Source of the DNA: a virus | Lineage: Duplodnaviria; Heunggongvirae; Uroviricota; Caudoviricetes | DNA length: 64,000 bases | Reading direction: 5' to 3' (one strand) | IMG/VR virus record: IMGVR_UViG_3300042009_000026 | Coordinates: 128,001 to 192,000 of that record | Part shown: positions 1-64,000 of the stretch, piece after piece | Numbering within the stretch: the first letter of the stretch is position 1 | Layout: every line of letters begins with the position of its first letter | Notes under the pieces: generated by a model | Database searches by the model: none | Told to the model about the DNA's origin: nothing | Seen by the model: only the letters and a program-made list of their open reading frames with translations | Program-made: the position numbers and the translations under genes

Positions 1-210
1 AAAGTGGTACTCTGGAGGAATACCCTTTTCCACTAAGTAACCGTAGAAATCACCCTCGTATTGATAGAAGAGATCCAATGGGATATCTTCTCGTGCTGCA
101 GCTCGGCTGATTAGCAAATTGAGATGCGTCTCTAATACTAATCGGAAATCCGCGTCGTAGTAAAGTTCTGAGCCCGGTTTAGCCATCTTGTCGAAAATAG
201 TAAAGGCCAT
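1..210 (-). CDS. Conserved phiKZ-like core protein (gp70 position), partial, runs off the window edge
   Basis: Own translation: AGGA SD then ATG at 210, open to base 1 (MAFTIFDKMAKPGSELYYDADFRLVLETHL...). Divergent from the nvRNAP beta gene as in phiKZ. Confidence 0.65.
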   Translation of the reverse strand, partial: MAFTIFDKMAKPGSELYYDADFRLVLETHLNLLISRAAAREDIPLDLFYQYEGDFYGYLVEKGIPPEYHF

Positions 211-222
211 TGTAAGTTTTCC

Positions 223-258
223 TATTGCATTGGATTTCAAATCTATATCACAGTATTG
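223..258 (+). promoter_or_regulatory. Early (virion RNAP) promoter variant, core TATATCAC
   Basis: C-TATATCAC at 244-251, AT-rich box 21 nt upstream and TG six to seven nt downstream, as in the TATATTAC copies; precedes nvRNAP genes. Confidence 0.55.
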
Positions 259-283
259 CTAACCAAAAAGGAGTAAGCCCCAC

Positions 284-2422
284 TTGTATCAAGTCTCTGC
301 AGCATATCAGCAAAAACTGCGTGATCGTAATATCGATGAAACGCTTCTCGGTAACGCTTGTCTTGATCCGTTCTATGGTACTACTTCGTCCGCTCGTGGT
401 GCGATGTTCCTGTCGCACATTGGTCAATCCCCAGAGTCTGAAGGTTGTGAACCTCGTCGGTTCCAAGCTGGGATGGAAATGCAGTTTGGTGAATATACGT
501 TCGACGTAAAGTTCCCAGTAGACTGTGTGATCCTGAACGTTATTCGTAAGTATCCTACCTCGGGTATGGGTTCTGCGATTCGACGTAACCCAGTAACAAC
601 AATCGTGTTCGAACATTATTACGATAAGCATAAGACGAAAGATGTCTTGCATATCAGTGACTATTGCTCGATGCACCAGGACTTCGGCTTCAAACTCGAA
701 AAGAATAAAAAGGTAATGGAGAACCTGGTCCCTGGCCAGATGTTCGCTAAAGGTACTGTGATCGCACAGACCCGTGCAGTTCGTGAAGACGGGATGTGGG
801 GCGGTGGTGTAAACATGAATGCCATGTTCATGTCGATGCCCGGTACTATTGAAGATGGATTCGTGTTCTCTGATCGAGCCCTAGAGAAACTCAGTCCTCG
901 CATCTATAACGATGCAATCGGGAACGCTGGGCGTAAAGCATTCTTCCTGAATATGTATGGTGATGAGAATCACTATAAACCATTCCCAGATATCGGTGAT
1001 AAGATCCGACCTGATGGCGTGGTGTTTGCATTGCGGGATCTCGATCCAGACCTGTCTCCAGCGGACATGACTACTCGAGCACTGATGACACTCGACCGAA
1101 CATTCGATCGGGCTACTATCGGTATCCCAGGTGCAACTGTAGTTGATATCAACATCTATCGTGATGATCGGGTTAACCCATCGCACACACCGCTCGGTAT
1201 GGATGAGCAGCTCGTTAAGTATCACACGGCGCTGTCGAACTATTATCGAGAGATCATGAAGATCTATCAAGGTCTCTATGGTCGCTGGAAAGAATCGCTA
1301 CGTATCACTCCAGCATTCCACCAACTGGTCGTAGAAGCTCAGATCCATCTGCCGGTCAAACAAGATCAGCGGAAGCTCAGCCGGATGTATCGTCTGGAGC
1401 CTTTGGATGAGTGGCGTGTAAGTCTCACCTATGAAGCTATCAAGATGCCGGGTGGTGCTTATAAAGCTACTGACTGGCACGGTGGTAAAGGTGTAGTTTG
1501 TGAAGTGAAGCCATGGCAGGACATGCCGGTAGACCAATGGGGCAACTATGCCGACGTTGTGATCTTCGGTGGTTCTACTATGCGTCGGTCGAACTATGGT
1601 CGACTGTATGAACAAGGTATCGGTGCAGCAGCACGAGATCTGGTGCAACGTCTGCGTGTAGAGAAAGGCTTAGATCGTCATGAGACTCCAACTGAAGCCC
1701 AGTTGAAAGCAGTTATGGCAGATCGTGAATGGGTTGATTATGCATTCAATGAGCTGATCGAATTCTATAACATCGTTGCTCCATCCATGCCAGAGATTCT
1801 TCTGGATCAACCAGAACCAGCACAGCACGTGTATCACGTATTGCGCGATCAGTATTACCTGTTCACTCCGGTAACTGATCAGGTTAGTTTGATGGAGTGT
1901 GTTAACCGGATTACCAATTCTCGATTCTGTCCGAACTTCGGCCCGGTGACTTATCGAGATCAAGCTGGACGTGTCGTGACTACGGTCAAGAATGTTCTGA
2001 GTGGTTATCTGTATATCATGCTGCTGGAGAAGATTGGTGAAGACTGGTCCGCTGTAGCTTCTGTGAAAACACAGCCATTCGGTCTGCCATCGAAACTGAA
2101 TAACTCTGATCGGGCTTCTACTCCAGGTCGTGAGACTGCTATTCGTTCTCTCGGTGAATCCGAAACTCGTTCGTATAACTCGGTAGTTGGTCCAGAACCT
2201 ACTAACGAACTTGTAGACCAAACCAACAACCCACAGGCCCACATCGCGGTAGTTAACTCTATCCTGACTGCGGATCAGCCAACCAACATCGCCAGAGCAG
2301 TTGACCGTAAGGTAATCCCATTCGGTAACTCTCGCCCAGTTGCATTGCTGAATCACCTACTGGAATGTCGAGGTCTGCGCCTCGTCTATAAACCAGACTC
2401 CGAAATCCGTTACGCTGCTTGA
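284..2422 (+). CDS. rpoB: Non-virion RNA polymerase beta subunit, C-terminal half (phiKZ gp71-73-like)
   Basis: KATDWHGGKGVV (cf. GDKMAGRHGNKGVV), RSLGESE (cf. QRFGEME), IEDG motif; AAGGAG SD before TTG start. Confidence 0.93.
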   Translation: MYQVSAAYQQKLRDRNIDETLLGNACLDPFYGTTSSARGAMFLSHIGQSPESEGCEPRRFQAGMEMQFGEYTFDVKFPVDCVILNVIRKYPTSGMGSAIRRNPVTTIVFEHYYDKHKTKDVLHISDYCSMHQDFGFKLEKNKKVMENLVPGQMFAKGTVIAQTRAVREDGMWGGGVNMNAMFMSMPGTIEDGFVFSDRALEKLSPRIYNDAIGNAGRKAFFLNMYGDENHYKPFPDIGDKIRPDGVVFALRDLDPDLSPADMTTRALMTLDRTFDRATIGIPGATVVDINIYRDDRVNPSHTPLGMDEQLVKYHTALSNYYREIMKIYQGLYGRWKESLRITPAFHQLVVEAQIHLPVKQDQRKLSRMYRLEPLDEWRVSLTYEAIKMPGGAYKATDWHGGKGVVCEVKPWQDMPVDQWGNYADVVIFGGSTMRRSNYGRLYEQGIGAAARDLVQRLRVEKGLDRHETPTEAQLKAVMADREWVDYAFNELIEFYNIVAPSMPEILLDQPEPAQHVYHVLRDQYYLFTPVTDQVSLMECVNRITNSRFCPNFGPVTYRDQAGRVVTTVKNVLSGYLYIMLLEKIGEDWSAVASVKTQPFGLPSKLNNSDRASTPGRETAIRSLGESETRSYNSVVGPEPTNELVDQTNNPQAHIAVVNSILTADQPTNIARAVDRKVIPFGNSRPVALLNHLLECRGLRLVYKPDSEIRYAA

Positions 2423-2429
2423 GGTATTA

Positions 2430-4403
2430 ATGAATCATTACAAAGCCCGTGACTTGCTATCTCTGTCTTATGAACAGCTATGGGCACTGCCCTCAGAATG
2501 GCATGTTATTGAGTTTGATGATGGACAGCAGTTACTAGCTCGGGACCGGATCACCAAACTATCCGTCCTGAACTGGTATCCACTGAAAGCGTATCCTGAT
2601 GTACCGATCTTGAAAGAGTATCACATGGGTTCGAAACGAGTGACTGCAAAGTCACTCATCACTCATCTGAACAAAGTAATCTGGGGTATTCACGACCATA
2701 CCAACGAGGAAGCTGATCCTGAGCATTTGGCTCGGTTGGCAATCGAAGCAACTAACTGGTTGTATAACGAATGTACGGTAAACCTGTCCCCGTATGTAGC
2801 AACGCTGTCGATGTTCGACATCGCTGAAGTATATAACCATCCAGCTATTCGTAAGGCAAACGAAGAAGTAGAGGAATCCACCTATGGCATCGAATCAGTT
2901 GCCTATAAGCAGATTGGTGAGGCCTTTGACGACATCGCGAACTTCCGGGGCAATTCAATCATTGAAGGCTATCGGTCTGGTACTCAGAAGCTTGAGCAAC
3001 TACTCCAAGCATTCGGGCCACGAGGATATCCAACTGATATCAACTCCGACATCTTTGCCCACCCGGTCACAGTCGGATATGTAGATGGTATCTGGGATCT
3101 CTATGGTTCCATGATTGAATCTCGTTCTGGTACCAAAGCGTTGCTCTATAACAAAGAGCTGCTGCGCGTAACTGAATATTTCAACCGTAAGTCTCAGCTG
3201 ATCGCTCAATATGTTCAGCGTCTACACAAAGGTGATTGCGGTACACCAATCCTGATCGACTTCCCAGTCCTGAAGAACACACTCAAAGCTCTACGCGGTA
3301 AGTATTATCAGCGTGAAGATGGTGTGATGGATTGGATGCGTGGTAATGAAACGCACATGATCGGTAAGATGATCAAGATGCGTTCGGTACTGGGTTGTAC
3401 TCACCCAGACCCAGCTGGTGTATGTTCTCGGTGTTATGGTCGGTTGGCATTCTCGATCATGCGTGGGACTAACATCGGTCAGGTATCCGCTGTATCGATG
3501 GGTGATAAGATCACCTCATCGGTATTGTCCACCAAACATACTGACGCAACATCCGCTGTAGAACAGTTCCAAATCACTGGTGCCGTAGCTCGGTATCTGC
3601 GTGACGGGGATCAAAGTGAAACGTTGTATTTGAAGAATGACCTGGCTAACCAAGGATATAGACTAATCATCAAGACAGCCGAAGCAACATCTCTGGCTGA
3701 CGTACTGATGATTAAAGACCTATCGGCATATCCAGCTGAAAGTGCATCCGAACTGACTCACATCGGTTTGATTCGTACAGTCGAAGGAGAAGATCTGGGT
3801 GATATCCTCCCAGTATCTTTGTATAACCGTAAGGCAAGTCTGTCCACTGAAATGCTGTGTCATGTACAACGAGTAGGCTGGATCACAGACAACCGCGATA
3901 ACATCGTGATTGATCTCACCGGTTTCGACTTCTCTCAACCATTCCTGACGTTGCCTTATAAGCACGTGAACATGTACGAGTTCATGAAGCGCGTACAATC
4001 GTTCCTGCATTCCGGTGACAACGGTGATGGGTCGAAGTTGTCCTCAGACAAAGTTGGCTTCACTAGCAAAACTTATCTGAAGAACTATAAAGATCCAGTC
4101 GATGCTATTGCTGCATTCGCTGCTCTGATCAATGAGAAGATTCGTCTGAACATTGTTCACTGCGAAGTTCTGGTATACGCTATGATGATTGTATCGGCGT
4201 CTGCTAAAGATTATCGTCTACCAGTTCCTGGGATTACGGGTTCATTCGAGAAGTATAACAAAGTAATGGACAACCGTAGTCTTGCAGGCAAGCTGGCATT
4301 CGAGAAGCAGCATGAGCCACTTAATAACCCAGGCAGTTTCCTGTATAAAGACAGGAACGATCACCCTTACGATACAGCCGTAATGGGAGGTTGCATGTCT
4401 TAA
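2430..4403 (+). CDS. rpoC: Non-virion RNA polymerase beta-prime subunit, C-terminal half (phiKZ gp74-like)
   Basis: GVCSRCYG zinc site, GTNIGQVSAVSMGDKITSSVLSTKH trigger-loop equivalent, GDCGT. Confidence 0.92.
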   Translation: MNHYKARDLLSLSYEQLWALPSEWHVIEFDDGQQLLARDRITKLSVLNWYPLKAYPDVPILKEYHMGSKRVTAKSLITHLNKVIWGIHDHTNEEADPEHLARLAIEATNWLYNECTVNLSPYVATLSMFDIAEVYNHPAIRKANEEVEESTYGIESVAYKQIGEAFDDIANFRGNSIIEGYRSGTQKLEQLLQAFGPRGYPTDINSDIFAHPVTVGYVDGIWDLYGSMIESRSGTKALLYNKELLRVTEYFNRKSQLIAQYVQRLHKGDCGTPILIDFPVLKNTLKALRGKYYQREDGVMDWMRGNETHMIGKMIKMRSVLGCTHPDPAGVCSRCYGRLAFSIMRGTNIGQVSAVSMGDKITSSVLSTKHTDATSAVEQFQITGAVARYLRDGDQSETLYLKNDLANQGYRLIIKTAEATSLADVLMIKDLSAYPAESASELTHIGLIRTVEGEDLGDILPVSLYNRKASLSTEMLCHVQRVGWITDNRDNIVIDLTGFDFSQPFLTLPYKHVNMYEFMKRVQSFLHSGDNGDGSKLSSDKVGFTSKTYLKNYKDPVDAIAAFAALINEKIRLNIVHCEVLVYAMMIVSASAKDYRLPVPGITGSFEKYNKVMDNRSLAGKLAFEKQHEPLNNPGSFLYKDRNDHPYDTAVMGGCMS

Positions 4404-4418
4404 GCGGAGGACGAAGTT

Positions 4419-4438
4419 TGGAGGGCTTCGGCCCTCCA
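4419..4438 (+). terminator. Stem-loop, probable terminator
   Basis: TGGAGGGC-TTCG-GCCCTCCA after rpoC-like gene. Confidence 0.6.
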
Positions 4439-4456
4439 TTACTCGTTTAATTTTTT

Positions 4457-5983
4457 ATGGAACCACAGATCATTGCCGAGAGGTATACCCACGGGGTACG
4501 CCTATCCGGTTATTCGAGGGAGACGTTGTATAAACTGCAGCGCTTCTTAGATACGTTACTGTTACGGGAACCGACTAAAGTCCAAGGCCGTATGGTCATG
4601 GTTACCAAGAAGAAGTACTATGGCATAACGGAAGACAATCGCAGCATCTTCATCCACCGTAATTCTTATCCTGCACTGGTTAAACATCTAGCCAATGTTC
4701 AAATCCCAGAGGATCGGATCAAGGTAATTGATATTGAGGTGCCAAAGGCTGCAGCAGCTACATTCGTGGTGAAAGATAAGTTCTCTATGCGGGACTATCA
4801 GGAAACAATCCTGGAAGATATCTTAAGACCACAACTGCGTTCAGCTCGGGTAGACCTGCAAACAGGTAAAGGAAAAACATACACCAGTCTTGAGGCTCAA
4901 GCAGCACTGGGATGTCGTACCGCTATCATGGTTCCACCTAAGTACTTCGGTATCTGGGAAGAAGCATTGAAAGACGTGTATGAAGATATCGACTTGCGTT
5001 TCTTGCGTGTGAGTGGATCTGCAGAATTACAAATGATGATCAACCGTGGCATTGAGGATGACCTTGACGGCATCGATGTTATATTGATCTCTAACGTAAC
5101 CTATCGGGCGTACTTAGATACATTTGAACGCCTGGGCGATAAGATCGACACTGTAGGTTATAACGCTCCTCCTCCACGTTTCCATGAAGCGTTGAAGATT
5201 GGTCTACAGATCAACGATGAAATCCAAGAAGATCCAGGTCTGTTGTTCCGTACAGACATGTACACCAACGTCGCAAAACAGATCTATCTGTCAGCTACTC
5301 CTTTCACGGGGAATGACTACGTAACTAAGATGATCGACTTGATGCTTCCTCCGGAGACATGTTGCCGATTGCCTGCTTACGATTCCTATATCAACGTGGT
5401 AGGTGTGCTGTACAGTGAGCCTGCAATTCAATCACGGGATTACCTGACTCCGTTTAAGAACACGTATAACCATGCGCGTTATGAAACGCAGATGATGAAA
5501 TCGAAGAAGCGTCTGGATATGTATAACCAGATGGTGGCTAAGATTCTTTATGGTCAGTATATCGTCGATCGGATTCAAGAACAGAAAGCTTTGATCCTCT
5601 GTGCGACCACAGTGTTTATTGACCAGCTGGTTAAGTACTTGAAAGACAAGTATCCTGATCTGCAGATCAACGAACATTACTCAGGTTCTCCGTATTCGAG
5701 ATTAATGTTAAACGATGTAACCGTATCGACTATTAAGTCATCCGGTACTGGTGTTGACATTCCTAACTTGCGTGAAGTGATTCTATTGCAAGCAACTGAT
5801 TCGAAGAAGGATAATATCCAGATTCTAGGTCGACTGCGTAAACTGAAGTTGTTTCCTGATGTGGTGCCACGCATGACCTATTTGGTTTGTCAGCACATCG
5901 CCCAACATGTGAAATACCATCGATCCAAGGCTGACCACTTCGCTGGTAAGATCCTTAACATGGTTCTTCGCAAGATCTCATAA
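4457..5983 (+). CDS. Superfamily 2 (UvsW/DEAD-like) helicase (phiKZ gp75-like)
   Basis: Q motif RDYQ, Walker A TGKGKT, NDEIQ, SATP, GTGVDIP, QILGRLR. Confidence 0.9.
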   Translation: MEPQIIAERYTHGVRLSGYSRETLYKLQRFLDTLLLREPTKVQGRMVMVTKKKYYGITEDNRSIFIHRNSYPALVKHLANVQIPEDRIKVIDIEVPKAAAATFVVKDKFSMRDYQETILEDILRPQLRSARVDLQTGKGKTYTSLEAQAALGCRTAIMVPPKYFGIWEEALKDVYEDIDLRFLRVSGSAELQMMINRGIEDDLDGIDVILISNVTYRAYLDTFERLGDKIDTVGYNAPPPRFHEALKIGLQINDEIQEDPGLLFRTDMYTNVAKQIYLSATPFTGNDYVTKMIDLMLPPETCCRLPAYDSYINVVGVLYSEPAIQSRDYLTPFKNTYNHARYETQMMKSKKRLDMYNQMVAKILYGQYIVDRIQEQKALILCATTVFIDQLVKYLKDKYPDLQINEHYSGSPYSRLMLNDVTVSTIKSSGTGVDIPNLREVILLQATDSKKDNIQILGRLRKLKLFPDVVPRMTYLVCQHIAQHVKYHRSKADHFAGKILNMVLRKIS

Positions 5984-6014
5984 ACTGCTACCCTTCGGGG
6001 TAGCATTTATTCCG
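5979..6014 (+). terminator. Hairpin of the CATAAA...TTTAT(G/T)CCG family
   Basis: CATAAAC-TGCTACCC-TTCG-GGGTAGCA-TTTATTCCG. Confidence 0.7.
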
Positions 6015-6027
6015 TCTAGAGGTTTCA

Positions 6028-6240
6028 ATGAACATCATTTACATCATCTACTTAGTTGCAATCATCATACTGCTAGCTGCGGTATGGTACCGTGACTGGA
6101 AGTATCCTTATGCCCAACAAACCCCACACTGGACTAAAACAATCCCCCACAAGATCGCCTGGGGAGCTTTTATAGTAGCTATGCTAGGTATGATCGTCCT
6201 ACTTCTCATGTACTTCAAAGACGTTATTATAAGATCTTAA
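6028..6240 (+). CDS. Small two-helix membrane protein
   Basis: GAGG SD; two hydrophobic segments in 70 aa. Confidence 0.75.
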   Translation: MNIIYIIYLVAIIILLAAVWYRDWKYPYAQQTPHWTKTIPHKIAWGAFIVAMLGMIVLLLMYFKDVIIRS

Positions 6241-6263
6241 AGGACTATATTACAATCATGAAT
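6225..6263 (+). promoter_or_regulatory. Early virion-RNAP promoter
   Basis: C-TATATTAC at 6246-6253 followed by N5-TGAAT; matches phiKZ early consensus. Confidence 0.8.
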
Positions 6264-6288
6264 AAACCCCACCTTAAGGAGCTCTAAA

Positions 6289-6492
6289 ATGTTCTGGTTT
6301 CTCATTTTTGCTGGCCCCGTGATATTGTCCTTAATGGGTATCGGTAGTGCCGGCACTGGCCTAAAGTTTATTTGGGATAAACCCAATAACCTCATGCACT
6401 GGGTAGCTGGTCTGTTTCTTATTGCAGTAGGGATCGCTATTTCGTGTAGTGGTATCCTACTGTTTAACATTGTATTCACCAGCATCAAATAA
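6289..6492 (+). CDS. Small two-helix membrane protein
   Basis: AAGGAG SD; two hydrophobic segments. Confidence 0.8.
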   Translation: MFWFLIFAGPVILSLMGIGSAGTGLKFIWDKPNNLMHWVAGLFLIAVGIAISCSGILLFNIVFTSIK

Positions 6493-6495
6493 GGA

Positions 6496-6741
6496 TTGGT
6501 TATGTTACTCGCAATTATGATGTTCTATGCAGCCTATAGTGGTTTCCGCTGGATATATGACTGGCAGCAAGGCAAATTGCAAGCAAACACATTCGTATGG
6601 ATGTTCAACTGTCTTATGACCAGCATTTCTTTTATAGGTTGCATTGCCATCATCTTTTCGACAGACATCAATCTGATGTTCACCGAATCAGGTTTTGGTA
6701 TTAGTGTCAATCTCGCGTATGAACTGAAAGTAAAGGAGTAA
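6496..6741 (+). CDS. Small membrane protein
   Basis: Two hydrophobic segments; tight packing; start codon uncertain. Confidence 0.7.
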   Translation: MVMLLAIMMFYAAYSGFRWIYDWQQGKLQANTFVWMFNCLMTSISFIGCIAIIFSTDINLMFTESGFGISVNLAYELKVKE

Positions 6742-6775
6742 ATAGACTTCCCATATCTAAAGGAGGGTGGAAGCA

Positions 6776-7015
6776 ATGGAACATCTATCTGTAGTTGACT
6801 ACTTCTTTGGTGCAGGTGGCATGTTATTGATTGGGGTAGTTATTATGGTGATTGCTTTCTATCTCCATGTTCGTGAATACAACATGACCATTGCGGTCTA
6901 TGAATTCATCGCCCTCTTCTATGTCGGTGGAGCTCTTGGGTTAGCTCTGCTCTTCATCACGCTGCCTACACTGTGTTTCATCCGACCAATCTTAATGTGT
7001 TATCGGGTAATGTAA
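6776..7015 (+). CDS. Small two-helix membrane protein
   Basis: AGGAGG SD, ATG 6776 preferred over GTG 6767; hydrophobic. Confidence 0.75.
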   Translation: MEHLSVVDYFFGAGGMLLIGVVIMVIAFYLHVREYNMTIAVYEFIALFYVGGALGLALLFITLPTLCFIRPILMCYRVM

Positions 7016-7239
7016 TGCTTTTAAATATCGCTTCATTCGTATTGGTACTGATGTTTTGTCTAACTTTACCTGGTGGGGTTTGGTTAGTCTATCGCCGTGA
7101 ATATGAACCTGAATTCATAACACGGTATCGCAAGCCACTGCTGTGGATACTTTCATCTATAACAGTAATTGCGTTGGTATCAATGGGGACAATTTTCTAT
7201 GAGGTCTCCCAGATTCAGGAACGCTTACGCTTGATGTAA
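7015..7239 (+). CDS. Small two-helix membrane protein
   Basis: TAATG overlap with previous stop; two hydrophobic segments. Confidence 0.75.
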   Translation: MLLNIASFVLVLMFCLTLPGGVWLVYRREYEPEFITRYRKPLLWILSSITVIALVSMGTIFYEVSQIQERLRLM

Positions 7240-7288
7240 CGGCATAAAGCCTCCACCCGAAGGTGGAGGCAATATGTTATTTTTTTTA
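7240..7288. terminator. Bidirectional terminator-like hairpin between convergent genes
   Basis: CGGCATAAA-GCCTCCACC-CGAA-GGTGGAGGC-AATATG then T run. Confidence 0.8.
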
Positions 7289-7753
7289 TCTCGTCTGACG
7301 ACTCATGTCACGAATTTCTCGATCCATGTCACGCTTCACGCGTCCTTGTTCATCTACCTTACGCAGCATATCCGATTCACCTATTTCCAAAATGAATGTG
7401 GCTTCGTCATAAGGAAGTTCTTTAAACTCATTATAACTAATGCCCCACTGTTCTTTAACATTGTAACGGATGTACTTACGCATTAGCGAACGTACTGCTC
7501 CACCTTCCACCGTATCTTCTTTGTCGAACATACGTACAACATCCAGAGGATGCTTAAAGTGTTCAGGTGGACGAATACCATAGTCGTCTATGTAAGCTTC
7601 ACGCAGAAGTATCTCTGCGGTTGATGGTCTTACGGCACCCATCTCAGCATAAAGCTTATCTAGGCTGCCCCCACGGGGGCGACGCTGATGGCCGAAGCTA
7701 TACTGCGTCACGTGTCCGTTGGGGTCAGATAGATCTACTGACAGGCGTGTCAT
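7286..7753 (-). CDS. Conserved phiKZ-like protein, possible tail/baseplate assembly chaperone C-terminal partner (may be reached by -1 frameshift)
   Basis: 155-aa ORF; WGISYNEFKELPYDE resembles chaperone-type C-terminal motifs; no clear SD. Confidence 0.7.
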   Translation of the reverse strand: MTRLSVDLSDPNGHVTQYSFGHQRRPRGGSLDKLYAEMGAVRPSTAEILLREAYIDDYGIRPPEHFKHPLDVVRMFDKEDTVEGGAVRSLMRKYIRYNVKEQWGISYNEFKELPYDEATFILEIGESDMLRKVDEQGRVKRDMDREIRDMSRQTR

Positions 7754-7776
7754 TTGTGGGTCTTTGTTGCGATGAC

Positions 7777-9438
7777 CTACTGGTTGACTTTCTGGCCCGC
7801 CAAGGTAAAAAATGTCGATACGATATCAAGAGGGATCAAGTGATCGAAACGTTCATGGAACTTCTCGGCCATTGGAGATTCACATACTGAACAATTCCAC
7901 GAAGGAATAGCTACCATGCACAGAATAGTATCGTCAATGAACTGCAGTACGGCTGCTTCGAAAGCAGAGGCGTACTTCTTATCCGACATTACGTTGGACA
8001 GGTATTCATCAATGACTTCTTCGTTCTCAGTCAGAAGCTCTTCAGTAGAATTAGCATCTTCACGTTGATAGATAGCGTCTACCCAATGTGAGTACTGCCG
8101 TGCGCCCGTGATAGCCCCAAGGCGATCGATATAAGCGTTACGGTTAGCATCACCAGGGGCTTCGTTAAAAGCACTGTGAGAAGCATCTACTACGCCGTCA
8201 ATCCATCTGTTGCCAGCATCGCGTCGCTCAGCAATCGAAGGTACACGGAGACGAATGCCAATATCATCAAACCATTTGATAGGCTTTCGACCCAAAGTGG
8301 TGTCTTGTGCATATTGATCCAATTCCTCTGCTCGTAGTTGACGACCGAATCGAACGTGCAGCAAATCCTTCTGACGTTCTACCAGTTGTGTAATATCGAA
8401 CCAGGTAAGCGAGAACATGTCCAGCTTAGCTTCTTCTACATGGGTACACTTGGATGGATCAGCGATGCATGTATGGCGGTAGTTAAAGCCACCAGGATAC
8501 ATTGTCGATGCTAGACCGTGATGTAGGATAGGCTCATCCAATGCAGACAGACGATGCTCAATGTCACCAGGTGAAGTAGCTACCATGTTGGTATGGGTTA
8601 CACATTGCAAAGCTAGATCAGTCAGAGCGTTGTTATAAACAGCGATCCGATTAGAGAAGCCTTGGCCTTTAGTAGCACGACCCAAATTAACTGCAACGTT
8701 TTGCAGACGTTGAATCATGTTAGCTACTTCGGTATTCGTTGGTGTACGCAGACGAATCCAAATACCAGTGTGGGGCATAGGGAATTCGTGAGTAGCACCC
8801 ATACCCGATTTACGAGTCAGGTATGCCAACATATCGGACTTAGCCGGTTTGTCAGACAGTTTGATCTTCGGACGAGATGGACCGATCTTACGACCGTTGT
8901 GTTCAAAGAACTGTATCCACTCAGAACCTTCACGATGCGTAGCACGACGCGGTGTAGTGTTCATGTCGACGTGTTCGATGGCCGACTGGAGTGTCTCTAG
9001 CCATTCGAGGTCGCGTTGCTCTGTGGTGATCTCACCGCCTTCGATATCAGAGAACAAGCGGTGATGCACGCGCAAGATCTCTTCGAAAGTTTCAGGGTTT
9101 TCACGCATCAACGAAATGATCGCAGCTGTGGCTGGAATCTTTTCAGAATCGACTGGTCGGTCAATACGGAAATTTACTTTTGGTTGTTTAGGAGTAAAAG
9201 GTACCAAGACCTCTTCATCTCCACCGTCAACAGGTTCATCATCTTCTTGGGCGAGCTTATCCGCCAGCTGATGAACGTTCAGCGGTTTAGCTACCGGATC
9301 GGTAGCCTCCAGTGTAACATTACCTTGGTCATCAGTAGCCTCGTAAGTAGGCGTACTGATGTTTTGCTGGAAATGTACTGCCAGAGCAGGATCAATTTCT
9401 TCAGCGAATTCTTCATCATCTTGGATTTGGTGATTCAT
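7777..9438 (-). CDS. Conserved phiKZ-like core protein (gp77 position), possible baseplate-hub/tail assembly chaperone
   Basis: 553 aa; duplicated IRLR(T/V)P motif, Cys pairs (CIADPSKC, CSVC), FF near the C-terminus; function inferred. Confidence 0.75.
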   Translation of the reverse strand: MNHQIQDDEEFAEEIDPALAVHFQQNISTPTYEATDDQGNVTLEATDPVAKPLNVHQLADKLAQEDDEPVDGGDEEVLVPFTPKQPKVNFRIDRPVDSEKIPATAAIISLMRENPETFEEILRVHHRLFSDIEGGEITTEQRDLEWLETLQSAIEHVDMNTTPRRATHREGSEWIQFFEHNGRKIGPSRPKIKLSDKPAKSDMLAYLTRKSGMGATHEFPMPHTGIWIRLRTPTNTEVANMIQRLQNVAVNLGRATKGQGFSNRIAVYNNALTDLALQCVTHTNMVATSPGDIEHRLSALDEPILHHGLASTMYPGGFNYRHTCIADPSKCTHVEEAKLDMFSLTWFDITQLVERQKDLLHVRFGRQLRAEELDQYAQDTTLGRKPIKWFDDIGIRLRVPSIAERRDAGNRWIDGVVDASHSAFNEAPGDANRNAYIDRLGAITGARQYSHWVDAIYQREDANSTEELLTENEEVIDEYLSNVMSDKKYASAFEAAVLQFIDDTILCMVAIPSWNCSVCESPMAEKFHERFDHLIPLDIVSTFFTLAGQKVNQ

Positions 9439-9441
9439 GTA

Positions 9442-10101
9442 TTACTCCGAAGTCTCCTGGCCAGCTACGAATGCACGATACAGAATATCTGCATCAACAC
9501 CGCCAGCTTCCAGGATAGACATTTGTTTCATCAGCTCAGGGCCGACTTGGGTTTCCATTTGAGTTTGAATCTTGCTATACCCCATGGTCAGTTCAGCAAC
9601 CAGGGCCTGTTCATCTTCAGTTACCGCGCCTTCTTTGCCTTCGTGTCGTTTCGACAGAGCCAGCAGAACGGAGGACATGGTGGCCAGGTCTTCTTTCAGA
9701 GCATTAAAGTTCTCAGCGAATTCCTCGTAGTGTTCACCCAGTGTGGTGCGAACCAGTTCTTCTTCAGCAATAACAGGCAGAACAAACAGCTGTGTAGTCT
9801 GCAGTGCTTCACTGTTCAGCAGGAACAGTTGTTTCAGGATCGACCAGCCTTCAGCGGCAAGCAATTGTTGGGCTACAATAGATTGAGCCTCTACAATCAT
9901 CTTCTTGTTCTCTGGATTATCAATGGCAGCCGTATCGGCCAAGAAAGAACCGATATCTGGGGAGGAATAATACTTTTGGAAATCTGATGCTTGGGTATGT
10001 GTCATGGTATCGGCAATCTCTATGTTGATTGTATCACCTTCACGAGTAACACTTTTAACCTCAGCGATGGATTCTTGGGTGAATTGGGGATTAGGGCTCA
10101 T
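9442..10101 (-). CDS. Hypothetical alpha-helical protein
   Basis: 219-aa ORF with AGGA SD, co-oriented with downstream gene. Confidence 0.8.
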   Translation of the reverse strand: MSPNPQFTQESIAEVKSVTREGDTINIEIADTMTHTQASDFQKYYSSPDIGSFLADTAAIDNPENKKMIVEAQSIVAQQLLAAEGWSILKQLFLLNSEALQTTQLFVLPVIAEEELVRTTLGEHYEEFAENFNALKEDLATMSSVLLALSKRHEGKEGAVTEDEQALVAELTMGYSKIQTQMETQVGPELMKQMSILEAGGVDADILYRAFVAGQETSE

Positions 10102-10229
10102 CTATTTTTCCTTTGTGCAAATTTGCGGATTGTTAACATAGTATCTTACCGCCAGTACTTTAGTTCAGAGTAAAGATGGACTTGTAACGCAACAGTATGT
10201 GACTAAAATCAAAGGAAGAGGGCTTTTTA

Positions 10230-11090
10230 ATGCAATTCATTATAGACAGTGTATTAACTCCACTGATCACAGAAGAGCGAAAGGAGGTTATCCTGAACTG
10301 TGTAGCGTCGTTGGAGTCACTGGACTACCAGGCAGCACTGGATGAGCTCCACCAAGTAGTAGAGATGAAGGATGGCATGTGTGATAACGAGATGCTTATA
10401 TCTCGTATCGATGATGTGATCTGGAATGCCCATGAGACCATCTTTAAGCAACATGAGGTACAGGTGTCGACTGAGGCTTCACAAGAAGTCCGACAGTCCA
10501 TCGTAGAAGTGTTGGCTAACTTCGATAAGTATGTTGTCCCTGACCAACTATTAATGTTGTTCGAAGGGGGCTTCATGCCAGAAGAGATCTTGGCTCATAT
10601 GTGCCAATTGTTTACATCTGCAAAGATAGATGAAGTCTGGCCTGAGATCAAAGACGTATCCCCTAACCTAATGCGTACAATGCGGGATGAGATCGAACGA
10701 CAAGTTCGTTATCGTGGATTGGATGAGAATGACGTTACTCCACTTCGCCGTGTTAAGATGGTCAATGACTATATCCGCATTTGTGGAGCAGAAACTTTCT
10801 CTATGCTTTTGGATCTATCGCAAGCTGGTGTGCGCATCGGTACACGAGAGATCGGTACACTTATTCAACAATCACTAGAAGCTTTGGATCGTAAAGAATC
10901 CGAACACGCTGCTTTGGAAATCTTTGGTTTGGTGTTGATGTCGAATACCCCAGTTACAGAGATCGAAAAGAAAGTACGTGACCTCATCGGTGATTACACA
11001 GATAACAACATGGACAATTCCCGAATGCTTGAATCTATTAAGCCTTTGGTGAAACTCCTAGACGAGTACAAAGAAGATGCAGATTCGTGA
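10230..11090 (+). CDS. Conserved phiKZ-like protein (gp79 position)
   Basis: 286-aa ORF overlapping vRNAP subunit start. Confidence 0.8.
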   Translation: MQFIIDSVLTPLITEERKEVILNCVASLESLDYQAALDELHQVVEMKDGMCDNEMLISRIDDVIWNAHETIFKQHEVQVSTEASQEVRQSIVEVLANFDKYVVPDQLLMLFEGGFMPEEILAHMCQLFTSAKIDEVWPEIKDVSPNLMRTMRDEIERQVRYRGLDENDVTPLRRVKMVNDYIRICGAETFSMLLDLSQAGVRIGTREIGTLIQQSLEALDRKESEHAALEIFGLVLMSNTPVTEIEKKVRDLIGDYTDNNMDNSRMLESIKPLVKLLDEYKEDADS

Positions 11091-12423
11091 GTACTTCATG
11101 CGGGGCCTTTCATTAGGCCTGCATAAGAAACGACAATGGATGAATTGTTTGTTCTCAGTGGTGTACAACATCAACGAGTTCGAACATCATTACGACTATC
11201 GACTTTATAAGGACGAAAAAGGTTTATTCTTTTTCGTTCCTGGCAGCAAAGATCAGAAAGAATATATTGATGAATGGAAAGAAGACGTAGCGCTTCTACA
11301 TTTCCGAGATGAGTTTATTCTCCAACCTGGTGAGATCATTAACTATAAAGGTACTACCCCACTGCGTACGACTTATGGAAACGTATTCGCTAACCACCTG
11401 TGCCTGGTATTACCATTCGGAGATATCTTTGAGTTCGAAGCTGGGTTGTTTAACCTAAGCAAGCTCGAAGGAGAAATCCTGAAACGTATGATCGATGACC
11501 CTCCAGGTAATGAAGATCCATTGATCCGTGCCACTGATGGTAAGTTGTATGTTAGTCAGTACCTGATGTTTGCTGAACATGTACTTACACTGCCAGCTTA
11601 TTCAGATGGCTTGGTAACTGCTACGACTAAGAAGTCCTTGATGGCTTCACCAGATCGTAACCGTGTACGGGAGAAGTGGATCAAAGATAACCCAGATCGA
11701 TTGACTGACCCTGCTGCTGTGGCAGAACTGTCTAACGTACTGAAGAAACTCGATGACGAATATCTATCCGGTGATGAATCGGAAGAGTTCTATCGTTCTA
11801 AGAAGAAGCTCGAAGGTGCACGTAAGAAAGTGCATTACATGTTCGGTGCTGAATCTGCGTTCTCTGATGGTACGAAGGTAGAGCTGATTGCTAAGTCTTT
11901 GGAAGAAGGCATTGACATGGATAAATTGCCAGTCATGTTTAACTCCCTACGGGCTGGTTCATATAACCGTGGCAAACAGACGGCATTGGGTGGTGAATCG
12001 ACTAAGACGATCTATCGAATGGTTGGTACTGCTCGGATCGTTGAACACGATTGTAACACACATATCGGTGTTCCTACTACATTGTATCCATTCATTGCTA
12101 AAGACCTAGTTGGTTACGGCATGGTTCAGAATGGAAAGACCATCGTACTAACTCCTGAGCTGATCAATCAGTACATGGGCAAGACAGTAGACATCCGTGG
12201 ACCAATGTCCTGCAAGACTGGTCGTGATGTAGACAAAGGTATTCTGGGTAAAGGTAAGAACGTCTGCGCCGTATGTGCAGGTGCTTCCTTGGCAGAAAAC
12301 CCTAACGGTATTCCTGCAGCTGCTGCCGGGGTAGGTGGGCGATTCCTTTCCCTGTTCTTGGCTAAGATGCACGCAACTGTTCTACGTACCGTCCAATGGG
12401 ACATGCATACACGTATCACCTAA
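11077..12423 (+). CDS. rpoC: Virion RNA polymerase beta-prime subunit, C-terminal part (phiKZ gp80-like)
   Basis: SLEEG, RAGSYNRGKQTALGG bridge-helix-like segment, DC..CAVCAG zinc site, FLAKMH trigger loop. Confidence 0.87.
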   Translation: MQIREYFMRGLSLGLHKKRQWMNCLFSVVYNINEFEHHYDYRLYKDEKGLFFFVPGSKDQKEYIDEWKEDVALLHFRDEFILQPGEIINYKGTTPLRTTYGNVFANHLCLVLPFGDIFEFEAGLFNLSKLEGEILKRMIDDPPGNEDPLIRATDGKLYVSQYLMFAEHVLTLPAYSDGLVTATTKKSLMASPDRNRVREKWIKDNPDRLTDPAAVAELSNVLKKLDDEYLSGDESEEFYRSKKKLEGARKKVHYMFGAESAFSDGTKVELIAKSLEEGIDMDKLPVMFNSLRAGSYNRGKQTALGGESTKTIYRMVGTARIVEHDCNTHIGVPTTLYPFIAKDLVGYGMVQNGKTIVLTPELINQYMGKTVDIRGPMSCKTGRDVDKGILGKGKNVCAVCAGASLAENPNGIPAAAAGVGGRFLSLFLAKMHATVLRTVQWDMHTRIT

Positions 12424-12429
12424 ACAAAA

Positions 12430-12448
12430 GGGACTTCGGTCCCCTATG
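12430..12448 (+). terminator. Short UUCG hairpin followed by TATG (possible late promoter)
   Basis: GGGAC-TTCG-GTCCC-C-TATG. Confidence 0.5.
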
Positions 12449-12477
12449 CTCTGAACCATAATCAATGAGGCTTTACA

Positions 12478-13743
12478 ATGAGTAAGAATACCAAGCGGCA
12501 ACCATTTCAGGCACAACCACTAACACCTGAACCGATTTCAACTATTCCGCTAAAGGAAAATTCTCTTTCCGCAGAGGAAACAAAATATGAAACTACCGAA
12601 GCAGGAAGTGATGACGTCCTCGCAGTGGAACAAACCACTGATAGCAGCATTAAAGAACTGGGTGAACCAGCGTTCGACTATGTGGCCTACCGTACAGCAA
12701 ATGGAATCCCCGATACCTGGACAGACGACCACGTTGACGGATGGATCGCCGCAGGCGGTGACGAAGTAGTACATACTGAGCGCGGCAGCATCGTAGTTGA
12801 TCCTACCCGTAAAGAACGTGAGATTGCTACTTGGGGCGTTGATGAAATCCTCGATGCATTTGAAGGTAAACTGGAAGGTGTAGAAGAAGGTCAATACGGT
12901 GCATTGGCAAAAGCTTATCGCCAACTAGTTAGTGTAGATGCTGCTTGGTCTGTTCGTGATTTGATTGATAATCTCACCCAAGGTCTAGAACCAGCGAAGA
13001 CTTCTAACGGTGCTTGGAAACAAGACGTTACTCGTGCACGCCGACCTGCTCAAGATTGGACCACCCAAGAACTGGTAGCCTGGGCTCTCGGTGAACTACG
13101 CGCTGTTGGTGAAACTACCGATCAGAAGATCGCCATTGAACTGAACAAACGTTTGGATCTTTGTTCCCAATCGAACAAGCCTGAAGACGTAATCCGTACT
13201 TACCGGAAAATGCAGAGTAATTCTGTGAAGGTCGTGGGCGTACAGCCTACTGCTGTTACTCCACCGGCAACGCTTCCTGAAGTTGAGCCACAATCAGAAA
13301 CACCAATCCTGCAAGGGCTGACCCCAATGAATGTCGCATATCTGAAAACACAAACTGAACGTTATCTGAAAGCTTGTAAGCCAGGTACCCCGATTACTGT
13401 TGAAATCGGTACTAAAGAACAACGTGAACTCGACAACCTGTTCCGTTATATCCTAAAACTGGAAGATCCACAGGGCTTCGGTTCTGCACTCATTTACTTC
13501 CGTGACTTCTACAAGGCTAACCGTAATGGTTTGTTTGACCCACAATACGCTTTCCGCTTCACTGGTACTCTCCGTGCTGAAGGTGATGTCCAGGAAACGC
13601 ATGTTAACTTGCTTAACATCTTCCACGTCTTTACTGATGAAAACAAAGCTGCCCGTAAACAGATCGATCTTCCATTCCTTCTGCGCAAGTTTCCTTCGGT
13701 GAAACAAGCCTGGCTGCTGGAATTCTTCCAACGGTATTGCTAA
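12478..13743 (+). CDS. Hypothetical protein with internal Trp-containing repeats
   Basis: 421 aa, GAGG SD; repeated DxTRxxRxxxxW(G/T)xxE unit. Confidence 0.85.
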   Translation: MSKNTKRQPFQAQPLTPEPISTIPLKENSLSAEETKYETTEAGSDDVLAVEQTTDSSIKELGEPAFDYVAYRTANGIPDTWTDDHVDGWIAAGGDEVVHTERGSIVVDPTRKEREIATWGVDEILDAFEGKLEGVEEGQYGALAKAYRQLVSVDAAWSVRDLIDNLTQGLEPAKTSNGAWKQDVTRARRPAQDWTTQELVAWALGELRAVGETTDQKIAIELNKRLDLCSQSNKPEDVIRTYRKMQSNSVKVVGVQPTAVTPPATLPEVEPQSETPILQGLTPMNVAYLKTQTERYLKACKPGTPITVEIGTKEQRELDNLFRYILKLEDPQGFGSALIYFRDFYKANRNGLFDPQYAFRFTGTLRAEGDVQETHVNLLNIFHVFTDENKAARKQIDLPFLLRKFPSVKQAWLLEFFQRYC

Positions 13744-13877
13744 CATAAGTGCCTGTCCTGCGGGGCAGGCTTTATGCCGCTATTGGCATAGTAGATAGTT
13801 TTCGATAAAGTCTACATCTGATTACTTATGATGGATAATTTACGGCATAAAGGCTTCCCTGCGGGGAAGCCAATATA
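13744..13877. terminator. Two facing family hairpins between convergent genes
   Basis: GCCTGTCC-TGCG-GGGCAGGC-TTTATGCCG and CGGCATAAA-GGCTTCCC-TGCG-GGGAAGCC. Confidence 0.8.
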
Positions 13878-13882
13878 TCATC

Positions 13883-14185
13883 TCAGTATTTCACTTCCAT
13901 CTGTAAGATGTTTTTCTTCAGGGTAGGACAGTAGATGTCAACATAATAAATATCGACGTCTACTGTGATCTCCATATTTCCATGTAGGCACGAAGCATGG
14001 ATTGTAATAGCACCGGTAGACTGTAGAGACATCTCACATTCGCGGTTGTACAGTTTATAACTGTTATACAACTCTTTGGCTTTTTCTCGGGAATGATAGA
14101 CAACTGCACAAGAACTATATCCATCCCAACCAACGTGAGAAGCAAAATCTAACAGGTCACCGAACCTTACATCAAAATCGTTCAT
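13883..14185 (-). CDS. Hypothetical protein
   Basis: 100-aa ORF overlapping upstream gene end, followed by a terminator. Confidence 0.65.
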   Translation of the reverse strand: MNDFDVRFGDLLDFASHVGWDGYSSCAVVYHSREKAKELYNSYKLYNRECEMSLQSTGAITIHASCLHGNMEITVDVDIYYVDIYCPTLKKNILQMEVKY

Positions 14186-14570
14186 TTAGTAACTCACAAA
14201 GAGCGCGGGCTTGTGATATATCAGTGGAGGCGAACTTATCTGACAACGTGTAGTCCATTAATGCGCAAGCTTCTGAGAGCTCACTCATGAGGTCCGGATT
14301 AAGATCCGCCCAGATGGTCCATAGCTTCTTGTACTCGTCCCAGGTGTCAATAGACTTATCCACAGGGGGCTTTCCTTTACCTAACCGCCAATCACTGGAG
14401 CCAGGAGCTATTCCTTTCACGTCGCATTGATAATGTGCTTCGATGGTGCGTCCATCTGGCATAAGAGCGAACATCGCAGAGAATCTTTTATCCCCTTGCG
14501 ATGAACACTCATACCCATCATACCGCTTCCACTGATACAGTCTTCTTTTCTTGTGATACCGATGCTGCAA
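14172..14570 (-). CDS. Phage protein, putative NADAR-like (ADP-ribosylhydrolase-related) fold
   Basis: YECSSQGDKRFSA...GRTIEAHYQCDVK...W..GKG resembles NADAR E-x-x-(Y/F)-Q-x(2-3)-K; ORF solid, family tentative. Confidence 0.55.
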   Translation of the reverse strand: MQHRYHKKRRLYQWKRYDGYECSSQGDKRFSAMFALMPDGRTIEAHYQCDVKGIAPGSSDWRLGKGKPPVDKSIDTWDEYKKLWTIWADLNPDLMSELSEACALMDYTLSDKFASTDISQARALCELLNERF

Positions 14571-16473
14571 TAGCCTGATCCAGAGTTGGTTCAGCCATAC
14601 CGATATCTTGCATGAATGCCAACAACATAGTATCCAAGCGAGGAGCAGACATGACCTTCTGTGTAATCTCTACACAGTTAACCCTACCAGCAGTTAAGTT
14701 CACACCAGCTTCACGTCGCCATAGCTCAGACACACCTTGAATTGCAGAGAATTCCATTACTGTAGTTTCACGAGCAATGTTCAGAATCTGCGATACGTTA
14801 GGATAAGTCGATACAATGTCTAAGTCAGCTACGTGGGTATAGATCAACGTATTATAGTTCGGTAGATCTTTAACGCACTTGATACCATGTTGTCCCGCCA
14901 TATACGACGGCAGGGTGACGATCCAGTCTCTGTGCGATACCACGTACTGATCGAGTTCATGAACCATCTGATCGGAACTAGAGCCAATTACTTGACCTCG
15001 TTTCAAATACCAGAAGTGCATGTCATCAACCAACCGTTTAGGGTTAGATGCGAAGTTCTTGTAGTCAGAAGCTTTCGAGAACAAAGTAATCGAACGACTC
15101 AGGTCATTGATCTTCTCGTCCAGTTGTTCCAGACGCATGCTGTCGATGATGTTGTAAAGACCATATTTGATCTTGTGCTTCGTTTGCATCTCACGGTGCC
15201 ATTCGATACCATTGAGGTTAGCTACTGCTTCGAACTCCAACTTACCGAAGTCAACCTTCAGACAAACCGTATCACCAATCTTCGCTTCATCTAAGGAGTG
15301 GGCTCGTTCATCATTAATGAACCAATGTGGAAATGAACCTGGAGTTTCATTCAGTTTCTTCTCACACTTCTTCAAGAATGCTAACAGATCACCTTCTTGT
15401 TTAAGCGTAGTCTCTTCATTAACACTAAGCTCTTTACCCAGAATGTAGTTCAGGGCATATGAAGGTTCCTTACCCTTTGCCAAACGCGTTACACGATACG
15501 TTGACATCGAGTCGATACATTGGAATGTCGCAGGTGCTGTAATCCAGTGCCATTGATCCTGAGGACCCCGTGACTTCGATACACCCGAAGCCGTAGTCAT
15601 CATTGCAGCATCTTTCTTAAAATGGAAATGACGGAAGTTCTTTGGTACCGATTCATCCGAGAATACATCTTTCGGATCAATACCGTAATCATCCAGGGCT
15701 TTCAGAATTCGAGTCATGTCGAACTCCATGTTCCAGAATGCAAAGAAGTCAGGCTTCCATTCATGCAAACGTTTAAAACACTGAATCACGATATCGGCTG
15801 GAGTCTTAACTACTTCAACTTCGATCTTGAGATTACGACCATGCATCAAAGCTTTTAGCTCTGGAATGGATTCCATCTCACGATATGTTTCACCGATAGG
15901 ATCTTTAATGTCATGAACCCAGTCACCTAGATATGCCAGATACACATTCTCTTTATGCGTAACGGACATACAGATGATCTGACCGTCCTTATCTGATTCA
16001 TACACGTTGGTTTCGATGTCACCACCAGCTACCGTGTTACGTGAAATCAGACCCGGATAACGTTGCTGGTAATCGTTCTTCAAACAGCACGTGGAACTAA
16101 CATCAGAACCATACAGATACGGACTACGAGATAGATTCCGCAGACGTGGATTTGGACCTTGTGAATAATCACCCAAAGTCTTAGCAATGTTACGTGCTAG
16201 GTTTACCTGAGTTGACTTATAACGAGTTAGGTTCTCAAGTACTTCATAATCTTTCTTCTCAGTGTGATTACGACGACCCTTCTGAGTAATGAAGTATTCT
16301 CGTTCATAATCAAACCAAGGAACCAGACGACTTAATTTACGATCGCCTTTTAGATGTATTACTTCTTTAACAAAGTGAGCATCATGTTGTTTACCGAATT
16401 GGTCCGGGACGTACGTGATGTGCTTTGCTTCACGCCCGATAACGTCTTCCGGATTAAACTCAATCGTCGACAT
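14518..16473 (-). CDS. Split family-B DNA polymerase, exonuclease plus motif A subunit (phiKZ gp82-like)
   Basis: ExoI GDIET, ExoII WNMEFD, ExoIII YNIIDS, motif A DLDIVSTYPN; no motif C; AAGGAG SD supports ATG 16473. Confidence 0.88.
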   Translation of the reverse strand: MSTIEFNPEDVIGREAKHITYVPDQFGKQHDAHFVKEVIHLKGDRKLSRLVPWFDYEREYFITQKGRRNHTEKKDYEVLENLTRYKSTQVNLARNIAKTLGDYSQGPNPRLRNLSRSPYLYGSDVSSTCCLKNDYQQRYPGLISRNTVAGGDIETNVYESDKDGQIICMSVTHKENVYLAYLGDWVHDIKDPIGETYREMESIPELKALMHGRNLKIEVEVVKTPADIVIQCFKRLHEWKPDFFAFWNMEFDMTRILKALDDYGIDPKDVFSDESVPKNFRHFHFKKDAAMMTTASGVSKSRGPQDQWHWITAPATFQCIDSMSTYRVTRLAKGKEPSYALNYILGKELSVNEETTLKQEGDLLAFLKKCEKKLNETPGSFPHWFINDERAHSLDEAKIGDTVCLKVDFGKLEFEAVANLNGIEWHREMQTKHKIKYGLYNIIDSMRLEQLDEKINDLSRSITLFSKASDYKNFASNPKRLVDDMHFWYLKRGQVIGSSSDQMVHELDQYVVSHRDWIVTLPSYMAGQHGIKCVKDLPNYNTLIYTHVADLDIVSTYPNVSQILNIARETTVMEFSAIQGVSELWRREAGVNLTAGRVNCVEITQKVMSAPRLDTMLLAFMQDIGMAEPTLDQAIAASVSQEKKTVSVEAV

Positions 16474-16577
16474 TAGATACTCCTTAAATATGGGTTGAAT
16501 ACGTATGATTAGGAGTGTCAGTATTTCCTTCAAAGCCTTATCTTTATGATTAATCAGCTAACCATGGGAAGCATGAC

Positions 16578-17816
16578 ATGCTACAACAATTCACTATCTC
16601 CAACGAGGTCATCTCTGTAGATGTCTCTCGTGAACTGGGTAAAGTTATCCAGGAACAAGTCGTCAAGATGCGTAAGTCATATGAGCTGACCGGTGCAATA
16701 AGTCAAGATAGCCTTAAAGGCCTCGGCGAAGCTGTCAAGATGACAGGGCTCAATGTTGAGTTCATCTCTACTACTGGTGACACACCAGATGCCTGGATGA
16801 TTACATTCCAATACTGGGGGCATCAGGGCACCACGTGGTCTAAGTTCATGCCACAGGAAAAAACAACTTCTAGAGATGGCTTGAAATATGTCACTAAGGT
16901 TGACCTGAAGAATCTAAAGGCCACTGGTCCTATGGTTGATGAGCTAAAATTCAAGTCAAATATTTCCACTGCCTTCTTTATGGGTAAGTATGGTTATACT
17001 GATGAAGAGCTCACCGGTATTATCCTGCATGAATGTGGCCATGCATTTAATCTATTCGTTACACTCGGTGACTACATCTATCTAAACTACATGTTGTCTG
17101 ATGGCATTGACGTATTGCTGGGTAATAAGAAGAACGAATACAATCTGGAAGTTCTTGACCACACTTGGATGGAAAAGAATATCGATAAAGATCTCCGTGA
17201 AGAATATGCTAACAAGCGTACTCCGGATCAAGCACGTCGTGCGATCTTGTCTACTTGGAAGAAAGCCCCGCGCCATTACCTGTTCGATAACCCCGTCTCT
17301 GCACACAAACGTGAAGAACAAATGGCTGACATGTTTGCTTCTCGGCTCGGCTATGGTCGGGCAGTAGTTACTGGCCTGGATCGTTTGTACAAAGCTTACG
17401 GTATGTCGACTGACCTGCGTTCGACCTGGTTGGGTAACTTAGCACGCGCAGCAGTGCTAATTCTGTTTCTGCCATTCTCGATCCTCTGGATGCTGACCTG
17501 TAGCGGCACTAACGATTTTGACTACAATGGTCGTTACGACAACCCTAAAGAACGTGTATTGAAAGTCCGTATGGATCTCATCACACAACTTAAGACCATC
17601 AAAGACCGCTCTCTGGTTGGTCCTATCCAAGCAGACATCGATTGTATTGATGAGCTGTTGAAACAATACCACACTGGTACTAATCTATACGACTATATCG
17701 AAGACCTGGCATCCCCAGTTGCTCGTCGTGAAAAGCGTTTGATTGGCCATGAAGAAAATCTTGAATCCCTGCTCAACAACTCGCTGTTCGTTGAAGCCCA
17801 CCGTTTTAAAGCCTAA
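16578..17816 (+). CDS. Zinc metallopeptidase-like (HEXXH) virion-associated protein
   Basis: ILHECGH and EEQMADMFASRLGYG (M48-like third ligand), one hydrophobic segment. Confidence 0.75.
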   Translation: MLQQFTISNEVISVDVSRELGKVIQEQVVKMRKSYELTGAISQDSLKGLGEAVKMTGLNVEFISTTGDTPDAWMITFQYWGHQGTTWSKFMPQEKTTSRDGLKYVTKVDLKNLKATGPMVDELKFKSNISTAFFMGKYGYTDEELTGIILHECGHAFNLFVTLGDYIYLNYMLSDGIDVLLGNKKNEYNLEVLDHTWMEKNIDKDLREEYANKRTPDQARRAILSTWKKAPRHYLFDNPVSAHKREEQMADMFASRLGYGRAVVTGLDRLYKAYGMSTDLRSTWLGNLARAAVLILFLPFSILWMLTCSGTNDFDYNGRYDNPKERVLKVRMDLITQLKTIKDRSLVGPIQADIDCIDELLKQYHTGTNLYDYIEDLASPVARREKRLIGHEENLESLLNNSLFVEAHRFKA

Positions 17817-17827
17817 GGTAGAAGACA

Positions 17828-18268
17828 ATGAGAACTGGTTTCCTTATCGCGCGCATCATGAAAGAACTGAGCGCACCTTCCAACAACGATCGTCTGGCTC
17901 GTGCCATGTTCGTTGCCTCCGCTGTTGGTTATCACGTGCCACTGTGCATGGACCGTACTGCTGCTGAATGTGCTGACATGCACATGAAAACATTCCGTGA
18001 CATCTGCGGTTCTGTTAATGAGAACATCGCACTTGACACCAAGAAAGCCCAAGACATCTTCCGTGAAGTTATCCGTATCCGTTTTGAACTGGTACAAGGT
18101 GTAATTGATCCGGCAATCGTCCATGCTGCTCTTTGTTCCAGTACTTCTGAAGATGGCCTGACTCGTCAAGAGTTCGCCATGTCTGAGTGGTTGGCTTCCC
18201 GCCCTGACTTCATCCGTTGCCAGCTTGAAATCGCAGACGTACTAAAGCAGACTGCTGCTGAGGAATGA
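17828..18268 (+). CDS. Conserved phiKZ-like protein, probable virion protein
   Basis: 146-aa ORF in structural operon. Confidence 0.75.
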   Translation: MRTGFLIARIMKELSAPSNNDRLARAMFVASAVGYHVPLCMDRTAAECADMHMKTFRDICGSVNENIALDTKKAQDIFREVIRIRFELVQGVIDPAIVHAALCSSTSEDGLTRQEFAMSEWLASRPDFIRCQLEIADVLKQTAAEE

Positions 18269-18573
18269 TGATGGTAGTTGCAAACGGAATCCCTCGCATC
18301 AATAAAGCACATGCGGAGGCACTAATTGTTGACGAGCATGTTCGCTACATTAGCGAGACTCGTACAACGATTTGTTCAGTCCGTTTGGTAAACGAAGAGT
18401 CGATCACTGAGTTTGCTACTTGTGGTGTTGACCAGGTATTCGACCCTATCCGGGGTCGAGCTATCGCCCGCAAGAAAGTACTGAACGAGATCATCAAAAA
18501 AGAACACTATCTATTACGGCAGCGTATCTACGAAGCCAAGATAAAGGAAAAAGAAAATGGATCAAGAAATTGA
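18265..18573 (+). CDS. N4 gp49/Sf6 gp66 (PF13876)-like protein, candidate Acb4-type nucleotide sponge
   Basis: TTICSVRLVN..TC....FDPIRGRAIARKK..EHYLLRQRIY fits family pattern TTIC.L.L.NG..SAC....FD..IG..IA....EGYLL. Confidence 0.7.
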   Translation: MMMVVANGIPRINKAHAEALIVDEHVRYISETRTTICSVRLVNEESITEFATCGVDQVFDPIRGRAIARKKVLNEIIKKEHYLLRQRIYEAKIKEKENGSRN

Positions 18574-19849
18574 CAACCCACTCCTGCCAGACCCGCTGAC
18601 AACTCCGCCAGATGTGGAAGTTTCCTCTGATCTGTTAGAAGACCCTACTGATTACCCGATTGATAATCAAGCTGAGCTAGTTACTCTTATCGAAGAACCC
18701 GCTCCAATGACAACTGATGTCATTGATGGTAACCTGCAACCAGAACTAGAGATCGCTGTTGAAGCTATCAATGACTTACTGGATCTGCATGCTACTATTA
18801 AGGCACATGGTGTTAGCTCTCACGATATGGCTGGTCTGACTTCGATTCAGAAACGTCTGATTGATAACAACATTGCTTTGCCTAAGGCATCCTTGGAAGA
18901 ACACCAAGGTTACTTTACTCCTGAACGTTCTTTGTTAAACCAAAAGGTCAGCTTAGAGAACATTGGTAAAGTCATCCTTGAGACCATTAAAGCTTGGCTC
19001 AAGAAACTTATTGATCTGGTCATGTCTGGTTATCGTTGGGTTAAAGGTCTGAAACAAAAGCACGCCGTTCTCGATGCACAGCTAGTGAAAGCCCGTGGCA
19101 TTCTGTTAGAAGTCCGTAAGATCTATCTGAAGATGCGTACATTGAATGGCGTTCTGGGTATGGAAGCTTCTAGTACAATGTCCGAACTAGCCGGCACTAT
19201 GTTACTGACATCGTCTTTGCCTCGTAACCGTGTCACGCTATATGGCTTCTCTGACGACGATACTGTCAGACAGGTTAAGGCTTTGTTTGAAGACGCTCGT
19301 ATTACCAGTAACGCTATTTCGGCTAAGATTTCTCAACTGAGTCAATTGATGGGTAATCAGGAGATTGTTTCTGATGATGATCTCAATACACTGAGTGATG
19401 TTGTTAATGTACTGACCGGTACAGAAGCGATGTTGCAGATTTCTGACGATGATGAATATCTCTTGAAGAACTTAGGTTCTGATTTCTGGGAACATGTGGA
19501 GAAGTTCCGCAGTGTCCAAGTAATCGACTTTGATGCATTGGTTAAGCATTATGGTGCTGCTGCCGATTCCCTGGCTCGTATTCGGTCTATTAAAATCGAT
19601 AACCCTCAGCAAGCAGAATTTGCACAGAGCGTTGTTGATGTGATTACCATTACCGTTAATCGACTGAATACAATCATTGAGTTCTTTAATAAAGCCGCTC
19701 AAGCTCAAGTACAAGCTGCTAAGACTTATCGCGAGTACTACTCTAATGCTATCGACATTCTTATGCTGGATTTCAAATCGAAGAATCCATCGTCGCAGTC
19801 TGTGAAAGAAATGAAAGTTTTGATTGCACAACTACAAGCGTTGAAATGA
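18557..19849 (+). CDS. Internal head protein, protease-processed
   Basis: Acidic propeptide, ASLE/VSLE cleavage motifs followed by amphipathic IKAWLKKL helix. Confidence 0.8.
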   Translation: MDQEIDNPLLPDPLTTPPDVEVSSDLLEDPTDYPIDNQAELVTLIEEPAPMTTDVIDGNLQPELEIAVEAINDLLDLHATIKAHGVSSHDMAGLTSIQKRLIDNNIALPKASLEEHQGYFTPERSLLNQKVSLENIGKVILETIKAWLKKLIDLVMSGYRWVKGLKQKHAVLDAQLVKARGILLEVRKIYLKMRTLNGVLGMEASSTMSELAGTMLLTSSLPRNRVTLYGFSDDDTVRQVKALFEDARITSNAISAKISQLSQLMGNQEIVSDDDLNTLSDVVNVLTGTEAMLQISDDDEYLLKNLGSDFWEHVEKFRSVQVIDFDALVKHYGAAADSLARIRSIKIDNPQQAEFAQSVVDVITITVNRLNTIIEFFNKAAQAQVQAAKTYREYYSNAIDILMLDFKSKNPSSQSVKEMKVLIAQLQALK

Positions 19850-19885
19850 CATAAACGGCTTCCCCTAGGGGAAGCCAATATGCCG
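19850..19885. terminator. Bidirectional family hairpin
   Basis: CATAAAC-GGCTTCCC-CTAG-GGGAAGCC-AATATGCCG between convergent genes. Confidence 0.8.
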
Positions 19886-19887
19886 TG

Positions 19888-22788
19888 TTATTCAGCTACG
19901 TCGTGTGGTAGGAAGTTAACAGTTACGTCATCTTCAATTGTCAACAGTTGGTTAGCCAGTACCACCATCTTCTTACGAATAGACAACCGAACAGCATCGT
20001 CTTCCACAGTGATGATAGGATAGTTCTCTGTACCACCCAGACCATTCAGTTCGTTAGCCAATACATCGTCGCCACTAGTATCATCCAAACGGGTGACAAT
20101 GTTGGAACGAGAAATGGTCTTAAGCGAGATCTGATCATCCAAGATTTGTTTATCATTATCGATAAGCGAAGGACGGATAGTAGAGTTAGTATAAGCCGCT
20201 GGTTTAAGCCAGTGTGTAATCGAGAAGGCTTGGTCAATCTGGATCGTAGCCCGTTGTCCATCACGTACACTAACCACAGTATCACCGAAGGTCTGGGTAG
20301 GATAGACGAACAGTTTAGCTTTCTCCAATAGTCGTGCACTGATCTCTTCGATGTCTGAACGCAGCCAACCTACGAATTCCATAGGAATTTCTTGGCGATA
20401 TGCAACAGCTGCAGCCTCAGTAGCAAAGTAGAACAGACCATCGACCATCAAGATAGTTACTTCACGCAACAGTTTACGTGGAGCTACCAATACCGGCTTA
20501 TTATTCACGATGACCGGATCGCCTTTCAGGTGCAGCCAGACTTGTTCGCCTTGAGCATCGAGTACCGGTGTATCTTTAGCATGCAACAAGTTCATGATGA
20601 CTTCGCCATTAGGGCCGATGTCAATAACCAAGTTGCCGTTCTCATCTAGTTCATAAACGTTCTCAGTCCACATCTTAGGAACGTTAGTGGTCCAACGCTG
20701 ATAGTCCTCTTCACCGAGTACAGAACGGTTGCGTCGCCAGATACGAGTCATGTCGTAGCCCAGAGTTACTTCCAGACGTTCACGGGTTACAAGCATCCAT
20801 TGGTTAGGCAACAAATGCGCTTCTACCATGGCATCGATCTCATTAGGCATATACCCAGGAGTCATCGAGTTTATAACCAGAATAGAGATATCGAATTCAT
20901 TAGCCAGTTTCGTTTTGAAGTTAGTCTGTGCAGCAGAGAAAATGGACATGTTCGTAGTAAACAGTTCACCACTCGAATCGAGATCATAACTAGTGTCAAT
21001 ATTGAATTCAAACACTCGTTCATTATTCTCAATAGCTACCTGACGACCGTTAACCGAAGCGAAGATAGTTTCTCCAGTAGGACGATAACCGATCTGACAA
21101 ACAACCTGTGAATCATCTAACGATTGGAACTGAGTAGAAGAACTCAAACGAACCCGTACCAGATAACCAGTTGTAGTCCGAGAGATATCGTAAGCATCTA
21201 CGGTTGCTTGTAAGTTCGATGTATCGTTCTCACCAACAAATGTCTTCTCGGTAATAACTGGACTATCGAGGTAATAAGGACGGAAGTCAAAATTACCATC
21301 GGTAGCATCCATTACATAGTGGAATGGCGAATACACGAAACGAGATTCGTTAACCAAACGTGAGATGTCTTCAGGATCAGAGTTATTGATACCCGCCAGT
21401 TCGGCATCCGGTACCATCGTTACTTTCCCGTTAGCAAACCGGTAGAGCATTGTAGGTAAGATAGTAATGCGTTCACCGTTGTCTGCAGTGTGCGCAGAAG
21501 CAGCAATCGATTCCATGTTGATGCGTAACTGGGACATTACACAACCAGCACCAGACACTACGTCAAGAGCTTGAGGCTTGCCCAAACGCCTAGAGGCCAG
21601 GAATTGTCGATCGGTAATGTTGTCGATGTTGGATACCAACGTGTAGCCACGTTGATCAAGTTTTGCTTCCATCTGAACATCAGTGATTGGCAAATCAGGA
21701 TCACCCATTGTGTTGTCAATGGCACGATCTCTGAGAGTAACGAAATCCAAGGCATTAGCTCCACCTGTAACTCGTGTAAGGTTCAGTGCTTGTTTAATAC
21801 TGAACGTGTTAAGTGGAGACACGTAAGTTGTGTCATCATCAATAGCGTTAAACATTGCCTGAAACTGATCAGGACGGAAGTCAGCCATCGATACATCTAG
21901 TTCGCCTTGTGAGGTATAGATGTCAACCCGAATCTTACCAGTTGCCATACCCGTGTTAGTATAGATCGTTGGTATAGCTACTTGTAGTTGTTGACCAACT
22001 ACTCGCAGAACGGCAGTAACTTTTAATGGGTTATAAACTTGATCAGTATGGGTCGTAAGGATCTCAACCCAAGGTGAATTAACCCCACCGTCATTCAGAT
22101 ACACTCGGGCAAAATAGAATTTGTCAGAGAATGAATAAGAGTGTTCAAACAGAGTAGATGGAGACAGAGCATCCGTATTGGTATTGATCCGCATTTGTTT
22201 AACGGGGATCTTCAAACGAACTACTCGGTTACGCTGCATGCGTAACATATCCCACTGGACTTGGTTAGTCTTCAATGTTTCGATAGGGGATACAGAAGTG
22301 CCATCATAAACAATCTGTAACCCACCATGACGTAATACCCGTAATTCAATCGGGTACTGCATGGTAAATGGAATGGTGCCACCAGTAAACTGAGTCAACC
22401 GAGGAATAATTAATTTCCGTGCACCTTGATCACCATAAGGAATGGCCTTCTGGATAATCTCTTCATAACCGAGGTACAGTTGGAACTCAGTGGTAGAAGG
22501 ATTACAGAACCGACCGATGTAATCATCAGACGACATGTGGTAATAGGTTTCTTCTTGAGTCAAAGCCATCCGTGCGTTTAGTTTACGCATCTGAGCTTCC
22601 ATCTCAGTAATAGCCATGGTCACACCGAGCGTACCGCATTCCATAGATGCCACGAATGGGATAGTTGCATCCGGAATATCGTAAAGGCCTTTACCTTGAA
22701 GTTGTTGATCGAGTTCCTCCAGTGCAATCTGCTGCATCTGGCTAGGGTTACGTCGAGCATTATAAATGCGTTCTCTGTATTGGCTCAT
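19888..22788 (-). CDS. Large virion structural protein, probable baseplate wedge (phiKZ gp87 position)
   Basis: 966 aa, beta-rich; VTGGANALDFVTLRDR resembles the gp6/J-type GG..E..LR.R motif; synteny. Confidence 0.72.
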   Translation of the reverse strand: MSQYRERIYNARRNPSQMQQIALEELDQQLQGKGLYDIPDATIPFVASMECGTLGVTMAITEMEAQMRKLNARMALTQEETYYHMSSDDYIGRFCNPSTTEFQLYLGYEEIIQKAIPYGDQGARKLIIPRLTQFTGGTIPFTMQYPIELRVLRHGGLQIVYDGTSVSPIETLKTNQVQWDMLRMQRNRVVRLKIPVKQMRINTNTDALSPSTLFEHSYSFSDKFYFARVYLNDGGVNSPWVEILTTHTDQVYNPLKVTAVLRVVGQQLQVAIPTIYTNTGMATGKIRVDIYTSQGELDVSMADFRPDQFQAMFNAIDDDTTYVSPLNTFSIKQALNLTRVTGGANALDFVTLRDRAIDNTMGDPDLPITDVQMEAKLDQRGYTLVSNIDNITDRQFLASRRLGKPQALDVVSGAGCVMSQLRINMESIAASAHTADNGERITILPTMLYRFANGKVTMVPDAELAGINNSDPEDISRLVNESRFVYSPFHYVMDATDGNFDFRPYYLDSPVITEKTFVGENDTSNLQATVDAYDISRTTTGYLVRVRLSSSTQFQSLDDSQVVCQIGYRPTGETIFASVNGRQVAIENNERVFEFNIDTSYDLDSSGELFTTNMSIFSAAQTNFKTKLANEFDISILVINSMTPGYMPNEIDAMVEAHLLPNQWMLVTRERLEVTLGYDMTRIWRRNRSVLGEEDYQRWTTNVPKMWTENVYELDENGNLVIDIGPNGEVIMNLLHAKDTPVLDAQGEQVWLHLKGDPVIVNNKPVLVAPRKLLREVTILMVDGLFYFATEAAAVAYRQEIPMEFVGWLRSDIEEISARLLEKAKLFVYPTQTFGDTVVSVRDGQRATIQIDQAFSITHWLKPAAYTNSTIRPSLIDNDKQILDDQISLKTISRSNIVTRLDDTSGDDVLANELNGLGGTENYPIITVEDDAVRLSIRKKMVVLANQLLTIEDDVTVNFLPHDVAE

Positions 22789-23864
22789 TGTGGTGTCTCT
22801 TGATTAGGATTTTGGGTAGTCGTCGGAGCTGGAGCTTTTGTAATATTACCTGCTTTCAAAGCTTCATACTCTGATTTAGGTACCCACCATTCCAATTCCA
22901 TATTGGTTGGATTGATCCGAGGATAAGCGCGATAGTTGAAATATGCCTTTTCCCAAGGGAACAATAGATGCATGACATTTTCACGGTTCTCATCTTTCAT
23001 TGCTGAGTTAAAGTCTTGCTGCAGGTCATTAAACTCAAAGATTAGGATGTGATCGTAAGTCGTTACGCCATTGCAACGATAACTAAAGTTTAACTGGCTT
23101 GAGATAACTTGTGAACCCGTTTCCGAACCATCGCCAGTATAGTTAGCAATCTCACCAGTTGGAGCATTCTCCGGAGTAGCTGCACCACATGCAAAGATAC
23201 GTGTAACATAAGTACGAGTCTGATCCATAACCAGCCGATAGATCCGTGTATCGTAATCACGTTCATTCATCATTACTAATTCTGGATAAGGCATGGTGCG
23301 CCCTTCTTTACCCAGACCTTGTGCTAGCAACCACATGTAATGCATCAACGTAACTGGATCACCTTCAACGTTACGATACGTCGCTTGGAGCGTAAATGTT
23401 TCGTATTGGTATGGTACATCATCTACGTAAGCCATCGAGTCACGGTAGATACCGGCGGTGGTTGTAGACATGTTAATGGTGAAGTCTGGCCAACCGTTTA
23501 AAGAAATAAGGTTGTTAGACAGAATGGGAATAAAAGGAGACAATGGGTCAACCAATGAACTCTTCAGAGCATTTTCTTTCTGTGTAGCACTCCATGGATC
23601 AAGCGTAACACGCACTAATCTTTCGAGGCAATCTTGGTCTTCACGCAACAGCATAGACAACCTTCGGTCTACCATGCAGTTATCGTATGATAAATTGAAC
23701 AGCGGTTTCGTGAAGAACGTATAACCATGGTTCTCAGTGTTTTGTAGGAGCGGAGCATTTCGCCCTAAGATGTTGATGCCGAACGCCGCGTTGCTCAGTG
23801 CCTGGTTCCGCGGGACTTGTCCAATATTTTGTGCAATTTTCTCGATGTAACTATTTACTGACAT
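22785..23864 (-). CDS. Virion structural protein, tail-tube-like/baseplate (phiKZ gp88 position)
   Basis: 359 aa; GYTFFTKP motif; synteny. Confidence 0.7.
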   Translation of the reverse strand: MSVNSYIEKIAQNIGQVPRNQALSNAAFGINILGRNAPLLQNTENHGYTFFTKPLFNLSYDNCMVDRRLSMLLREDQDCLERLVRVTLDPWSATQKENALKSSLVDPLSPFIPILSNNLISLNGWPDFTINMSTTTAGIYRDSMAYVDDVPYQYETFTLQATYRNVEGDPVTLMHYMWLLAQGLGKEGRTMPYPELVMMNERDYDTRIYRLVMDQTRTYVTRIFACGAATPENAPTGEIANYTGDGSETGSQVISSQLNFSYRCNGVTTYDHILIFEFNDLQQDFNSAMKDENRENVMHLLFPWEKAYFNYRAYPRINPTNMELEWWVPKSEYEALKAGNITKAPAPTTTQNPNQETPQ

Positions 23865-23899
23865 TTTAACACTCTCTATTTTCTAAAAGGAAGAGACAC

Positions 23900-25168
23900 A
23901 TGGTAGCTCCAGTTTTAGCAGCTGCAACTGCAGTCGCTACGTCCACCGCTGCTCAAGTCGCTGGTAATGCGCTGATGCAGACTGTATTTAACTTGGCTAA
24001 GAACGGCCTGCAAGTTTCTTCACTTGCCGATCTAACCAAACCAGCCCGCGTAGAACCCCTGGCTATTGTCGACTCAACGTTGATCGATCAGCCTTACATG
24101 GTTTCTCTGTTGAAGCTGGCGACATCTAACTTCGCAGGTTACTACCTGCAAGCGGTAAACATGATTCTCGGCGTTGGTCGAATTGATACTCTTAAGGTAT
24201 TGGATTCCCTGAACCCTGATCGTACCCTGGGTTTTGACTACAGCAAAATGTCGGCCAAATCCAGTAATGAAAGTTTCGCTGCTGCTGCTTATGATCCACG
24301 TGTCTATGCCAACGGCCTGCCTTCGCTAGAAAGCTTCTCTCGTCGTATCCGTCCTTCTCTGTTGTTCTCGTTCGAAGCATTCTCTGACGATGATGTCAGG
24401 AATGTTCAAGGTAAGCTTGAGAAAGGTGCCGACTACATTGAACAGAAAGGTAAAGAAGCCGCTGGCGCAGGTTGGGGTCAAGGCGGTACTTCATCTAATG
24501 CCGAAATGTCAGCTGGGGATAATAAAATCCATGAGATCGAAAACCTAGCTGTAGGCAAGCTGTTGAACGTCGAAATTTCTGACGGCGACAAGTCGGCTAA
24601 ACTTCCAGTCCTGATCCGTATGATCCCGGCTGCTGTTCCACCTCAGTCGTTGGTTCATATGTTTAGTGCTGGCGGACGCGATAGCTGGGCTCAACGTATG
24701 TTCATGGTACAAACTGGTCAGATTAAATTCTGGCGTGATTTTGTACTCGGTCAAGACATGATCGATGAACACTTCCGTGCTTTGATGAACGATAAGTCCG
24801 GCGTATTCAAGATGATCACTGATCGTCGTCGCAACAACTCCTCGAAAGCTCTGCAGACTGGCCGTGTGTCAATCGCTGATGCTTCGAACGTTGCAATCGT
24901 TTCTACTGAAACACTGAAGATGGCTACCGGTAAACTGTTCGGTAAGATCGAACAAGAATCTGTACGTAAGGCAATCTTCGATAACAGCTATTTGTTGATG
25001 CTAATCGTTGTTGATGAGCGCTGGCAGCGTGTACAGATCTGGCACCGTGGTGTTGATCTGGCTACTACCCACAAGTTCGATGAGATCGAGCGGATGGAAA
25101 AATCGAAAGGCCCTGACATCACTGAAATGTTCAAGATGTTCAGTCGTTCCATGCAAACCAATTTGTAA
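23900..25168 (+). CDS. Head/inner-body protein (phiKZ gp89-like)
   Basis: SLADLTKPARVEP; SNE/SLE/SFE processing sites; synteny. Confidence 0.78.
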   Translation: MVAPVLAAATAVATSTAAQVAGNALMQTVFNLAKNGLQVSSLADLTKPARVEPLAIVDSTLIDQPYMVSLLKLATSNFAGYYLQAVNMILGVGRIDTLKVLDSLNPDRTLGFDYSKMSAKSSNESFAAAAYDPRVYANGLPSLESFSRRIRPSLLFSFEAFSDDDVRNVQGKLEKGADYIEQKGKEAAGAGWGQGGTSSNAEMSAGDNKIHEIENLAVGKLLNVEISDGDKSAKLPVLIRMIPAAVPPQSLVHMFSAGGRDSWAQRMFMVQTGQIKFWRDFVLGQDMIDEHFRALMNDKSGVFKMITDRRRNNSSKALQTGRVSIADASNVAIVSTETLKMATGKLFGKIEQESVRKAIFDNSYLLMLIVVDERWQRVQIWHRGVDLATTHKFDEIERMEKSKGPDITEMFKMFSRSMQTNL

Positions 25169-25183
25169 TAAAGGACCTCTAAA

Positions 25184-26074
25184 ATGAGACTGCTCGAATA
25201 CGTGGGTTCCTTAGCTCCTTTTAAAGAGCGTAAGGATCTGCTTAACCAAATCGCTGACCTGGAAGACGAATACGATTCTACGGTAGCACCCCTTCTTTCA
25301 GAAGTCCGTGACCTGATCCTTTCTATTGATGTTAAATCACAGATTGGTCAGAAGTACATTGGTTCCATGCAACGTTCGGTTAACTACCGTGGTAATTTCC
25401 TGGAACTGTTTTTCAAGTCGATGGAAACCGTTCGTGGTAATCTGGGCCTAGTGGTACAAGAAATCCGTCGTCTGTTTGCTTTCCAGTTCACCAACACTAA
25501 TTTGACTATCAACCGTGCTAACATTCTGAAGTATGTTGATGCGTTGAGCTTCTACATCCGTTGGGGCCGTAAGTTCATGCTGTTCCTGGTTACACAGGAA
25601 AGCCAAGCTCGTGGTAAAGCTTCTCCATCCCATTGGTCCCCTGCTGAAACCGATTGGGTTCAGTCGAACATGGATCAATTCATCGGTCTGTATCCAGCGA
25701 TGATTCTGAATCCTAATGAACTGAAACAAAAGTTCAATCAGGCTTCTGATGCTGAGATCAATGCTGAAACTTACGATCTGGCAACCCGCTCGTTGGGTGA
25801 TGCTAAGATGGACCCGCTTCGCATGGCTGGTTTCTCACCACAACAGAACCCGTTTCTGACTCTTGGTAAGTTTATTGCTGAATGGCGTATTGCTCGGTAC
25901 AAGGCTGCTCAAGAAGAGTACCACGCACTGCAACACCGTCTGCTGGAACTACGTGGTCAACTGCAAAATGATCCAGCTTCACCAGTCCTGCAACGTCAAA
26001 TCAAAATGTATGAAGAGCGTCTGTCTGAGTACGAATTTGAGATCGCAGCTACTGAAGCAGATGCACGCGGCTAA
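25184..26074 (+). CDS. Head/inner-body protein (phiKZ gp90-like)
   Basis: 296 aa with C-terminal coiled coil; synteny. Confidence 0.75.
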   Translation: MRLLEYVGSLAPFKERKDLLNQIADLEDEYDSTVAPLLSEVRDLILSIDVKSQIGQKYIGSMQRSVNYRGNFLELFFKSMETVRGNLGLVVQEIRRLFAFQFTNTNLTINRANILKYVDALSFYIRWGRKFMLFLVTQESQARGKASPSHWSPAETDWVQSNMDQFIGLYPAMILNPNELKQKFNQASDAEINAETYDLATRSLGDAKMDPLRMAGFSPQQNPFLTLGKFIAEWRIARYKAAQEEYHALQHRLLELRGQLQNDPASPVLQRQIKMYEERLSEYEFEIAATEADARG

Positions 26075-26085
26075 GGAGTCGAACC

Positions 26086-26607
26086 ATGGGTACGAATTCA
26101 GTAAAAATGAATAACGAATACTCTGGGGGTCAGGCTCAAGCACAACGTCGCTACATCACAAGTGTACGCGACGAACGCATCCGTGACCTATTCCAAGAGT
26201 TTACTACTTTCCCCACTCGCACAGAGTACTGGGAATTCCGTCGTCGTGTGATTGCTGAAGCTAAGCGTTTGTTCGGTGGGAACTATAACTGGTTCATCCT
26301 CCAAGACAACAATGCTCAACGGGTTGATTGGAACTACAAGTTTCTGCTCGATACCATCCGCTTCATTGCCACAGGTCGTCGTGAACTGAGCATCCATAGT
26401 TGGCCAATGATGCTGAGTGATGAACCACCTACTGGTTTGCAACTCATCGGTGGCCGTAGTGATGTTCAAGATCTTTTCAAACAACTGGCTCTAGCTACCT
26501 CAATTGAAGCTATGCTTCAGAAATGGTGCTCACAGCCAAAAGGCTTTGACGACTTGATGTATACCTTACACATGCTGTTTGGTAAAGCAACCGTCCGAGT
26601 CAAATAG
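26086..26607 (+). CDS. Conserved virion protein (phiKZ gp91 position)
   Basis: 173 aa, AAGGAG SD. Confidence 0.75.
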   Translation: MGTNSVKMNNEYSGGQAQAQRRYITSVRDERIRDLFQEFTTFPTRTEYWEFRRRVIAEAKRLFGGNYNWFILQDNNAQRVDWNYKFLLDTIRFIATGRRELSIHSWPMMLSDEPPTGLQLIGGRSDVQDLFKQLALATSIEAMLQKWCSQPKGFDDLMYTLHMLFGKATVRVK

Positions 26608-26616
26608 GAGTCAACA

Positions 26617-27957
26617 ATGGTTGGTGCAACCAATGCGATTGCTCCAGAGACCCCTAAATCAATCGACGGGGTAGAACCCGTCGATATGATCGCCTCGCTC
26701 GAACATCAGTTCGAATCTCTGGAAGAACGCACAGAGGCAACGCTACGTAAGTTAGCCCAAAGCTTGTCCTTCGGTGTTGCGTTGGAAGCTCAACGGTTAG
26801 ACCCCGATGCTACAATGTTCCAATATGCCTTAGAGAAATATTCGGATGTGGTCCCTAATGAGTATCTCTCATTAGAAGATATCTCGAATTCGTCTAAGAA
26901 GGTATGGGATCGGTCGGTCGAGTCATTAAAACAACTGCAGGCTGAAACAATCGAATATGCCCGTGTGATTAACATTGGCAGTGATCGGTTGGTTGAGAAG
27001 ACTAACATGTTGTTCGAACAATCTCAGGCTATTAAGAATGCACCATACAAGACTGAGTTCACACTGAAGTCCCCTAAGAAGTTTAATATCGATGGTCGGT
27101 ATGAACCTAAGGATGTTACTCGTGTAATCTCGTTGGCTAACTCTGCATTTGCTTTTCATGATAAAGTCTTTTTGTCTTTCATGGATACTGTCGCTAAAAT
27201 CTTCGATAAGCTTTCATTCAACAATGACTTTGCTGAAGAGGAAGGCGTCGACTTTTCTCGGTATTCCACTATCTCGTGGATGGCTAAAGCCGAACCTGTT
27301 GAACAAGATGACCGCTTCCGGGTGAGTTCTCCTCTATTCCGTACGCCAGCTGTACAAGGCAACAAAGCTTTATATGCATCTGGTCCAGGTGAAGCAAAAG
27401 AGAATGAGCTGATGAACTGGACATTCATGGTTAATACTGTTCGGGACTTCTCGTTCCGTTATTACACAGTACGTGAACTCAAGCCAGCTAACCAAGAAGC
27501 TTTGATTGTAGAAGTGAAGTCTGTTGATGATGTACGTAAACGACTAAGCCAATTGTTGGCTATCTCGAAACGTTTCCAATCTCGTAAAGGGTACGAATCG
27601 AAACTTGCACAAGCTCTACGTAGGATTCAACTTACGGGTGAGAAAGTACGTACTAAGGCGGGACAGTTTAAAGTAGAGCCCGACAATGAAGAGCAAGCAA
27701 TTGCCAAAGACGACATAAAAGAAAAATCCACGAAAGGACGTCCAGCTATCTCGGACATTATCCAGTCGGTTACTTTGATGATTAATAATGTTGCTCGTAT
27801 GGTCACTGATTACAACAACGCCATGGCGGGTATTCTAAGAACACTTGGCGGGTTAACGTATGTTGCTGAATTGGAACTGAGAGCTTTCCAGCCACCACTC
27901 CGTAAACCTACACCAAATGAAATTGAAGGCGCCCCAAATGCACAACCTCGAACTTGA
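26617..27957 (+). CDS. Internal head protein (phiKZ gp92 position)
   Basis: Multiple SLE/ALE sites in the N-terminal ~90 aa. Confidence 0.78.
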   Translation: MVGATNAIAPETPKSIDGVEPVDMIASLEHQFESLEERTEATLRKLAQSLSFGVALEAQRLDPDATMFQYALEKYSDVVPNEYLSLEDISNSSKKVWDRSVESLKQLQAETIEYARVINIGSDRLVEKTNMLFEQSQAIKNAPYKTEFTLKSPKKFNIDGRYEPKDVTRVISLANSAFAFHDKVFLSFMDTVAKIFDKLSFNNDFAEEEGVDFSRYSTISWMAKAEPVEQDDRFRVSSPLFRTPAVQGNKALYASGPGEAKENELMNWTFMVNTVRDFSFRYYTVRELKPANQEALIVEVKSVDDVRKRLSQLLAISKRFQSRKGYESKLAQALRRIQLTGEKVRTKAGQFKVEPDNEEQAIAKDDIKEKSTKGRPAISDIIQSVTLMINNVARMVTDYNNAMAGILRTLGGLTYVAELELRAFQPPLRKPTPNEIEGAPNAQPRT

Positions 27958-29038
27958 ACGGATTCGACTACAGCGTAAACTACAGACGCTGGGCGAGATG
28001 TTAGTTTCCTTAGAAGAATATCAGACACTAGCCAAAACAGGTTTAACCAAACCAACGGCCACCATTATCTCACATGACTTGGTTCGTATTGCCCGCCACA
28101 TTGGTAGTGTAGATGCTGTGTCTTTAGAAGATGCAGTTACAATGGAGCAAACCGCGACTCAGACCGCAACGGGCACTGATAGTACCTCTTTAGGTGATAA
28201 GGTATTGTCTGCCATCAAGACATTCAAAGAATGGCTGGTAAAGGCGTATAAGCTCGTTAAAGACCAGGTGGGTGCTCTACTGACTTCTTTCACTGCGTTG
28301 CGTGCTAAAGCAGATGCTTTGCGTGGTATGGTTAAGTCCGTACCTGATAATAATACCGAAGTTCACATTCCCGTGAAATTAGCTCAACAGGTTTCTATTT
28401 CTGGTGAGATGGGTGATGGTCATTTCCAAGCGTTGCGTCAGATAGCTAACTTTGGTGCAGTGGCTTATCCAGAAGCTATCAGCGAATTCTATTTGGAAAT
28501 TGCTACTGTAGTTAAGAACTTTGATCCCACGCAAGAAGCTAGCAGTATGGTTGCTGCGATCGAACAATCTTTGACTCCATTGAATTTCTCTAACGTGGAC
28601 ACAGAAACTTATCCTGGTAACGTAATGATCACTCATGACGAATCAGGTTACAACTATAACGTGGCTGAAACAGAAGCACGTATTGTTGAAGAAGATGTCG
28701 TTCGTAAAGTTCGTAGCTCTAGCGAACTAACCGCCGCCATCAATAATGTCGTTAAAGTTATCGATCTTGCCGAAAAGATTGAAGGTACATCAGCACAGAT
28801 TGAAACAGCTATTGATAAAGTAGTTGAAGCGTCTGACGCCTTGGTTGCTAAAGTAAAAACTAAGGATGAGGACCAGAAGAAGAACGCTAGTGCTATGGTC
28901 ACTAGTGTATTAGCAACTACTTCTAAGGTATCCACTAGTACAGCGGGTATCATTCGTTACTTAGGTCGTGTATTGAATGCACATCTGCAGATCATCGATC
29001 ATGAAGTTAAAACAGCAACTAATTCACAGCGAGTCTAA
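27917..29038 (+). CDS. Internal head protein, phiKZ_IP-like paralog
   Basis: VSLE sites, GLTKPTA propeptide helix, FKEWLVKAY amphipathic helix, YPGN motif; start may be 27938. Confidence 0.8.
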   Translation: MKLKAPQMHNLELERIRLQRKLQTLGEMLVSLEEYQTLAKTGLTKPTATIISHDLVRIARHIGSVDAVSLEDAVTMEQTATQTATGTDSTSLGDKVLSAIKTFKEWLVKAYKLVKDQVGALLTSFTALRAKADALRGMVKSVPDNNTEVHIPVKLAQQVSISGEMGDGHFQALRQIANFGAVAYPEAISEFYLEIATVVKNFDPTQEASSMVAAIEQSLTPLNFSNVDTETYPGNVMITHDESGYNYNVAETEARIVEEDVVRKVRSSSELTAAINNVVKVIDLAEKIEGTSAQIETAIDKVVEASDALVAKVKTKDEDQKKNASAMVTSVLATTSKVSTSTAGIIRYLGRVLNAHLQIIDHEVKTATNSQRV

Positions 29039-29040
29039 AC

Positions 29041-30195
29041 ATGACATTTGAACAAGATTTCCTCCAGGTTAAAGGTATTACTGGTACCGAAGAAGTTTTT
29101 GGTACTGTTGATCCAGTAACCGAAGAAAAGCAAGATATGGTACCGATCGATGTACTCGGTACTGACGTTGGTGATATCCAACATGAACTTGAAGTTATTG
29201 AAGATGCCCGTGAAGCATTAGAAGCTTACGATAACTTCCTGACCCATGCCGGTCCAGATGGCATCTCTCGACAAACTGCAGCAGCTATGTACATTGGTTT
29301 GTCCCGTATCGACCGTCAACTTAATCAGCGTTCTGATTTGGTTGCTTCTATGGAAGACAATGATCTGGCTGAAGTAGATAATCGTAACAAGATGGCTGTC
29401 GCTAAAGGCGTTGATAATAAAGGCATCGCTGGACGTGGTAAACAACTGTTCGATAAGTTGAAAGAGATTATCGCTAAGCTGATTGAGAAGATTCGTAAGG
29501 CATGGGCTTTCTTTATGAATAAAGCCAAGCAAGCTGGTGATAAAGCTAAATCTGTATTACAAGGAATTAATGATTGGGCAGGTCCTAATGGCGTTGGTGG
29601 CGGTAAGAAGATAGAAATCCCTGGGCGAGTTAAGATGTTTGTGTTCAAAGGAGATAAACCTCTCCCTATGACCGATGTTAACGCTCTAGTAAAATATGCT
29701 TTTATCGAATACCCAACATTCCTCATGGAACAGTTCAATCAGATCAAAGCTTCGATGAATAGCAACGATGCTATTTCTGAACTTGAAACATTCCTAGCGT
29801 ATGATGGTCCTTTGCCGGATCATTGGGTCATTGAAGATGATGGCAGTGGCTATCCACATGCTAATTTCAGTGGTGACTCAAACAGTCCTGGTAAGCATCG
29901 AGTTCGTGATAAAGGTGCTATCACCCAAGCCATGAAAGCGGTACAAACCACGTGTGACCTAGTTAATGACAATATCGGTGACAATTCCATTATGGATAAG
30001 CTGTCTAAGTCATTCGAAGAATTGCTGAAGACAACTGGAAATAAAACTGACGAATTGGATAACTGGAACCGCTTGCTGAAATCCAGCGTTAAAGTATCCA
30101 CCGCATGTGCAGCTGCTAACAATCTTCAGAAGTTGGCAACATTTATGGTACATGAACAAACTACGTTGGCATTGCTCGAAGTTGAAGCCGATTAA
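29041..30195 (+). CDS. Internal head protein, phiKZ_IP-like paralog
   Basis: ALE, GPDGISRQTAAAMYIGL, ASME, amphipathic helix. Confidence 0.8.
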   Translation: MTFEQDFLQVKGITGTEEVFGTVDPVTEEKQDMVPIDVLGTDVGDIQHELEVIEDAREALEAYDNFLTHAGPDGISRQTAAAMYIGLSRIDRQLNQRSDLVASMEDNDLAEVDNRNKMAVAKGVDNKGIAGRGKQLFDKLKEIIAKLIEKIRKAWAFFMNKAKQAGDKAKSVLQGINDWAGPNGVGGGKKIEIPGRVKMFVFKGDKPLPMTDVNALVKYAFIEYPTFLMEQFNQIKASMNSNDAISELETFLAYDGPLPDHWVIEDDGSGYPHANFSGDSNSPGKHRVRDKGAITQAMKAVQTTCDLVNDNIGDNSIMDKLSKSFEELLKTTGNKTDELDNWNRLLKSSVKVSTACAAANNLQKLATFMVHEQTTLALLEVEAD

Positions 30196-30260
30196 AAAGA
30201 ATAATACTAGATCGGGGCTTGTCCCCGATCTTATGTATCTTTTAACCTGAGGAACCTGCC

Positions 30261-30866
30261 ATGTTGAATGTCAGAAAATATCTCCCTTCTATGGAAGACT
30301 TTGATAGTCTTCCAGATACTCTTGCAAATGACATCTCCACTGATGGAGAAAACACATATGTTGCAGGTATCCCAGAAGAACTGATCCAACCTGTTGAGAA
30401 CTCTGAACAGGGTAATGAAGGTGATGGCACTATCGTCGATAACCTTCAAGCAAAGAACGAAGAAACAGAAGCAGTAAAAGAATCTGAGGATGATGGTTCT
30501 GGCGGTGAAGAGGATGAGTCGTTAGAGACTACTCAAACCGAAGATGAACCAGATACCACCGATGATGAAAAAGAGACTAATGCGAAGGCAGAAGAACTCG
30601 ATGAAGAAGAGAAAGTTGTTGAAGCAACCTTTGCTATCGAATCGTACGAGAAGCTTTTACAGAACGCTGGTCCACATCTGACCCAACAATCCGCTGCTTT
30701 TATGGCAGTCGGTGTGGCCCGATTAGAACGCCAATTTGGTGAAGCTAATCTCGGGTTAGAAGATTTTGATGCTACCCCATATTCTGCTCGTCAGACAGTG
30801 GCAACTGAAACCATTCGTACACTGCTTACGTCTTTGCGTAATCGGATTAATGGTATATGCAAATAA
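30261..30866 (+). CDS. Short internal head protein paralog (propeptide-dominated)
   Basis: PSMEDF N-terminus, acidic tract, LTQQSAAFMAVGV, GLE; ends ~30 aa later. Confidence 0.8.
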   Translation: MLNVRKYLPSMEDFDSLPDTLANDISTDGENTYVAGIPEELIQPVENSEQGNEGDGTIVDNLQAKNEETEAVKESEDDGSGGEEDESLETTQTEDEPDTTDDEKETNAKAEELDEEEKVVEATFAIESYEKLLQNAGPHLTQQSAAFMAVGVARLERQFGEANLGLEDFDATPYSARQTVATETIRTLLTSLRNRINGICK

Positions 30867-30916
30867 AAGTCAACAACGACGCCCTCGCATAATTCGATAT
30901 CTAAAGGAAACACAAC

Positions 30917-33337
30917 ATGCTTAACCTCTCGACTTACATCCCATCACTGGAAGAATTTGAAGAAGTTCCTTCTCCTCTGATGGATGGTAATGTTGCACCT
31001 GTGGTTGAAGGCGCCATTGTTGGTCAATTACCAACCGAAGGCTTCCCAGTCCCAGTAGAACAATCCGTGGTAGAACTACCACCACAACTTGATCCAACAC
31101 CGCTACAGCCTCTGGAAGAAGGCATTATCCAGGAAGAAGTAATTGCTGAGAACCTGGATGCAGAAGCTGGTCAACTGATGGGCGCACAAATCGCTCTGGA
31201 AGGTTACAGTAAACTGCTGCGTAGTGCTGGCAAGAACATGACTCGTCAATCTGCAGCTTTCATGGCTGTTGGTATGCAACGTGCTAACCGCATCTTGGGT
31301 GTCACTACCTTGGGTCTGGAAAATGAAGAGTCTGGCACACAAGTCATGGCAATGCAAACGGCTAAGGTCGACCAAAAAGGTCTGGGTGATAAGCTGAAAG
31401 AAGCAGGCAAGAAAATCTGGGAATGGCTGAAAGCTAAGTGGGCACAACTGGTTGCACTCGCACGTAAGCTTTCGGGTAATAAAGAAGCAGATAAACAGAA
31501 AGTACTTTTCTTGATCGCTGCCACCAAGCCCGGTAAGACTGCTTCATTGGAAGCACCTAAAGGTCTGAAGACTGCACAAGTACTCGATGCTATCCATGGT
31601 GATGAAAAGCGTAGCAAACCAGTGGCCAAGACAATTGTACTGCCCGCTGTTCTGGCTGAAGGTATGGTCTCGAATGGTAAGCTCGATCTCAACTTGACCA
31701 CCATTAGCCAACTGCGTTCGAAAGATGGCTTGGACTACGTTAAAGATTCTGTCGCTTTTATGAAGGATCTTAAAGACTTCATGTTGAAGATGACTAAGGA
31801 CACCACTCCAGAAGAAGCCGGTGATACCATTAGTGATCTGGCTAAGAAGCATATGGGTGGTAAGAGTGCTAAACTCGTATTGCCTGGTGGTGTTGGTTTT
31901 GAGCGTGTCGAAGGTAAAGTTACATTCACTCGTTCTGAGCCAGGTGAAACAGAAGTTTCTCTGCCAAGTCTGCCAGAAATTGCACAGTACTTGGAAGGCA
32001 TCAACAAGATCCTGAATGAAGATGATCTCCAAGAAGAACCAGTTTTTGATGAACTGGAAAAGATGATGAATTTCTTCTCCGGTGATGAAGCAGAGCAAGC
32101 TGACAAACGTCTCCGTGCATCAGGCATGTCTAATGAAGATATGGATGCAATCACTCGTGAAATTGAAAAGGCCCTGAGTGCTTTCCCACTTGCCGATAAC
32201 ATCAAAGCTATCGTATCTTTCATGGGTGCTTGGCGACGTGCGGCTATTGCTACGATGGATCACCTGATCGCTGCTCATGGTGGCTTGACCGGCACCATCT
32301 CGCAAGAAGACTTTGAAGCATTGCCTTCTCGTGGGCTGTCTGTGATTCCTGGCCAAGCTGGTAGTAAACAAGGTATTGGTGCTGCTGTTAAAGCTGCATG
32401 GGCTAAAACAAAAGAGTTCTTCGCGCGTCTGTGGGAACAGTTCCGTAACTGGATTGCTAGGATTTGGGAACGTATTTTTGGTAACGAAAAGCAAGTCGAC
32501 ATGTTGCTGTTGACTAACGAAGCTATTCCAGACGAAGGTCAAGCACCATCTGGCCAGCCTCTAGCTCTGCCACCTGGTACTGGTTTGAAATCTGTTTCGG
32601 CTGCTAAATCTTTAGCTGGCCCTAGTGCAGCAGGTGAAGTACCAGTCGATGTTACGCCTGAACCAGTTGTCGAGAACGGCTCTCCATTACCTAAAGGTTA
32701 CATCTATACCGATGCCCTGAAGAAACTGAAGCTCAGTTCTGGTTATGCTTTTGAACCAACCATTGAGGAATCGCTAATTACCTGGTTTACCGATAGCTAT
32801 AACCCAGCTGTAATTAAAATGTGGCGTGATGTTACTAGCATGGCTAACAGTAACTTTGATGTTGGTGCTTTCGATGCCTGGGGCAAGGTATTAACTGACA
32901 TGGCGTCTAAGGTAATGGCAGGTGCACCAGTCGGAGAAATTCCCGGTGGGCAATCGCTGGTCCTCAATGAAGGAACCATTGCTTTCTCCTTTGGGGGTGG
33001 TGACGGTACCGAATCTGAGCCGGTGAAGGCATTGAACAAACGTCAAATCGCCCAGATTCTGGCTCGCCAGAAACGTGCTTTCCGTGGGTTAGAACTTGCA
33101 CAGAAATCTACAGATGAACAGAACCGACTGCATGAGCAATTCTCTCAAGTAATCGAGCGTCTGATTAATAATGCTGATGAGGCTAAGGCGTCGCAGTATT
33201 CTGCATTCTACACAACTGTTAACAAGTTGTTGTGTAATACAGCTGTGCGCCAATTGGCTACTACCATTGGTTCCCGTTTCACTGCTCGCACCATCGTTAT
33301 GGATGAGATGATTGCCGCTCGTGCTAAACGTGGCTAA
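30917..33337 (+). CDS. Internal head protein with two tandem mature domains
   Basis: PSLEEF, MTRQSAAFMAVGM, GLE, then a second SQE site and second W-rich amphipathic helix. Confidence 0.82.
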   Translation: MLNLSTYIPSLEEFEEVPSPLMDGNVAPVVEGAIVGQLPTEGFPVPVEQSVVELPPQLDPTPLQPLEEGIIQEEVIAENLDAEAGQLMGAQIALEGYSKLLRSAGKNMTRQSAAFMAVGMQRANRILGVTTLGLENEESGTQVMAMQTAKVDQKGLGDKLKEAGKKIWEWLKAKWAQLVALARKLSGNKEADKQKVLFLIAATKPGKTASLEAPKGLKTAQVLDAIHGDEKRSKPVAKTIVLPAVLAEGMVSNGKLDLNLTTISQLRSKDGLDYVKDSVAFMKDLKDFMLKMTKDTTPEEAGDTISDLAKKHMGGKSAKLVLPGGVGFERVEGKVTFTRSEPGETEVSLPSLPEIAQYLEGINKILNEDDLQEEPVFDELEKMMNFFSGDEAEQADKRLRASGMSNEDMDAITREIEKALSAFPLADNIKAIVSFMGAWRRAAIATMDHLIAAHGGLTGTISQEDFEALPSRGLSVIPGQAGSKQGIGAAVKAAWAKTKEFFARLWEQFRNWIARIWERIFGNEKQVDMLLLTNEAIPDEGQAPSGQPLALPPGTGLKSVSAAKSLAGPSAAGEVPVDVTPEPVVENGSPLPKGYIYTDALKKLKLSSGYAFEPTIEESLITWFTDSYNPAVIKMWRDVTSMANSNFDVGAFDAWGKVLTDMASKVMAGAPVGEIPGGQSLVLNEGTIAFSFGGGDGTESEPVKALNKRQIAQILARQKRAFRGLELAQKSTDEQNRLHEQFSQVIERLINNADEAKASQYSAFYTTVNKLLCNTAVRQLATTIGSRFTARTIVMDEMIAARAKRG

Positions 33338-33370
33338 ATAAACGGGAGCCTTCGGGCTCCCTTTATTTCG
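33336..33370 (+). terminator. Family hairpin
   Basis: AATAAAC-GGGAGCC-TTCG-GGCTCCC-TTTATTTCG. Confidence 0.75.
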
Positions 33371-33430
33371 ATCTACCCAATGCTATGTTAATTGCAATTA
33401 GCACAGAATAAATTCCTTGAGGAACAAAAC

Positions 33431-34936
33431 ATGAAATTGTCAAAACTGCTTAAGGCTATGGAAAACTACGAGGAAGCTCCAATTCCAGAGTCCGTAGCTG
33501 CTGTTGCCGAAGGTAACACTGTTGATCCACAAATCGTAGACGCGTCTGCACCAGTTAATGAACCCTCGACTATCCCAGATGCTGGTGAGATGCCGCTAGG
33601 TGTTCCTGCTGTATCGCCTCTGCCAATCATCGAAGAAGCTCCGGTTATCGCAGCTCCTCTTGCCGAAGTACCTGCTGCTATCGAAGGCGAAGGTATGGAA
33701 CCACTACCACTCGCTGCTGGTCCTCAGCTGATTATCGAATCCCCATTGGATCATGATAATACCATGGCCATGATGGATCGGACTATCGTTGAGTCTACTG
33801 CGATGGGTAATGAACTTACTGAAATCGTAGAAGTACAAACTGCTCTCGAATGCTATCAGAAACTCCTGCGTCAAGCTGGCCCAGATGGTATTACCCGTCA
33901 AGCTGCTGGTTTCATGCGCGTAGGCTTGGAACAATTCCAACATGATGGTCACGTTGATCTGTCCGGTCTGATCGGTTCCATGGAATCAATGGGCGATGGT
34001 GAGAAACAACATCTGCTCCCTTCCAAAGTTAAAGCTGGCGGTATTGGCGATAAGATCAAAGAAGTTGCTGGTAAGGTTTGGGAATGGCTGAAAGGTCTGT
34101 GGGAAAAGGCTAAGACTTTCGTACAACAATTGCTACAAGGTGTTGTTGGTCTGGAACGTAAGCTGAATAAAGCTAAAGCAGCCGCTGAGAAAGCTGGCTC
34201 TACTGCAGGTGGCGAATTCCAAGTACCTAACCCAGAACGTATCATGATCGGCTCTAAGCTTTCGATCAACTACCCAATCGAACTGAAAGCTGTTACGATG
34301 CTGGCATGTAATGTGTATCCAGAACGTATGGCACAGTTCTATAGCGCTGTGGCTTCTGCTATTGGTAATTATGATCCTGCTCATGGTGATTCCCAAGAAG
34401 TAATGGGATTGCTGGAGAAAGCTAAAGAAGTTCTGAAAGATGTAAAAGCTTCTGACCAAGTATTACCAGGCAACGTTAAGATCGATGTTGGTGATTCGGG
34501 TATTTCTTATGGTATCGCCGAAGCAGGTGATTCTGAGAAACCAGAGTCGGTAACTTCCAAAGCACGTTCGGGTTCAACTATCGCAGCTGACCTGCAAACA
34601 ATGTTTGTCGTACTGGAAGCACTGAAATCGTACGGTCAACATCACGAGAAGATGGCACAAGCAGCTAGTAAAGTTGGTGAAGCACTGGAACGACTGAAGA
34701 AAGCTTCGTCGGGTGAGGGCATGGAAGATGGCGCTGCACAAACTGCAGTTGATATCGAAACAGCTGTAGGTAAGCTGCTGCACCAAGCTAACCCACGTGG
34801 TAATGAAATCGTTCGTTATCTGGCTAAAACTACTTCGGCTTACGCTGATGTGATCCTGGCTGAACTGAAAGTTGAAGGCGTTAGTTCTGAGCCTAAACAA
34901 CTCGGCAACGACTCGAAAGAAGTTGCTACTCAATAA
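33431..34936 (+). CDS. Internal head protein, phiKZ_IP-like paralog
   Basis: GAGGA SD before ATG 33431; AME, ALE, GPDGITRQAAGFMRVGL, SME, KVWEWLKGLW, LPGN. Confidence 0.82.
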   Translation: MKLSKLLKAMENYEEAPIPESVAAVAEGNTVDPQIVDASAPVNEPSTIPDAGEMPLGVPAVSPLPIIEEAPVIAAPLAEVPAAIEGEGMEPLPLAAGPQLIIESPLDHDNTMAMMDRTIVESTAMGNELTEIVEVQTALECYQKLLRQAGPDGITRQAAGFMRVGLEQFQHDGHVDLSGLIGSMESMGDGEKQHLLPSKVKAGGIGDKIKEVAGKVWEWLKGLWEKAKTFVQQLLQGVVGLERKLNKAKAAAEKAGSTAGGEFQVPNPERIMIGSKLSINYPIELKAVTMLACNVYPERMAQFYSAVASAIGNYDPAHGDSQEVMGLLEKAKEVLKDVKASDQVLPGNVKIDVGDSGISYGIAEAGDSEKPESVTSKARSGSTIAADLQTMFVVLEALKSYGQHHEKMAQAASKVGEALERLKKASSGEGMEDGAAQTAVDIETAVGKLLHQANPRGNEIVRYLAKTTSAYADVILAELKVEGVSSEPKQLGNDSKEVATQ

Positions 34937-34981
34937 AACAATAGACGGGGCCTAGTGCCTCGTCTTATGTTAGGAGGTCCT

Positions 34982-36145
34982 ATGGACTTTAAAGAAAAGC
35001 TCCAACGGTTAGAAGAACGTCGGGGTGAATCAAGTGCAGAGTGGATGGCCAAATTACAAAATGGAACTCAAGGCGATGCCAATGAAGAGATCCTCAAGTT
35101 AGCCGAGGTACTCGCTGATTCAGATGAGACAATGACAGAAGAGATCATTGACTTAGTGGGTGGGCTAGAACTATACAAGCCTTATGAATCAATTGGCGAT
35201 ACTCCTTTCTTTTCCCTTGGGTTAGAAAGTGTGAGTGATACAGTAGTTAAGATCTTTGATCGTATCATCGCTTTTATTAAGCGTTGGATTAAAATACTTA
35301 ATGAGTCAGAATTTAAGCTATCCCTGCATACTGCTTTGCATAGCCATTCGCTAGAGAACATCCGTACTACCATGCGCACGACTAGCCGGATGCATCATGA
35401 AGACACACGGTTTCAAGTATCTACCCGTATCCATAACTTATCAGTTAACTACCGGCCTATTTCAAATGCAATTGGATTGATCAATGCACTGACTATTCTG
35501 AAGCACGTAGCTAATGCTTATTTCGATACTCACTCGGATAAAGTGTTGTCCCAAGTTAACAGAGTGGTCAGTGGTGTTACTGATCAACGTACAGCTAGTT
35601 TCTTAGCGGAACAGATGGCTGGAGCTAGTCCTTTAAATATTTCTAAGGAACCTATCTTCAGACCGAATGATCTACACGTTGAGTCACCGCACTTAATGGG
35701 CAATCACCGTTTTGTTATTACTGATAACAATATCGCGTCAAGTGATGCTGCTGATCGTGTACAAGGCATTCGAGTTAAGCTAGAACCTTCCCAACTGACT
35801 CCTGCTCAATTACCGAATGGCGTGAACTTTGAATACTTCGATAGTCCCATGACCGAAGCAGTCTTGACTAAATGTGACGATATTCTACGCTTATTGGCTG
35901 ACTCTAACAATGGTCCACGCCGTCACGCACGTAGGCAGGCCATGAATGCCCTTCTGGCTGCCGTAGAACGCGTTAACGAAGAAACACAGCGTAACGGTAT
36001 CCGTGATGAAGCAGAAGCCCGTAAAGTGGTCTCAGTGCTTGAGTCATATATCGCCTGGATTGCTGATCCTTATACTTCGTTCTATGCATATACCTTGCGT
36101 AATGTGCGTGCCGCACTTAATGTGTGTGAGGCCAATATCGCTTAG
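34982..36145 (+). CDS. Internal head protein (phiKZ gp96 position)
   Basis: AGGAGG SD before ATG 34982; GLE sites then amphipathic helix; LMGN. Confidence 0.8.
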   Translation: MDFKEKLQRLEERRGESSAEWMAKLQNGTQGDANEEILKLAEVLADSDETMTEEIIDLVGGLELYKPYESIGDTPFFSLGLESVSDTVVKIFDRIIAFIKRWIKILNESEFKLSLHTALHSHSLENIRTTMRTTSRMHHEDTRFQVSTRIHNLSVNYRPISNAIGLINALTILKHVANAYFDTHSDKVLSQVNRVVSGVTDQRTASFLAEQMAGASPLNISKEPIFRPNDLHVESPHLMGNHRFVITDNNIASSDAADRVQGIRVKLEPSQLTPAQLPNGVNFEYFDSPMTEAVLTKCDDILRLLADSNNGPRRHARRQAMNALLAAVERVNEETQRNGIRDEAEARKVVSVLESYIAWIADPYTSFYAYTLRNVRAALNVCEANIA

Positions 36146-36245
36146 TTTTACGCAATCTTGTGAAACGACGTTTCGTCCAAAATTGTCGGGCTGTGCCAAC
36201 GGACGAACGGCATAGCCACAAATCAATCCTGTACAGGTAGAGAAC

Positions 36246-38435
36246 ATGAATATTCTGAATTATCTAACTCCTTCATTTGAGGAGTTCGTTGATGCGCCAG
36301 TTGGTGCTGATCAACTGGCCCACAATTCTGCAGCCGCCGTTCCTGGTGGCACAGAAGTCCCAGGTGCTGCACCAGTAGCCGATACCCAAACTGATTCTTT
36401 GGAAATTCCTGAATCCGTAGGTCCTGCTCTCGTTGCAAGTTCCGATGAAGTACAAGCTGCTGCTGTCGTAGAAGACCCAGGTCATTCCGAAGCTGCAGCC
36501 GCCGCTGCACAAGCAAGTGATTCTGATGCTGCTCTTCTGGAACAAGCACAAGTCGCTCCTGCTGAAACTGGTTCGGCTGATGCCGCTGTTGATACTACAA
36601 CTACTGAAGAAGGTACTGGCGATGTTTCAGAATCTGCCGAATTGGGTGGCGATGACACTAGCACTGTTGACAGCACTGATGGTGACATTGGTGGCGACGA
36701 GCTGGGCGGTGATGCTACTACTGACAGCACTGATCTTGGTGATACTGGATCGGATGAGCTTGGCAGCACTGATGATGCCGCAGGCGATGAAACCGATCTG
36801 GGTACAGATGAAGCGCTGGGTGATGAAGGCACAGAAGAGACTGGCGATGACGCGGGTCTAGGTGATCTCGGCGAAACTACCGACGACACCACAACTGAAG
36901 AAGATGGTCTGGGTGAAACCGAGACTGCAGAAGGTGGCGAAGATGGTCTGGGGGACGGTACTGACGGTGAAACCGAAACCGGAGAAGCCGAAGGCGAAGA
37001 AGAAACCGAAGAAGCGGGCGAAGCCGAAGGCGAAGAAGCCGGCGGCGAGTTCGAAGAAGCCGGTGAAGAAGGTGGGGACGAGTCCGACGAAACTAGCGGT
37101 TCCGAAGAAGAAACCACTGAAGAAGCCGAAGGCGAAGAAACTGATGCCTCCGAAGAAAGTGGTGATGAAACCGATAGCGATGAAGATGACGGGGTGGAAG
37201 TCGATATCCCCGACGTAGATACCGAAACTACCGAGGACGACGCTGTCGAAGCTGAAGAAGAAGCCGCTGAGAAAGTTGCTGAAGACGAAGCTTTAGAAGA
37301 CGAAATCATCGATACATCTAAGTCTGTTGATGAGCTGGATGAAGATGCCGTTGCCGTAGAAGAATTCATTGGCGTACTGCAGCATGGTATTCGTACCAAA
37401 CGTTTCAATGCACAGACCGTAGCTCTGGCTCAGTCTAAATTGCAGAAGCTTTCCGCTAAGTGGCAAAGTGAAGCTCCAATTATTCCTTCGATGGAAGATT
37501 ACTCTGAAAAGAATCTGGGTGCTTATTACACCAATTCGTTGGAATCTTTCTCCAGCTTCTTGAAGAAAATCAAACACGTTCGTGATTCCTACCTGGATAG
37601 CTTTGCTAAGAACATGAACGAGCGGTTGCATTTGAAATCGGTAGATGCTTCTATCGCCGCTATCAACAAAGCCCTTGATGTTCAGATCATGCGTATTAAA
37701 GATCTGAAGCTGGAAGAAGCGGTTAGCGTTAAGATCCCTGCTGTACTTCGTACTAAAGATGGCCTGAATGCCACTCTTACTAAAGAGTTGAAGTTCCTGG
37801 GTCAAATTGCTGGTGTCTTCAACCACGATAAGAAGTTCCTACAAGGTGTAGCTTCTCTGATTTCTGCCGCTGTTAAAGAAGGTGATGCGATCAAGTCGAC
37901 CGCAACATTGCAGAAGGCACTGAAGCTGGCTTTGCCTGCTGACTCGTATCCTGTTGCAGCATATAAAGGTTCCGACATGTCGGACTTCCACTTCGTTCGT
38001 GCTGATGTTAAACGCACGGGTAGTCTCGTGGATGACATGAAGACACTGGGCAAGCGTGCGATCCATGATTCAGTCCAGACTAATCGTGGTATGAGCGGCG
38101 CCAAAGATACCGAACAGTTCCTGAAGGCAGATGTGGTTAAACTTTTGCAGTTCGCCAAAGTTCTGGTCGGTTTGTCTCGTGGTACTTCAGCTGCTGCCGG
38201 TAAAGACATCATTGATTCTATTCATGTCGTTAATACATCGAAGTCCGAAGCTAACCAGAAAGATGCTAAAACTGGGGATGCAGAAACTCGTCGTTCGAAT
38301 GATGCAGCTATGAACCAGATGGTTACTCAGTTCTGGTATGCCCTGCAAGCTTCGTCTGATAACTACGCTCATTTCCAATGGCACATCGTGCTGCTGGTTG
38401 ATAACCTGGTTAACCTGGTTAAGAAAGTCAAATAA
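36246..38435 (+). CDS. Internal head/inner-body protein with long acidic propeptide (phiKZ gp97-like)
   Basis: PSFEEF N-terminus, ~280-aa D/E/G/T-rich tract, PSME and SLE sites. Confidence 0.83.
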   Translation: MNILNYLTPSFEEFVDAPVGADQLAHNSAAAVPGGTEVPGAAPVADTQTDSLEIPESVGPALVASSDEVQAAAVVEDPGHSEAAAAAAQASDSDAALLEQAQVAPAETGSADAAVDTTTTEEGTGDVSESAELGGDDTSTVDSTDGDIGGDELGGDATTDSTDLGDTGSDELGSTDDAAGDETDLGTDEALGDEGTEETGDDAGLGDLGETTDDTTTEEDGLGETETAEGGEDGLGDGTDGETETGEAEGEEETEEAGEAEGEEAGGEFEEAGEEGGDESDETSGSEEETTEEAEGEETDASEESGDETDSDEDDGVEVDIPDVDTETTEDDAVEAEEEAAEKVAEDEALEDEIIDTSKSVDELDEDAVAVEEFIGVLQHGIRTKRFNAQTVALAQSKLQKLSAKWQSEAPIIPSMEDYSEKNLGAYYTNSLESFSSFLKKIKHVRDSYLDSFAKNMNERLHLKSVDASIAAINKALDVQIMRIKDLKLEEAVSVKIPAVLRTKDGLNATLTKELKFLGQIAGVFNHDKKFLQGVASLISAAVKEGDAIKSTATLQKALKLALPADSYPVAAYKGSDMSDFHFVRADVKRTGSLVDDMKTLGKRAIHDSVQTNRGMSGAKDTEQFLKADVVKLLQFAKVLVGLSRGTSAAAGKDIIDSIHVVNTSKSEANQKDAKTGDAETRRSNDAAMNQMVTQFWYALQASSDNYAHFQWHIVLLVDNLVNLVKKVK

Positions 38436-38471
38436 CATAGACGCCTTCCCTCCGGGGAAGGCTTTATGCCG
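38436..38471 (+). terminator. Family hairpin
   Basis: CATAGAC-GCCTTCCC-TCCG-GGGAAGGC-TTTATGCCG. Confidence 0.8.
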
Positions 38472-38507
38472 AATCTTATGACTTTCAAAACTAACGAGGG
38501 GATTCAC

Positions 38508-40133
38508 ATGCCTCATGCACTAATGGTTCTACCCGATACGTACGATTCTGTTATTCGTCGTGTTGCAGTAGATCTGACAGAACAACTGTCAAACATCATT
38601 GATATTCCCAAGTCTACACATGTGTATCTTCCAGGTTACTCTGAGAAGGTTCCATTGGACCAAGGTAACTTCGGTGCTTGTTGCTCTACGGAAATTGTTT
38701 ATGACCCTGAGGCACGTGTTACTATTCGTTACCAAGACATTGCTGATGATAATTTCGCTTTGCCTACAGCCGTAAACACTTATAAGAACTTGCCTGTATG
38801 GGAAGACCCTATCCGAGATATCCAAGTATCACCTGTTCGACGTATGATCGATTTCCGTGTTGACATCGAGTACCAGTCTGAGGGAATTGTTACAGCTAAG
38901 CGTTGGTTGGATGAACAACGTGCCCGTGTTTCACGAGGTGGAGCTGAACTCACACTGAAGCTTGAATATTACTACATGCTACCGCGTCCTTTGCAAGCAT
39001 TGTTACGTGGCATGTACGATACGATTCAATGCAGTGATTGGCCTATCGAAGAAACGTTCATGGAATACCTGGACAAATACTTCTGGCAATCTCATACCCA
39101 CGTAACTACTTTGATCATGACCCACGAGCAGCCTGCTATTCGTGAGAAACAATTAGATGTGGTGGGCTGGTTTGACTTTACAGGTACACCAGACACACCG
39201 TCGGCTAACTCAGACAAAGCAGGTGCTTACACCGTATCGGTTACATTCACTGTACGGTTTGAACAACCTACTCACGTCTATGTTCGATACCCGTTGATCT
39301 GCCACCAGAATCCAATTCCTAATTGTTTCTGGCCTAAGGTACAACCTAAACGTTATCAACAAGTAGATCGTAAGCAGTCTTATCTGCGTGGTCCATTAGA
39401 TAAGCAATTCGTTGCTCCACGTCCTCGACATGTGCCGTACATCCAATATCCAGAAGCCAATGATTGGACAACCAATAGTAAGCCTTACGATGCGTTCACA
39501 TTTTATACGGGATTAGTATCGATCGAGAAAGATGACCGACGCAGTCTGTTGGATCTGACTAATATCGGTAATTGGTTCTTCACTCCTCATTTCTTAGAAT
39601 ACTTCACTGACCTCGGTACGGAAAGTATTCTGCGCCCTGGTGGATTGTTCAACTTCCGTTTGTACAAGAACAATGAATGGATGGATCTGCAGCTAGAACT
39701 CGAGCCAGGTACTACTATGATTCGTGCTCCTTTCGATCTAGACCCTACTAAGTACTATCACATCGAGATCTCGATAGATCGTAATTGGTGGGCTGTTCAT
39801 GATAAGGTATGGGCTTGTCTACGTCGTTACCCAACTGTGTTCTGGACTATGTGTAATCTATTCAATGTAAGTGTTGGCCGTAAGCCTATGTCTGAGATGA
39901 AACTGTTGGGAGTTAAACTTCCTGAACGTTTACCGAAAGAAGGCTGTCCAGGTGAAGGCTTATCTAAGTGGACTGAAGACGTACCGGTGTTCAAGACAGG
40001 TGAAGTTAAGATCGAAGATGTGACACGTGCCCGTCAAGAAATGGAAACACGTATCGGTCCTTGGTTCAAAAGTAACCGTAACCAGATCATGACTGTGTTG
40101 TGTGGTGACATCGTTTCAACGAGGAAAGAATAA
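38508..40133 (+). CDS. Virion structural protein (phiKZ gp98 position, neck/tail candidate)
   Basis: GAGGGG SD before ATG 38508; synteny. Confidence 0.72.
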   Translation: MPHALMVLPDTYDSVIRRVAVDLTEQLSNIIDIPKSTHVYLPGYSEKVPLDQGNFGACCSTEIVYDPEARVTIRYQDIADDNFALPTAVNTYKNLPVWEDPIRDIQVSPVRRMIDFRVDIEYQSEGIVTAKRWLDEQRARVSRGGAELTLKLEYYYMLPRPLQALLRGMYDTIQCSDWPIEETFMEYLDKYFWQSHTHVTTLIMTHEQPAIREKQLDVVGWFDFTGTPDTPSANSDKAGAYTVSVTFTVRFEQPTHVYVRYPLICHQNPIPNCFWPKVQPKRYQQVDRKQSYLRGPLDKQFVAPRPRHVPYIQYPEANDWTTNSKPYDAFTFYTGLVSIEKDDRRSLLDLTNIGNWFFTPHFLEYFTDLGTESILRPGGLFNFRLYKNNEWMDLQLELEPGTTMIRAPFDLDPTKYYHIEISIDRNWWAVHDKVWACLRRYPTVFWTMCNLFNVSVGRKPMSEMKLLGVKLPERLPKEGCPGEGLSKWTEDVPVFKTGEVKIEDVTRARQEMETRIGPWFKSNRNQIMTVLCGDIVSTRKE

Positions 40134-41560
40134 TGCCTATCGTAGAACAAATTAAAGACGCGGGTGATCCGTGTTACGATCCGGGACAAGGTCCAGTTCC
40201 GGAAAGCGCAGTACGTATTGAATCTGAAGTCTTTCGTGGTATTACGATTGACAAGGAATACGCACCGCCTTCAAATCTAATGCAATGGACAAGTGGTTCG
40301 AATTGGATTGTAGACTACTGGTCACAGATCCTTAAGCCTAACCAAGAACCTACTCCACAAAATGTTAACCGTGAACCACACGCACAGCAGTACCGCTGGC
40401 TTAAGCGAATCCCGCTGAAAGTTAATGGTGGATTGTCCGATGATACTGACGATCAGATCAACGTATGGACACGGACTGGTTCAGGTCACACTTATGGTTT
40501 CATGACTCCTAACCAGGGGGACATGTTTGCTGCAGGTATTGGTAACGGTAAGACCGGTCTATTTACGATCACATCGGCTAAACGTGTAACCATTCAGAAA
40601 GGCTCTACTTACGCTATCGAATGGAAACAAGTCAGTGAGCTCACAGAAGAGCGTTATAATGACTTGAAGCGTAAATCTAATGAAGAGTACTGGTTCTCTG
40701 CTGCTTCCGCTAATTCGGGCTGTGGGCCATTCATCACGAATGAAGAACAAGCTCGTTCAACGATGTATGCTAAGTTACTGAAGACACTCGTAGATCGTTA
40801 CATCACTGACTTCTTCTCCAAAGAACATTCTACGTTCCTCGTACCGGATCAACTCTACAAGACTTATGACCACTGGGTAACCAAGGCATTCATCTCGATG
40901 GTTGATACTACGATGGATGGTCGGATGCGTAAAGTCAAAGTGTTAAACGTAATGTCTGAACCGGTAATGTCTCAGCCTACTGTGTGGGATGCTATTGTCC
41001 GGCATGATATGGATAAGATTACTGATTCCACCGAGCAATGCCATTTGGTTAGCACTAAGATCTCTCGGTGGCGCCCAGAACTGCAGGCAATTGGTTACTC
41101 CGGTATCCCACGGTTTGTGTTTCCTATGGAAGCTCCGACTGATGTAGATTCGCAGTATGATGGTGAGGACCGTGCACGTCCATGGGGTATTCCATTCCAT
41201 GAAGGACAACCGCGTCGTCCTATTCCTGGTCCACACAAAACACAATTAGATCGAGACCTGGAATGGTTTCGTCGAGTTAAACCAGAAGACGAACGTAACT
41301 ACGCTAGTCAGATGTATCGTGTACCCGCTGACATCCACCCAGTGGTTCGTGACAACTATTACGTTTTCACAGAGTCGTTCTATCGTTGTGATACACACCT
41401 CCAGTCTAAATTGGAGATGGTTACTACTACGATGATCAAAGGTGAAGAAATCGACAAAAATCAATTTGACGCATTGTTAGAGAACATCCGGTATTGGGAT
41501 AACCTCGAACGGTTCTACTACTATCCGGTGGTGATCGCATTGCTCAAATATGCAATGTAG
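40133..41560 (+). CDS. Virion structural protein (phiKZ gp99 position)
   Basis: 475 aa, PNQGDMF motif typical of head-completion-like folds; TAATG coupling. Confidence 0.72.
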   Translation: MPIVEQIKDAGDPCYDPGQGPVPESAVRIESEVFRGITIDKEYAPPSNLMQWTSGSNWIVDYWSQILKPNQEPTPQNVNREPHAQQYRWLKRIPLKVNGGLSDDTDDQINVWTRTGSGHTYGFMTPNQGDMFAAGIGNGKTGLFTITSAKRVTIQKGSTYAIEWKQVSELTEERYNDLKRKSNEEYWFSAASANSGCGPFITNEEQARSTMYAKLLKTLVDRYITDFFSKEHSTFLVPDQLYKTYDHWVTKAFISMVDTTMDGRMRKVKVLNVMSEPVMSQPTVWDAIVRHDMDKITDSTEQCHLVSTKISRWRPELQAIGYSGIPRFVFPMEAPTDVDSQYDGEDRARPWGIPFHEGQPRRPIPGPHKTQLDRDLEWFRRVKPEDERNYASQMYRVPADIHPVVRDNYYVFTESFYRCDTHLQSKLEMVTTTMIKGEEIDKNQFDALLENIRYWDNLERFYYYPVVIALLKYAM

Positions 41561-41567
41561 GTAAATC

Positions 41568-42143
41568 ATGGAAAAGCAACTGATTACTCGTAACACCGCA
41601 TCATGGCGGATTTGGAACTTACGGTTCCATGTACAAATCCCAACACTGGCCCAGTACTCAGCTGAGTATCTGCGTAAGAACTTCATCAACGTATCTGGAG
41701 ATAAGAAACTCGATAAGCTCCGGATGAACCAACTAGTTGACGTTAAACAAACGTGTGCTGGTTTGGCGATGATTATTTCTGAGGGCTATTCATTCTCTAT
41801 CCTGAATCGTTGGGACTGTGTGCAGATGTATAGCGACATCCAAGAGCACTTCCGGAATTGGTTGGATATGACGTATGGTGGTTATCCTCCTGACGCATTC
41901 CCTCCTATCTCTGATATGCGTCTCTTAGAAACGGTTGCTTTAGAGATGCACTCCGAAGCCCAGCGCTTGTCTCCAGCAGACCGTGAGCAGGCTTCTAGGA
42001 TCTTCGAAGGTATCAACCGCATGAACCGTCGTCGTAACTTAGTAGCAGCTGACAAACAGGCTCGTGATCGTGTGATGCAGGGTGGTCAGTTGAAAGCATA
42101 TAACTCCATGGTTGATCAAATTGAAAAGTATATCTTGGGGTGA
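41568..42143 (+). CDS. Conserved phiKZ-like protein (gp100 position)
   Basis: 191-aa ORF in operon. Confidence 0.75.
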   Translation: MEKQLITRNTASWRIWNLRFHVQIPTLAQYSAEYLRKNFINVSGDKKLDKLRMNQLVDVKQTCAGLAMIISEGYSFSILNRWDCVQMYSDIQEHFRNWLDMTYGGYPPDAFPPISDMRLLETVALEMHSEAQRLSPADREQASRIFEGINRMNRRRNLVAADKQARDRVMQGGQLKAYNSMVDQIEKYILG

Positions 42144-42147
42144 TTAA

Positions 42148-43545
42148 ATGGCTGTTGATAATACGCTACTCATGCGAGAAGTTGAGGACATCCGGGATAA
42201 TGGCTTAGGTAATTCTGGATGGCGAATTGATTGCCAGATCATCATTAAAGAAACACAATGGATCAAACCACACAAAGTCGAATATGAAGCCTTGACTCGG
42301 GACTATGCTTCTAAGGAACAGTTCTCTGATCGGCGTATGATTCAGTTCATGATGCAACAGGGAGATTTCCAGTATGATGTTATTCCTAACCGGGATAACT
42401 TAATGGTGGAAGTTGTTTACGTTCCTTTGCAATTTAACTCATCCGCTCCTGATACCACACGTAAGTCTGAAGTGAAACGTTATCGCGCTGTATTGATGAC
42501 GCAATTCAACAACGCACTTACTAATAAGAATGCCCAGACTAGTTCACGAGAAGCATTGAACCAACTGGGCATGATGTCAGTAGCAATGCAGTTGATCGAT
42601 GAAGCAGCTTTCCGTATCAACATGATGTCCTATGGTAATGGTCTGCGTCAGTGTACCACCATGATGGCTGTCCAAGAAGTCTTGGCTTCTACGATGGGCG
42701 ATGTAGGTACGCAAGATATCAAACGGGTTAACGGGATTAACTTTCAGGAAGGTTTCAATACAGAGATCCGGACAGTAATGGATTTCCCTGATGGGATCAT
42801 GCTGAAAGATGTTCCCCACTATATCCATGAAGAAGAAGGCGGTGTGTACCCAACTGGATTTGGTAGATACCTACAAGACCAGCACTGGTACATCTATCCA
42901 CTGTACGATTCCACTCGGTATAAGAAGAACACTAAGGTTCTGAAACTTATCAACGTTCCTAACGATCGTTATCAAGGTGCTGAGCGAACGTACAAGATCG
43001 ATGAACAACACGTAACAGTGCTCGCTACTGGTGACGCTAGTTCATTGGACAGTGGTTTAGCCGATAACTTGAAGCAAGGTAATGGTCTCCGCTTTGGTGA
43101 CGTCACTAAGCTACTTGGGGACTTCGGTACGGCGAAAGATAACCGAACCCTCATCGATCGTGCTTCTAATGTCTTTGAGGTCTCTACGGGCCTCCTAGAG
43201 TCTGGTATGAATAACGTAAGATGGGCGTATGATCGGGCTACCTCTAACCCGTTCAAGCATTATTCAGAGATGGCTCGACGGCGTGGGATGTTCTTGAAGC
43301 TGCAGTGGTATCATGGCGATTCTGATTTGTTGTTCCCTGGAATGCCGGTTAAGTTTATGACTATTAACGATAACAATGTAGAAACATACAACGGTGTGTT
43401 ATTAGGTGTAGACGAACAGCGAGGACAAGGCGACTCTAACGTGGAAGTAACATCCCATGTTGGTATTGTTACTCTCGGTGTATTCATTAACCGTAAAGAG
43501 GGTGACCCGGTGATTATTGATCCGAACGCTCCTCGCACGAACTAA
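42148..43545 (+). CDS. Virion structural protein, probable baseplate hub (phiKZ gp101 position)
   Basis: 465 aa; C-terminal LLFPGMPVKF hub-like motif; synteny. Confidence 0.68.
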   Translation: MAVDNTLLMREVEDIRDNGLGNSGWRIDCQIIIKETQWIKPHKVEYEALTRDYASKEQFSDRRMIQFMMQQGDFQYDVIPNRDNLMVEVVYVPLQFNSSAPDTTRKSEVKRYRAVLMTQFNNALTNKNAQTSSREALNQLGMMSVAMQLIDEAAFRINMMSYGNGLRQCTTMMAVQEVLASTMGDVGTQDIKRVNGINFQEGFNTEIRTVMDFPDGIMLKDVPHYIHEEEGGVYPTGFGRYLQDQHWYIYPLYDSTRYKKNTKVLKLINVPNDRYQGAERTYKIDEQHVTVLATGDASSLDSGLADNLKQGNGLRFGDVTKLLGDFGTAKDNRTLIDRASNVFEVSTGLLESGMNNVRWAYDRATSNPFKHYSEMARRRGMFLKLQWYHGDSDLLFPGMPVKFMTINDNNVETYNGVLLGVDEQRGQGDSNVEVTSHVGIVTLGVFINRKEGDPVIIDPNAPRTN

Positions 43546-43580
43546 CGACATAAGCTCCTCCCCAACGGGAGGAGCTATGC
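43546..43580 (+). terminator. Family hairpin
   Basis: CGACATAA-GCTCCTCCC-CAAC-GGGAGGAGC-TATGC. Confidence 0.75.
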
Positions 43581-43590
43581 AGGTAATCAC

Positions 43591-43962
43591 ATGCCGGGTA
43601 TCAATCACTTCGTAAGAATAGAACAAGTCTGGTCATACAACATGGTGGGTAGCATCAAAGAAATCATGAGTATAGACATGCATGTCATCAATGATCTCTT
43701 CACTAAGACCGCATCGTATCTGATGGCCAAGCATAATTTCTTCTTATATCAAGACAACCAACAATACAATGGCTTCCTCAATGAGCTACATGAACATATT
43801 GAGGGCTACTACAAAGTCACCCCGGATCATCTAATCTACTATTTCGATAACTTATTCCGGATCATCTCTCCTGCATTAGCACAGATCACTGAACGTATTG
43901 TTACCTGTACTACGATCACTACAGAGCTAGGGGAAATTGAAGGGTTCGTATTTGGGACGTAA
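43591..43962 (+). CDS. Hypothetical protein
   Basis: 123-aa ORF; start uncertain. Confidence 0.65.
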   Translation: MPGINHFVRIEQVWSYNMVGSIKEIMSIDMHVINDLFTKTASYLMAKHNFFLYQDNQQYNGFLNELHEHIEGYYKVTPDHLIYYFDNLFRIISPALAQITERIVTCTTITTELGEIEGFVFGT

Positions 43963-43968
43963 ATGGTG

Positions 43969-44007
43969 GATTTAAACCTTTTAAAAGCCTATATTACTAA
44001 CATGAAT
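43969..44007 (+). promoter_or_regulatory. Early virion-RNAP promoter
   Basis: GATTTAAA-N12-C-TATATTAC-TAACA-TGAAT. Confidence 0.85.
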
Positions 44008-44031
44008 CTAGTCAATTAAAAGGATTAATTT

Positions 44032-44352
44032 ATGGACTTAGTATCGAAGGTAATGTTAGGCTTAGTTAGTAGTGTTGTAGCAGTTAGCGCTGCCATGGCA
44101 ATACACGTTCACATCCGCTCCAAGGAAGCTATGAAGGTGCTGGATGACATGGAGGCTGAACTTAAAGTAGTTCACCATCAATTTAACGAAGCTGACATTT
44201 CCAAACAACAAGCAGAACGCGCTATCGATGCGATCATTGATCGTTATCAAGTTCGTTATCTGATCTATATGCTGGCCGATAAAACTGAAGTAATTACGTT
44301 CTTCGAAGACCATCGTAAAGGCAACAAGAAACTGTTGGGGTATCCAGCATGA
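44032..44352 (+). CDS. Small N-terminally membrane-anchored protein
   Basis: AAGGA SD; hydrophobic residues 4-27 then helical soluble part. Confidence 0.8.
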   Translation: MDLVSKVMLGLVSSVVAVSAAMAIHVHIRSKEAMKVLDDMEAELKVVHHQFNEADISKQQAERAIDAIIDRYQVRYLIYMLADKTEVITFFEDHRKGNKKLLGYPA

Positions 44353-44516
44353 GTAATGTAATTGATGATTCCGTCAATGAGCGGTACCGCAGAATGGCTG
44401 AAGGCAAAGAACCTAAGGCCGTATCTCAAGATGTACTCTGGATCACTCCCCGCAGACTAGGCATGCTCTTCGGAGTTTGCTTGGTTATGACCGTTATGTT
44501 TAACGGGATTCACTAA
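44349..44516 (+). CDS. 55-aa C-terminally anchored membrane microprotein (not in ORF track)
   Basis: ATGA overlap; MSNVIDDSVNERYRRMAEGKEPKAVSQDVLWITPRRLGMLFGVCLVMTVMFNGIH. Confidence 0.65.
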   Translation: MSNVIDDSVNERYRRMAEGKEPKAVSQDVLWITPRRLGMLFGVCLVMTVMFNGIH

Positions 44517-44549
44517 CCGTTGTAAACTTTCCGTGTATGGAGCTTTGCC

Positions 44550-44873
44550 ATGTCAATGAATAAGTTTAGTATTGGTTTGATCATCGGTGTAGTTGTCGCC
44601 ATTGGCGCCACTGCTTTCAAAGTGAATTCCGTCTGCAAGAAGCATGACGAGGCTTTGGAACTGTTCGACAAAGAATTCACTGCCTTGTTAGGTCTGGTGA
44701 AATCTGGGTTGTTGACTGTTGAAGAAGGGCTGAAAGAATACGAGGTTGTACACGCTCGTGCAGCAGAACGTTGCCTGGCGCATACACTCGATCGCAAAGC
44801 CACAGAAATCTGGCTGGCTGATATGCACAAGGTCAATATTGGCTTGATCAAGATGACCCTTGCGGATAGCTAA
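44550..44873 (+). CDS. Small N-terminally membrane-anchored protein
   Basis: GGAG SD; FSIGLIIGVVVAIGATAF. Confidence 0.8.
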   Translation: MSMNKFSIGLIIGVVVAIGATAFKVNSVCKKHDEALELFDKEFTALLGLVKSGLLTVEEGLKEYEVVHARAAERCLAHTLDRKATEIWLADMHKVNIGLIKMTLADS

Positions 44874-44874
44874 G

Positions 44875-44903
44875 ATAACGGGTGGCTTCGGTCGCCCGTT
44901 ATG
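44875..44903 (+). terminator. Family hairpin
   Basis: ATAACGGGTGGC-TTCG-GTCGCCCGTTAT-G. Confidence 0.75.
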
Positions 44904-44915
44904 CTGCCAGATGTT

Positions 44916-44960
44916 GATTTAAAAGATTTAAAAGGCTATATTACAACTGTGAATGTACCC
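44916..44960 (+). promoter_or_regulatory. Early virion-RNAP promoter, direct-repeat copy 1
   Basis: GATTTAAA-N12-CTATATTACAACTGTGAATGTACCC. Confidence 0.85.
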
Positions 44961-44983
44961 CAGTAATCTCAGGAGTTCACATC

Positions 44984-45160
44984 ATGCTTAAGCTAGTCCA
45001 TATTGGTCTCTTGGCTGCTTTCACCGCATCTAACAGTGCTGTGATTGTTGAAGAAGTTAAAAAGCCTGGTCCTCTCCGCAGTAATGCGAAGTTGGCTGTA
45101 GGTGTTTCCTGTGTTGCTTTGGGCGTCAGCTCAATCCTGCTTTCGTTCCGACATACTTAA
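44984..45160 (+). CDS. 58-aa two-helix membrane microprotein (not in ORF track)
   Basis: AGGAG SD; MLKLVHIGLLAAFTASNSAVIVEEVKKPGPLRSNAKLAVGVSCVALGVSSILLSFRHT. Confidence 0.75.
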   Translation: MLKLVHIGLLAAFTASNSAVIVEEVKKPGPLRSNAKLAVGVSCVALGVSSILLSFRHT

Positions 45161-45181
45161 TTTAATCTAAGGAGTTACATC

Positions 45182-45361
45182 ATGATCGGCAATATCTTCC
45201 GCGTTACCCTGCTCGGCGCTGTTGGCTATGCTCACGGTCGTTCCGTAGTACAAGAATTTAAGAAACCTGCTGCAGAGCGTAACAACCTTGGCGTTGTTGT
45301 AAGTACCGCGGTTGCCGGTCTGTGTGCTTGTGCCATCGGTGCGATCATCTCCCCTAAATAA
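45182..45361 (+). CDS. 59-aa two-helix membrane microprotein, paralog of 44984 (not in ORF track)
   Basis: AAGGAG SD; MIGNIFRVTLLGAVGYAHGRSVVQEFKKPAAERNNLGVVVSTAVAGLCACAIGAIISPK. Confidence 0.78.
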   Translation: MIGNIFRVTLLGAVGYAHGRSVVQEFKKPAAERNNLGVVVSTAVAGLCACAIGAIISPK

Positions 45362-45486
45362 CCATCTGCCTGGTATATGGCATGAGCTTATAGTCTGCGG
45401 ATTATGAGCTCACCACAAACTTAAACTAAGTCGATTTTCTTTTTAGGTGTTAACTGGCACCTGCGCTATTTATAAGGAGCACAACA

Positions 45487-45657
45487 ATGAAAGTTAAAGG
45501 CATCTTCTCCAACGATCCGGCCAAAGCAATGTCGCAGAAAGAGATCGATCTGCAGACATCCCGGTTGAAATTTGTAAGTGCTGTCGGCGGTCTTATCGCC
45601 ATGACTTTGGGCATTGCGCTGGCTACTATAAAACTCTCCAATGAATTGAAAAAGTAA
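45487..45657 (+). CDS. 56-aa single-helix membrane microprotein (not in ORF track)
   Basis: AAGGAG SD; MKVKGIFSNDPAKAMSQKEIDLQTSRLKFVSAVGGLIAMTLGIALATIKLSNELKK. Confidence 0.75.
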   Translation: MKVKGIFSNDPAKAMSQKEIDLQTSRLKFVSAVGGLIAMTLGIALATIKLSNELKK

Positions 45658-45723
45658 TCAGCACAATCTAATGAGAGGGATCGCGTTGGTCCCTCCATTA
45701 ACCAATTCATGGGGGCCGGTTCA

Positions 45724-46200
45724 ATGGCTGAATTCATTATCGGTAAAGATATCTTCAAGGAACCTGGAGATCTTTACATTGTCACAGTAAACACGATCGG
45801 TGTTATGGGTGCGGGTGTTGCTAAAGCATTCGCCGAACGCCATCACGATCTGTTTCTCAAATACAAACATGACTGTAAGATGAAGATCATCACAATCGGT
45901 CATCCAGCTCTATATGAAGGTACTGACGGTAAACGCTATCTAATGTTCCCTACTAAAGAGAACTGGCGAAATCCTTCAACCTACGATTACGTTGGATTAG
46001 GTCTGCAATGGCTCGTCGATAACATCGGTGAAGACGAAGATCAGATCAATCCTAAATGGACCATCATTGTACCACCCCTCGGTTGTGGTAATGGTGGCCT
46101 AGACTTCGATATCGTCTCTGAGATGATAGAAGAAGCTTCTGGTAAGATTCCAAACAAGATGATTGTTGTATATCCACCTTGGATGAGCGGTAAACAGTGA
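45724..46200 (+). CDS. DarG/TARG1-like macrodomain ADP-ribosylglycohydrolase
   Basis: TVNTIGVMGAGVA, MFPTKENWRNPS, PPLGCGNGGLDF are hallmark DarG macrodomain motifs. Confidence 0.88.
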   Translation: MAEFIIGKDIFKEPGDLYIVTVNTIGVMGAGVAKAFAERHHDLFLKYKHDCKMKIITIGHPALYEGTDGKRYLMFPTKENWRNPSTYDYVGLGLQWLVDNIGEDEDQINPKWTIIVPPLGCGNGGLDFDIVSEMIEEASGKIPNKMIVVYPPWMSGKQ

Positions 46201-46205
46201 TACGC

Positions 46206-46240
46206 CATAAGCGCTACCCCGAAGGGTAGCCTTTATGCCG
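46206..46240 (+). terminator. Family hairpin
   Basis: CATAAGC-GCTACCC-CGAA-GGGTAGC-CTTTATGCCG. Confidence 0.8.
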
Positions 46241-46243
46241 TGA

Positions 46244-46288
46244 CATTGAAACAGAATAAACACCTATATTACAACTGTGAATGTACCC
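46244..46288 (+). promoter_or_regulatory. Early virion-RNAP promoter, direct-repeat copy 2
   Basis: CATTGAAA-N12-CTATATTACAACTGTGAATGTACCC; 25 nt identical to 44936-44960. Confidence 0.85.
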
Positions 46289-46308
46289 ACCAAATTAAGG
46301 ATAATACG

Positions 46309-46587
46309 ATGAATAGGTTCTTAAGTTTTGTTGGTCTTGTTGCCGCTGCTAATGCGTGCTACTACAACCAATCACGTTTGGATCGTAATGATGCCATGCG
46401 TAAGATTCCTGCAGAAATCGAAGATGCTCTTAAGCACTTCGTTTTTAAACCGACTTTCGATGAATTGAAGAGTCAGTTAACTTTCTTCGAAGCTTGGGGT
46501 AGCTACAATATCTATTACGCCAAGCATCGCGATGAGTTCGTTGCAGAACTCAATAAACAAATCAAAATGGCATCCACCGGTAATTAA
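46309..46587 (+). CDS. Small protein with hydrophobic N-terminus
   Basis: AAGGA SD before ATG 46309; MNRFLSFVGLVAAANACYY. Confidence 0.75.
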   Translation: MNRFLSFVGLVAAANACYYNQSRLDRNDAMRKIPAEIEDALKHFVFKPTFDELKSQLTFFEAWGSYNIYYAKHRDEFVAELNKQIKMASTGN

Positions 46588-46596
46588 GGAAGTTTC

Positions 46597-46776
46597 ATGA
46601 AAAATGTAATTGGCGCAGTTGTAGCGGTTGCAGCAGTTGGTGGCTTGGGTTATATTGCCTACCGTCGCTACATGACCAAAATACTTGATGCTGGTACAGT
46701 TCAAGTTATCAAAGGAATGAAAGAGGTTAATGCCAGAAAAGAACAAGTGATTCACTTGGGCCACGCTAAGGAGTAA
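46597..46776 (+). CDS. 59-aa N-anchored membrane microprotein (not in ORF track)
   Basis: AAGGA SD; MKNVIGAVVAVAAVGGLGYIAYRRYMTKILDAGTVQVIKGMKEVNARKEQVIHLGHAKE. Confidence 0.78.
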   Translation: MKNVIGAVVAVAAVGGLGYIAYRRYMTKILDAGTVQVIKGMKEVNARKEQVIHLGHAKE

Positions 46777-46780
46777 CAAC

Positions 46781-47218
46781 ATGCAGAAAGAGTCATTGGC
46801 TTTCCAAATTGCTTTCTACACTGGTCTGACCAAACGCATTCAAGCGGCTGGTTTTGCTCTGGGTATGGGGACACCTTTGGTAACCAAAACGTACAAAGGC
46901 TATCTGATTAAACAGATCCAATGTACGATGGAAATGCATGAAGCGTCTTACGACGTGACTTACACCGACAAAGATGGCAAGGAAGGCCATTGTGTCGAAG
47001 TGCTTCAATTTGAAAATGACTCGGTGAAGGAATTCATCGCTCAGCGTTTCAATGTAATGGTCTTCACTCGGGAGGTTACTGGTGTAGCCGTGATCGGTTA
47101 TGACGGTATCTCTGTCGATGGTGAATCTGTAAGTCTGGGTGCTACTTCAGGTGAATACCTGATGAATCCTGGAGCACGCTTGTTCTTCGATTCACGTGTA
47201 GTCGGGAATAAGGTATAA
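46781..47218 (+). CDS. Hypothetical soluble protein
   Basis: AAGGAG SD; 145 aa. Confidence 0.8.
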   Translation: MQKESLAFQIAFYTGLTKRIQAAGFALGMGTPLVTKTYKGYLIKQIQCTMEMHEASYDVTYTDKDGKEGHCVEVLQFENDSVKEFIAQRFNVMVFTREVTGVAVIGYDGISVDGESVSLGATSGEYLMNPGARLFFDSRVVGNKV

Positions 47219-47222
47219 CTTG

Positions 47223-47286
47223 TGGGGACTTCGGTCCCCATAATTTATTCATAAGCCAGTGCATCGCTGCTTTATGAATAAATTAT
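47223..47286. repeat. UUCG hairpin followed by a 15-bp perfect AT-rich inverted repeat
   Basis: TGGGGAC-TTCG-GTCCCCA; ATAATTTATTCATAA (47240-47254) / TTATGAATAAATTAT (47272-47286). Confidence 0.8.
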
Positions 47287-47309
47287 CAACTACATTAAGA
47301 GTAAACATC

Positions 47310-47480
47310 ATGAAAAACCATATCTATTTCGTAATTGGTCTGATCGTTGGTTCTATTGGTCTGGCTAATCTGTCTGCTCTGGCAGATGATCGTAAAGAAG
47401 TTGTAGCCGTAGTAAAGAAAGAAATCATTCTTGGCCATCGTATCGGCCCGAATGGTCAAGAAATGCTGGTAGTTAAATAA
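47310..47480 (+). CDS. 56-aa N-anchored or exported microprotein
   Basis: MKNHIYFVIGLIVGSIGLANLSALA-DD, signal-peptide-like. Confidence 0.72.
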   Translation: MKNHIYFVIGLIVGSIGLANLSALADDRKEVVAVVKKEIILGHRIGPNGQEMLVVK

Positions 47481-47505
47481 CCCCACCTATACAGGAATAC
47501 CAACT

Positions 47506-47709
47506 ATGAATCTTCTGACACGCGTTGCTATCACCGCTACCGCTGGTATCGCTTCTGGCCTGGGCATCACCCTGCTGAAAGAAGGTATCAAACACGTCCA
47601 TTCCGAGGATCACGATGTCCGTCGTGATGCATCTATCTTCGTAGGCGCTGGCGCGTTCTGCCTGGCAGCTGGAGTAACTGCCGTTCTCTCGACCGTCTTC
47701 GAGGAATGA
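47506..47709 (+). CDS. 67-aa two-helix membrane microprotein
   Basis: AGGA SD; two Gly/Ala-rich hydrophobic segments around a charged loop. Confidence 0.78.
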   Translation: MNLLTRVAITATAGIASGLGITLLKEGIKHVHSEDHDVRRDASIFVGAGAFCLAAGVTAVLSTVFEE

Positions 47710-47990
47710 CCAGCTGGCAAATCGCAATGACACTGCTGCCCTACGTGGGCAGCATTTTGTCGTCATTCGGTGAAGCTTCAGTAAAAGCTTTCCAAACCCG
47801 CAATATTGCACAAGGCCACGAGAGGAATGCTTTCTATACCTCCATCCTAGTTGCAGGTAGTTACGTAGCTAACGTTAATTTCGTAATCATGGGTGGCTGG
47901 TGGGTATTACTTACCGCAGTTATCGGTGGTTCATTCGGCACTGTATTCGCAATGCGCTTACACAAATTTCTATTTAAGGATAAGTCATGA
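47706..47990 (+). CDS. Small multi-pass membrane protein (DUF5698-like architecture, tentative)
   Basis: About three hydrophobic segments, FQTRNI..G..A..TS, GGSFGT. Confidence 0.75.
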   Translation: MTSWQIAMTLLPYVGSILSSFGEASVKAFQTRNIAQGHERNAFYTSILVAGSYVANVNFVIMGGWWVLLTAVIGGSFGTVFAMRLHKFLFKDKS

Positions 47991-48376
47991 AACTCATTCA
48001 ACAAGCACTGGTTGTTCTGTCCAAAATCAAATCCCTTCTGGTTATCCAAGATATCAAGCAACAATTCGTGGATAAAGAAGTTGGTGCGATCATGGATCAT
48101 GTCCGTGCAAGTTATCCAGATTTCATGGTTCATGATGAATCACCCAAGATCATTCACACCATGGGTTCTGTCGAACTGGACTATGTACACATGGCTCAGT
48201 ATAAGAAGGCATTCAAAGGCCTGGGTATCGCTCTACTGAATGCTACGCCCGGAATGCAAGAACAGGGTTTCAATATGTTCCTGCGTTTTGGTAATAACAT
48301 GCTACCAGTAAAAGTCTACAAACAAGTGCACATCGGACGTGGCCAACGCTGCCGCATGATGAAGCCTGCGATTTAA
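47987..48376 (+). CDS. Hypothetical protein
   Basis: AAGGA SD, ATGA overlap. Confidence 0.75.
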   Translation: MKLIQQALVVLSKIKSLLVIQDIKQQFVDKEVGAIMDHVRASYPDFMVHDESPKIIHTMGSVELDYVHMAQYKKAFKGLGIALLNATPGMQEQGFNMFLRFGNNMLPVKVYKQVHIGRGQRCRMMKPAI

Positions 48377-48405
48377 AAGAATCCAACACCTATATTACTG
48401 TTGCG
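48370..48405 (+). promoter_or_regulatory. Early virion-RNAP promoter
   Basis: GATTTAAA-N12-C-TATATTAC at 48391-48398. Confidence 0.82.
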
Positions 48406-48435
48406 ATAACCGTTATCAATTTAAGGAGTTTCATC

Positions 48436-48552
48436 ATGAGTTCTTTCGCTAAAATTATTATTACCGCAGTCGTCTGTGGTGTAGTACAACAAGTGGTCTG
48501 CTCGATCTCCGACGTATACCGGCCTAATCCGAAGGTCGAAGAGCCGAAGTAA
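48436..48552 (+). CDS. 38-aa hydrophobic microprotein (not in ORF track)
   Basis: AAGGAG SD directly after promoter; MSSFAKIIITAVVCGVVQQVVCSISDVYRPNPKVEEPK. Confidence 0.72.
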   Translation: MSSFAKIIITAVVCGVVQQVVCSISDVYRPNPKVEEPK

Positions 48553-48590
48553 TCCCCCCGAATTCTAAATTAAGTATTGGAGCATCTATC

Positions 48591-48725
48591 ATGGGCAAAG
48601 CATTTAATGAAATGGGCACTCTCGGTAAACTGTGTATCATCGTCATCGTTGCTTACACGGTCAAAGACTGTGTGCAACATGTCACTGAAACCATCCGCAT
48701 GAACAAAGCAGCTTCTTCGAAGTAA
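48591..48725 (+). CDS. 44-aa hydrophobic microprotein (not in ORF track)
   Basis: GGAG SD; MGKAFNEMGTLGKLCIIVIVAYTVKDCVQHVTETIRMNKAASSK. Confidence 0.7.
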   Translation: MGKAFNEMGTLGKLCIIVIVAYTVKDCVQHVTETIRMNKAASSK

Positions 48726-48775
48726 TCGGCGAATCCGCCTGCTGTACAACTCAACCCCACGTAAGGAGCATCACC

Positions 48776-48943
48776 ATGCTTAGCAACCTTCTGAAACTTG
48801 CTGGTATCGCTGCCATTGGTTACATTGGCTTCCAAGTTGGTCGTCACTGGGACGAAATCTCTGCGGAGATGGATGAACTGGACCCACCTAATCCTAACGA
48901 TCCAACCGTGATCGTTGAAACCCCTGTGCCACCTGCGGAGTAA
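48776..48943 (+). CDS. 55-aa N-anchored microprotein with acidic Pro-rich tail (not in ORF track)
   Basis: AAGGAG SD; MLSNLLKLAGIAAIGYIGFQVGRHWDEISAEMDELDPPNPNDPTVIVETPVPPAE. Confidence 0.75.
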   Translation: MLSNLLKLAGIAAIGYIGFQVGRHWDEISAEMDELDPPNPNDPTVIVETPVPPAE

Positions 48944-48948
48944 ACGAC

Positions 48949-49233
48949 ATGTCTATGCTCGGTTCATTGATCAAGATCGGTGCAGTCGGCGCCATGGTAG
49001 TAATAGGGCAACGACTCTGGGACCGCTATCAGGTTGAAGACCTGTATGTGGAACTGGATGCGATCGTTGATCGTGTCCGGGCTGACAAAAATCGGCGTGG
49101 TACTGTTCGTGCACATACGCTGGTTGAAGCGAAAGAACTCATTGCTGCATTTGAGCGCAAGGTTACTTACGTCGATTCGTTAAATGAGCTTCGTCGCAAT
49201 GTCGAAATCTACATCGAGTCGATTCCTGACTGA
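48949..49233 (+). CDS. Small N-anchored membrane protein
   Basis: GGAG SD; N-terminus resembles 48776 (ML..L.K...A...G..R.WD). Confidence 0.8.
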   Translation: MSMLGSLIKIGAVGAMVVIGQRLWDRYQVEDLYVELDAIVDRVRADKNRRGTVRAHTLVEAKELIAAFERKVTYVDSLNELRRNVEIYIESIPD

Positions 49234-49238
49234 TGTCC

Positions 49239-49280
49239 TGGGGTGGGGGGCTACGGCTCCCCATCTCAATTTTCTTTTTT
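49239..49280 (+). terminator. Canonical intrinsic terminator
   Basis: G-rich stem, TACG loop, followed by TTTTCTTTTTT. Confidence 0.75.
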
Positions 49281-49313
49281 GTAGAGCACTAATTTTATTT
49301 AAGGATAAACACC

Positions 49314-49649
49314 ATGACAAACTTTCAACTGCAGATTGCTGGGAAGATTGTATTGGGGATAGTTGTTACTGCTGGTTTTATCGCCATTGCTCGTACAGCT
49401 ACTCCAATGCGTGACATCAACGACATTATCGAAGAAACGAAATATGAATGGATAGATGCCAAGCTGCGGCAGTCCATCAATGATAAATACAGTGCTGGTA
49501 AAATAACTCGTTTAGAATGGTTAGAAGCCATGCATAATGGTCCAGCTAAATTGCTGTGGCTACGGCTTTCTACCACCTATCCAAATCACACGCACTACAT
49601 CGCTAAACGTATTCGTCAAGAATATCCACACGCAACTAAATGGGTTTAA
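49314..49649 (+). CDS. Small N-anchored membrane protein
   Basis: AAGGA SD; IVLGIVVTAGFIAIA. Confidence 0.8.
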   Translation: MTNFQLQIAGKIVLGIVVTAGFIAIARTATPMRDINDIIEETKYEWIDAKLRQSINDKYSAGKITRLEWLEAMHNGPAKLLWLRLSTTYPNHTHYIAKRIRQEYPHATKWV

Positions 49650-49651
49650 TA

Positions 49652-49840
49652 ATGCGCAAGATTGCTTTGACTGTTGCTATGTGCTGCGCCATGGTGATTG
49701 GCGTGGCACAAGCCATGTGGGAAATCGAACAACCAGTAGGTGGCGTTTCAGATCAGTTCTGTAAGCGCCCTGAACATCCGTGCACAGCTTTTAACTACGA
49801 GGTGACCCATGAGTCAGTTGCATCGGTTTCCAAGCCCTGA
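49652..49840 (+). CDS. Small exported protein with signal peptide
   Basis: MRKIALTVAMCCAMVIGVAQA-M (AxA cleavage motif). Confidence 0.65.
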   Translation: MRKIALTVAMCCAMVIGVAQAMWEIEQPVGGVSDQFCKRPEHPCTAFNYEVTHESVASVSKP

Positions 49841-49988
49841 AGAAGTTGTAATGCGTTACCCGCATCTCCGTAAGAACTTGGGTCATAATCGCCCCATCGA
49901 AGACCTGGTGATACCGCATGAACTGGCGGTAAAACTATTTAGCTTACATGTCACTGCTGCATTGTTAAAAACAAGGAACAAGAAATGA
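49809..49988 (+). CDS. 59-aa hypothetical protein (not in ORF track)
   Basis: GAGGTG SD; ends in ATGA overlap with next gene. Confidence 0.62.
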   Translation: MSQLHRFPSPEEVVMRYPHLRKNLGHNRPIEDLVIPHELAVKLFSLHVTAALLKTRNKK

Positions 49989-50290
49989 TTGTTAAGACAT
50001 TCCCAACCCATGCGCAAATCTGGCCTGCCGCTCCGAAAGGGAAAGTGGACAAGTTGCGTAACCTGATTGTCAAGAACATGTTGTTCCCTGATAACCAACC
50101 GGGTTGGCAAGTATCTGGTCCGAATGGTGACCAAGGTTTCAATGTTCGGCTTCCTGGCATCTACCATGCAATGGATGTAGAAGTATATCGTCAGGAACTC
50201 GTCTTAGCTGGTTGGGAACTCCGGAAAGTTAAACACCACGCTGGGAACACCATTATTGTTCTCGTCAATGTAGGAAATGATCATGCTTGA
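49985..50290 (+). CDS. Hypothetical protein, divergent member of the L..GW.V family
   Basis: RQELVLAGWELRKV. Confidence 0.75.
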   Translation: MIVKTFPTHAQIWPAAPKGKVDKLRNLIVKNMLFPDNQPGWQVSGPNGDQGFNVRLPGIYHAMDVEVYRQELVLAGWELRKVKHHAGNTIIVLVNVGNDHA

Positions 50291-50831
50291 ACTACCTCCA
50301 AAAGCCCTCGAACTATTCACTGCGATTCCATGTAATGAGCACTATGTTAAATGGTCCGATCGCGTGCATGCGTTTTATGTCTTCATGGGTGAAACAATGC
50401 CTGATTGGTTGGATGGTTGTGCCGTTGCTGTAAATGACGGTACACTTGCATCCAGTATTGCACAGTGGAACAATGTGTTGTGCCATATGTTCGATCATGG
50501 GGTGAAGTTCCAAATAGCGAACTGCCGTTCGTATTGGTTCATCAAACGTCAGACGTCGAAGTGGGCAACTATCGAAGGCGAGCATAAACTGATTGAGTTG
50601 TGCTATGTATCGTTGTTCGGAGATACTTTCTCCGGTCACGCTACAGAATACTTTCCGGCTAACGGGCTGGATGATGTACGCATGGCGTTATACACGCGTG
50701 TACGTAATGACTGGCACTGTAAAGCGTCAGATATTGGGTATAGTGTCAAAGATGCCATCGAAGCTAACAATGATGATGAAGCTTACCGGCAATTGAAAAG
50801 GGAACTGGTCAGTACTACAGCTCCCGCATAA
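50277..50831 (+). CDS. Hypothetical protein
   Basis: 184-aa ORF. Confidence 0.78.
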   Translation: MIMLELPPKALELFTAIPCNEHYVKWSDRVHAFYVFMGETMPDWLDGCAVAVNDGTLASSIAQWNNVLCHMFDHGVKFQIANCRSYWFIKRQTSKWATIEGEHKLIELCYVSLFGDTFSGHATEYFPANGLDDVRMALYTRVRNDWHCKASDIGYSVKDAIEANNDDEAYRQLKRELVSTTAPA

Positions 50832-50920
50832 TGTGCGAGCTGCATGACCACGAATACTTAATGATCTTCCATGAACGAGTTAAGTCTCGTTCATGTTGAT
50901 TTGGTAACGGGGAAAATCAA

Positions 50921-51229
50921 ATGTCGCAAGTAGCTGAAAAAGGTTGCACAGTAAGAATCATCGAAGATAGTGATACATACGAACCAACCAAAGATCCAGT
51001 GCTGGCTAAGGTCGTGTATTCCATGCGTGGCCTGCACATCGTTGAAGGTTCCAAGCTCTGGCCTGATCGGACAGATGTGGCTGATGTTCAAGTAGCCATG
51101 GGCGAGATGTATTGCCGTGGTGGTTGGCATGCAACTCGTACCTCCAAGATCATCCGTGTCGATCATGAAAATGGTCTGGTTGAAACTTTGAATTCCGTCT
51201 ATCGCAGTATCGATGGTCGTCTGGCCTAA
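50921..51229 (+). CDS. Conserved small phage beta-rich protein
   Basis: TSKIIRVD...VETLNSVY, a common phage hypothetical motif. Confidence 0.78.
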   Translation: MSQVAEKGCTVRIIEDSDTYEPTKDPVLAKVVYSMRGLHIVEGSKLWPDRTDVADVQVAMGEMYCRGGWHATRTSKIIRVDHENGLVETLNSVYRSIDGRLA

Positions 51230-51238
51230 GGAATAGAA

Positions 51239-51445
51239 ATGCCGTTAGGTATGGCTGGTGGCACAATTGCTGCTATGGTTATAATGCTCATGCTATCTAT
51301 CGTGATTGCTCTGATAGAGATCGGCAAGAATGGGCCAAGCTGTCACAACAAATTAATGTGGTGCTTTGGTACCATGTCGGTCGAAGTGCTGGTTATTTTT
51401 GTAACCATGACCAATTACATTAATCATGGTGTCGGTGCATCATGA
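51239..51445 (+). CDS. Small two-helix membrane protein
   Basis: AAGGA SD; two hydrophobic segments. Confidence 0.72.
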   Translation: MPLGMAGGTIAAMVIMLMLSIVIALIEIGKNGPSCHNKLMWCFGTMSVEVLVIFVTMTNYINHGVGAS

Positions 51446-51705
51446 TCCAATGGCTAACACTAATAGTGGCACTAGCGGCTCTTGTAGTCGCAGTGATCGC
51501 ACTTTATCGTGCAACCCACACCGAACGTAAGGTTCAGGTTATCCCACCTCCTTGCCAACACAAGTGGGGTGTGCGCGAAATGTCAAATCGAAGTGATCGA
51601 TGGGATCGTTGCACTGGTTATGTGTACATCATGCAATGTGCAGACTGTGGTGATCTCAAAGCCACGCATATTAACGTTAACGGTCGTGATTGGACGGAAC
51701 ACTAA
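51442..51705 (+). CDS. Membrane-anchored zinc-ribbon protein
   Basis: N-terminal TM, CQHKW...CADCG. Confidence 0.75.
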   Translation: MIQWLTLIVALAALVVAVIALYRATHTERKVQVIPPPCQHKWGVREMSNRSDRWDRCTGYVYIMQCADCGDLKATHINVNGRDWTEH

Positions 51706-52199
51706 TGAAAGATGAAACGCTGTACCAAGCATTCCAAGCTTTGTTCTTTGCCTGCTGGCATTCGAAAGATAACAAACGCGAATATACCGAAAAGCTTCGT
51801 GCTTTAGCTGAACTAGGTGAAAAGGTTTGGCCAGATAAGTTCGAGATGGTTCGGAAGAATCATTCGTGGTCTACTTGGCAGCAACGTTACAATGACCCTG
51901 AGGCTATTCTGCCTCAACGTATTTGTGATGATGCGCTGCTGCAACGCATTACCATTGAGATGTTACTGAACTGTACCTTTCATGCACGAGGTGATTGGTA
52001 CATCAACATTGAATCTGAACGTGCGATCGATGATAGCCTGAACGGCATGTCATTGACTTACTACAATCGAGTAAGTGAGGAGACCCTGTATATCGGACGT
52101 TTCTTTAGTAGTGTCACTACCACAATGATGATCGAAGTTGGTCATCACATCCGTTTCATCGAGGGCGCTTCTAATCCAATGACGGCAGACACTGAATGA
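51705..52199 (+). CDS. Hypothetical protein
   Basis: TAATG coupling at 51705. Confidence 0.75.
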   Translation: MKDETLYQAFQALFFACWHSKDNKREYTEKLRALAELGEKVWPDKFEMVRKNHSWSTWQQRYNDPEAILPQRICDDALLQRITIEMLLNCTFHARGDWYINIESERAIDDSLNGMSLTYYNRVSEETLYIGRFFSSVTTTMMIEVGHHIRFIEGASNPMTADTE

Positions 52200-52444
52200 T
52201 CACGATTACACTACAAGGCATTTACGTAATCTCTTCATTGCTCAGCTTGGCTATTGCATTGGTTGTAGGTATTCATCTGCATCAACTGGATAATTGTCTT
52301 CGTGAACTTAAGGTTCACAATGATCCCAGGGTTAAATACTTCACAGCTGCTGTTAGTTTCTTCGGTACGGCTATGTGGGTTATCTTGGGTGCAATCTTCG
52401 CTTGTCTGATGGTGTACGAAGACTTCCGTAGACTCGGATTATAA
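52196..52444 (+). CDS. Small two-helix membrane protein
   Basis: ATGA overlap; two hydrophobic segments. Confidence 0.75.
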   Translation: MITITLQGIYVISSLLSLAIALVVGIHLHQLDNCLRELKVHNDPRVKYFTAAVSFFGTAMWVILGAIFACLMVYEDFRRLGL

Positions 52445-52454
52445 AAAGTACTGA

Positions 52455-52560
52455 TGCCCCCTACCTAATGTGGACATAGGTGACTAAGAGCATAGGAGGG
52501 GGCTTTTTATCGCTTTAATTGGGAGTAGAGTCTTTAGCTCTACTCTTCCTTTATTCTTTT
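52455..52560 (+). terminator. Large-loop terminator-like structure plus second hairpin
   Basis: GCCCCCT...AGGGGGC-TTTTT; GGGAGTAGAG-TCTTTAG-CTCTACTCTT. Confidence 0.55.
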
Positions 52561-52590
52561 GCTTTACAACAACCCAATAGGAAATTAACT

Positions 52591-53139
52591 ATGTTCACAT
52601 CTAGCGATAACTATCTGCCTACCATGTTGGTGGTTGGCCTGAACAAGTTTAAACAAACGGATTGGTCTGATTCGGCATGTAGTGCTGCGTCCCGTATCTG
52701 GTATAACTCTACTAACCCGAAGAAAGTTATTCGGAAGGTTGTAGTTAAGCGTCGACATCCAGATGCTCCCCATGCTGCGAAGAAGCTCCGCAAAATAGCG
52801 GAGATGGTTACGTGGTGTCTTAATGAAGGCGAGTACATGACTATCCGTCCAGACGGGTCACTGGAAAACAAATTTATGTGTCTGATCCTGACAGCCCCAT
52901 ATGCTCCCCATCATTTCACAGCTGATGAAGTAAGGATGACTGTCGATTACATCATGGCTTGTCTGAATGCATCAGCTGGACCAGATGATACAGTTAGTGC
53001 ACTAGCAACATACCTGAGGGGTTTGAGTGAGGACAAGTTGTCGAATCCAGAACTACGTGACCTGTCTTATCAGTGGTATCAGTTGATGTTGACTGATCTC
53101 GAAAACAAAATTACCCAGTTAGAAAAGGTAGCAGCCTAA
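52591..53139 (+). CDS. Hypothetical protein
   Basis: AGGA SD before ATG 52591. Confidence 0.78.
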   Translation: MFTSSDNYLPTMLVVGLNKFKQTDWSDSACSAASRIWYNSTNPKKVIRKVVVKRRHPDAPHAAKKLRKIAEMVTWCLNEGEYMTIRPDGSLENKFMCLILTAPYAPHHFTADEVRMTVDYIMACLNASAGPDDTVSALATYLRGLSEDKLSNPELRDLSYQWYQLMLTDLENKITQLEKVAA

Positions 53140-53459
53140 TGTTGGTAACAGGCTTCTATAAACATGAACCATCTATCCATGAAGATGGTAATGTAGCTAG
53201 TTACGATTCGGTTGGCATGCTTGCCGTTGACCTGAAACGTCGTGCCCGCTGTGTACTGGGCTTACGTGGCATAAATCATGCAGAGACCATGTCATTAGAT
53301 GGCAATGCTGTCCAACATGCAATGCGTATGATCGCCGGTAATCATGAAGGTAGCATACAAGTAATTGAATGGGTGATGGCCGAATATGCCACCCACATTG
53401 CTAATGAAACCCATTACTGGGAATCACCTAGGCTATCATCTGATATCCACTGGGAATAG
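53139..53459 (+). CDS. Hypothetical protein
   Basis: TAATG coupling. Confidence 0.72.
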   Translation: MLVTGFYKHEPSIHEDGNVASYDSVGMLAVDLKRRARCVLGLRGINHAETMSLDGNAVQHAMRMIAGNHEGSIQVIEWVMAEYATHIANETHYWESPRLSSDIHWE

Positions 53460-53505
53460 CTATAGCAGTAAATGCAACTATAGATCAACTACTTAGAGAA
53501 TTCAG

Positions 53506-53937
53506 ATGTTCCAGAAACTGAGAAAAGCCTTTACCCACCGATTGATCGAAGATAACAATATCAATGCTGCATTGATCCGTGAAAGGATTGACATGAATCG
53601 TCGTGTAGCTAACTTGGTAGAGCATGCACTTGTAAGTGGTGCATACGCTGGTCCACAGCTGGCTGATAATGGTTTCATGTGTATCGTTCTGTGCGAGAAC
53701 ACTACCGATCCCGAAGCAGCCATGGTTGCAAGAGAACGGATCATGGCACGCATCTATCCAAATCCCGCCTTAGTGTCGCACATGGTGAGACACGGTGAAC
53801 TGAATCTTACAGATGACCCGTTTATAATGCGTATTCATTGCTCGAATTGGTTCTGGAGTTTCATCAACGAGCAACGTGATCATGCCGATCACCTCGAACA
53901 AAACTGCTGCCCTCGCCAATTTAATAAGGTCTTGTAA
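53506..53937 (+). CDS. Hypothetical protein, paralog of 53937
   Basis: FMCIVL..ARERIMARIYP..SNWFWSFINEQR. Confidence 0.8.
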   Translation: MFQKLRKAFTHRLIEDNNINAALIRERIDMNRRVANLVEHALVSGAYAGPQLADNGFMCIVLCENTTDPEAAMVARERIMARIYPNPALVSHMVRHGELNLTDDPFIMRIHCSNWFWSFINEQRDHADHLEQNCCPRQFNKVL

Positions 53938-54398
53938 TGAAACAACTGGCTAAGTCTCTTGTCGCTGTGATCGCCCCTACTACTGAAATGGGCAAACGTT
54001 TTATCTTCGAAGCAAACCGTAACCAGGAAGTTCTTAAACTCAGACTGGCTGCTGATGCAATCGAACGAATGATCGTAGGTGGGTATTATGCAACTGAAGC
54101 ATACCGCTCTTGGTATATGTGTCTAACCCTGCGCGTAGCTCAAGAACAAGGCGTGATTAGTCGTGAAGCTAGGCATGCAGCACGTTATCACATCATGACC
54201 AAAATTTTCCCAAGATCATCTTTGCTTACTCATTTGCGATACGCTGCCAATGGGTCTGTTGATGAACTAATGGAACATGTCAATCGAGATGAATTCGAAG
54301 AACGCCTGTTCCGTTCAAATTGGTATTGGGGTTTTATTCGTGAACTGCGTGCACGTGCTTGTATACTAGAACATGAAACTTATGGAGGTCACTGGTGA
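53937..54398 (+). CDS. Hypothetical protein, paralog of 53506
   Basis: YMCLTL..ARYHIMTKIFP..SNWYWGFIRELR. Confidence 0.8.
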   Translation: MKQLAKSLVAVIAPTTEMGKRFIFEANRNQEVLKLRLAADAIERMIVGGYYATEAYRSWYMCLTLRVAQEQGVISREARHAARYHIMTKIFPRSSLLTHLRYAANGSVDELMEHVNRDEFEERLFRSNWYWGFIRELRARACILEHETYGGHW

Positions 54399-54685
54399 AA
54401 CTTCGGGATTCGGCAACAGTGGTAGGCGTATTGGTTCGAGAACACCTCGAAGCATTCGAAAAAGAATTTAATCATCAGCTGCGTAATGCCAGTGCAGCTG
54501 CACTGAATTCACGTACTGAGACAGAAGGAAAGAATCGGCGCTACTGGGGAATATCTATTCCAGTGCAAGTAAACACTGCAACGTATATTCACATCCGTGA
54601 TGAACTACGTAAAGTTGGTTGGCAAGTTCTAGACTTTGCCGACGATGTTCCTGATCGCAACACATTCAAAATCGCTGTACTGTGA
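54395..54685 (+). CDS. Hypothetical protein, FN/YW/GW family
   Basis: GGAGG SD, GTG start; FEKEFN..YWGIS..IRDELRKVGWQV. Confidence 0.8.
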   Translation: MKLRDSATVVGVLVREHLEAFEKEFNHQLRNASAAALNSRTETEGKNRRYWGISIPVQVNTATYIHIRDELRKVGWQVLDFADDVPDRNTFKIAVL

Positions 54686-54720
54686 CATAAAGCCTCTCCT
54701 TCGGGAGAGGCATTTATTTC
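54686..54720 (+). terminator. Family hairpin
   Basis: CATAAA-GCCTCTCC-TTCG-GGAGAGGC-ATTTATTTCG. Confidence 0.8.
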
Positions 54721-54727
54721 GTATTTT

Positions 54728-54766
54728 GATTTAACTTTATTTTACCGCTATATTACTAACTTGAAT
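54728..54766 (+). promoter_or_regulatory. Early virion-RNAP promoter
   Basis: GATTTAAC-N12-C-TATATTAC-TAACT-TGAAT. Confidence 0.85.
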
Positions 54767-54783
54767 ATACTAGGAGCAACACC

Positions 54784-55497
54784 ATGTCTAACCTTATCCG
54801 CGTCTATATTCGTAATAACCTTACCTCTACCGTGTTCTATTTGGTAATGGTTGATCGTAAATGCGAATGGCGCGAAAAGAACACAATGATCGATGCTGTA
54901 CGTGAAGCCATGTGGTTTGATCGTAACAGTGATACTTTCTCCAACATGTACAAGGAAGTCGCTGATTTCATCAAAGCTTCACCTAGCTTGGCTAAGTCAA
55001 TTGAAGTAATCGTCGAAGACAACAACCATGGTACGTTCTACCGCGGTGATCTCGAAGGCCTCGGCAATTTCGAAACCACTACCACCCACATCAAAGACGC
55101 TATGGCTTCTATGCCTGAAGTACCACCTGTAGAAAACTCTTCACCGACTCCACCTGAACGGGTAGAACCAGTGGAGATTCACCCACCGAGACAAATCGTC
55201 TCAACCACCGAAGTTCTCGACGTTGCTAACGAAGAGATTATCGATGAGTTCTGTCAAGAGTTCAACGATAAAATGTCCAAAGGTCAATGGGTCTTAGACC
55301 ACGCGACTTATGGGGCAGGTGGTAAACAGTATTGGAAGTTTACCTATGCGGGTACTTTCAATGCATGCACTATCGCAGCAATCGAAAAGATTCTGCACGA
55401 AGGTGGATGGAAAATCTTGGATGTCACCCATGGGGAAAGCAGGGGTGCATTCATTGATGGTCCGTTTACATGCCTGGATATCGGGCGAGCTGTGTAA
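54784..55497 (+). CDS. Two-domain hypothetical protein with C-terminal FN/YW/GW domain
   Basis: AGGAG SD; Pro-rich linker; FCQEFN..YWKFT..LHEGGWKI. Confidence 0.82.
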   Translation: MSNLIRVYIRNNLTSTVFYLVMVDRKCEWREKNTMIDAVREAMWFDRNSDTFSNMYKEVADFIKASPSLAKSIEVIVEDNNHGTFYRGDLEGLGNFETTTTHIKDAMASMPEVPPVENSSPTPPERVEPVEIHPPRQIVSTTEVLDVANEEIIDEFCQEFNDKMSKGQWVLDHATYGAGGKQYWKFTYAGTFNACTIAAIEKILHEGGWKILDVTHGESRGAFIDGPFTCLDIGRAV

Positions 55498-55510
55498 CAA
55501 GGAGGTGGGT

Positions 55511-55732
55511 ATGTCTGAAGCTATTGAAATGATGAAAACCATTGGTGATCATCATTACGTTGCAACAGATAGTCGTACTGTAATAGCTAGGGAGTATGGG
55601 TTGTCAGCAAATGGCAATCCGTACAGAGGTGCTTGGGTGTTGCGTGAATTCAACACCGGCAAGTACCTGGATCATGATCATAACCGTAATGATCTATTCG
55701 AAAGAAATAAAATTAAAATACTGGAGCTTTAA
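55511..55732 (+). CDS. Hypothetical protein
   Basis: AAGGAGGT SD before ATG 55511. Confidence 0.75.
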   Translation: MSEAIEMMKTIGDHHYVATDSRTVIAREYGLSANGNPYRGAWVLREFNTGKYLDHDHNRNDLFERNKIKILEL

Positions 55733-55734
55733 GC

Positions 55735-56115
55735 ATGTGTCGTAGATTGGGGCGGAAACATCTGGAGTATACAGATCGCAGGAAAAATCTGTATATTCCC
55801 AATAAGGACGTTGGACGTGTCTCAACGGATGGGACATTGAATGTCGGTGCAAAACTGGTGATGCAACGTGCCTATAATGGGCGTCGCATTGTTGAACTGT
55901 ACGGGTTTAACGCGTTGAATGCCTATACGGATCTTCGCGATAAGTTCAACGGTGGCGAACAGTTCTCATTGAACTTACGCCAGACACCAGCGAAAAGAGA
56001 TCGACTGGCACATCTCGAATATACTCAAGGCCGTGTTGGGCCAACAGCATATACGAATGTGCGCCGCGCTGATCACCTCAAACGCAATAACGTAAAAGCA
56101 ACCGGACAGGTATAA
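55735..56115 (+). CDS. Basic hypothetical protein
   Basis: GGAG SD; 126 aa. Confidence 0.72.
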   Translation: MCRRLGRKHLEYTDRRKNLYIPNKDVGRVSTDGTLNVGAKLVMQRAYNGRRIVELYGFNALNAYTDLRDKFNGGEQFSLNLRQTPAKRDRLAHLEYTQGRVGPTAYTNVRRADHLKRNNVKATGQV

Positions 56116-56125
56116 AGGAATAGCA

Positions 56126-56416
56126 ATGTCACGTGTAATTTCTGCTGCGCAGGCACTCGGCCAACTCCGCGATGACCAAGTCGATGAATTCTTAAAAACA
56201 TTCAACGACTGCATGAGCGATCCGATTTGGATCGACAAATGGCGTTGCGGTCTGCCTGATGCAAACTACTGGCGGTTCTCTATGCATGGGGAACACACTG
56301 TTGCTACGGAATTAAAAATCCGCAGTGAACTGGAAGATGCTGGTTGGAAAGTAAACGAAGTGGCTCGCGGCACAGACCGCACAGCTTATACCTGCTACTA
56401 CGTTGCAAAAGCGTAA
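56126..56416 (+). CDS. Hypothetical protein, FN/YW/GW family
   Basis: FLKTFN..YWRFS..IRSELEDAGWKV. Confidence 0.8.
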   Translation: MSRVISAAQALGQLRDDQVDEFLKTFNDCMSDPIWIDKWRCGLPDANYWRFSMHGEHTVATELKIRSELEDAGWKVNEVARGTDRTAYTCYYVAKA

Positions 56417-56441
56417 GAAACAAAACGACACTGTGTAAAAC

Positions 56442-56471
56442 AAAGGGGTGGTAGATGGATACCACCCCTTT
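56442..56471. terminator. 12-bp perfect hairpin
   Basis: AAAGGGGTGGTA-GATGGA-TACCACCCCTTT. Confidence 0.65.
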
Positions 56472-56491
56472 CACTAATTTAAGGATTAAAT

Positions 56492-56950
56492 ATGCCATTC
56501 GAAATTCCGAAGCATGCTATTCCTGCTTTCTTGCGGTTGGTAGAAATAAAAGACCTGTCCAAACATGTTTGGATGTGGGGCCAGTACATGGACTCATTCG
56601 ATAGACCCCTGTTTATCGAAACAGGGGAACACATTTTCGAAACGCCAACAGCAATGCACCATGCTGGTTTTACCACAGACCATGAATTACCAGATGCCAT
56701 GCAGTGGTGCACAGCAATGTTGACCGAGTTGTTCGAAGGAGGACTCATCATTGCAACTGGCGTAGCAGATCGACTGACCGTTACACCGACAGATACCTGT
56801 TTCGTATTGAGTTACGAATCTATTGGTCGGATGCGGGACTGGTGTTGGATCAACCAGCGTGCAGATGAACAATTTCGACTTGATCGTCCATACGACTTGA
56901 TGAAAGCTATCGTTCGTCGTTTTCCTGAACCATGGAACAATATTAACTAA
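56492..56950 (+). CDS. Hypothetical protein
   Basis: AAGGA SD; 152 aa. Confidence 0.78.
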   Translation: MPFEIPKHAIPAFLRLVEIKDLSKHVWMWGQYMDSFDRPLFIETGEHIFETPTAMHHAGFTTDHELPDAMQWCTAMLTELFEGGLIIATGVADRLTVTPTDTCFVLSYESIGRMRDWCWINQRADEQFRLDRPYDLMKAIVRRFPEPWNNIN

Positions 56951-56963
56951 GTTAGGAATCAGC

Positions 56964-57746
56964 ATGGCTTACGAAAAGATTTATAAAGGTCAACGTGAAA
57001 CTGGTGTTGTCACCAAATACGAATACATCGATGAAGCAGGCAAGACGTGCTTCCACGAGATTGCAGAAAAAGAACCCCATCATGAAATTGAATGGGTCCA
57101 GAAGTGGCAACCAGAGCATGCTCCAGTAGGTTCTGTGGTACGCTACAAATCTTCGCGGTCTTTTGCTCCAGATGACGAACTTGTTGAGGTGACTGTAACT
57201 GGTCACTACTGGAATGGCGTTAAGTCGTGGGTTGTGTTGACTGACGATGTCTGCCAGATTCGGGGTGGTGATAGCAAATGTAGTTTCAATGGTGATCATA
57301 TCCGTGAGATTGTATCCCGTGGTAAAGGCGGGGTGCAGTTTACTAACAACAAACAAACTATCAAGCATTTCACTGAAAACTACAATAAAGGCTTAACCCA
57401 ATTACCGAGCGGCGTAAAGCGCCCACATTTGTACGCCGCACATCTTCCTTCGGATATTGTCGGTTACGTATTAACCACACATCCACGATTTGCTGATTTC
57501 TTTGATGGCATGCATGAAAACATGTTTGTCCATGATATTACAAAAATGCTTGCACCACTGTTCCAGTTCACTTGGACTTCTACATGGAGTGGCTATGCAA
57601 CAATAAACAAAAAGAAACTGATCAAAGCCTTGGCCCGTATTATTCCACGGGGTCGCACCAGTAAGTTGATTTCCTGGAAAGCAGAACAAAAAGCGGCAGC
57701 GGAAGATTATCGTCGAGATATGGAAGATTTCTTCAACGATCTGTAA
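56964..57746 (+). CDS. Hypothetical protein
   Basis: AGGA SD; 260 aa. Confidence 0.82.
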   Translation: MAYEKIYKGQRETGVVTKYEYIDEAGKTCFHEIAEKEPHHEIEWVQKWQPEHAPVGSVVRYKSSRSFAPDDELVEVTVTGHYWNGVKSWVVLTDDVCQIRGGDSKCSFNGDHIREIVSRGKGGVQFTNNKQTIKHFTENYNKGLTQLPSGVKRPHLYAAHLPSDIVGYVLTTHPRFADFFDGMHENMFVHDITKMLAPLFQFTWTSTWSGYATINKKKLIKALARIIPRGRTSKLISWKAEQKAAAEDYRRDMEDFFNDL

Positions 57747-57811
57747 TACCGATTTAAAAGCAATACACAACTTTTAATCTTGATGTACTTGATTTGGGGT
57801 AACGTTACAAA

Positions 57812-58150
57812 ATGCGTATTACTAACATGTCCAAGAGCTACTCTCCCCCTGCGTTGGATCTGGTAAACCAACTCGTTGATGCTAATGGGATGGTTCCAGT
57901 ATATCACAAAACTGGTCAATGCATGCGTTGGGTTAGTGACGGTGTACGCGAAACACTCGATCCAACTTCGGTATGTCATGACTTCATGGTACCTGCTGCA
58001 TCGCTACAAGCTCGTCTCGGCACAGATGCCGGTGGTGAGTTTATGCATCTTACATTTCCTGCTGCATGTGGTCGTTGGCACAACATCGTTCGTGCTGAAA
58101 ATGGTCGTCTGGTAATGGGCGATCCAAAACTCCCAACTTGGATGTACTGA
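57812..58150 (+). CDS. Hypothetical protein
   Basis: 112-aa ORF; start uncertain. Confidence 0.7.
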   Translation: MRITNMSKSYSPPALDLVNQLVDANGMVPVYHKTGQCMRWVSDGVRETLDPTSVCHDFMVPAASLQARLGTDAGGEFMHLTFPAACGRWHNIVRAENGRLVMGDPKLPTWMY

Positions 58151-58151
58151 T

Positions 58152-58553
58152 ATGAATACCCAGTTCCACGAAATTGATATAAAGGTAGTGAATAGTTATC
58201 ACTCGCCTGAAGTCATCAATGCGTTCTATGCCTTACTTAAGCATCCGACTGAGAAGGTTAGGATCATCCATCAGTTCTACTCAGAAACGTGCACACGCCA
58301 CGTGGAGATCATGGTTGGTGACAAGGTAGCATATACCTGCATCTTCGACATGATGGGGAACGAGATGGTTCGTGGACTGATTAACTACCAGATCCGTGAA
58401 GATCCAATCTACCTGTCTCGCATGGCTCTGCGTGATGTGTATAACTTCCTTCAGCAAAATGCAATCCACCACTACGAAGCAATCGTAGAACGGGTATCTG
58501 CGGACTATCGTGAAGTAGGCGATATCGAAGGTCTCGTCAAAAACATTTCTTAA
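58152..58553 (+). CDS. Hypothetical protein
   Basis: 133-aa ORF, tight packing. Confidence 0.75.
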   Translation: MNTQFHEIDIKVVNSYHSPEVINAFYALLKHPTEKVRIIHQFYSETCTRHVEIMVGDKVAYTCIFDMMGNEMVRGLINYQIREDPIYLSRMALRDVYNFLQQNAIHHYEAIVERVSADYREVGDIEGLVKNIS

Positions 58554-58940
58554 ATGGAGTGGAAGTTGAAAAAGATTATAACCGTACACCGTAAACGACA
58601 TGGGATCTCATACATTCCTAAGCAGTACGTAAAAGATCTGGCTGATGGTGTTAATATCATCAGCATTATTCTGGAAGGTGATCGTCGTCCAGCCTTTAAG
58701 CCAAATCAGAAAGTACTTGAGCTGACTGATTTGGCATTTGGTTTGAATGGCGATGATCACCGGAAAGCTTTAGCTTTTATGGATGAGTTGGATGGTGAAA
58801 ACCTTTTCATTCATTGTGAAATGGGCCAAGTCCGATCTAAAGGGCTTGCTCGATGGTTGCAACACCAACGTCCCCAGTATCAAATCAGTGGACATACTAC
58901 TGATTTTTGCATGGCACTCCAGATCCATAAGGAAACATAA
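58554..58940 (+). CDS. Cys-based (CX5R) dual-specificity/tyrosine phosphatase-like protein
   Basis: LFIHCEMGQVRS P-loop, upstream IISI strand and Asp loop. Confidence 0.75.
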   Translation: MEWKLKKIITVHRKRHGISYIPKQYVKDLADGVNIISIILEGDRRPAFKPNQKVLELTDLAFGLNGDDHRKALAFMDELDGENLFIHCEMGQVRSKGLARWLQHQRPQYQISGHTTDFCMALQIHKET

Positions 58941-59224
58941 TGTCTTCAACTTATTCCGAACCAGTTAGTACTGCGGACGTTCTGTACCTCGAACACTACG
59001 GTAATCCGAATTCTTTCGGTACATTGGCACAACGTATTACCGACCATTTTGGTCCAGATGTCAAACTCAGTCAGTTTGATATCGAACCTGAACGTTTGCA
59101 GGTTCGAGGATGCATGTGTTGCAATGATTCTAGCGACTATGAAATCTACTTAGTGATTACCAGACGTACCGATCTGTGTGAATCAACGGCAGATCAGTTG
59201 ATGTCCAGCCTCACCATTTCTTAA
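58940..59224 (+). CDS. Hypothetical Cys-containing protein
   Basis: AAGGA SD; GCMCCND. Confidence 0.75.
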   Translation: MSSTYSEPVSTADVLYLEHYGNPNSFGTLAQRITDHFGPDVKLSQFDIEPERLQVRGCMCCNDSSDYEIYLVITRRTDLCESTADQLMSSLTIS

Positions 59225-59234
59225 GGAGCGGTAC

Positions 59235-59663
59235 ATGCATTCGGATCTCAGCAGGCTGAAACTGAAATACTACATTAATCGATACGGTGAAATCACCTAC
59301 GATGAAGCAGTTCAGCTTGCGAAAGAAGCAGAACAAATCGCTACTGACTGTGGTCCAATGGACCCAGCCTTTATCTACTTTGCGCAACAAGTCCGCGATA
59401 TGTGGAAGTTTGCCTCAGTTCGTAACGAAACCGAAAATCTGGAACGGAACGAGCATCTTGATCGTAAAGTATTCCTTTGCGCTTGGACGGATTGCACATG
59501 GGGTAAACCCAAAGTCCAACGTACTGAGGAAATCGTTTTCCAGATTCCTCGATACAACCGATCACTTTCGGAACAGCGGTCATATATGGCCCAGGATATT
59601 CGGGTACGCTACAATGTGCTGGTGTGTACTGACGATATTGAATTCATGGAGATGGAAGAATAA
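59235..59663 (+). CDS. Hypothetical protein
   Basis: AAGGAG SD; 142 aa. Confidence 0.78.
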   Translation: MHSDLSRLKLKYYINRYGEITYDEAVQLAKEAEQIATDCGPMDPAFIYFAQQVRDMWKFASVRNETENLERNEHLDRKVFLCAWTDCTWGKPKVQRTEEIVFQIPRYNRSLSEQRSYMAQDIRVRYNVLVCTDDIEFMEMEE

Positions 59664-60050
59664 ATGCGCGCCAAAGTAAAAGATATTCGCCAGGGTCGTA
59701 CTCTGTGGATGGTTAACTGTTACCTCAAAAATCCACAGCACCGCAGATCAGCTACAGTCCAACGAATAGAATGTCTGGACACACCCAAACCAAGTAAATA
59801 TCGAAGCTGGCAGAAGAAAGTTCTGTTTGCTAATTTCCGTTACCAGGGTACTGTTTGGTCTGGACCAATAGACATTCATCATTCTTTGCGTGACCACAAT
59901 ATCGTCTGGAATGATTACAATCAGCATATGGTCTTCACAAAGCAGAAAGCTGCTGAAGCTTATGCTGACCGTATTCGTAGTGGTTGTTATAATGCGCAAG
60001 AACTAGCTTTCATGCGTAAATGCGACAGGATAACCAACATCGTGCTTTGA
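59664..60050 (+). CDS. Basic hypothetical protein
   Basis: 128 aa, abuts previous stop. Confidence 0.75.
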   Translation: MRAKVKDIRQGRTLWMVNCYLKNPQHRRSATVQRIECLDTPKPSKYRSWQKKVLFANFRYQGTVWSGPIDIHHSLRDHNIVWNDYNQHMVFTKQKAAEAYADRIRSGCYNAQELAFMRKCDRITNIVL

Positions 60051-60073
60051 TTTCTTACCCAGAGGGATTACAC

Positions 60074-60646
60074 ATGTCTACTCAAGTGACTGATACTGAA
60101 CTATTGAAGTCTATCTGCGAAGTTATCTCTGGTTCTCCAACGAATCGGCTCCGTAGCATCCAGGATATGGTTGACCACATGAAGCGCCACCCAGAAGCAT
60201 CTGGTACGCTTAGTGATGCCATGACCAGTCACTGCATGGATAATCTCGAATGGGTGATAATCGGCAAGTGCTCGGATTCTGATCTGACCATGCACGCTGC
60301 CAACCTGATACGTGCATACTTCTTTGCTCACCTTCGACTTCACGAACTTGTGTACATACACAGTGATCGGTCGAAGGTTACGATCGGCATCGAGATGGTA
60401 CCGACCAAGCATAAGAATGCTATTGGCTTCTATCGGGTGTCTTCTGTTGATTCTGACTCAATGCCGGGAGAAACAGAGTACTACATGTTCCCTACCTGGA
60501 AATTCCAAGCAGGTGTATCACGGCGTTGTCGTGAAGCTTTCCCGAATAAGCGTACTGCCTTCGGCCTAGCTTCTCCGCATGATGCCGTAGATGACACCCC
60601 GCAAGTTATAGAACCACGCATAAGACGTGTGGCCGAGGAAGAATAG
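60074..60646 (+). CDS. Hypothetical protein
   Basis: GAGGG SD before ATG 60074. Confidence 0.75.
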   Translation: MSTQVTDTELLKSICEVISGSPTNRLRSIQDMVDHMKRHPEASGTLSDAMTSHCMDNLEWVIIGKCSDSDLTMHAANLIRAYFFAHLRLHELVYIHSDRSKVTIGIEMVPTKHKNAIGFYRVSSVDSDSMPGETEYYMFPTWKFQAGVSRRCREAFPNKRTAFGLASPHDAVDDTPQVIEPRIRRVAEEE

Positions 60647-61120
60647 ATGGATCACAGGTTAGTAAAACACATACTGGAAACTATGCCACCTTTTGAACCT
60701 AAAGGAATGAACATGTCAATCCCACAAGTTACACTGCTCACCGATTGTATTGCTGAAGTCATCGAATCCCAAACTGGTTTGGTGGATATCGTTAAAGCTG
60801 TTCTGCGTCACCCTGACATCAGCGCAGTAGCAGAACAATACCGTAAAGAACTAGATCCATCGCCGCATAGAACATTGACCAATCTCATCACCGCCCAGGA
60901 AGAATCTCGCCAGCTCATGGAACGGTTTTCTTACGTTCTCATGTATCTGGAAGATGAAATCCGTGAAGGCACCAAAGGCGAATGGCGTGAAATCGTTAAA
61001 GCTCAATCTAACCAGCGAGTAAGCATTGATGCTATCCGCAGCCTGCGTGAAACATTTGGCACTGGTCTGCGTGACGCGAAGTTCATTGTTGAAGCCTATA
61101 GCGCCGGTCTGTTTGAATAA
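60647..61120 (+). CDS. Protein with C-terminal ribosomal bL12 (L7/L12) CTD-like motif
   Basis: SIDAIRSLRETFGTGLRDAKFIVE vs bL12 [24 protein letters not shown]. Confidence 0.7.
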   Translation: MDHRLVKHILETMPPFEPKGMNMSIPQVTLLTDCIAEVIESQTGLVDIVKAVLRHPDISAVAEQYRKELDPSPHRTLTNLITAQEESRQLMERFSYVLMYLEDEIREGTKGEWREIVKAQSNQRVSIDAIRSLRETFGTGLRDAKFIVEAYSAGLFE

Positions 61121-61125
61121 GACGA

Positions 61126-61171
61126 CATAAAGGCTACCCTTCGGGGTAGCCGCTATACCTTATTTTTTTTT
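61126..61171. terminator. Bidirectional family hairpin ending the early region
   Basis: CATAAA-GGCTACCC-TTCG-GGGTAGCC then T run; convergent genes. Confidence 0.8.
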
Positions 61172-61173
61172 GT

Positions 61174-61563
61174 TTACTCAGGCTCTCGACCGAGCTGCAT
61201 CAAGACTTTGTGGCAAGTATCCATATCGTAGAAGACACGATCGTATTCACCTGTGTGAATCTCCAGGTAATTCCCTTCCGTGTGAGGGAATGGTTTCTCA
61301 TATACATCAATAACAATACGTTTACTGTAGAACAAATCTTTCAGCAAGATGTCTCGACGCAATGCGATCTCAGATTCACCGATAGTGGAATGATCCCATT
61401 CGATACCTTTAAGGATACTGTGTGCGATCTCCCCTGCTGCGTTTAGGACAGGGATAAGGTTCTGACTAGCCGTGAACACTACCACACGTGACGAAAGACC
61501 CATACGAGCCTTGTAGACAACGTGGTTGCGCAGAGCTTCGATCAGATGATCAATTTGTTTCAT
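61174..61563 (-). CDS. Hypothetical protein
   Basis: GGAG SD before ATG 61563 (MKQIDHLIEAL). Confidence 0.75.
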   Translation of the reverse strand: MKQIDHLIEALRNHVVYKARMGLSSRVVVFTASQNLIPVLNAAGEIAHSILKGIEWDHSTIGESEIALRRDILLKDLFYSKRIVIDVYEKPFPHTEGNYLEIHTGEYDRVFYDMDTCHKVLMQLGREPE

Positions 61564-61586
61564 TTTGTACTCCGGGAATAGGGTAG

Positions 61587-61613
61587 CGGAATAAATTCTC
61601 CCCGAAGGGAGAA
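61587..61613 (-). terminator. Family hairpin after dnaB-like gene
   Basis: Minus strand TTCTCCC-TTCG-GGGAGAA-TTTATTCCG. Confidence 0.72.
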
Positions 61614-61640
61614 CCATTCCTGCAACCACCACCAAGGTTC

Positions 61641-63173
61641 TTAGATAGACCACGCATCATCGCCAGCTTCACCAGACATGCCTGGGAGTTGACGCATGCT
61701 GTAGTCAGCTTCTTTGTCGATGTCCCACGGGATTGTACCCACGGGTGCAAATGGAAGTACACAGTATTGGTCTGCTTCGCCAGTTACAGTGTTCCGGTGT
61801 TTACCACGTTGAATAGTGAAGTACGATTTGCCTGCTACTTTAACGATGTGGAAAATGAGTTCCAAGTCTGGTTCCTGACCGAGACGACGGCAACCATCAT
61901 AATAACCACGGTTAGCTACAATCTTCACGAAGTCTTCTGTGTTCTCACGCATGAGCTGCAATGCATCAGATGACAACTGGTGTGGACTAAAGAATGTAAT
62001 GCCTCGTGGAGCCGTGTAGTTACGCATACGCCGGAATAATAGTCGAATGTCATCACCAGCTACCTTCGCATCCAAACCTGTCTTCGGCAACATGTTAAGA
62101 TAGTCGACGCAGAGATATTGGATCTCATAACCCTGAGCTTGCAAACCATCTAGCCAGTTAGTAAAACCAGCAATGGTAAAGTCGGTAGGGTCAAAACGAG
62201 TGATCAGTACTTTGAAACCAGATTCCTGCAAACGAGCAGAAATGTATTGAGTAGCCATGACCGGATCGATTAGTGTCTCATCTACAGCTTCACCTGTTTC
62301 GTTCTCCATCAGGTACTTGTAAAGGATCAACAAGTTATCAGACAGTTCGTTCTCGAGTGTTACGAACAAGCACAGGGGTTTCTTGTTCTTATCTCGCATG
62401 AACGGTTTGTTGAACAAACAGATGTGAGAGAATACCGTCAGAGCAAAACCAGTTTTAAAGTTATGTTGTAGACCACCACCTAGAATGAACTCACCACGAC
62501 GAATAGCACCCAGTTTACCTAACATGCGATTAAGACCTTTCCAACCAGTCTTAAATGCACCTTCAATAGACATAGTCTCTTTAACAGCTTCGAAGTATCG
62601 AGCTACACCTTCCGGATCATCAAAGTCGACAGTACCGATTTCAGCAGGATGCTTAGCTTCAGCACGAGCTTGTACAAATGGATCTAGTTTGGATTGCATC
62701 TCACGAATCAAACTGATGCTATTAGTAGAACCAGTAGCATTAAATAGAAGCTTGTGAGAATATTCCTTCATGATCTGAGAGATCTTCGTATCATTTAAGT
62801 GAGCACGCAGAACGTTACGCTTCTCATTGATACGTTGCATGATGGATAAGCCATCAGGGAATACTTCGTTTACCGCAGCCGCAACTGCTTCAAATAGGTA
62901 TGACTCTTCTCGTGCACATACTTGGACGTTCTGAAGAACTTCCATAAGGCTCGGGAACTCCGTAGGTGTTTTGCAGTTGAGATCAACTACTAATCTACGA
63001 AGCTCCAAAAAGGTTTGACGTCCATGGTCGCTATCGATCGAAGTTTCTTTAACTTGGATCGTTTCGATTACGTCAGAAATCAGCTCGGTCGAAGCCGATG
63101 CAGGGGAGTCGTCGCGATGCTCTAGGCAGAGCAAAGTGATGCAACTAACTAAAAGTTGTTTATGCGAAGACAT
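61641..63173 (-). CDS. dnaB: DnaB-like replicative helicase (phiKZ gp118-like)
   Basis: TGWKGLNRML, Walker A GGLQHNFKTG, TLEN, Walker B VDYLNML, HQLS, RGKHR. Confidence 0.9.
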   Translation of the reverse strand: MSSHKQLLVSCITLLCLEHRDDSPASASTELISDVIETIQVKETSIDSDHGRQTFLELRRLVVDLNCKTPTEFPSLMEVLQNVQVCAREESYLFEAVAAAVNEVFPDGLSIMQRINEKRNVLRAHLNDTKISQIMKEYSHKLLFNATGSTNSISLIREMQSKLDPFVQARAEAKHPAEIGTVDFDDPEGVARYFEAVKETMSIEGAFKTGWKGLNRMLGKLGAIRRGEFILGGGLQHNFKTGFALTVFSHICLFNKPFMRDKNKKPLCLFVTLENELSDNLLILYKYLMENETGEAVDETLIDPVMATQYISARLQESGFKVLITRFDPTDFTIAGFTNWLDGLQAQGYEIQYLCVDYLNMLPKTGLDAKVAGDDIRLLFRRMRNYTAPRGITFFSPHQLSSDALQLMRENTEDFVKIVANRGYYDGCRRLGQEPDLELIFHIVKVAGKSYFTIQRGKHRNTVTGEADQYCVLPFAPVGTIPWDIDKEADYSMRQLPGMSGEAGDDAWSI

Positions 63174-63298
63174 TTTTGCGATATTCCTGAAAGTGAATGT
63201 TTCTAATTATGTGCCATGTATTATTAACTTGGTTGGTAGTTTATTACATATCCCTATGTATCCAGCTATAACGTCAACATTCAACGGGGTGTCCTCCA

Positions 63299-63835
63299 AT
63301 GGTCAAACTGTTAGTCCTACCCGTCACTCTATTGGAACATTTCCGTAACGACGGTGTACAGCTTACTAAATTGCTTGACATCAACTATATGGCAAGCGTT
63401 GCGTCAGTCAGCGATCTCGCTGCTATCCATGACGCGATCAATAAATTCCCATTCCGCTTTTGTGAAAGCACGAAAGTGGAATTAGCAGATAGTCCGGTTA
63501 CCGGCCTTATGCAACTAGCCAGTGCTTCAGGTGTTACGAACCTTAAGATGCAAGATTTACACAATCGTGTAGAAGGACGTATTACCAACAACGCACTAAC
63601 TAAAGCTCTGCATCCTAGCCTTGAATGCTATGAATACAGTCTTTATCCTGTAGATGAGAATCTTTGGGTTGCTGTGCAAAAGAGTTTGCACATGGGTAAT
63701 GGCGATCCTGCTCGACTCTCCATCAAGGCCAATCGTGCATTATTTGATAGTATGATTGGCGAACTGATGCGAACTCGAACATTCGAGAGTGTCGCTTCAA
63801 CAAAACTGTTCACTTATTATTTAGAGGCACTGTAG
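63299..63835 (+). CDS. Conserved protein preceding the major capsid gene (phiKZ gp119 position)
   Basis: 178 aa; synteny. Confidence 0.75.
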   Translation: MVKLLVLPVTLLEHFRNDGVQLTKLLDINYMASVASVSDLAAIHDAINKFPFRFCESTKVELADSPVTGLMQLASASGVTNLKMQDLHNRVEGRITNNALTKALHPSLECYEYSLYPVDENLWVAVQKSLHMGNGDPARLSIKANRALFDSMIGELMRTRTFESVASTKLFTYYLEAL

Positions 63836-63902
63836 GCAAAGCTCCTACGTCCCTAAGTATTGTAACACCACCAAAAACTCATCTCCTTCGAAGGAATAGA
63901 TC

Positions 63903-64000
63903 ATGAATCTCGATTCACTGTTTAAACATAATGCACAGAAGCAATACACCCGCTTCTCGATGGAAGACTTCCTGGGCGCACTGGAAGCAGAACAGAACTA
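63903..64000 (+). CDS. Major capsid protein precursor (phiKZ gp120-like), partial
   Basis: AAGGA SD; MNLDSLFKHNAQKQYTRFSMEDFLGALE with SME/ALE processing motifs; synteny after dnaB and gp119-like gene. Confidence 0.7.
   Translation, partial: MNLDSLFKHNAQKQYTRFSMEDFLGALEAEQN

Follow-up and report, generated by a model that had tools for sequence, protein, structure and literature searches.

We identified a candidate site of programmed −1 recoding in the gp77-like gene of a jumbo phage, through which one gene would be expressed as both a 553-aa and a 717-aa protein, and we put the probability of this reading at about 0.8. Comparative evidence strongly supports frameshifting as the likely explanation, because the T-run, the arrangement of the two frames and the open bridge between them are kept in 38 of 38 relatives, most of which have no start codon for the downstream gene.

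The gene lies on the minus strand of the 64-kb window (the whole stretch of phage DNA that was analyzed), and its features are collected in Table 1. It encodes a protein of 62.6 kDa, and its 3′ end reads ...TCG ACA TTT TTT ACC TTG GCG GGC CAG AAA GTC AAC CAG TAG. The T6 run at 7812–7807 corresponds to the frame-0 codons TTT TTT, and the frame-0 stop lies nine codons past it. The downstream 155-aa ORF is offset by +2 from the 553-aa ORF, which is the −1 frame, and this frame is free of stops from the TGA shortly before the run, through the run itself, to the ATG at 7753. The open −1 frame comprises 173 codons with the frame-0 stop close by, and the calculated fusion has 544 + 173 = 717 aa and a mass of 81.8 kDa. 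An earlier note on this DNA had described the run, the −1 frame, the TGA and the open bridge at these positions, all of which we found as described; its proposal of a fused product is also supported, with the size revised from about 715 to 717 aa. Runs of six or more T are scarce (three on the minus strand of the window), this is the only run of five or more T in the 553-aa gene, and two of the seven TTT codons in that gene, which also uses 15 TTC codons, fall at the slip site. The presence of a T6 run here therefore exceeds chance expectation.

Table 1. Features of the gp77-like locus in the window (positions are those of the window; strand in parentheses).
Feature	Positions	Strand	Description
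Upstream gene, same operon	9442..10101	(-)	219 aa; phiKZ gp78-like; phrog_14050
Frame-0 gene, gp77-like	7777..9438	(-)	553 aa; phrog_4585 match, E 1e-132
TGA that ends the closed part of the −1 frame, shortly before the run	7826..7828	(-)	
Invariant 28-nt block	7791..7818	(-)	TCGACATTTTTTACCTTGGCGGGCCAGA; unchanged in 8 close relatives
Proposed slip site A_UUU_UUU	7807..7813	(-)	Frame-0 codons ACA TTT TTT, then ACC
Dual-coding overlap	7777..7806	(-)	Frame 0 TLAGQKVNQ-stop; −1 frame YLGGPESQPV
Bridge	7754..7807	(-)	18 codons in the −1 frame (YLGGPESQPVGHRNKDPQ); predicted disordered linker
Downstream ORF	7286..7753	(-)	155 aa; phrog_12109; proposed C-terminal domain of the long product
Predicted junction-spanning tryptic peptide of the fusion			FDHLIPLDIVSTFF-YLGGPESQPVGHR
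GC-rich hairpin, operon end	7249..7270	(.)	9 bp stem

We propose that most ribosomes would pass UUU UUU and stop nine codons further on, releasing the 553-aa protein, while a minority (probably a few per cent) would slip one base back on the U-run, with tRNA-Phe re-pairing with UUU in the −1 frame and UAC being read next. Slipped ribosomes would go on to add an 18-residue flexible linker and a 155-residue helical domain, so that the first 544 residues of the 717-aa product would be identical to those of the short form. The heptamer at 7813–7807 follows the X XXY YYZ pattern of −1 slippery sequences. In this phage it is imperfect, which we count against frameshifting: re-pairing of A_UUU_UUU would be perfect in the A site and cover two of three positions in the P site, where the tRNA would re-pair with AUU. 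A conserved stimulator, either a downstream stem-loop or an upstream Shine-Dalgarno (SD)-like element, was not found; RNAalifold on 11 Pseudomonas-phage junctions returned a 4-bp consensus of −1.0 kcal/mol. In the window alone, a long-range stem begins 3 nt past the run (shuffle z-score −2.15), and it is absent in RVTF4. Many phage frameshift sites function without stimulatory elements. A slip at the AAA codon (CAG AAA GTC) was weighed too but discarded, as tRNA-Lys would not pair with GAA, the −1 codon, and this motif shows no conservation.

The layout is a feature of the family and can be read directly from its genomes. We compared 38 distinct relatives, comprising 23 annotated phages from more than 15 genera, five further close IMG/VR relatives and ten metagenomic loci that are just 26–44% identical; they include phiKZ, PhiPA3, 201phi2-1, Goslar, phages of Erwinia, Salmonella, Ralstonia and Vibrio, and metagenomic sequences. 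In all of them, a run of five to eight T occupies the homologous Phe-Phe codons, the next ORF is in the −1 frame, and that frame is open from the run into an extension of 150–190 aa. The extension measures 145–188 aa in 36 of the 38, the two exceptions being a contig end and the RVTF4 record, in which an indel breaks the downstream ORF. None of the 38 lacks the run or carries a stop in the bridge, either of which the earlier note had named as grounds for abandoning the idea. Many relatives carry a perfect U_UUU_UUU or U_UUU_UUC. No more than T5 or T6 is present in the window and in at least 14 other loci. At its 3′ end the run keeps a constant codon phase, and lengthening occurs only in the 5′ direction, into the perfect X XXY YYZ heptamer. 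Across the window and the 23 annotated records, there is no other run of five or more T in the last 80 codons.

Conservation at the nucleotide level goes beyond what the protein needs. The Phe codons at the slip site are TTT in 42 of 47 cases, against 31% in the rest of the genes (p about 1e-16, uncorrected for relatedness). Among eight close relatives, third positions vary at only 3 of 16 sites in the interval −12 to +36 around the run, compared with 58 of 76 (76%) upstream (Fisher p = 2.5e-5); these conservation statistics treat relatives as independent and ignore phylogenetic non-independence. The bridge in the same eight relatives is without indels or stops, and its changes are synonymous or conservative. 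Its sequence GGPESQP[VI]GH is kept even in a 59%-identical relative that has TTG in place of the ATG. Part of the conservation of the run reflects protein constraint, since the two phenylalanines are themselves conserved and T4 gp26 ends ...FFELL: Phe 543 and Phe 544 are invariant and form two of just seven invariant columns among 77 sequences. The family forms 1246 clusters at 50% identity, and the best 150 of these all end within about 15 residues of the query end, which shows that frame-0 termination shortly past the run is conserved as well. No fused forms were apparent by length among those best 150 of 1246 representatives, and a search against longer proteins, which by the tool's own account carries little weight, found no natural in-frame fusions.

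The same fusion could arise at the level of transcription, if the phage RNA polymerase added one U on the T-run and some mRNAs carried the two genes in frame. RNA polymerase slippage is known from Thermus dnaX, Shigella mxiE and IS elements, and the runs of seven or eight T in relatives have lengths at which bacterial RNA polymerases slip. The resulting protein sequence (...FFY...) would be identical, and the missing RNA stimulator of ribosomal slippage at the 11 Pseudomonas-phage junctions is compatible with such a process. We nonetheless regard transcriptional slippage as unlikely, because the T5 or T6 runs of the window and the other loci of this kind are shorter than known polymerases need to slip efficiently, and because the codon phasing of the 3′ end and the growth of the run towards a perfect heptamer matter for ribosomes and not for polymerases.

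The start of the downstream ORF bears on a second alternative, that of two ordinary genes, in which the 155-aa protein is made only from the ATG at 7753, the run merely reflects conserved Phe codons and the −1 phase is inherited packing. Public records annotate two separate genes at the locus. The ATG is present in the window and retained in its wider clade, where relatives at 66–89% identity all begin MTRL or MSRL, and the FF pair is conserved in the protein, T4 gp26 having FF near its C-terminus without a T-run. The earlier note had remarked on the missing SD at this ATG, and we likewise found no SD-like motif within 18 nt upstream; this is a weak point, since such a motif is likewise missing from roughly one in three crude ORF starts of the window. 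The ATG at 7753 is peculiar to the clade of this phage. Most relatives have no start codon at the homologous position, where Y, Q, H, S or A replaces Met in phiKZ, PhiPA3, PS119XW, Phabio, Noxifer, 201phi2-1 and Viktualia. The stretch from the run to the conserved FG motif of the domain contains no ATG, GTG or TTG in phiKZ, Phabio, SA002 and Ea35-70, nor in at least seven of the ten metagenomic loci; none is listed before the motif in LucasX and Moabite either, where the crude FG anchor is doubtful. The Met position being unconserved and start codons being missing, annotators picked internal ATGs that truncate the domain. Two independent genes would leave unexplained the TTT bias, the frozen synonymous sites and the spacer free of indels and stops, as well as the amino-acid-level conservation of the bridge and the universal −1 phase, and we consider this alternative quite improbable. 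Within the clade of this phage, the ATG would offer a possible route to the downstream domain that needs no slippage, and some free 155-aa protein may arise in addition to the frameshift product.

Published phiKZ proteomics offer an indirect view of the relative abundance of the two regions. In the Grad-seq dataset, PHIKZ076.4, the phiKZ counterpart of the downstream ORF with an annotated length of 80 aa, has an iBAQ value of 10^9.08 and gp77 one of 10^10.7, a ratio of about 2.4% (PMC10914614, Suppl. Table 1). PHIKZ076.4 does not appear in the two lightest fractions and has its maximum in fractions 4–6 (PMC10914614). This abundance and sedimentation fit a minor, large trans-frame product, as indirect evidence in which the peptides are unplaced.

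The 553-aa protein belongs to the family of phiKZ gp77, PhiPA3 gp074, 201phi2-1 gp136 and Goslar gp081, and gp77 is the Chimalliviridae core gene cg18 (PMC10299810), publicly annotated only as “hypothetical protein”. The downstream ORF belongs with PHIKZ076.4, PhiPA3 gp073, 201phi2-1 gp135 and Goslar gp082. For both proteins, searches of Pfam, NCBIfam and PHROGs matched only PHROGs without assigned function. Synteny places gp79, gp78, gp77 and the small ORF in the same order in all relatives; upstream of gp77 in the window are the gp78-like gene, a gp79-like head protein and the gp80 RNA polymerase subunit, and downstream are small ORFs, the gp75 helicase and the gp74 RNA polymerase subunit. 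The AF2 model of the 553-aa protein has a pLDDT of 84.8 and ends in a C-terminal helix (frame-0 residues 539–552), and cysteines 324, 331, 516 and 519 are near-invariant among 77 sequences. The bridge is modelled with pLDDT below 50, while the downstream domain is predicted to be all-helical (pLDDT 80.8). In the BFVD search, matches to the latter were limited to small ORFs that follow gp77 homologues, and the small ORFs of RP12, Goslar, Eowyn, PhiEaH1 and RSF1 are its structural homologues. PDB fold searches with both models (Foldseek and VIA wide) gave nothing above noise, and the PDB matches of the C-terminal model were discarded as generic long helices.

The predicted fold of the gp77-like protein resembles those of the T4 baseplate-hub assembly proteins gp26 and gp51. 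Foldseek returned about 20 BFVD matches annotated as baseplate hub assembly proteins, subunits or chaperones (E 3e-5 to 1e-2; probability 0.99–1.0; TM 0.46–0.59 normalised by target), with predicted structures on both sides of the comparison. The order of motifs is also shared with T4 gp26, namely a Cys pair, a beta-hairpin, CPxC and a C-terminal FFxL. The comparison with T4 gp26/gp51 suggested by the earlier note finds a counterpart in predicted structure and not in sequence profiles: PF12322 (T4_baseplate; gathering score 24.5 bits) matched neither this protein nor its genome nor five other chimallivirus genomes, while it recovered both genes of T4 as a positive control (215 and 178 bits), and one of the 77 relatives reached E 1e-3. 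Alignment of the 77-sequence profile to single T4 sequences with hhalign gave short matches at probabilities of 24% (gp26) and 9% (gp51). The gp77-like protein is two to three times longer than its T4 counterparts. A similar frameshift in T4 gene 26/25 was considered and rejected, as the codons there are TTC TTT and a −1-frame TGA follows immediately; T4 instead makes its second product, gp26′, by internal initiation. Given the resemblance of the fold, assembly of the baseplate hub or the tail would probably require the short and long isoforms at a fixed ratio.

The layout recalls lambda gpG/gpGT and P2 gpE/E+E′. There, a −1 slip at a short homopolymeric or heptameric sequence towards the 3′ end of a gene related to morphogenesis yields an abundant short protein and a scarcer one that is extended at the C-terminus, the two having their N-terminal part in common. 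In P2, the slip takes place on a T6 run. In those systems, too, the layout is kept across very divergent phages though the sequences are not. The present case differs in its protein family and length, in lying away from tube and tape-measure genes and in having a predicted extension made of a linker and a helical domain. The earlier note had gone further and identified the pair as the tail/baseplate chaperone, of which the baseplate association is in keeping with the predicted fold. That it is a tail assembly chaperone (TAC) of the lambda G/GT or P2 E/E+E′ type, both forms coating the tape measure and recruiting tube protein, is highly improbable despite the like expression logic, a tail or baseplate role compatible with the fold and weak matches of residues about 190–323 to 3klu, 3fgx and 2ob9 (Z 3.3–4.5, under the noise level of the tool), since the protein has 553 aa against about 100–150, the Pfam and NCBIfam TAC families gave no match at E ≤ 1 for this protein or E ≤ 0.01 for the 77 relatives, and the locus sits amid head, RNA polymerase and helicase genes instead of between tube and tape-measure genes. 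T7 gene 10 (10A/10B) and E. coli dnaX (tau/gamma) also share a −1 shift near the gene end, a common N-terminal body and a set ratio of products. The T7 site, G GUU UUC, likewise involves tRNA-Phe on a U-run. E. coli dnaX differs in that the shift shortens the protein and needs an upstream SD-like element and a downstream hairpin, two stimulators that were not found conserved at the gp77 locus.

In agreement with the earlier note, which knew of no precedent, we found no description of a frameshift at the phiKZ gp77/PHIKZ076.4 locus in the papers on phiKZ and Chimalliviridae and the genome records that were searched. Where the name “gp77” occurs in the retrieved papers, it denotes a different protein: a PhiPA3 RNA polymerase subunit, the Goslar capsid decorator or the PCH45 small terminase.

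Should the frameshift prove real, the locus is mis-annotated in every genome record of the family, with the downstream domain called from arbitrary internal ATGs, and proteome databases, knock-down designs and interaction screens all lack one protein of about 80 kDa. The site would also supply a clear rule for annotation pipelines, applicable to hundreds of jumbo-phage genomes. A broader reading, which we offer tentatively and hold to be possible though somewhat doubtful, is that all nucleus-forming jumbo phages control a gp26/gp51-like baseplate-hub or tail factor by an obligatory −1 frameshift, in which the minor long isoform, and not a separate small protein, would be the sole source of the helical domain in most of the family and the ratio of short to long forms would be essential for assembling the tail or baseplate. 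Were this the case, a G/GT-like system would have evolved a second time, independently and in a different family of proteins. The gp77 (cg18) gene is core to all Chimalliviridae. The frameshift would offer a concrete and testable handle on it and add a family-wide example of recoding that sets protein ratios in phage assembly, beyond the classical genes for tail chaperones.

The 553-aa ORF on the minus strand ends ...ACA TTT TTT ACC TTG GCG GGC CAG AAA GTC AAC CAG TAG, in which the T6 run is in phase with frame 0 and forms two Phe codons (F543 and F544). The 155-aa ORF lies in the -1 frame, which has a TGA before the run and is thereafter open across the run and YLGGPESQPVGHRNKDPQ to ATG 7753. 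All coordinates of this layout in the earlier note were reproduced, and its fusion of ~715 aa was computed at 717 aa (544 + 173; 81.8 kDa), assuming slippage once the second Phe has been read; the short frame-0 form has 62.6 kDa. Runs of six or more T are scarce (three in 64 kb on the minus strand), and this is the only run of at least five within the gene. As previously remarked, no SD-like motif was found upstream of ATG 7753; this is a weak argument alone, since such a motif is likewise absent from about one in three of the window's crude ORF starts.

Coordinates of features at the junction and in compared phage records
Feature	Location	Strand	Remark
gp77-like ORF, 553 aa	9438-7777	-	
Residues ~190-323	8470-8870		weak VIA wide matches
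Near-invariant Cys motifs	7880-8470		
TGA in -1 frame	7828-7826	-	
28-nt identical segment	7818-7791		
T6 run	7812-7807	-	
Small ORF, 155 aa	7753-7286	-	
GC-rich hairpin	7249-7270		perfect 9 bp; between convergent minus-strand operon and plus-strand small-ORF block
RVTF4 small ORF	L003:4431-4894		
Macro-domain gene, Goslar	L018:3082-3642		
Macro-domain genes, metagenomic relatives	L035:3110-3553, L036:3290-3766, L038:3052-3537, L041:3464-3904		
T4 gene 25	L024:7405-7803		
T4 gene 26	L024:7803-8429		

The junction was compared across 38 distinct loci, window included, comprising 23 annotated phages (>15 genera), five further distinct IMG/VR relatives and ten metagenomic loci with gp77 homologues of only 26-44% identity. 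This alignment, proposed earlier as a check, bore the layout out: a T5-T8 run at the homologous Phe-Phe codons and a following ORF in the -1 frame occur at 38/38 loci. From the run onward, the -1 frame stays open through an extension of ~150-190 aa; only RVTF4, whose record carries an indel, and one locus at a contig end depart from this length. The RVTF4 indel, one base ~40 codons past the small ORF's ATG, puts the remainder in another frame and reflects either an error of sequencing or a domain that is broken in that phage. The run is the sole T≥5 in the last 80 codons of the window's gene and of all 23 annotated records, and only seven columns, F543 and F544 among them, are invariant in 77 sequences. 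At the position of the window's start Met (ATG 7753), phiKZ, PhiPA3, PS119XW, Phabio, Noxifer, 201phi2-1 and Viktualia have Y, Q, H, S or A, and at least 11 loci contain no ATG, GTG or TTG from the run to the domain's conserved FG motif. Annotators therefore picked internal ATGs, with gaps of -1 to 116 nt, truncating the domain. The best 150 of 1246 family representatives all stop within ~15 residues of the query's end, and neither their lengths nor a search of longer proteins yielded an in-frame fusion of gp77 and the small ORF.

Constraint at the junction extends beyond the protein. Phe is encoded by TTT in 42/47 cases at the slip site versus 31% elsewhere in the same genes, a count that ignores relatedness. 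In the eight close relatives compared, the segment TCGACATTTTTTACCTTGGCGGGCCAGA (28 nt) is identical, and third positions vary at 3/16 within -12 to +36 of the run versus 58/76 upstream (p = 2.5e-5). The 23-nt "intergenic" spacer is free of indels and stops, and, read in the -1 frame, its substitutions are either synonymous or conservative; GGPESQPIGH is retained even in a 59%-identical relative, where TTG replaces the "start". We take the run to be a genuine recoding signal shared across the family.

The simplest reading is that tRNA-Phe slips by -1 on the ribosome at the run, which would give the 717-aa product. The heptamer is U_UUU_UUU or U_UUU_UUC in many relatives; that of the window, A_UUU_UUU, falls short of a perfect heptamer at its first base. 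A search for a stimulatory RNA structure conserved among relatives at the junction found none; from the window sequence alone, a long-range stem is predicted (z = -2.15). The window phage's clade, which extends to relatives at 66% identity, has an ATG at the domain start, so independent initiation may occur there alongside slippage. Transcriptional slippage could play a part at runs of 7-8 T but is unlikely at T5 or T6, and the fixed phase of the run fits ribosomes better.

Published proteomic data for phiKZ give an indirect hint of such a product. In Grad-seq of pooled 10-30 min infection (PMC10914614, Suppl. Table 1), PHIKZ076.4, the small-ORF counterpart, has a log10 iBAQ of 9.08 versus 10.7 for PHIKZ077, i.e., ~2.4%. 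Although annotated at 80 aa, it is missing in glycerol-gradient fractions 1-2 and has its maximum in fractions 4-6, unlike small free proteins; the peak of gp77 is in fractions 3-5 and that of the 164-aa gp78 in fractions 2-3 (PMC10914614). The level and sedimentation of PHIKZ076.4 fit a minor, large trans-frame product, though indirectly, since its peptides are unmapped and a complex would behave alike.

The parent IMG/VR record is 317 kb with terminal repeats. Among cultured phages, it is closest to the Pseudomonas syringae jumbo phages Psa21, D6 and RVTF4 (73-81% nucleotide identity in this region). The large protein belongs with phiKZ gp77, PhiPA3 gp074, 201phi2-1 gp136 and Goslar gp081, a family of 1246 clusters at 50% identity (HMMER) that makes up core gene cg18 of the family of nucleus-forming phages, entered as "hypothetical protein" (supplement of PMC10299810). 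Counterparts of the small ORF are PHIKZ076.4, PhiPA3 gp073, 201phi2-1 gp135 and Goslar gp082. Gene order is constant: a gp79-like head protein (opposite strand), gp78-like, gp77-like, small ORF and hairpin, the last probably a terminator for both directions. Goslar and four of the metagenomic relatives have a macro-domain gene directly 3' of the small ORF.

AF2 models the large protein with confidence (pLDDT 84.8, pTM 0.83), with the frame-0 tail (residues 539-552) as its last helix. Near-invariant Cys 324, 331, 516 and 519, in the motifs PCxADPxKCxHV and CPxC, make a zinc site probable. After jumbo-phage homologues, BFVD matches were ~20 T4 gp26/gp51-type proteins of ~250 aa named baseplate hub assembly protein, subunit or chaperone (E 3e-5 to 1e-2, target TM 0.46-0.59). 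T4 gp26 shares the motif order of the C-terminal two thirds of the family (Cys pair, beta-hairpin, CPxC, C-terminal FFxL), and CPxC is also present in gp51. The T4 comparison, suggested earlier as a check, held for the fold only and failed for sequence-level membership: PF12322 had no match in the protein, its genome or five relatives while finding both T4 genes, matched 1/77 relatives at E 1e-3, and hhalign probabilities against gp26 and gp51 were 24% and 9%. The models therefore point to a distant structural relative outside that family, which may work like a hub-assembly factor. Relative to gene 26, T4 gene 25 is in the -1 frame, but gene 26's Phe codons are TTC TTT with a TGA directly after in the -1 frame, so frameshifting is impossible there. 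Identity as a G/GT-type chaperone, as first proposed, was rejected on size, family and position. Weak VIA wide matches to tail-assembly-chaperone structures (3klu YqbN, 3fgx and 2ob9 HK97; Z 3.3-4.5, below the tool's noise) all fall on one region. The extension is modelled (pLDDT 80.8) as a 19-residue disordered linker leading into a helical domain whose terminal helix has 40 residues; its only matches are small ORFs 3' of gp77 homologues from other jumbo phages.

In the 23 annotated public records, no frameshift is marked at the gp77 junction, and the literature searched contained no description of one, in agreement with the earlier note. Particular to the window are a shorter run (T6) with its imperfect heptamer and an ATG gained at the start of the downstream domain. 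The mechanism is a known one, and this is a new case of it in a new protein family.

Follow-up and report, generated by a model that had tools for sequence, protein, structure and literature searches.

The window, a stretch of 64,000 nucleotides from the genome of a Tepukevirus-like (phiKZ-like, Chimalliviridae) Pseudomonas jumbo phage, holds a run of 20 plus-strand genes between positions 44032 and 49840 and raises the question of what so many very small membrane proteins, encoded side by side, do for the phage. A sequence-only reading had ascribed hydrophobic proteins to 17 of these genes and proposed that they form a membrane toolkit for the first minutes of infection, for example at the early infection vesicle, in superinfection exclusion, or against membrane-acting defences. 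The count is reproduced here. A strong transmembrane (TM) segment, defined as a Kyte-Doolittle 19-residue mean of at least 1.6, occurs in 14 of the 20 products, and three more (46309, 48591, and 48776; genes are named by start position) have a weaker segment that exceeds the cut-off with a 15-residue window only. The genes without a hydrophobic segment are 45709 (the macro gene), 46781 (145 aa), and 47987 (129 aa). This is the densest TM-gene cluster of the 317-kb genome (14 of 20 versus 68 of 410; hypergeometric P = 6e-8), and none of 5000 label permutations contained a 20-gene run with 14 TM genes. Elsewhere in the genome, with the block excluded, TM genes are not enriched near early promoters. 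The description of the segments as Gly/Ala-rich fits some of them and fails as a general feature (G+A fraction 0.12-0.47).

All eight open reading frames for products of fewer than 60 aa that had been proposed (44349, 44984, 45182, 45487, 46597, 48436, 48591, and 48776) are present, as are the near-identical Shine-Dalgarno leaders and the start of 44349 in an ATGA overlap. Judged by their Shine-Dalgarno sites, their orthologues in relatives, and a pooled dN/dS of ~0.19 against three closer relatives, they are genuine genes under purifying selection; all comparisons but one give a ratio below 0.4, and against Psa21, D6, and RVTF4 pN lies far under a saturated pS. By sequence comparison the block comprises at least 13 mutually unrelated families. 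A tandem or paralogue signal is limited to 48436/48591, 44984/45182, and perhaps 44032/44550, so diversification by duplication accounts for two or three pairs and not for the rest.

The motif TATATTAC occurs in the block at 43990, 44937, 46265, and 48391. Its assignment as a phiKZ-type early promoter is borne out by strand bias, consensus agreement, and syntenic sites. Genome-wide there are 28 forward copies versus 1 reverse copy, or 26 versus 0 when a preceding C is required (a reversed control gives 2), and the extended motif common to the 26 sites, tttaaaagccTATATTACtaacatGaat, agrees with the published early-promoter consensus of phiKZ and 201phi2-1. The motif also occupies the same slot in phiKZ, Psa21, and PhiPA3. 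The first core, P1 (43990-43997), lies directly 3' of the gp102 homologue, a position also filled in phiKZ (106875) and Psa21 (103272), and heads 44032, 44349, and 44550. Its unit is closed by a predicted terminator hairpin at 44877-44900; the fold of 44870-44915 (-20 kcal/mol) has a 10-bp GC-rich stem inside a longer helix and a UUCG loop. P2 (44937-44944) is followed by two predicted hairpins between 45182 and 45487 (45383-45463), which may set the early pair 44984/45182 apart from 45487 and the macro gene, and by a predicted terminator hairpin 3' of the macro gene (46213-46230). P3 (46265-46272) has an equivalent in Psa21 at 105849, also 3' of the macro gene. Folding places a terminator hairpin (47222-47241) and then a long hairpin (47243-47283) at 47220-47283, and no TATATTAC accompanies the block genes at 47310-48376 beyond them. 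The unit of P4 (48391-48398; Psa21 equivalent at 108048) ends at a strong intrinsic terminator with a 13-bp stem and a T run (49239-49268), beyond which no TATATTAC precedes 49314-49840. The claim that four promoters drive the block therefore stands for the 12-14 genes in clean early units and not for the six genes, at 47310-48376 and 49314-49840, that lie behind terminators without an early promoter.

The P1 unit begins with a 106-aa single-pass protein (44032-44352) that has an N-terminal anchor, K/R residues C-terminal of the TM segment, and a helical C-terminal domain, with orthologues in D6 and metagenome relatives. It is possibly a paralogue of the 107-aa single-pass, N-terminally anchored product of 44550-44873 (dN/dS 0.18-0.23), to whose family hhalign aligns it with 41% probability. 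Between them, 44349-44516 encodes a 55-aa tail-anchored microprotein that is 69% identical to its Psa21 counterpart, has a dN/dS of 0.05-0.07 against closer relatives, and is a homologue of phiKZ gp102.1 (hhalign 88%, E 3e-6). The P2 unit opens with tandem paralogous two-TM hairpin microproteins of 58 aa (44984-45160) and 59 aa (45182-45361), which both conserve a K-K-P loop motif and both match RVTF4_5083 (dN/dS 0.11-0.32). A 56-aa tail-anchored microprotein follows (45487-45657; 61% identity to Psa21, dN/dS ~0.2). The non-membrane macrodomain protein of 45709-46200 (Pfam Macro; NCBIfam DarG, E 4e-39), whose gene probably starts at ATG 45724 (MAEF...), is the orthologue of phiKZ gp104 (59% identity), known as AdfM, an anti-DarT2 DNA de-ADP-ribosylase (PMC13309987). 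This proven anti-defence gene adjoins island members, which we count towards an accessory character.

P3 heads the gene of a 92-aa protein whose N-terminal hydrophobic anchor is weak (46309-46587); the gene start had been placed at 46240 and is corrected here to ATG 46309. Next come a 59-aa N-terminally anchored microprotein (46597-46776), with a dN/dS of 0.24-0.26 against relatives L018 and L019 and of 0.94 against L017, where dS is low, and a 145-aa soluble protein (46781-47218; dN/dS 0.11-0.13). Beyond the hairpins, 47310-47480 encodes a 56-aa precursor with a predicted Sec-type signal peptide (...SALA|DD). The mature peptide would be ~31 aa long, with HRIGPNGQEMLVVK conserved at its C-terminus. 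No other microprotein of the block is as widely conserved (phrog_15989, E 2.7e-10; hhalign to PhiPA3 gp111, 99.5%; a homologue in Noxifer). It is followed by a 67-aa two-TM hairpin protein (47506-47709; dN/dS 0.06-0.09), by a 94-aa member of a holin-annotated family (47706-47990; two or three TM segments; phrog_7045, E 9e-11), and by a 129-aa protein with a weakly hydrophobic N-terminal segment (47987-48376), whose relatives in Psa21, RVTF4, and D6 have a strong N-terminal TM segment.

The holin match suggests that part of the block, chiefly 47310-47987, could be a lysis-timing module, in which the roles of secondary holin, antiholin, or lysis-inhibition sensors would fall to the holin-family protein together with small membrane partners and a peptide in the periplasm. 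Like phrog_7045 holins, 47706 is small, is predicted to span the membrane two or three times, and has a basic tail at its C-terminus. Homologues occur in 51 phage records, and in Stappia phage SI01 the gene overlaps one for a muramidase. A small periplasmic protein, RI, serves T4 as antiholin, and the placement of the sub-operon behind a terminator without an early promoter would suit such a role. The phiKZ lysis paper also suggests that a lysis-inhibition system exists. However, 47706 is not beside an endolysin gene, and a complete phiKZ-type lysis cassette lies at genome 219.7-221.6 kb, with homologues of gp141.1, gp142 (the phiKZ holin; PMC12894885), gp143, and gp144. Moreover, 47706 is absent in the close relatives L018 and L019, and the module would explain at most four of the 20 genes. 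We consider it very unlikely.

The P4 unit starts with tandem paralogous microproteins of 38 aa (48436-48552) and 44 aa (48591-48725), whose families align with each other (hhalign 96%, E 2e-9; dN/dS 0.08-0.36) and conserve polar residues within the TM helix. The 55-aa product of the next gene (48776-48943) has a weak anchor at its N-terminus, and its acidic tail is rich in proline. The unit's last product, a 94-aa single-pass protein with an N-terminal anchor (48949-49233; dN/dS 0.08-0.09), has a C-terminal domain that is well conserved in the alignment, with an invariant GTV and an EIYIESIPD end; AF2 models the protein with three helices (pLDDT 85). Beyond the terminator are a 111-aa N-terminally anchored single-pass protein without an upstream early promoter (49314-49649; dN/dS 0.06-0.10) and a 62-aa precursor (49652-49840; 66 aa if it starts at 49640, where the gene was called) with a second predicted Sec-type signal peptide (...VAQA|MW). 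The start at 49652 may be the correct one. A Cys pair is conserved in the mature part and kept as FC-x6-C in RVTF4_9514; the dN/dS of the gene is 0.13-0.25. In Psa21 and D6, tblastn recovers homologues that lack an annotation. The predicted signal peptides of 47310 and 49652 both have AxA sites, and a lipobox is present in one RVTF4 block gene, features that speak for envelope targets beyond the inner membrane.

The block evolves much faster than its surroundings. Amino-acid identity to Psa21 is 26-76%, versus 85-90% in the flanking virion and macro genes, and dN is three to eight times that of neighboring genes. Gene presence and absence differ among close relatives, GIY-YIG endonuclease genes are inserted at differing points, and the families are restricted to a narrow clade. 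If the slot were a hypervariable site that collects unrelated ORFan or moron genes without collective function, then this turnover, the elevated dN, the lack of mutual similarity among families, and their extreme narrowness (among 1.84 billion representatives, the best-conserved, 48949, has eight small-protein relatives, from nine hits at E <= 0.001) would all be expected, and the membrane bias could arise if, of all new proteins, short hydrophobic helices become fixed most readily or do the least harm. Yet every family is under purifying selection, and polar TM-helix residues, loop motifs, and soluble domains are conserved. Early units elsewhere in the genome lack the bias, and the slot is membrane-rich in phiKZ, PhiPA3, and Noxifer too, where no sequence similarity remains, which suggests selection for the membrane property itself. 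We therefore regard an absence of collective function as quite improbable.

The corresponding slots are phiKZ gp102.1-gp108 and PhiPA3 gp109-gp113, which have the same position after the gp101/gp102 homologues and a macro gene mid-block; in phiKZ, too, TATATTAC follows gp102. Small TM proteins occur in runs there as well: in phiKZ the TM segments of gp102.1, gp103, gp106.1, and gp108 are strong and those of gp106 and gp107 weaker, and PhiPA3 has five small TM proteins in a row. The present block, with its 17 membrane genes, is about twice the size of either. Homology links 44349 to phiKZ gp102.1 and 47310 to PhiPA3 gp111, but for most families of the block neither phage has a detectable counterpart, and we found neither block described as a unit in the literature searched.

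Expression of the phiKZ equivalents agrees in large part with the proposed early timing. The gp106 RNA, among the most abundant at the first time point, falls over the control time course (9810, 6854, 1905, 1142, 1080), and the gp105, gp106.1, and gp107.1 RNAs likewise peak at the first time point and decay. The expectation fails for gp104 (AdfM), whose RNA rises late and whose expression is nucleus-dependent. Together with the six genes that lack an early promoter, this indicates that the island is not uniformly early. Dispensability is similarly mixed: phiKZ gp102.1, gp103, and gp105 are deletable and tolerate transposons, whereas gp106 and gp108 have 0 and 10 transposon reads versus thousands in neighbors, which suggests that an accessory role does not cover every gene in such blocks.

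These data bear on a possible role at the early infection (EPI) vesicle, in which the conserved C-terminal domains of the block proteins would lie on its cytoplasmic face and help to exchange RNA or nucleotides, recruit ribosomes or ChmA, pass the genome on to the nucleus, or protect the vesicle against Juk-type effectors. [quoted passage not shown] It is 109 aa long and combines a hydrophobic, Gly-rich segment at the N-terminus with a helical domain, and an TATATTAC of its own lies 44 nt upstream of the gene. The same architecture, at a length of ~100 aa, is seen in 44032, 44550, 46309, 48949, and 49314. The N-out/C-in topology predicted from charge distribution would also fit, as would the high early abundance of syntenic gp106 and its lack of transposon insertions, which it shares with ChmA. 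However, hhalign detects no homology of block proteins to gp241 or gp106 (probabilities <=8%), and tblastn finds no gp241 homologue in this genome. Gene content varies even in close relatives, phiKZ can do without gp102.1, gp103, and gp105, and TnSeq shows that gp241 itself is tolerant of insertions and non-essential. Goslar, where the EPI vesicle has been studied, has no comparable block beside its macro gene. Newly made proteins would need a route into an already pinched-off vesicle, and the two Sec-exported peptides would end in the periplasm, not in a sealed vesicle. We consequently regard the idea of a dedicated vesicle toolkit as overstated, and rate a vesicle function of the block as unlikely.

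The reading that we favor, with moderate confidence, is that the block is an accessory, rapidly evolving, envelope-acting early island, mainly with host-specific accessory roles, in a fixed slot after the gp101/gp102 virion-gene homologues and built around adfM. A role in core machinery is not favored. Its 17 membrane genes would supply microproteins that are targeted to the envelope and fall into at least 13 unrelated families. Two of these would be periplasmic peptides exported by Sec, and one is a member of a holin family; alongside them are two-TM hairpins, tail-anchored proteins, and single-pass proteins with a predicted N-out/C-in topology, which would place their conserved helical domain in the cytoplasm. 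For the 12-14 genes in the four promoter-terminator units, the early promoters lead us to expect transcription by the virion RNA polymerase within minutes from the injected genome. Their products would then take up positions in the inner membrane or, after export, in the periplasm, each probably binding a different host or phage envelope component. Collectively they may exclude superinfecting or competing phages, blunt membrane-associated defences, or re-tune host membrane proteins, which makes them candidates for the means by which such jumbo phages affect the envelope of the host early on, within minutes of infection.

In profile and family searches, no block protein has detectable homology to a characterized exclusion, anti-defence, or regulator protein. 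T4 Imm and Sp offer an analogy: both are small early proteins of the inner membrane that act in superinfection exclusion and that T4 can lose under laboratory conditions; the block proteins are likewise small, predicted to be early-expressed, and inner-membrane or periplasm-facing. They differ in lacking sequence similarity to Imm and Sp and in forming an array of seventeen rather than a pair of genes. A second analogy is to MgrB, AcrZ, and MgtS, bacterial regulators of 30-60 aa with a single helix whose conserved intrahelical polar residues mediate binding to a larger membrane protein. These are host-encoded and have no homology to block proteins, but the 48436 family resembles them in its conserved Q/E and S residues.

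The block of 20 plus-strand genes at 44032-49840 (genes are named here by their start coordinates) lies in a 317,367-bp record with direct terminal repeats, of which the window covers bases 128001-192000. Among named phages, the record is closest to Psa21 (Tepukevirus), D6 and RVTF4, all jumbo phages of Pseudomonas syringae. The gene just 5' of the block (42148-43545) is a homologue of phiKZ gp101, with 90% identity to Psa21 and 45% to phiKZ. It is followed by a gp102 homologue (43591-43962), and a homologue of the gp104 macrodomain protein lies within the block (45709-46200). These three homologues place the block in the slot taken up by gp102.1-gp108 in phiKZ and by gp107-gp113 in PhiPA3. 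The slot is also membrane-rich in phiKZ, PhiPA3 and Noxifer and partially so in SPN3US, whereas Goslar has the macro gene without a flanking membrane-rich block. Gene content varies even among the closer metagenome relatives (L017-L019), since 46309, 47706, 48436 and 48591 are absent from L018 and L019. In these contigs, GIY-YIG homing-endonuclease genes have entered the orthologous block at two separate points (L017:5587-6291, L018:2459-3145 and L019:2670-3356), and there is none in the window. Their differing positions mark this slot as a hotspot for mobile insertions.

The macro gene, 45709, matches the Pfam Macro and NCBIfam DarG (E = 4e-39) models and is 59% identical to phiKZ gp104. Its TVN and FPTK motifs align with N23 and K78, the catalytic Asn and Lys of the phiKZ protein. 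Phage phiKZ gp104 is AdfM, a DarG2-like de-ADP-ribosylase that is expressed late and imported into the phage nucleus (PMC13309987). Beside this proven anti-defence gene, the remainder of the block is best explained, with about an even chance of being right, as an accessory, arms-race-type island of envelope-acting proteins that is largely, not wholly, early.

The abundance of membrane proteins in the block is well founded. Seventeen of its 20 products had been described as hydrophobic, and we find that 14 have a 19-residue Kyte-Doolittle mean of at least 1.6, with a shorter hydrophobic stretch in the products of 46309, 48591 and 48776. The macro gene, 46781 and 47987 encode no hydrophobic segment, and the relatives of 47987 have a strong N-terminal anchor. 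When a codon-usage-based gene call of the entire genome is taken as background, the same threshold is reached by 68 of 410 genes (hypergeometric P = 6e-8 for the block). The block is the top-scoring 20-gene run of the genome, and a count of 14 was reached in none of 5000 label permutations. That the block has no collective function at all appears improbable.

The sequence-only reading proposed eight ORFs of fewer than 60 codons as genes, and calls in relatives, orthologues and low dN/dS all bear this out. The Shine-Dalgarno leaders that it quoted are all present as written. The start of 44349 does lie in an ATGA overlap, as do those of 47706 and 47987. Independent annotators called the small ORFs in Psa21, D6, RVTF4 and three metagenome contigs. 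Nearly all have orthologues with 26-76% amino acid identity in Psa21, D6 or RVTF4 and 50-94% in L017-L019, while the DNA of the block is too diverged for megablast except for the macro gene and one 295-bp stretch that matches D6. Comparison with the distant relatives shows non-synonymous differences far below the synonymous ones, which are saturated. In comparison with the closer relatives, the small genes have a pooled dN/dS of 0.18-0.20, which agrees with purifying selection, and the ratio exceeds 0.4 in one comparison only (46597 versus L017, a tiny gene with low dS). The corresponding values are 0.04 for a flanking virion gene and about 0.06 for the macro gene, so the microproteins are constrained and yet evolve several times faster.

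Overlapping minus-strand ORFs (101-112 aa) were considered and rejected, because both the codon-usage gene caller and conservation in relatives favour the plus strand. A tblastn search also finds unannotated homologues of 49652 in Psa21 (61%) and D6 (46%) and of 44349 in D6 (70%), which indicates that microprotein genes are under-called in published relatives as well. A 59-aa ORF at 49809-49988 shares 32 nt with the end of 49652 and is 53% identical to the middle of a 127-aa Psa21 gene (L009:10428-10811). This ORF is perhaps what remains of a truncated gene, or else a gene that has become shorter, and no gene is called at the matching position in L017.

Four copies of the early-type promoter core TATATTAC are confirmed in the block, at 43990 (P1), 44937 (P2), 46265 (P3) and 48391 (P4). 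The core occurs 28 times on the forward strand of the genome and once on the reverse strand. An extended motif, tttaaa(a/g)..(c)TATATTAC(t/a)n(t/c)nGtGaat, surrounds 26 of the 28 forward copies, including all four in the block. It fits the 201phi2-1 consensus TTTRARR_BTATATTACDWHDGTG and the phiKZ core, in keeping with the identification of these sites as putative early promoters. The early promoters of phiKZ are AT-rich, are conserved near -10, -20 and -30, and are transcribed by the injected virion polymerase. The P1-P4 cores are intergenic and lie 35-38 nt 5' of the starts of 44032, 44984, 46309 and 48436, and published phiKZ 5' UTRs are typically 31-40 nt long. The motif is also found right after gp102 (106875) and 5' of gp105 (108063) in phiKZ, and right after the gp102 homologue in Psa21, which has five copies inside its block.

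If stable hairpins are taken as unit boundaries, the P1 unit (44032, 44349 and 44550) ends at a terminator at 44877-44900 and the P2 unit (44984 and 45182) at two hairpins within 45383-45463. Beyond these hairpins, 45487 and the macro gene extend to a terminator at 46213-46230. The P3 unit (46309, 46597 and 46781) ends at a terminator at 47222-47241 plus a second hairpin. It is followed by a unit without TATATTAC (47310, 47506, 47706 and 47987) that leads directly into P4 with no terminator found between them. The P4 unit (48436, 48591, 48776 and 48949) ends at a strong terminator at 49239-49268, 3' of which 49314 and 49652 form another unit without TATATTAC. The proposal that the four promoters drive the block is thus supported for 12 genes that clearly belong to early units and possibly for two more, and it is not supported for the other six. 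A k-mer enrichment search for a middle or late promoter 5' of 47310 or 49314 returned only the early motif and terminator tails. Early genes are not membrane genes in general, as a genome-wide test found no association between membrane proteins and early promoters outside the block.

A long near-perfect inverted repeat (AATTTATTCATAAG...CTTTATGAATAAATT) spans 47243-47283, directly 3' of the terminator at 47222-47241 and about 27 nt 5' of the 47310 start. The repeat may act as another terminator, as an RNA element with a regulatory role or as a site where a protein binds. Terminator hairpins with CTTCGG-type loops and a following CTTTATGCCGT tail are strongly enriched 5' of genes throughout the genome, often directly before early promoters. 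They resemble the conserved phiKZ terminator-TTAT motif from ONT-cappable-seq.

The 17 envelope proteins fall into six classes by topology and signal peptides, both predicted from sequence. The first (44032, 44550, 46309, 48949 and 49314) has an N-terminal anchor and a helical domain of 70-90 aa, and basic residues after the anchor helix predict an N-out/C-in orientation. Two proteins are tail-anchored (44349 and 45487), three are two-TM hairpins with a basic loop (44984, 45182 and 47506), and four are very short N-anchored peptides (46597, 48436, 48591 and 48776). A holin-family protein (47706) has two or three TM segments. The last two (47310 and 49652) carry predicted Sec-type signal peptides with AxA sites, and 49652 has a conserved Cys pair. 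A lipoprotein signal occurs in one gene of the RVTF4 block.

Scans of all 20 proteins against Pfam, PHROGs and NCBIfam return only Macro/DarG (45709), phrog_15989 (47310) and phrog_7045 (47706); they include no homologue of superinfection-exclusion proteins of the T4 Imm/Sp or HK97 gp15 type. Matches to MitoNEET_N, CATRA-C and MscL were dismissed as sub-threshold noise. Profile and word-index searches with 48949, 49314 and 47310 reach only jumbo-phage contigs of the same clade. Even the best-conserved family has only eight small-protein relatives (nine hits at E <= 0.001) among 1.84 billion representative proteins, and an ESM Atlas search with 49314 gave no usable match. The 48949 family combines a variable anchor with a nearly invariant soluble domain, and its AF2 model is a confident three-helix protein (pLDDT 85). 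This fold is not informative, because Foldseek found nothing in the PDB better than E = 2. Profile comparison with hhalign links 44349 to phiKZ gp102.1 (88%) and 47310 to PhiPA3 gp111 (99.5%). It gives nothing else significant between the window families and phiKZ gp106, gp107, gp108 and gp241 or PhiPA3 gp109-113.

Diversification by duplication, as had been suggested for the block, applies to a few pairs. Profile comparison supports paralogy for 48436 and 48591 alone (96%), BLAST relates 44984 to 45182 through a shared RVTF4 hit, and 44032 and 44550 are weakly related (41%). The rest are unrelated at this sensitivity, and a tblastn search of the whole genome with the block proteins (E < 0.01) yields no match more than 400 nt from the query's own gene, inside or outside the block.

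Public data for the corresponding phiKZ slot bear indirectly on when these genes may act and how much they may matter. In the control series of an RNA-seq time course (Source Data Fig. 3b), gp106 RNA is one of the phage's most abundant transcripts when first sampled and declines thereafter (9810, 6854, 1905, 1142 and 1080). The gp105, gp106.1 and gp107.1 RNAs decay similarly and gp103 is flat, while gp104 RNA rises from 1019 to 11395 and stays flat under ChmA knock-down (PMC12571901). The public TnSeq tables (columns read_count and ins_count) record many insertions in gp102.1, gp103, gp104, gp105, gp106.1 and gp107. The small N-anchored gene gp106 (NC_004629.1 108610-108948; L011:3611-3949) has 0 reads, or 5 in a less filtered table, which is similar to ChmA. 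A second such gene, gp108 (NC_004629.1 110100-110456; L011:5101-5457), has 10-12, and most neighbours have hundreds to thousands. Polarity is an unlikely cause of the gp106 result, we infer, because insertions 5' of gp108, in gp106.1 and gp107, are tolerated. The accessible text of the TnSeq paper and of the other phiKZ papers searched contains no comment on the scarcity at gp106 and gp108.

The sequence-only reading proposed that the block is a toolkit for the early infection (EPI) vesicle, which we consider unlikely. The one phage protein reported to be anchored in this vesicle is phiKZ gp241, the trigger of Juk. Its features, an N-terminal hydrophobic anchor, a helical domain of about 80 aa and an early promoter, recur together in 44032, 44550, 46309 and 48949, and 49314 has a similar architecture without the promoter. 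The apparent immediate-early expression of phiKZ gp106 and its apparent importance for fitness also favour a vesicle role. However, no homology to gp241 is detected (hhalign at most 8% for all families, and no match in tblastn of gp241 against the genome), genes of the block turn over, and several members are dispensable. Some products are predicted to be exported, and the macro gene of Goslar is not accompanied by such a block. JADA (phiKZ gp124) was also considered as a possible relative and set aside, as it is a large soluble protein. A more specific version, somewhat less probable still, is that a subset comprising 44032, 44550, 46309, 48949 and 49314, with the positional equivalents phiKZ gp106 and gp108, coats the cytoplasmic face of the vesicle, where it might let RNA out or substrates in, or pass the genome on to the nascent nucleus. 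In that case, the hypervariable slot would house the components of the first organelle of the Chimalliviridae, and pressure from Juk-like sensors would make these components evolve rapidly.

Early small membrane proteins of virulent phages are already known, and an accessory island of envelope-acting proteins would take its place among them. Our literature search found no paper that treats this block, or the early phage-encoded membrane proteins of the Chimalliviridae, as a unit, and a 2026 review lists the role of small uncharacterised jumbo-phage genes as an open question. The block bears on which phage-made proteins are located in membranes, or exert an effect there, within the first minutes after infection by a nucleus-forming jumbo phage. 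It offers a concrete, ranked list of 17 conserved, selected and mostly early-promoter-driven candidate envelope proteins in topology classes, linked to a phiKZ slot for which public data indicate immediate-early expression and a near absence of transposon insertions in gp106 and gp108. Should the products prove to be exclusion or anti-defence factors, the AdfM locus would widen into an anti-defence island, and should they prove to be vesicle proteins, the EPI vesicle would become accessible to genetic study.

The holin-family gene 47706 matches phrog_7045 (E = 9e-11), and its product ends in a charged tail (RLHKFLFKDKS). In Stappia phage SI01, the homologous gene overlaps one for a muramidase, whereas 47706 is surrounded by other microprotein genes and not by a lysis cassette. 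Homologues of gp141.1-gp144, the experimentally defined phiKZ lysis cassette, are located at 219.7-221.6 kb of the genome, so 47706 is not the main holin. It is very doubtful that the 47310-47987 sub-operon forms a lysis-timing module. Homologues of 47706 are present in many phiKZ-type genomes (for example, MW057919.1 10598-10834 and NC_042060.1 17695-17931), often where no feature is annotated, so these annotations have probably overlooked a small, conserved membrane gene.

Small membrane proteins also occur elsewhere in the window. A separate run at 6028-7015 encodes four two-TM proteins (70, 67, 79 and 79 aa) whose hydrophobicity far exceeds that of the main-block proteins, and an early-type TATATTAC is located between its first and second genes, at 6246. 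Further small membrane proteins (68, 79 and 82 aa) are encoded just 3' of the block at 51239-52444. The product of 51466 and its Psa21 and RVTF4 relatives combine an N-terminal anchor with a conserved, zinc ribbon-like Cys-rich motif (CQH.W ... C..CGD). In RVTF4, two neighbouring genes encode this motif (10484 and 10732), and two more membrane genes follow them.
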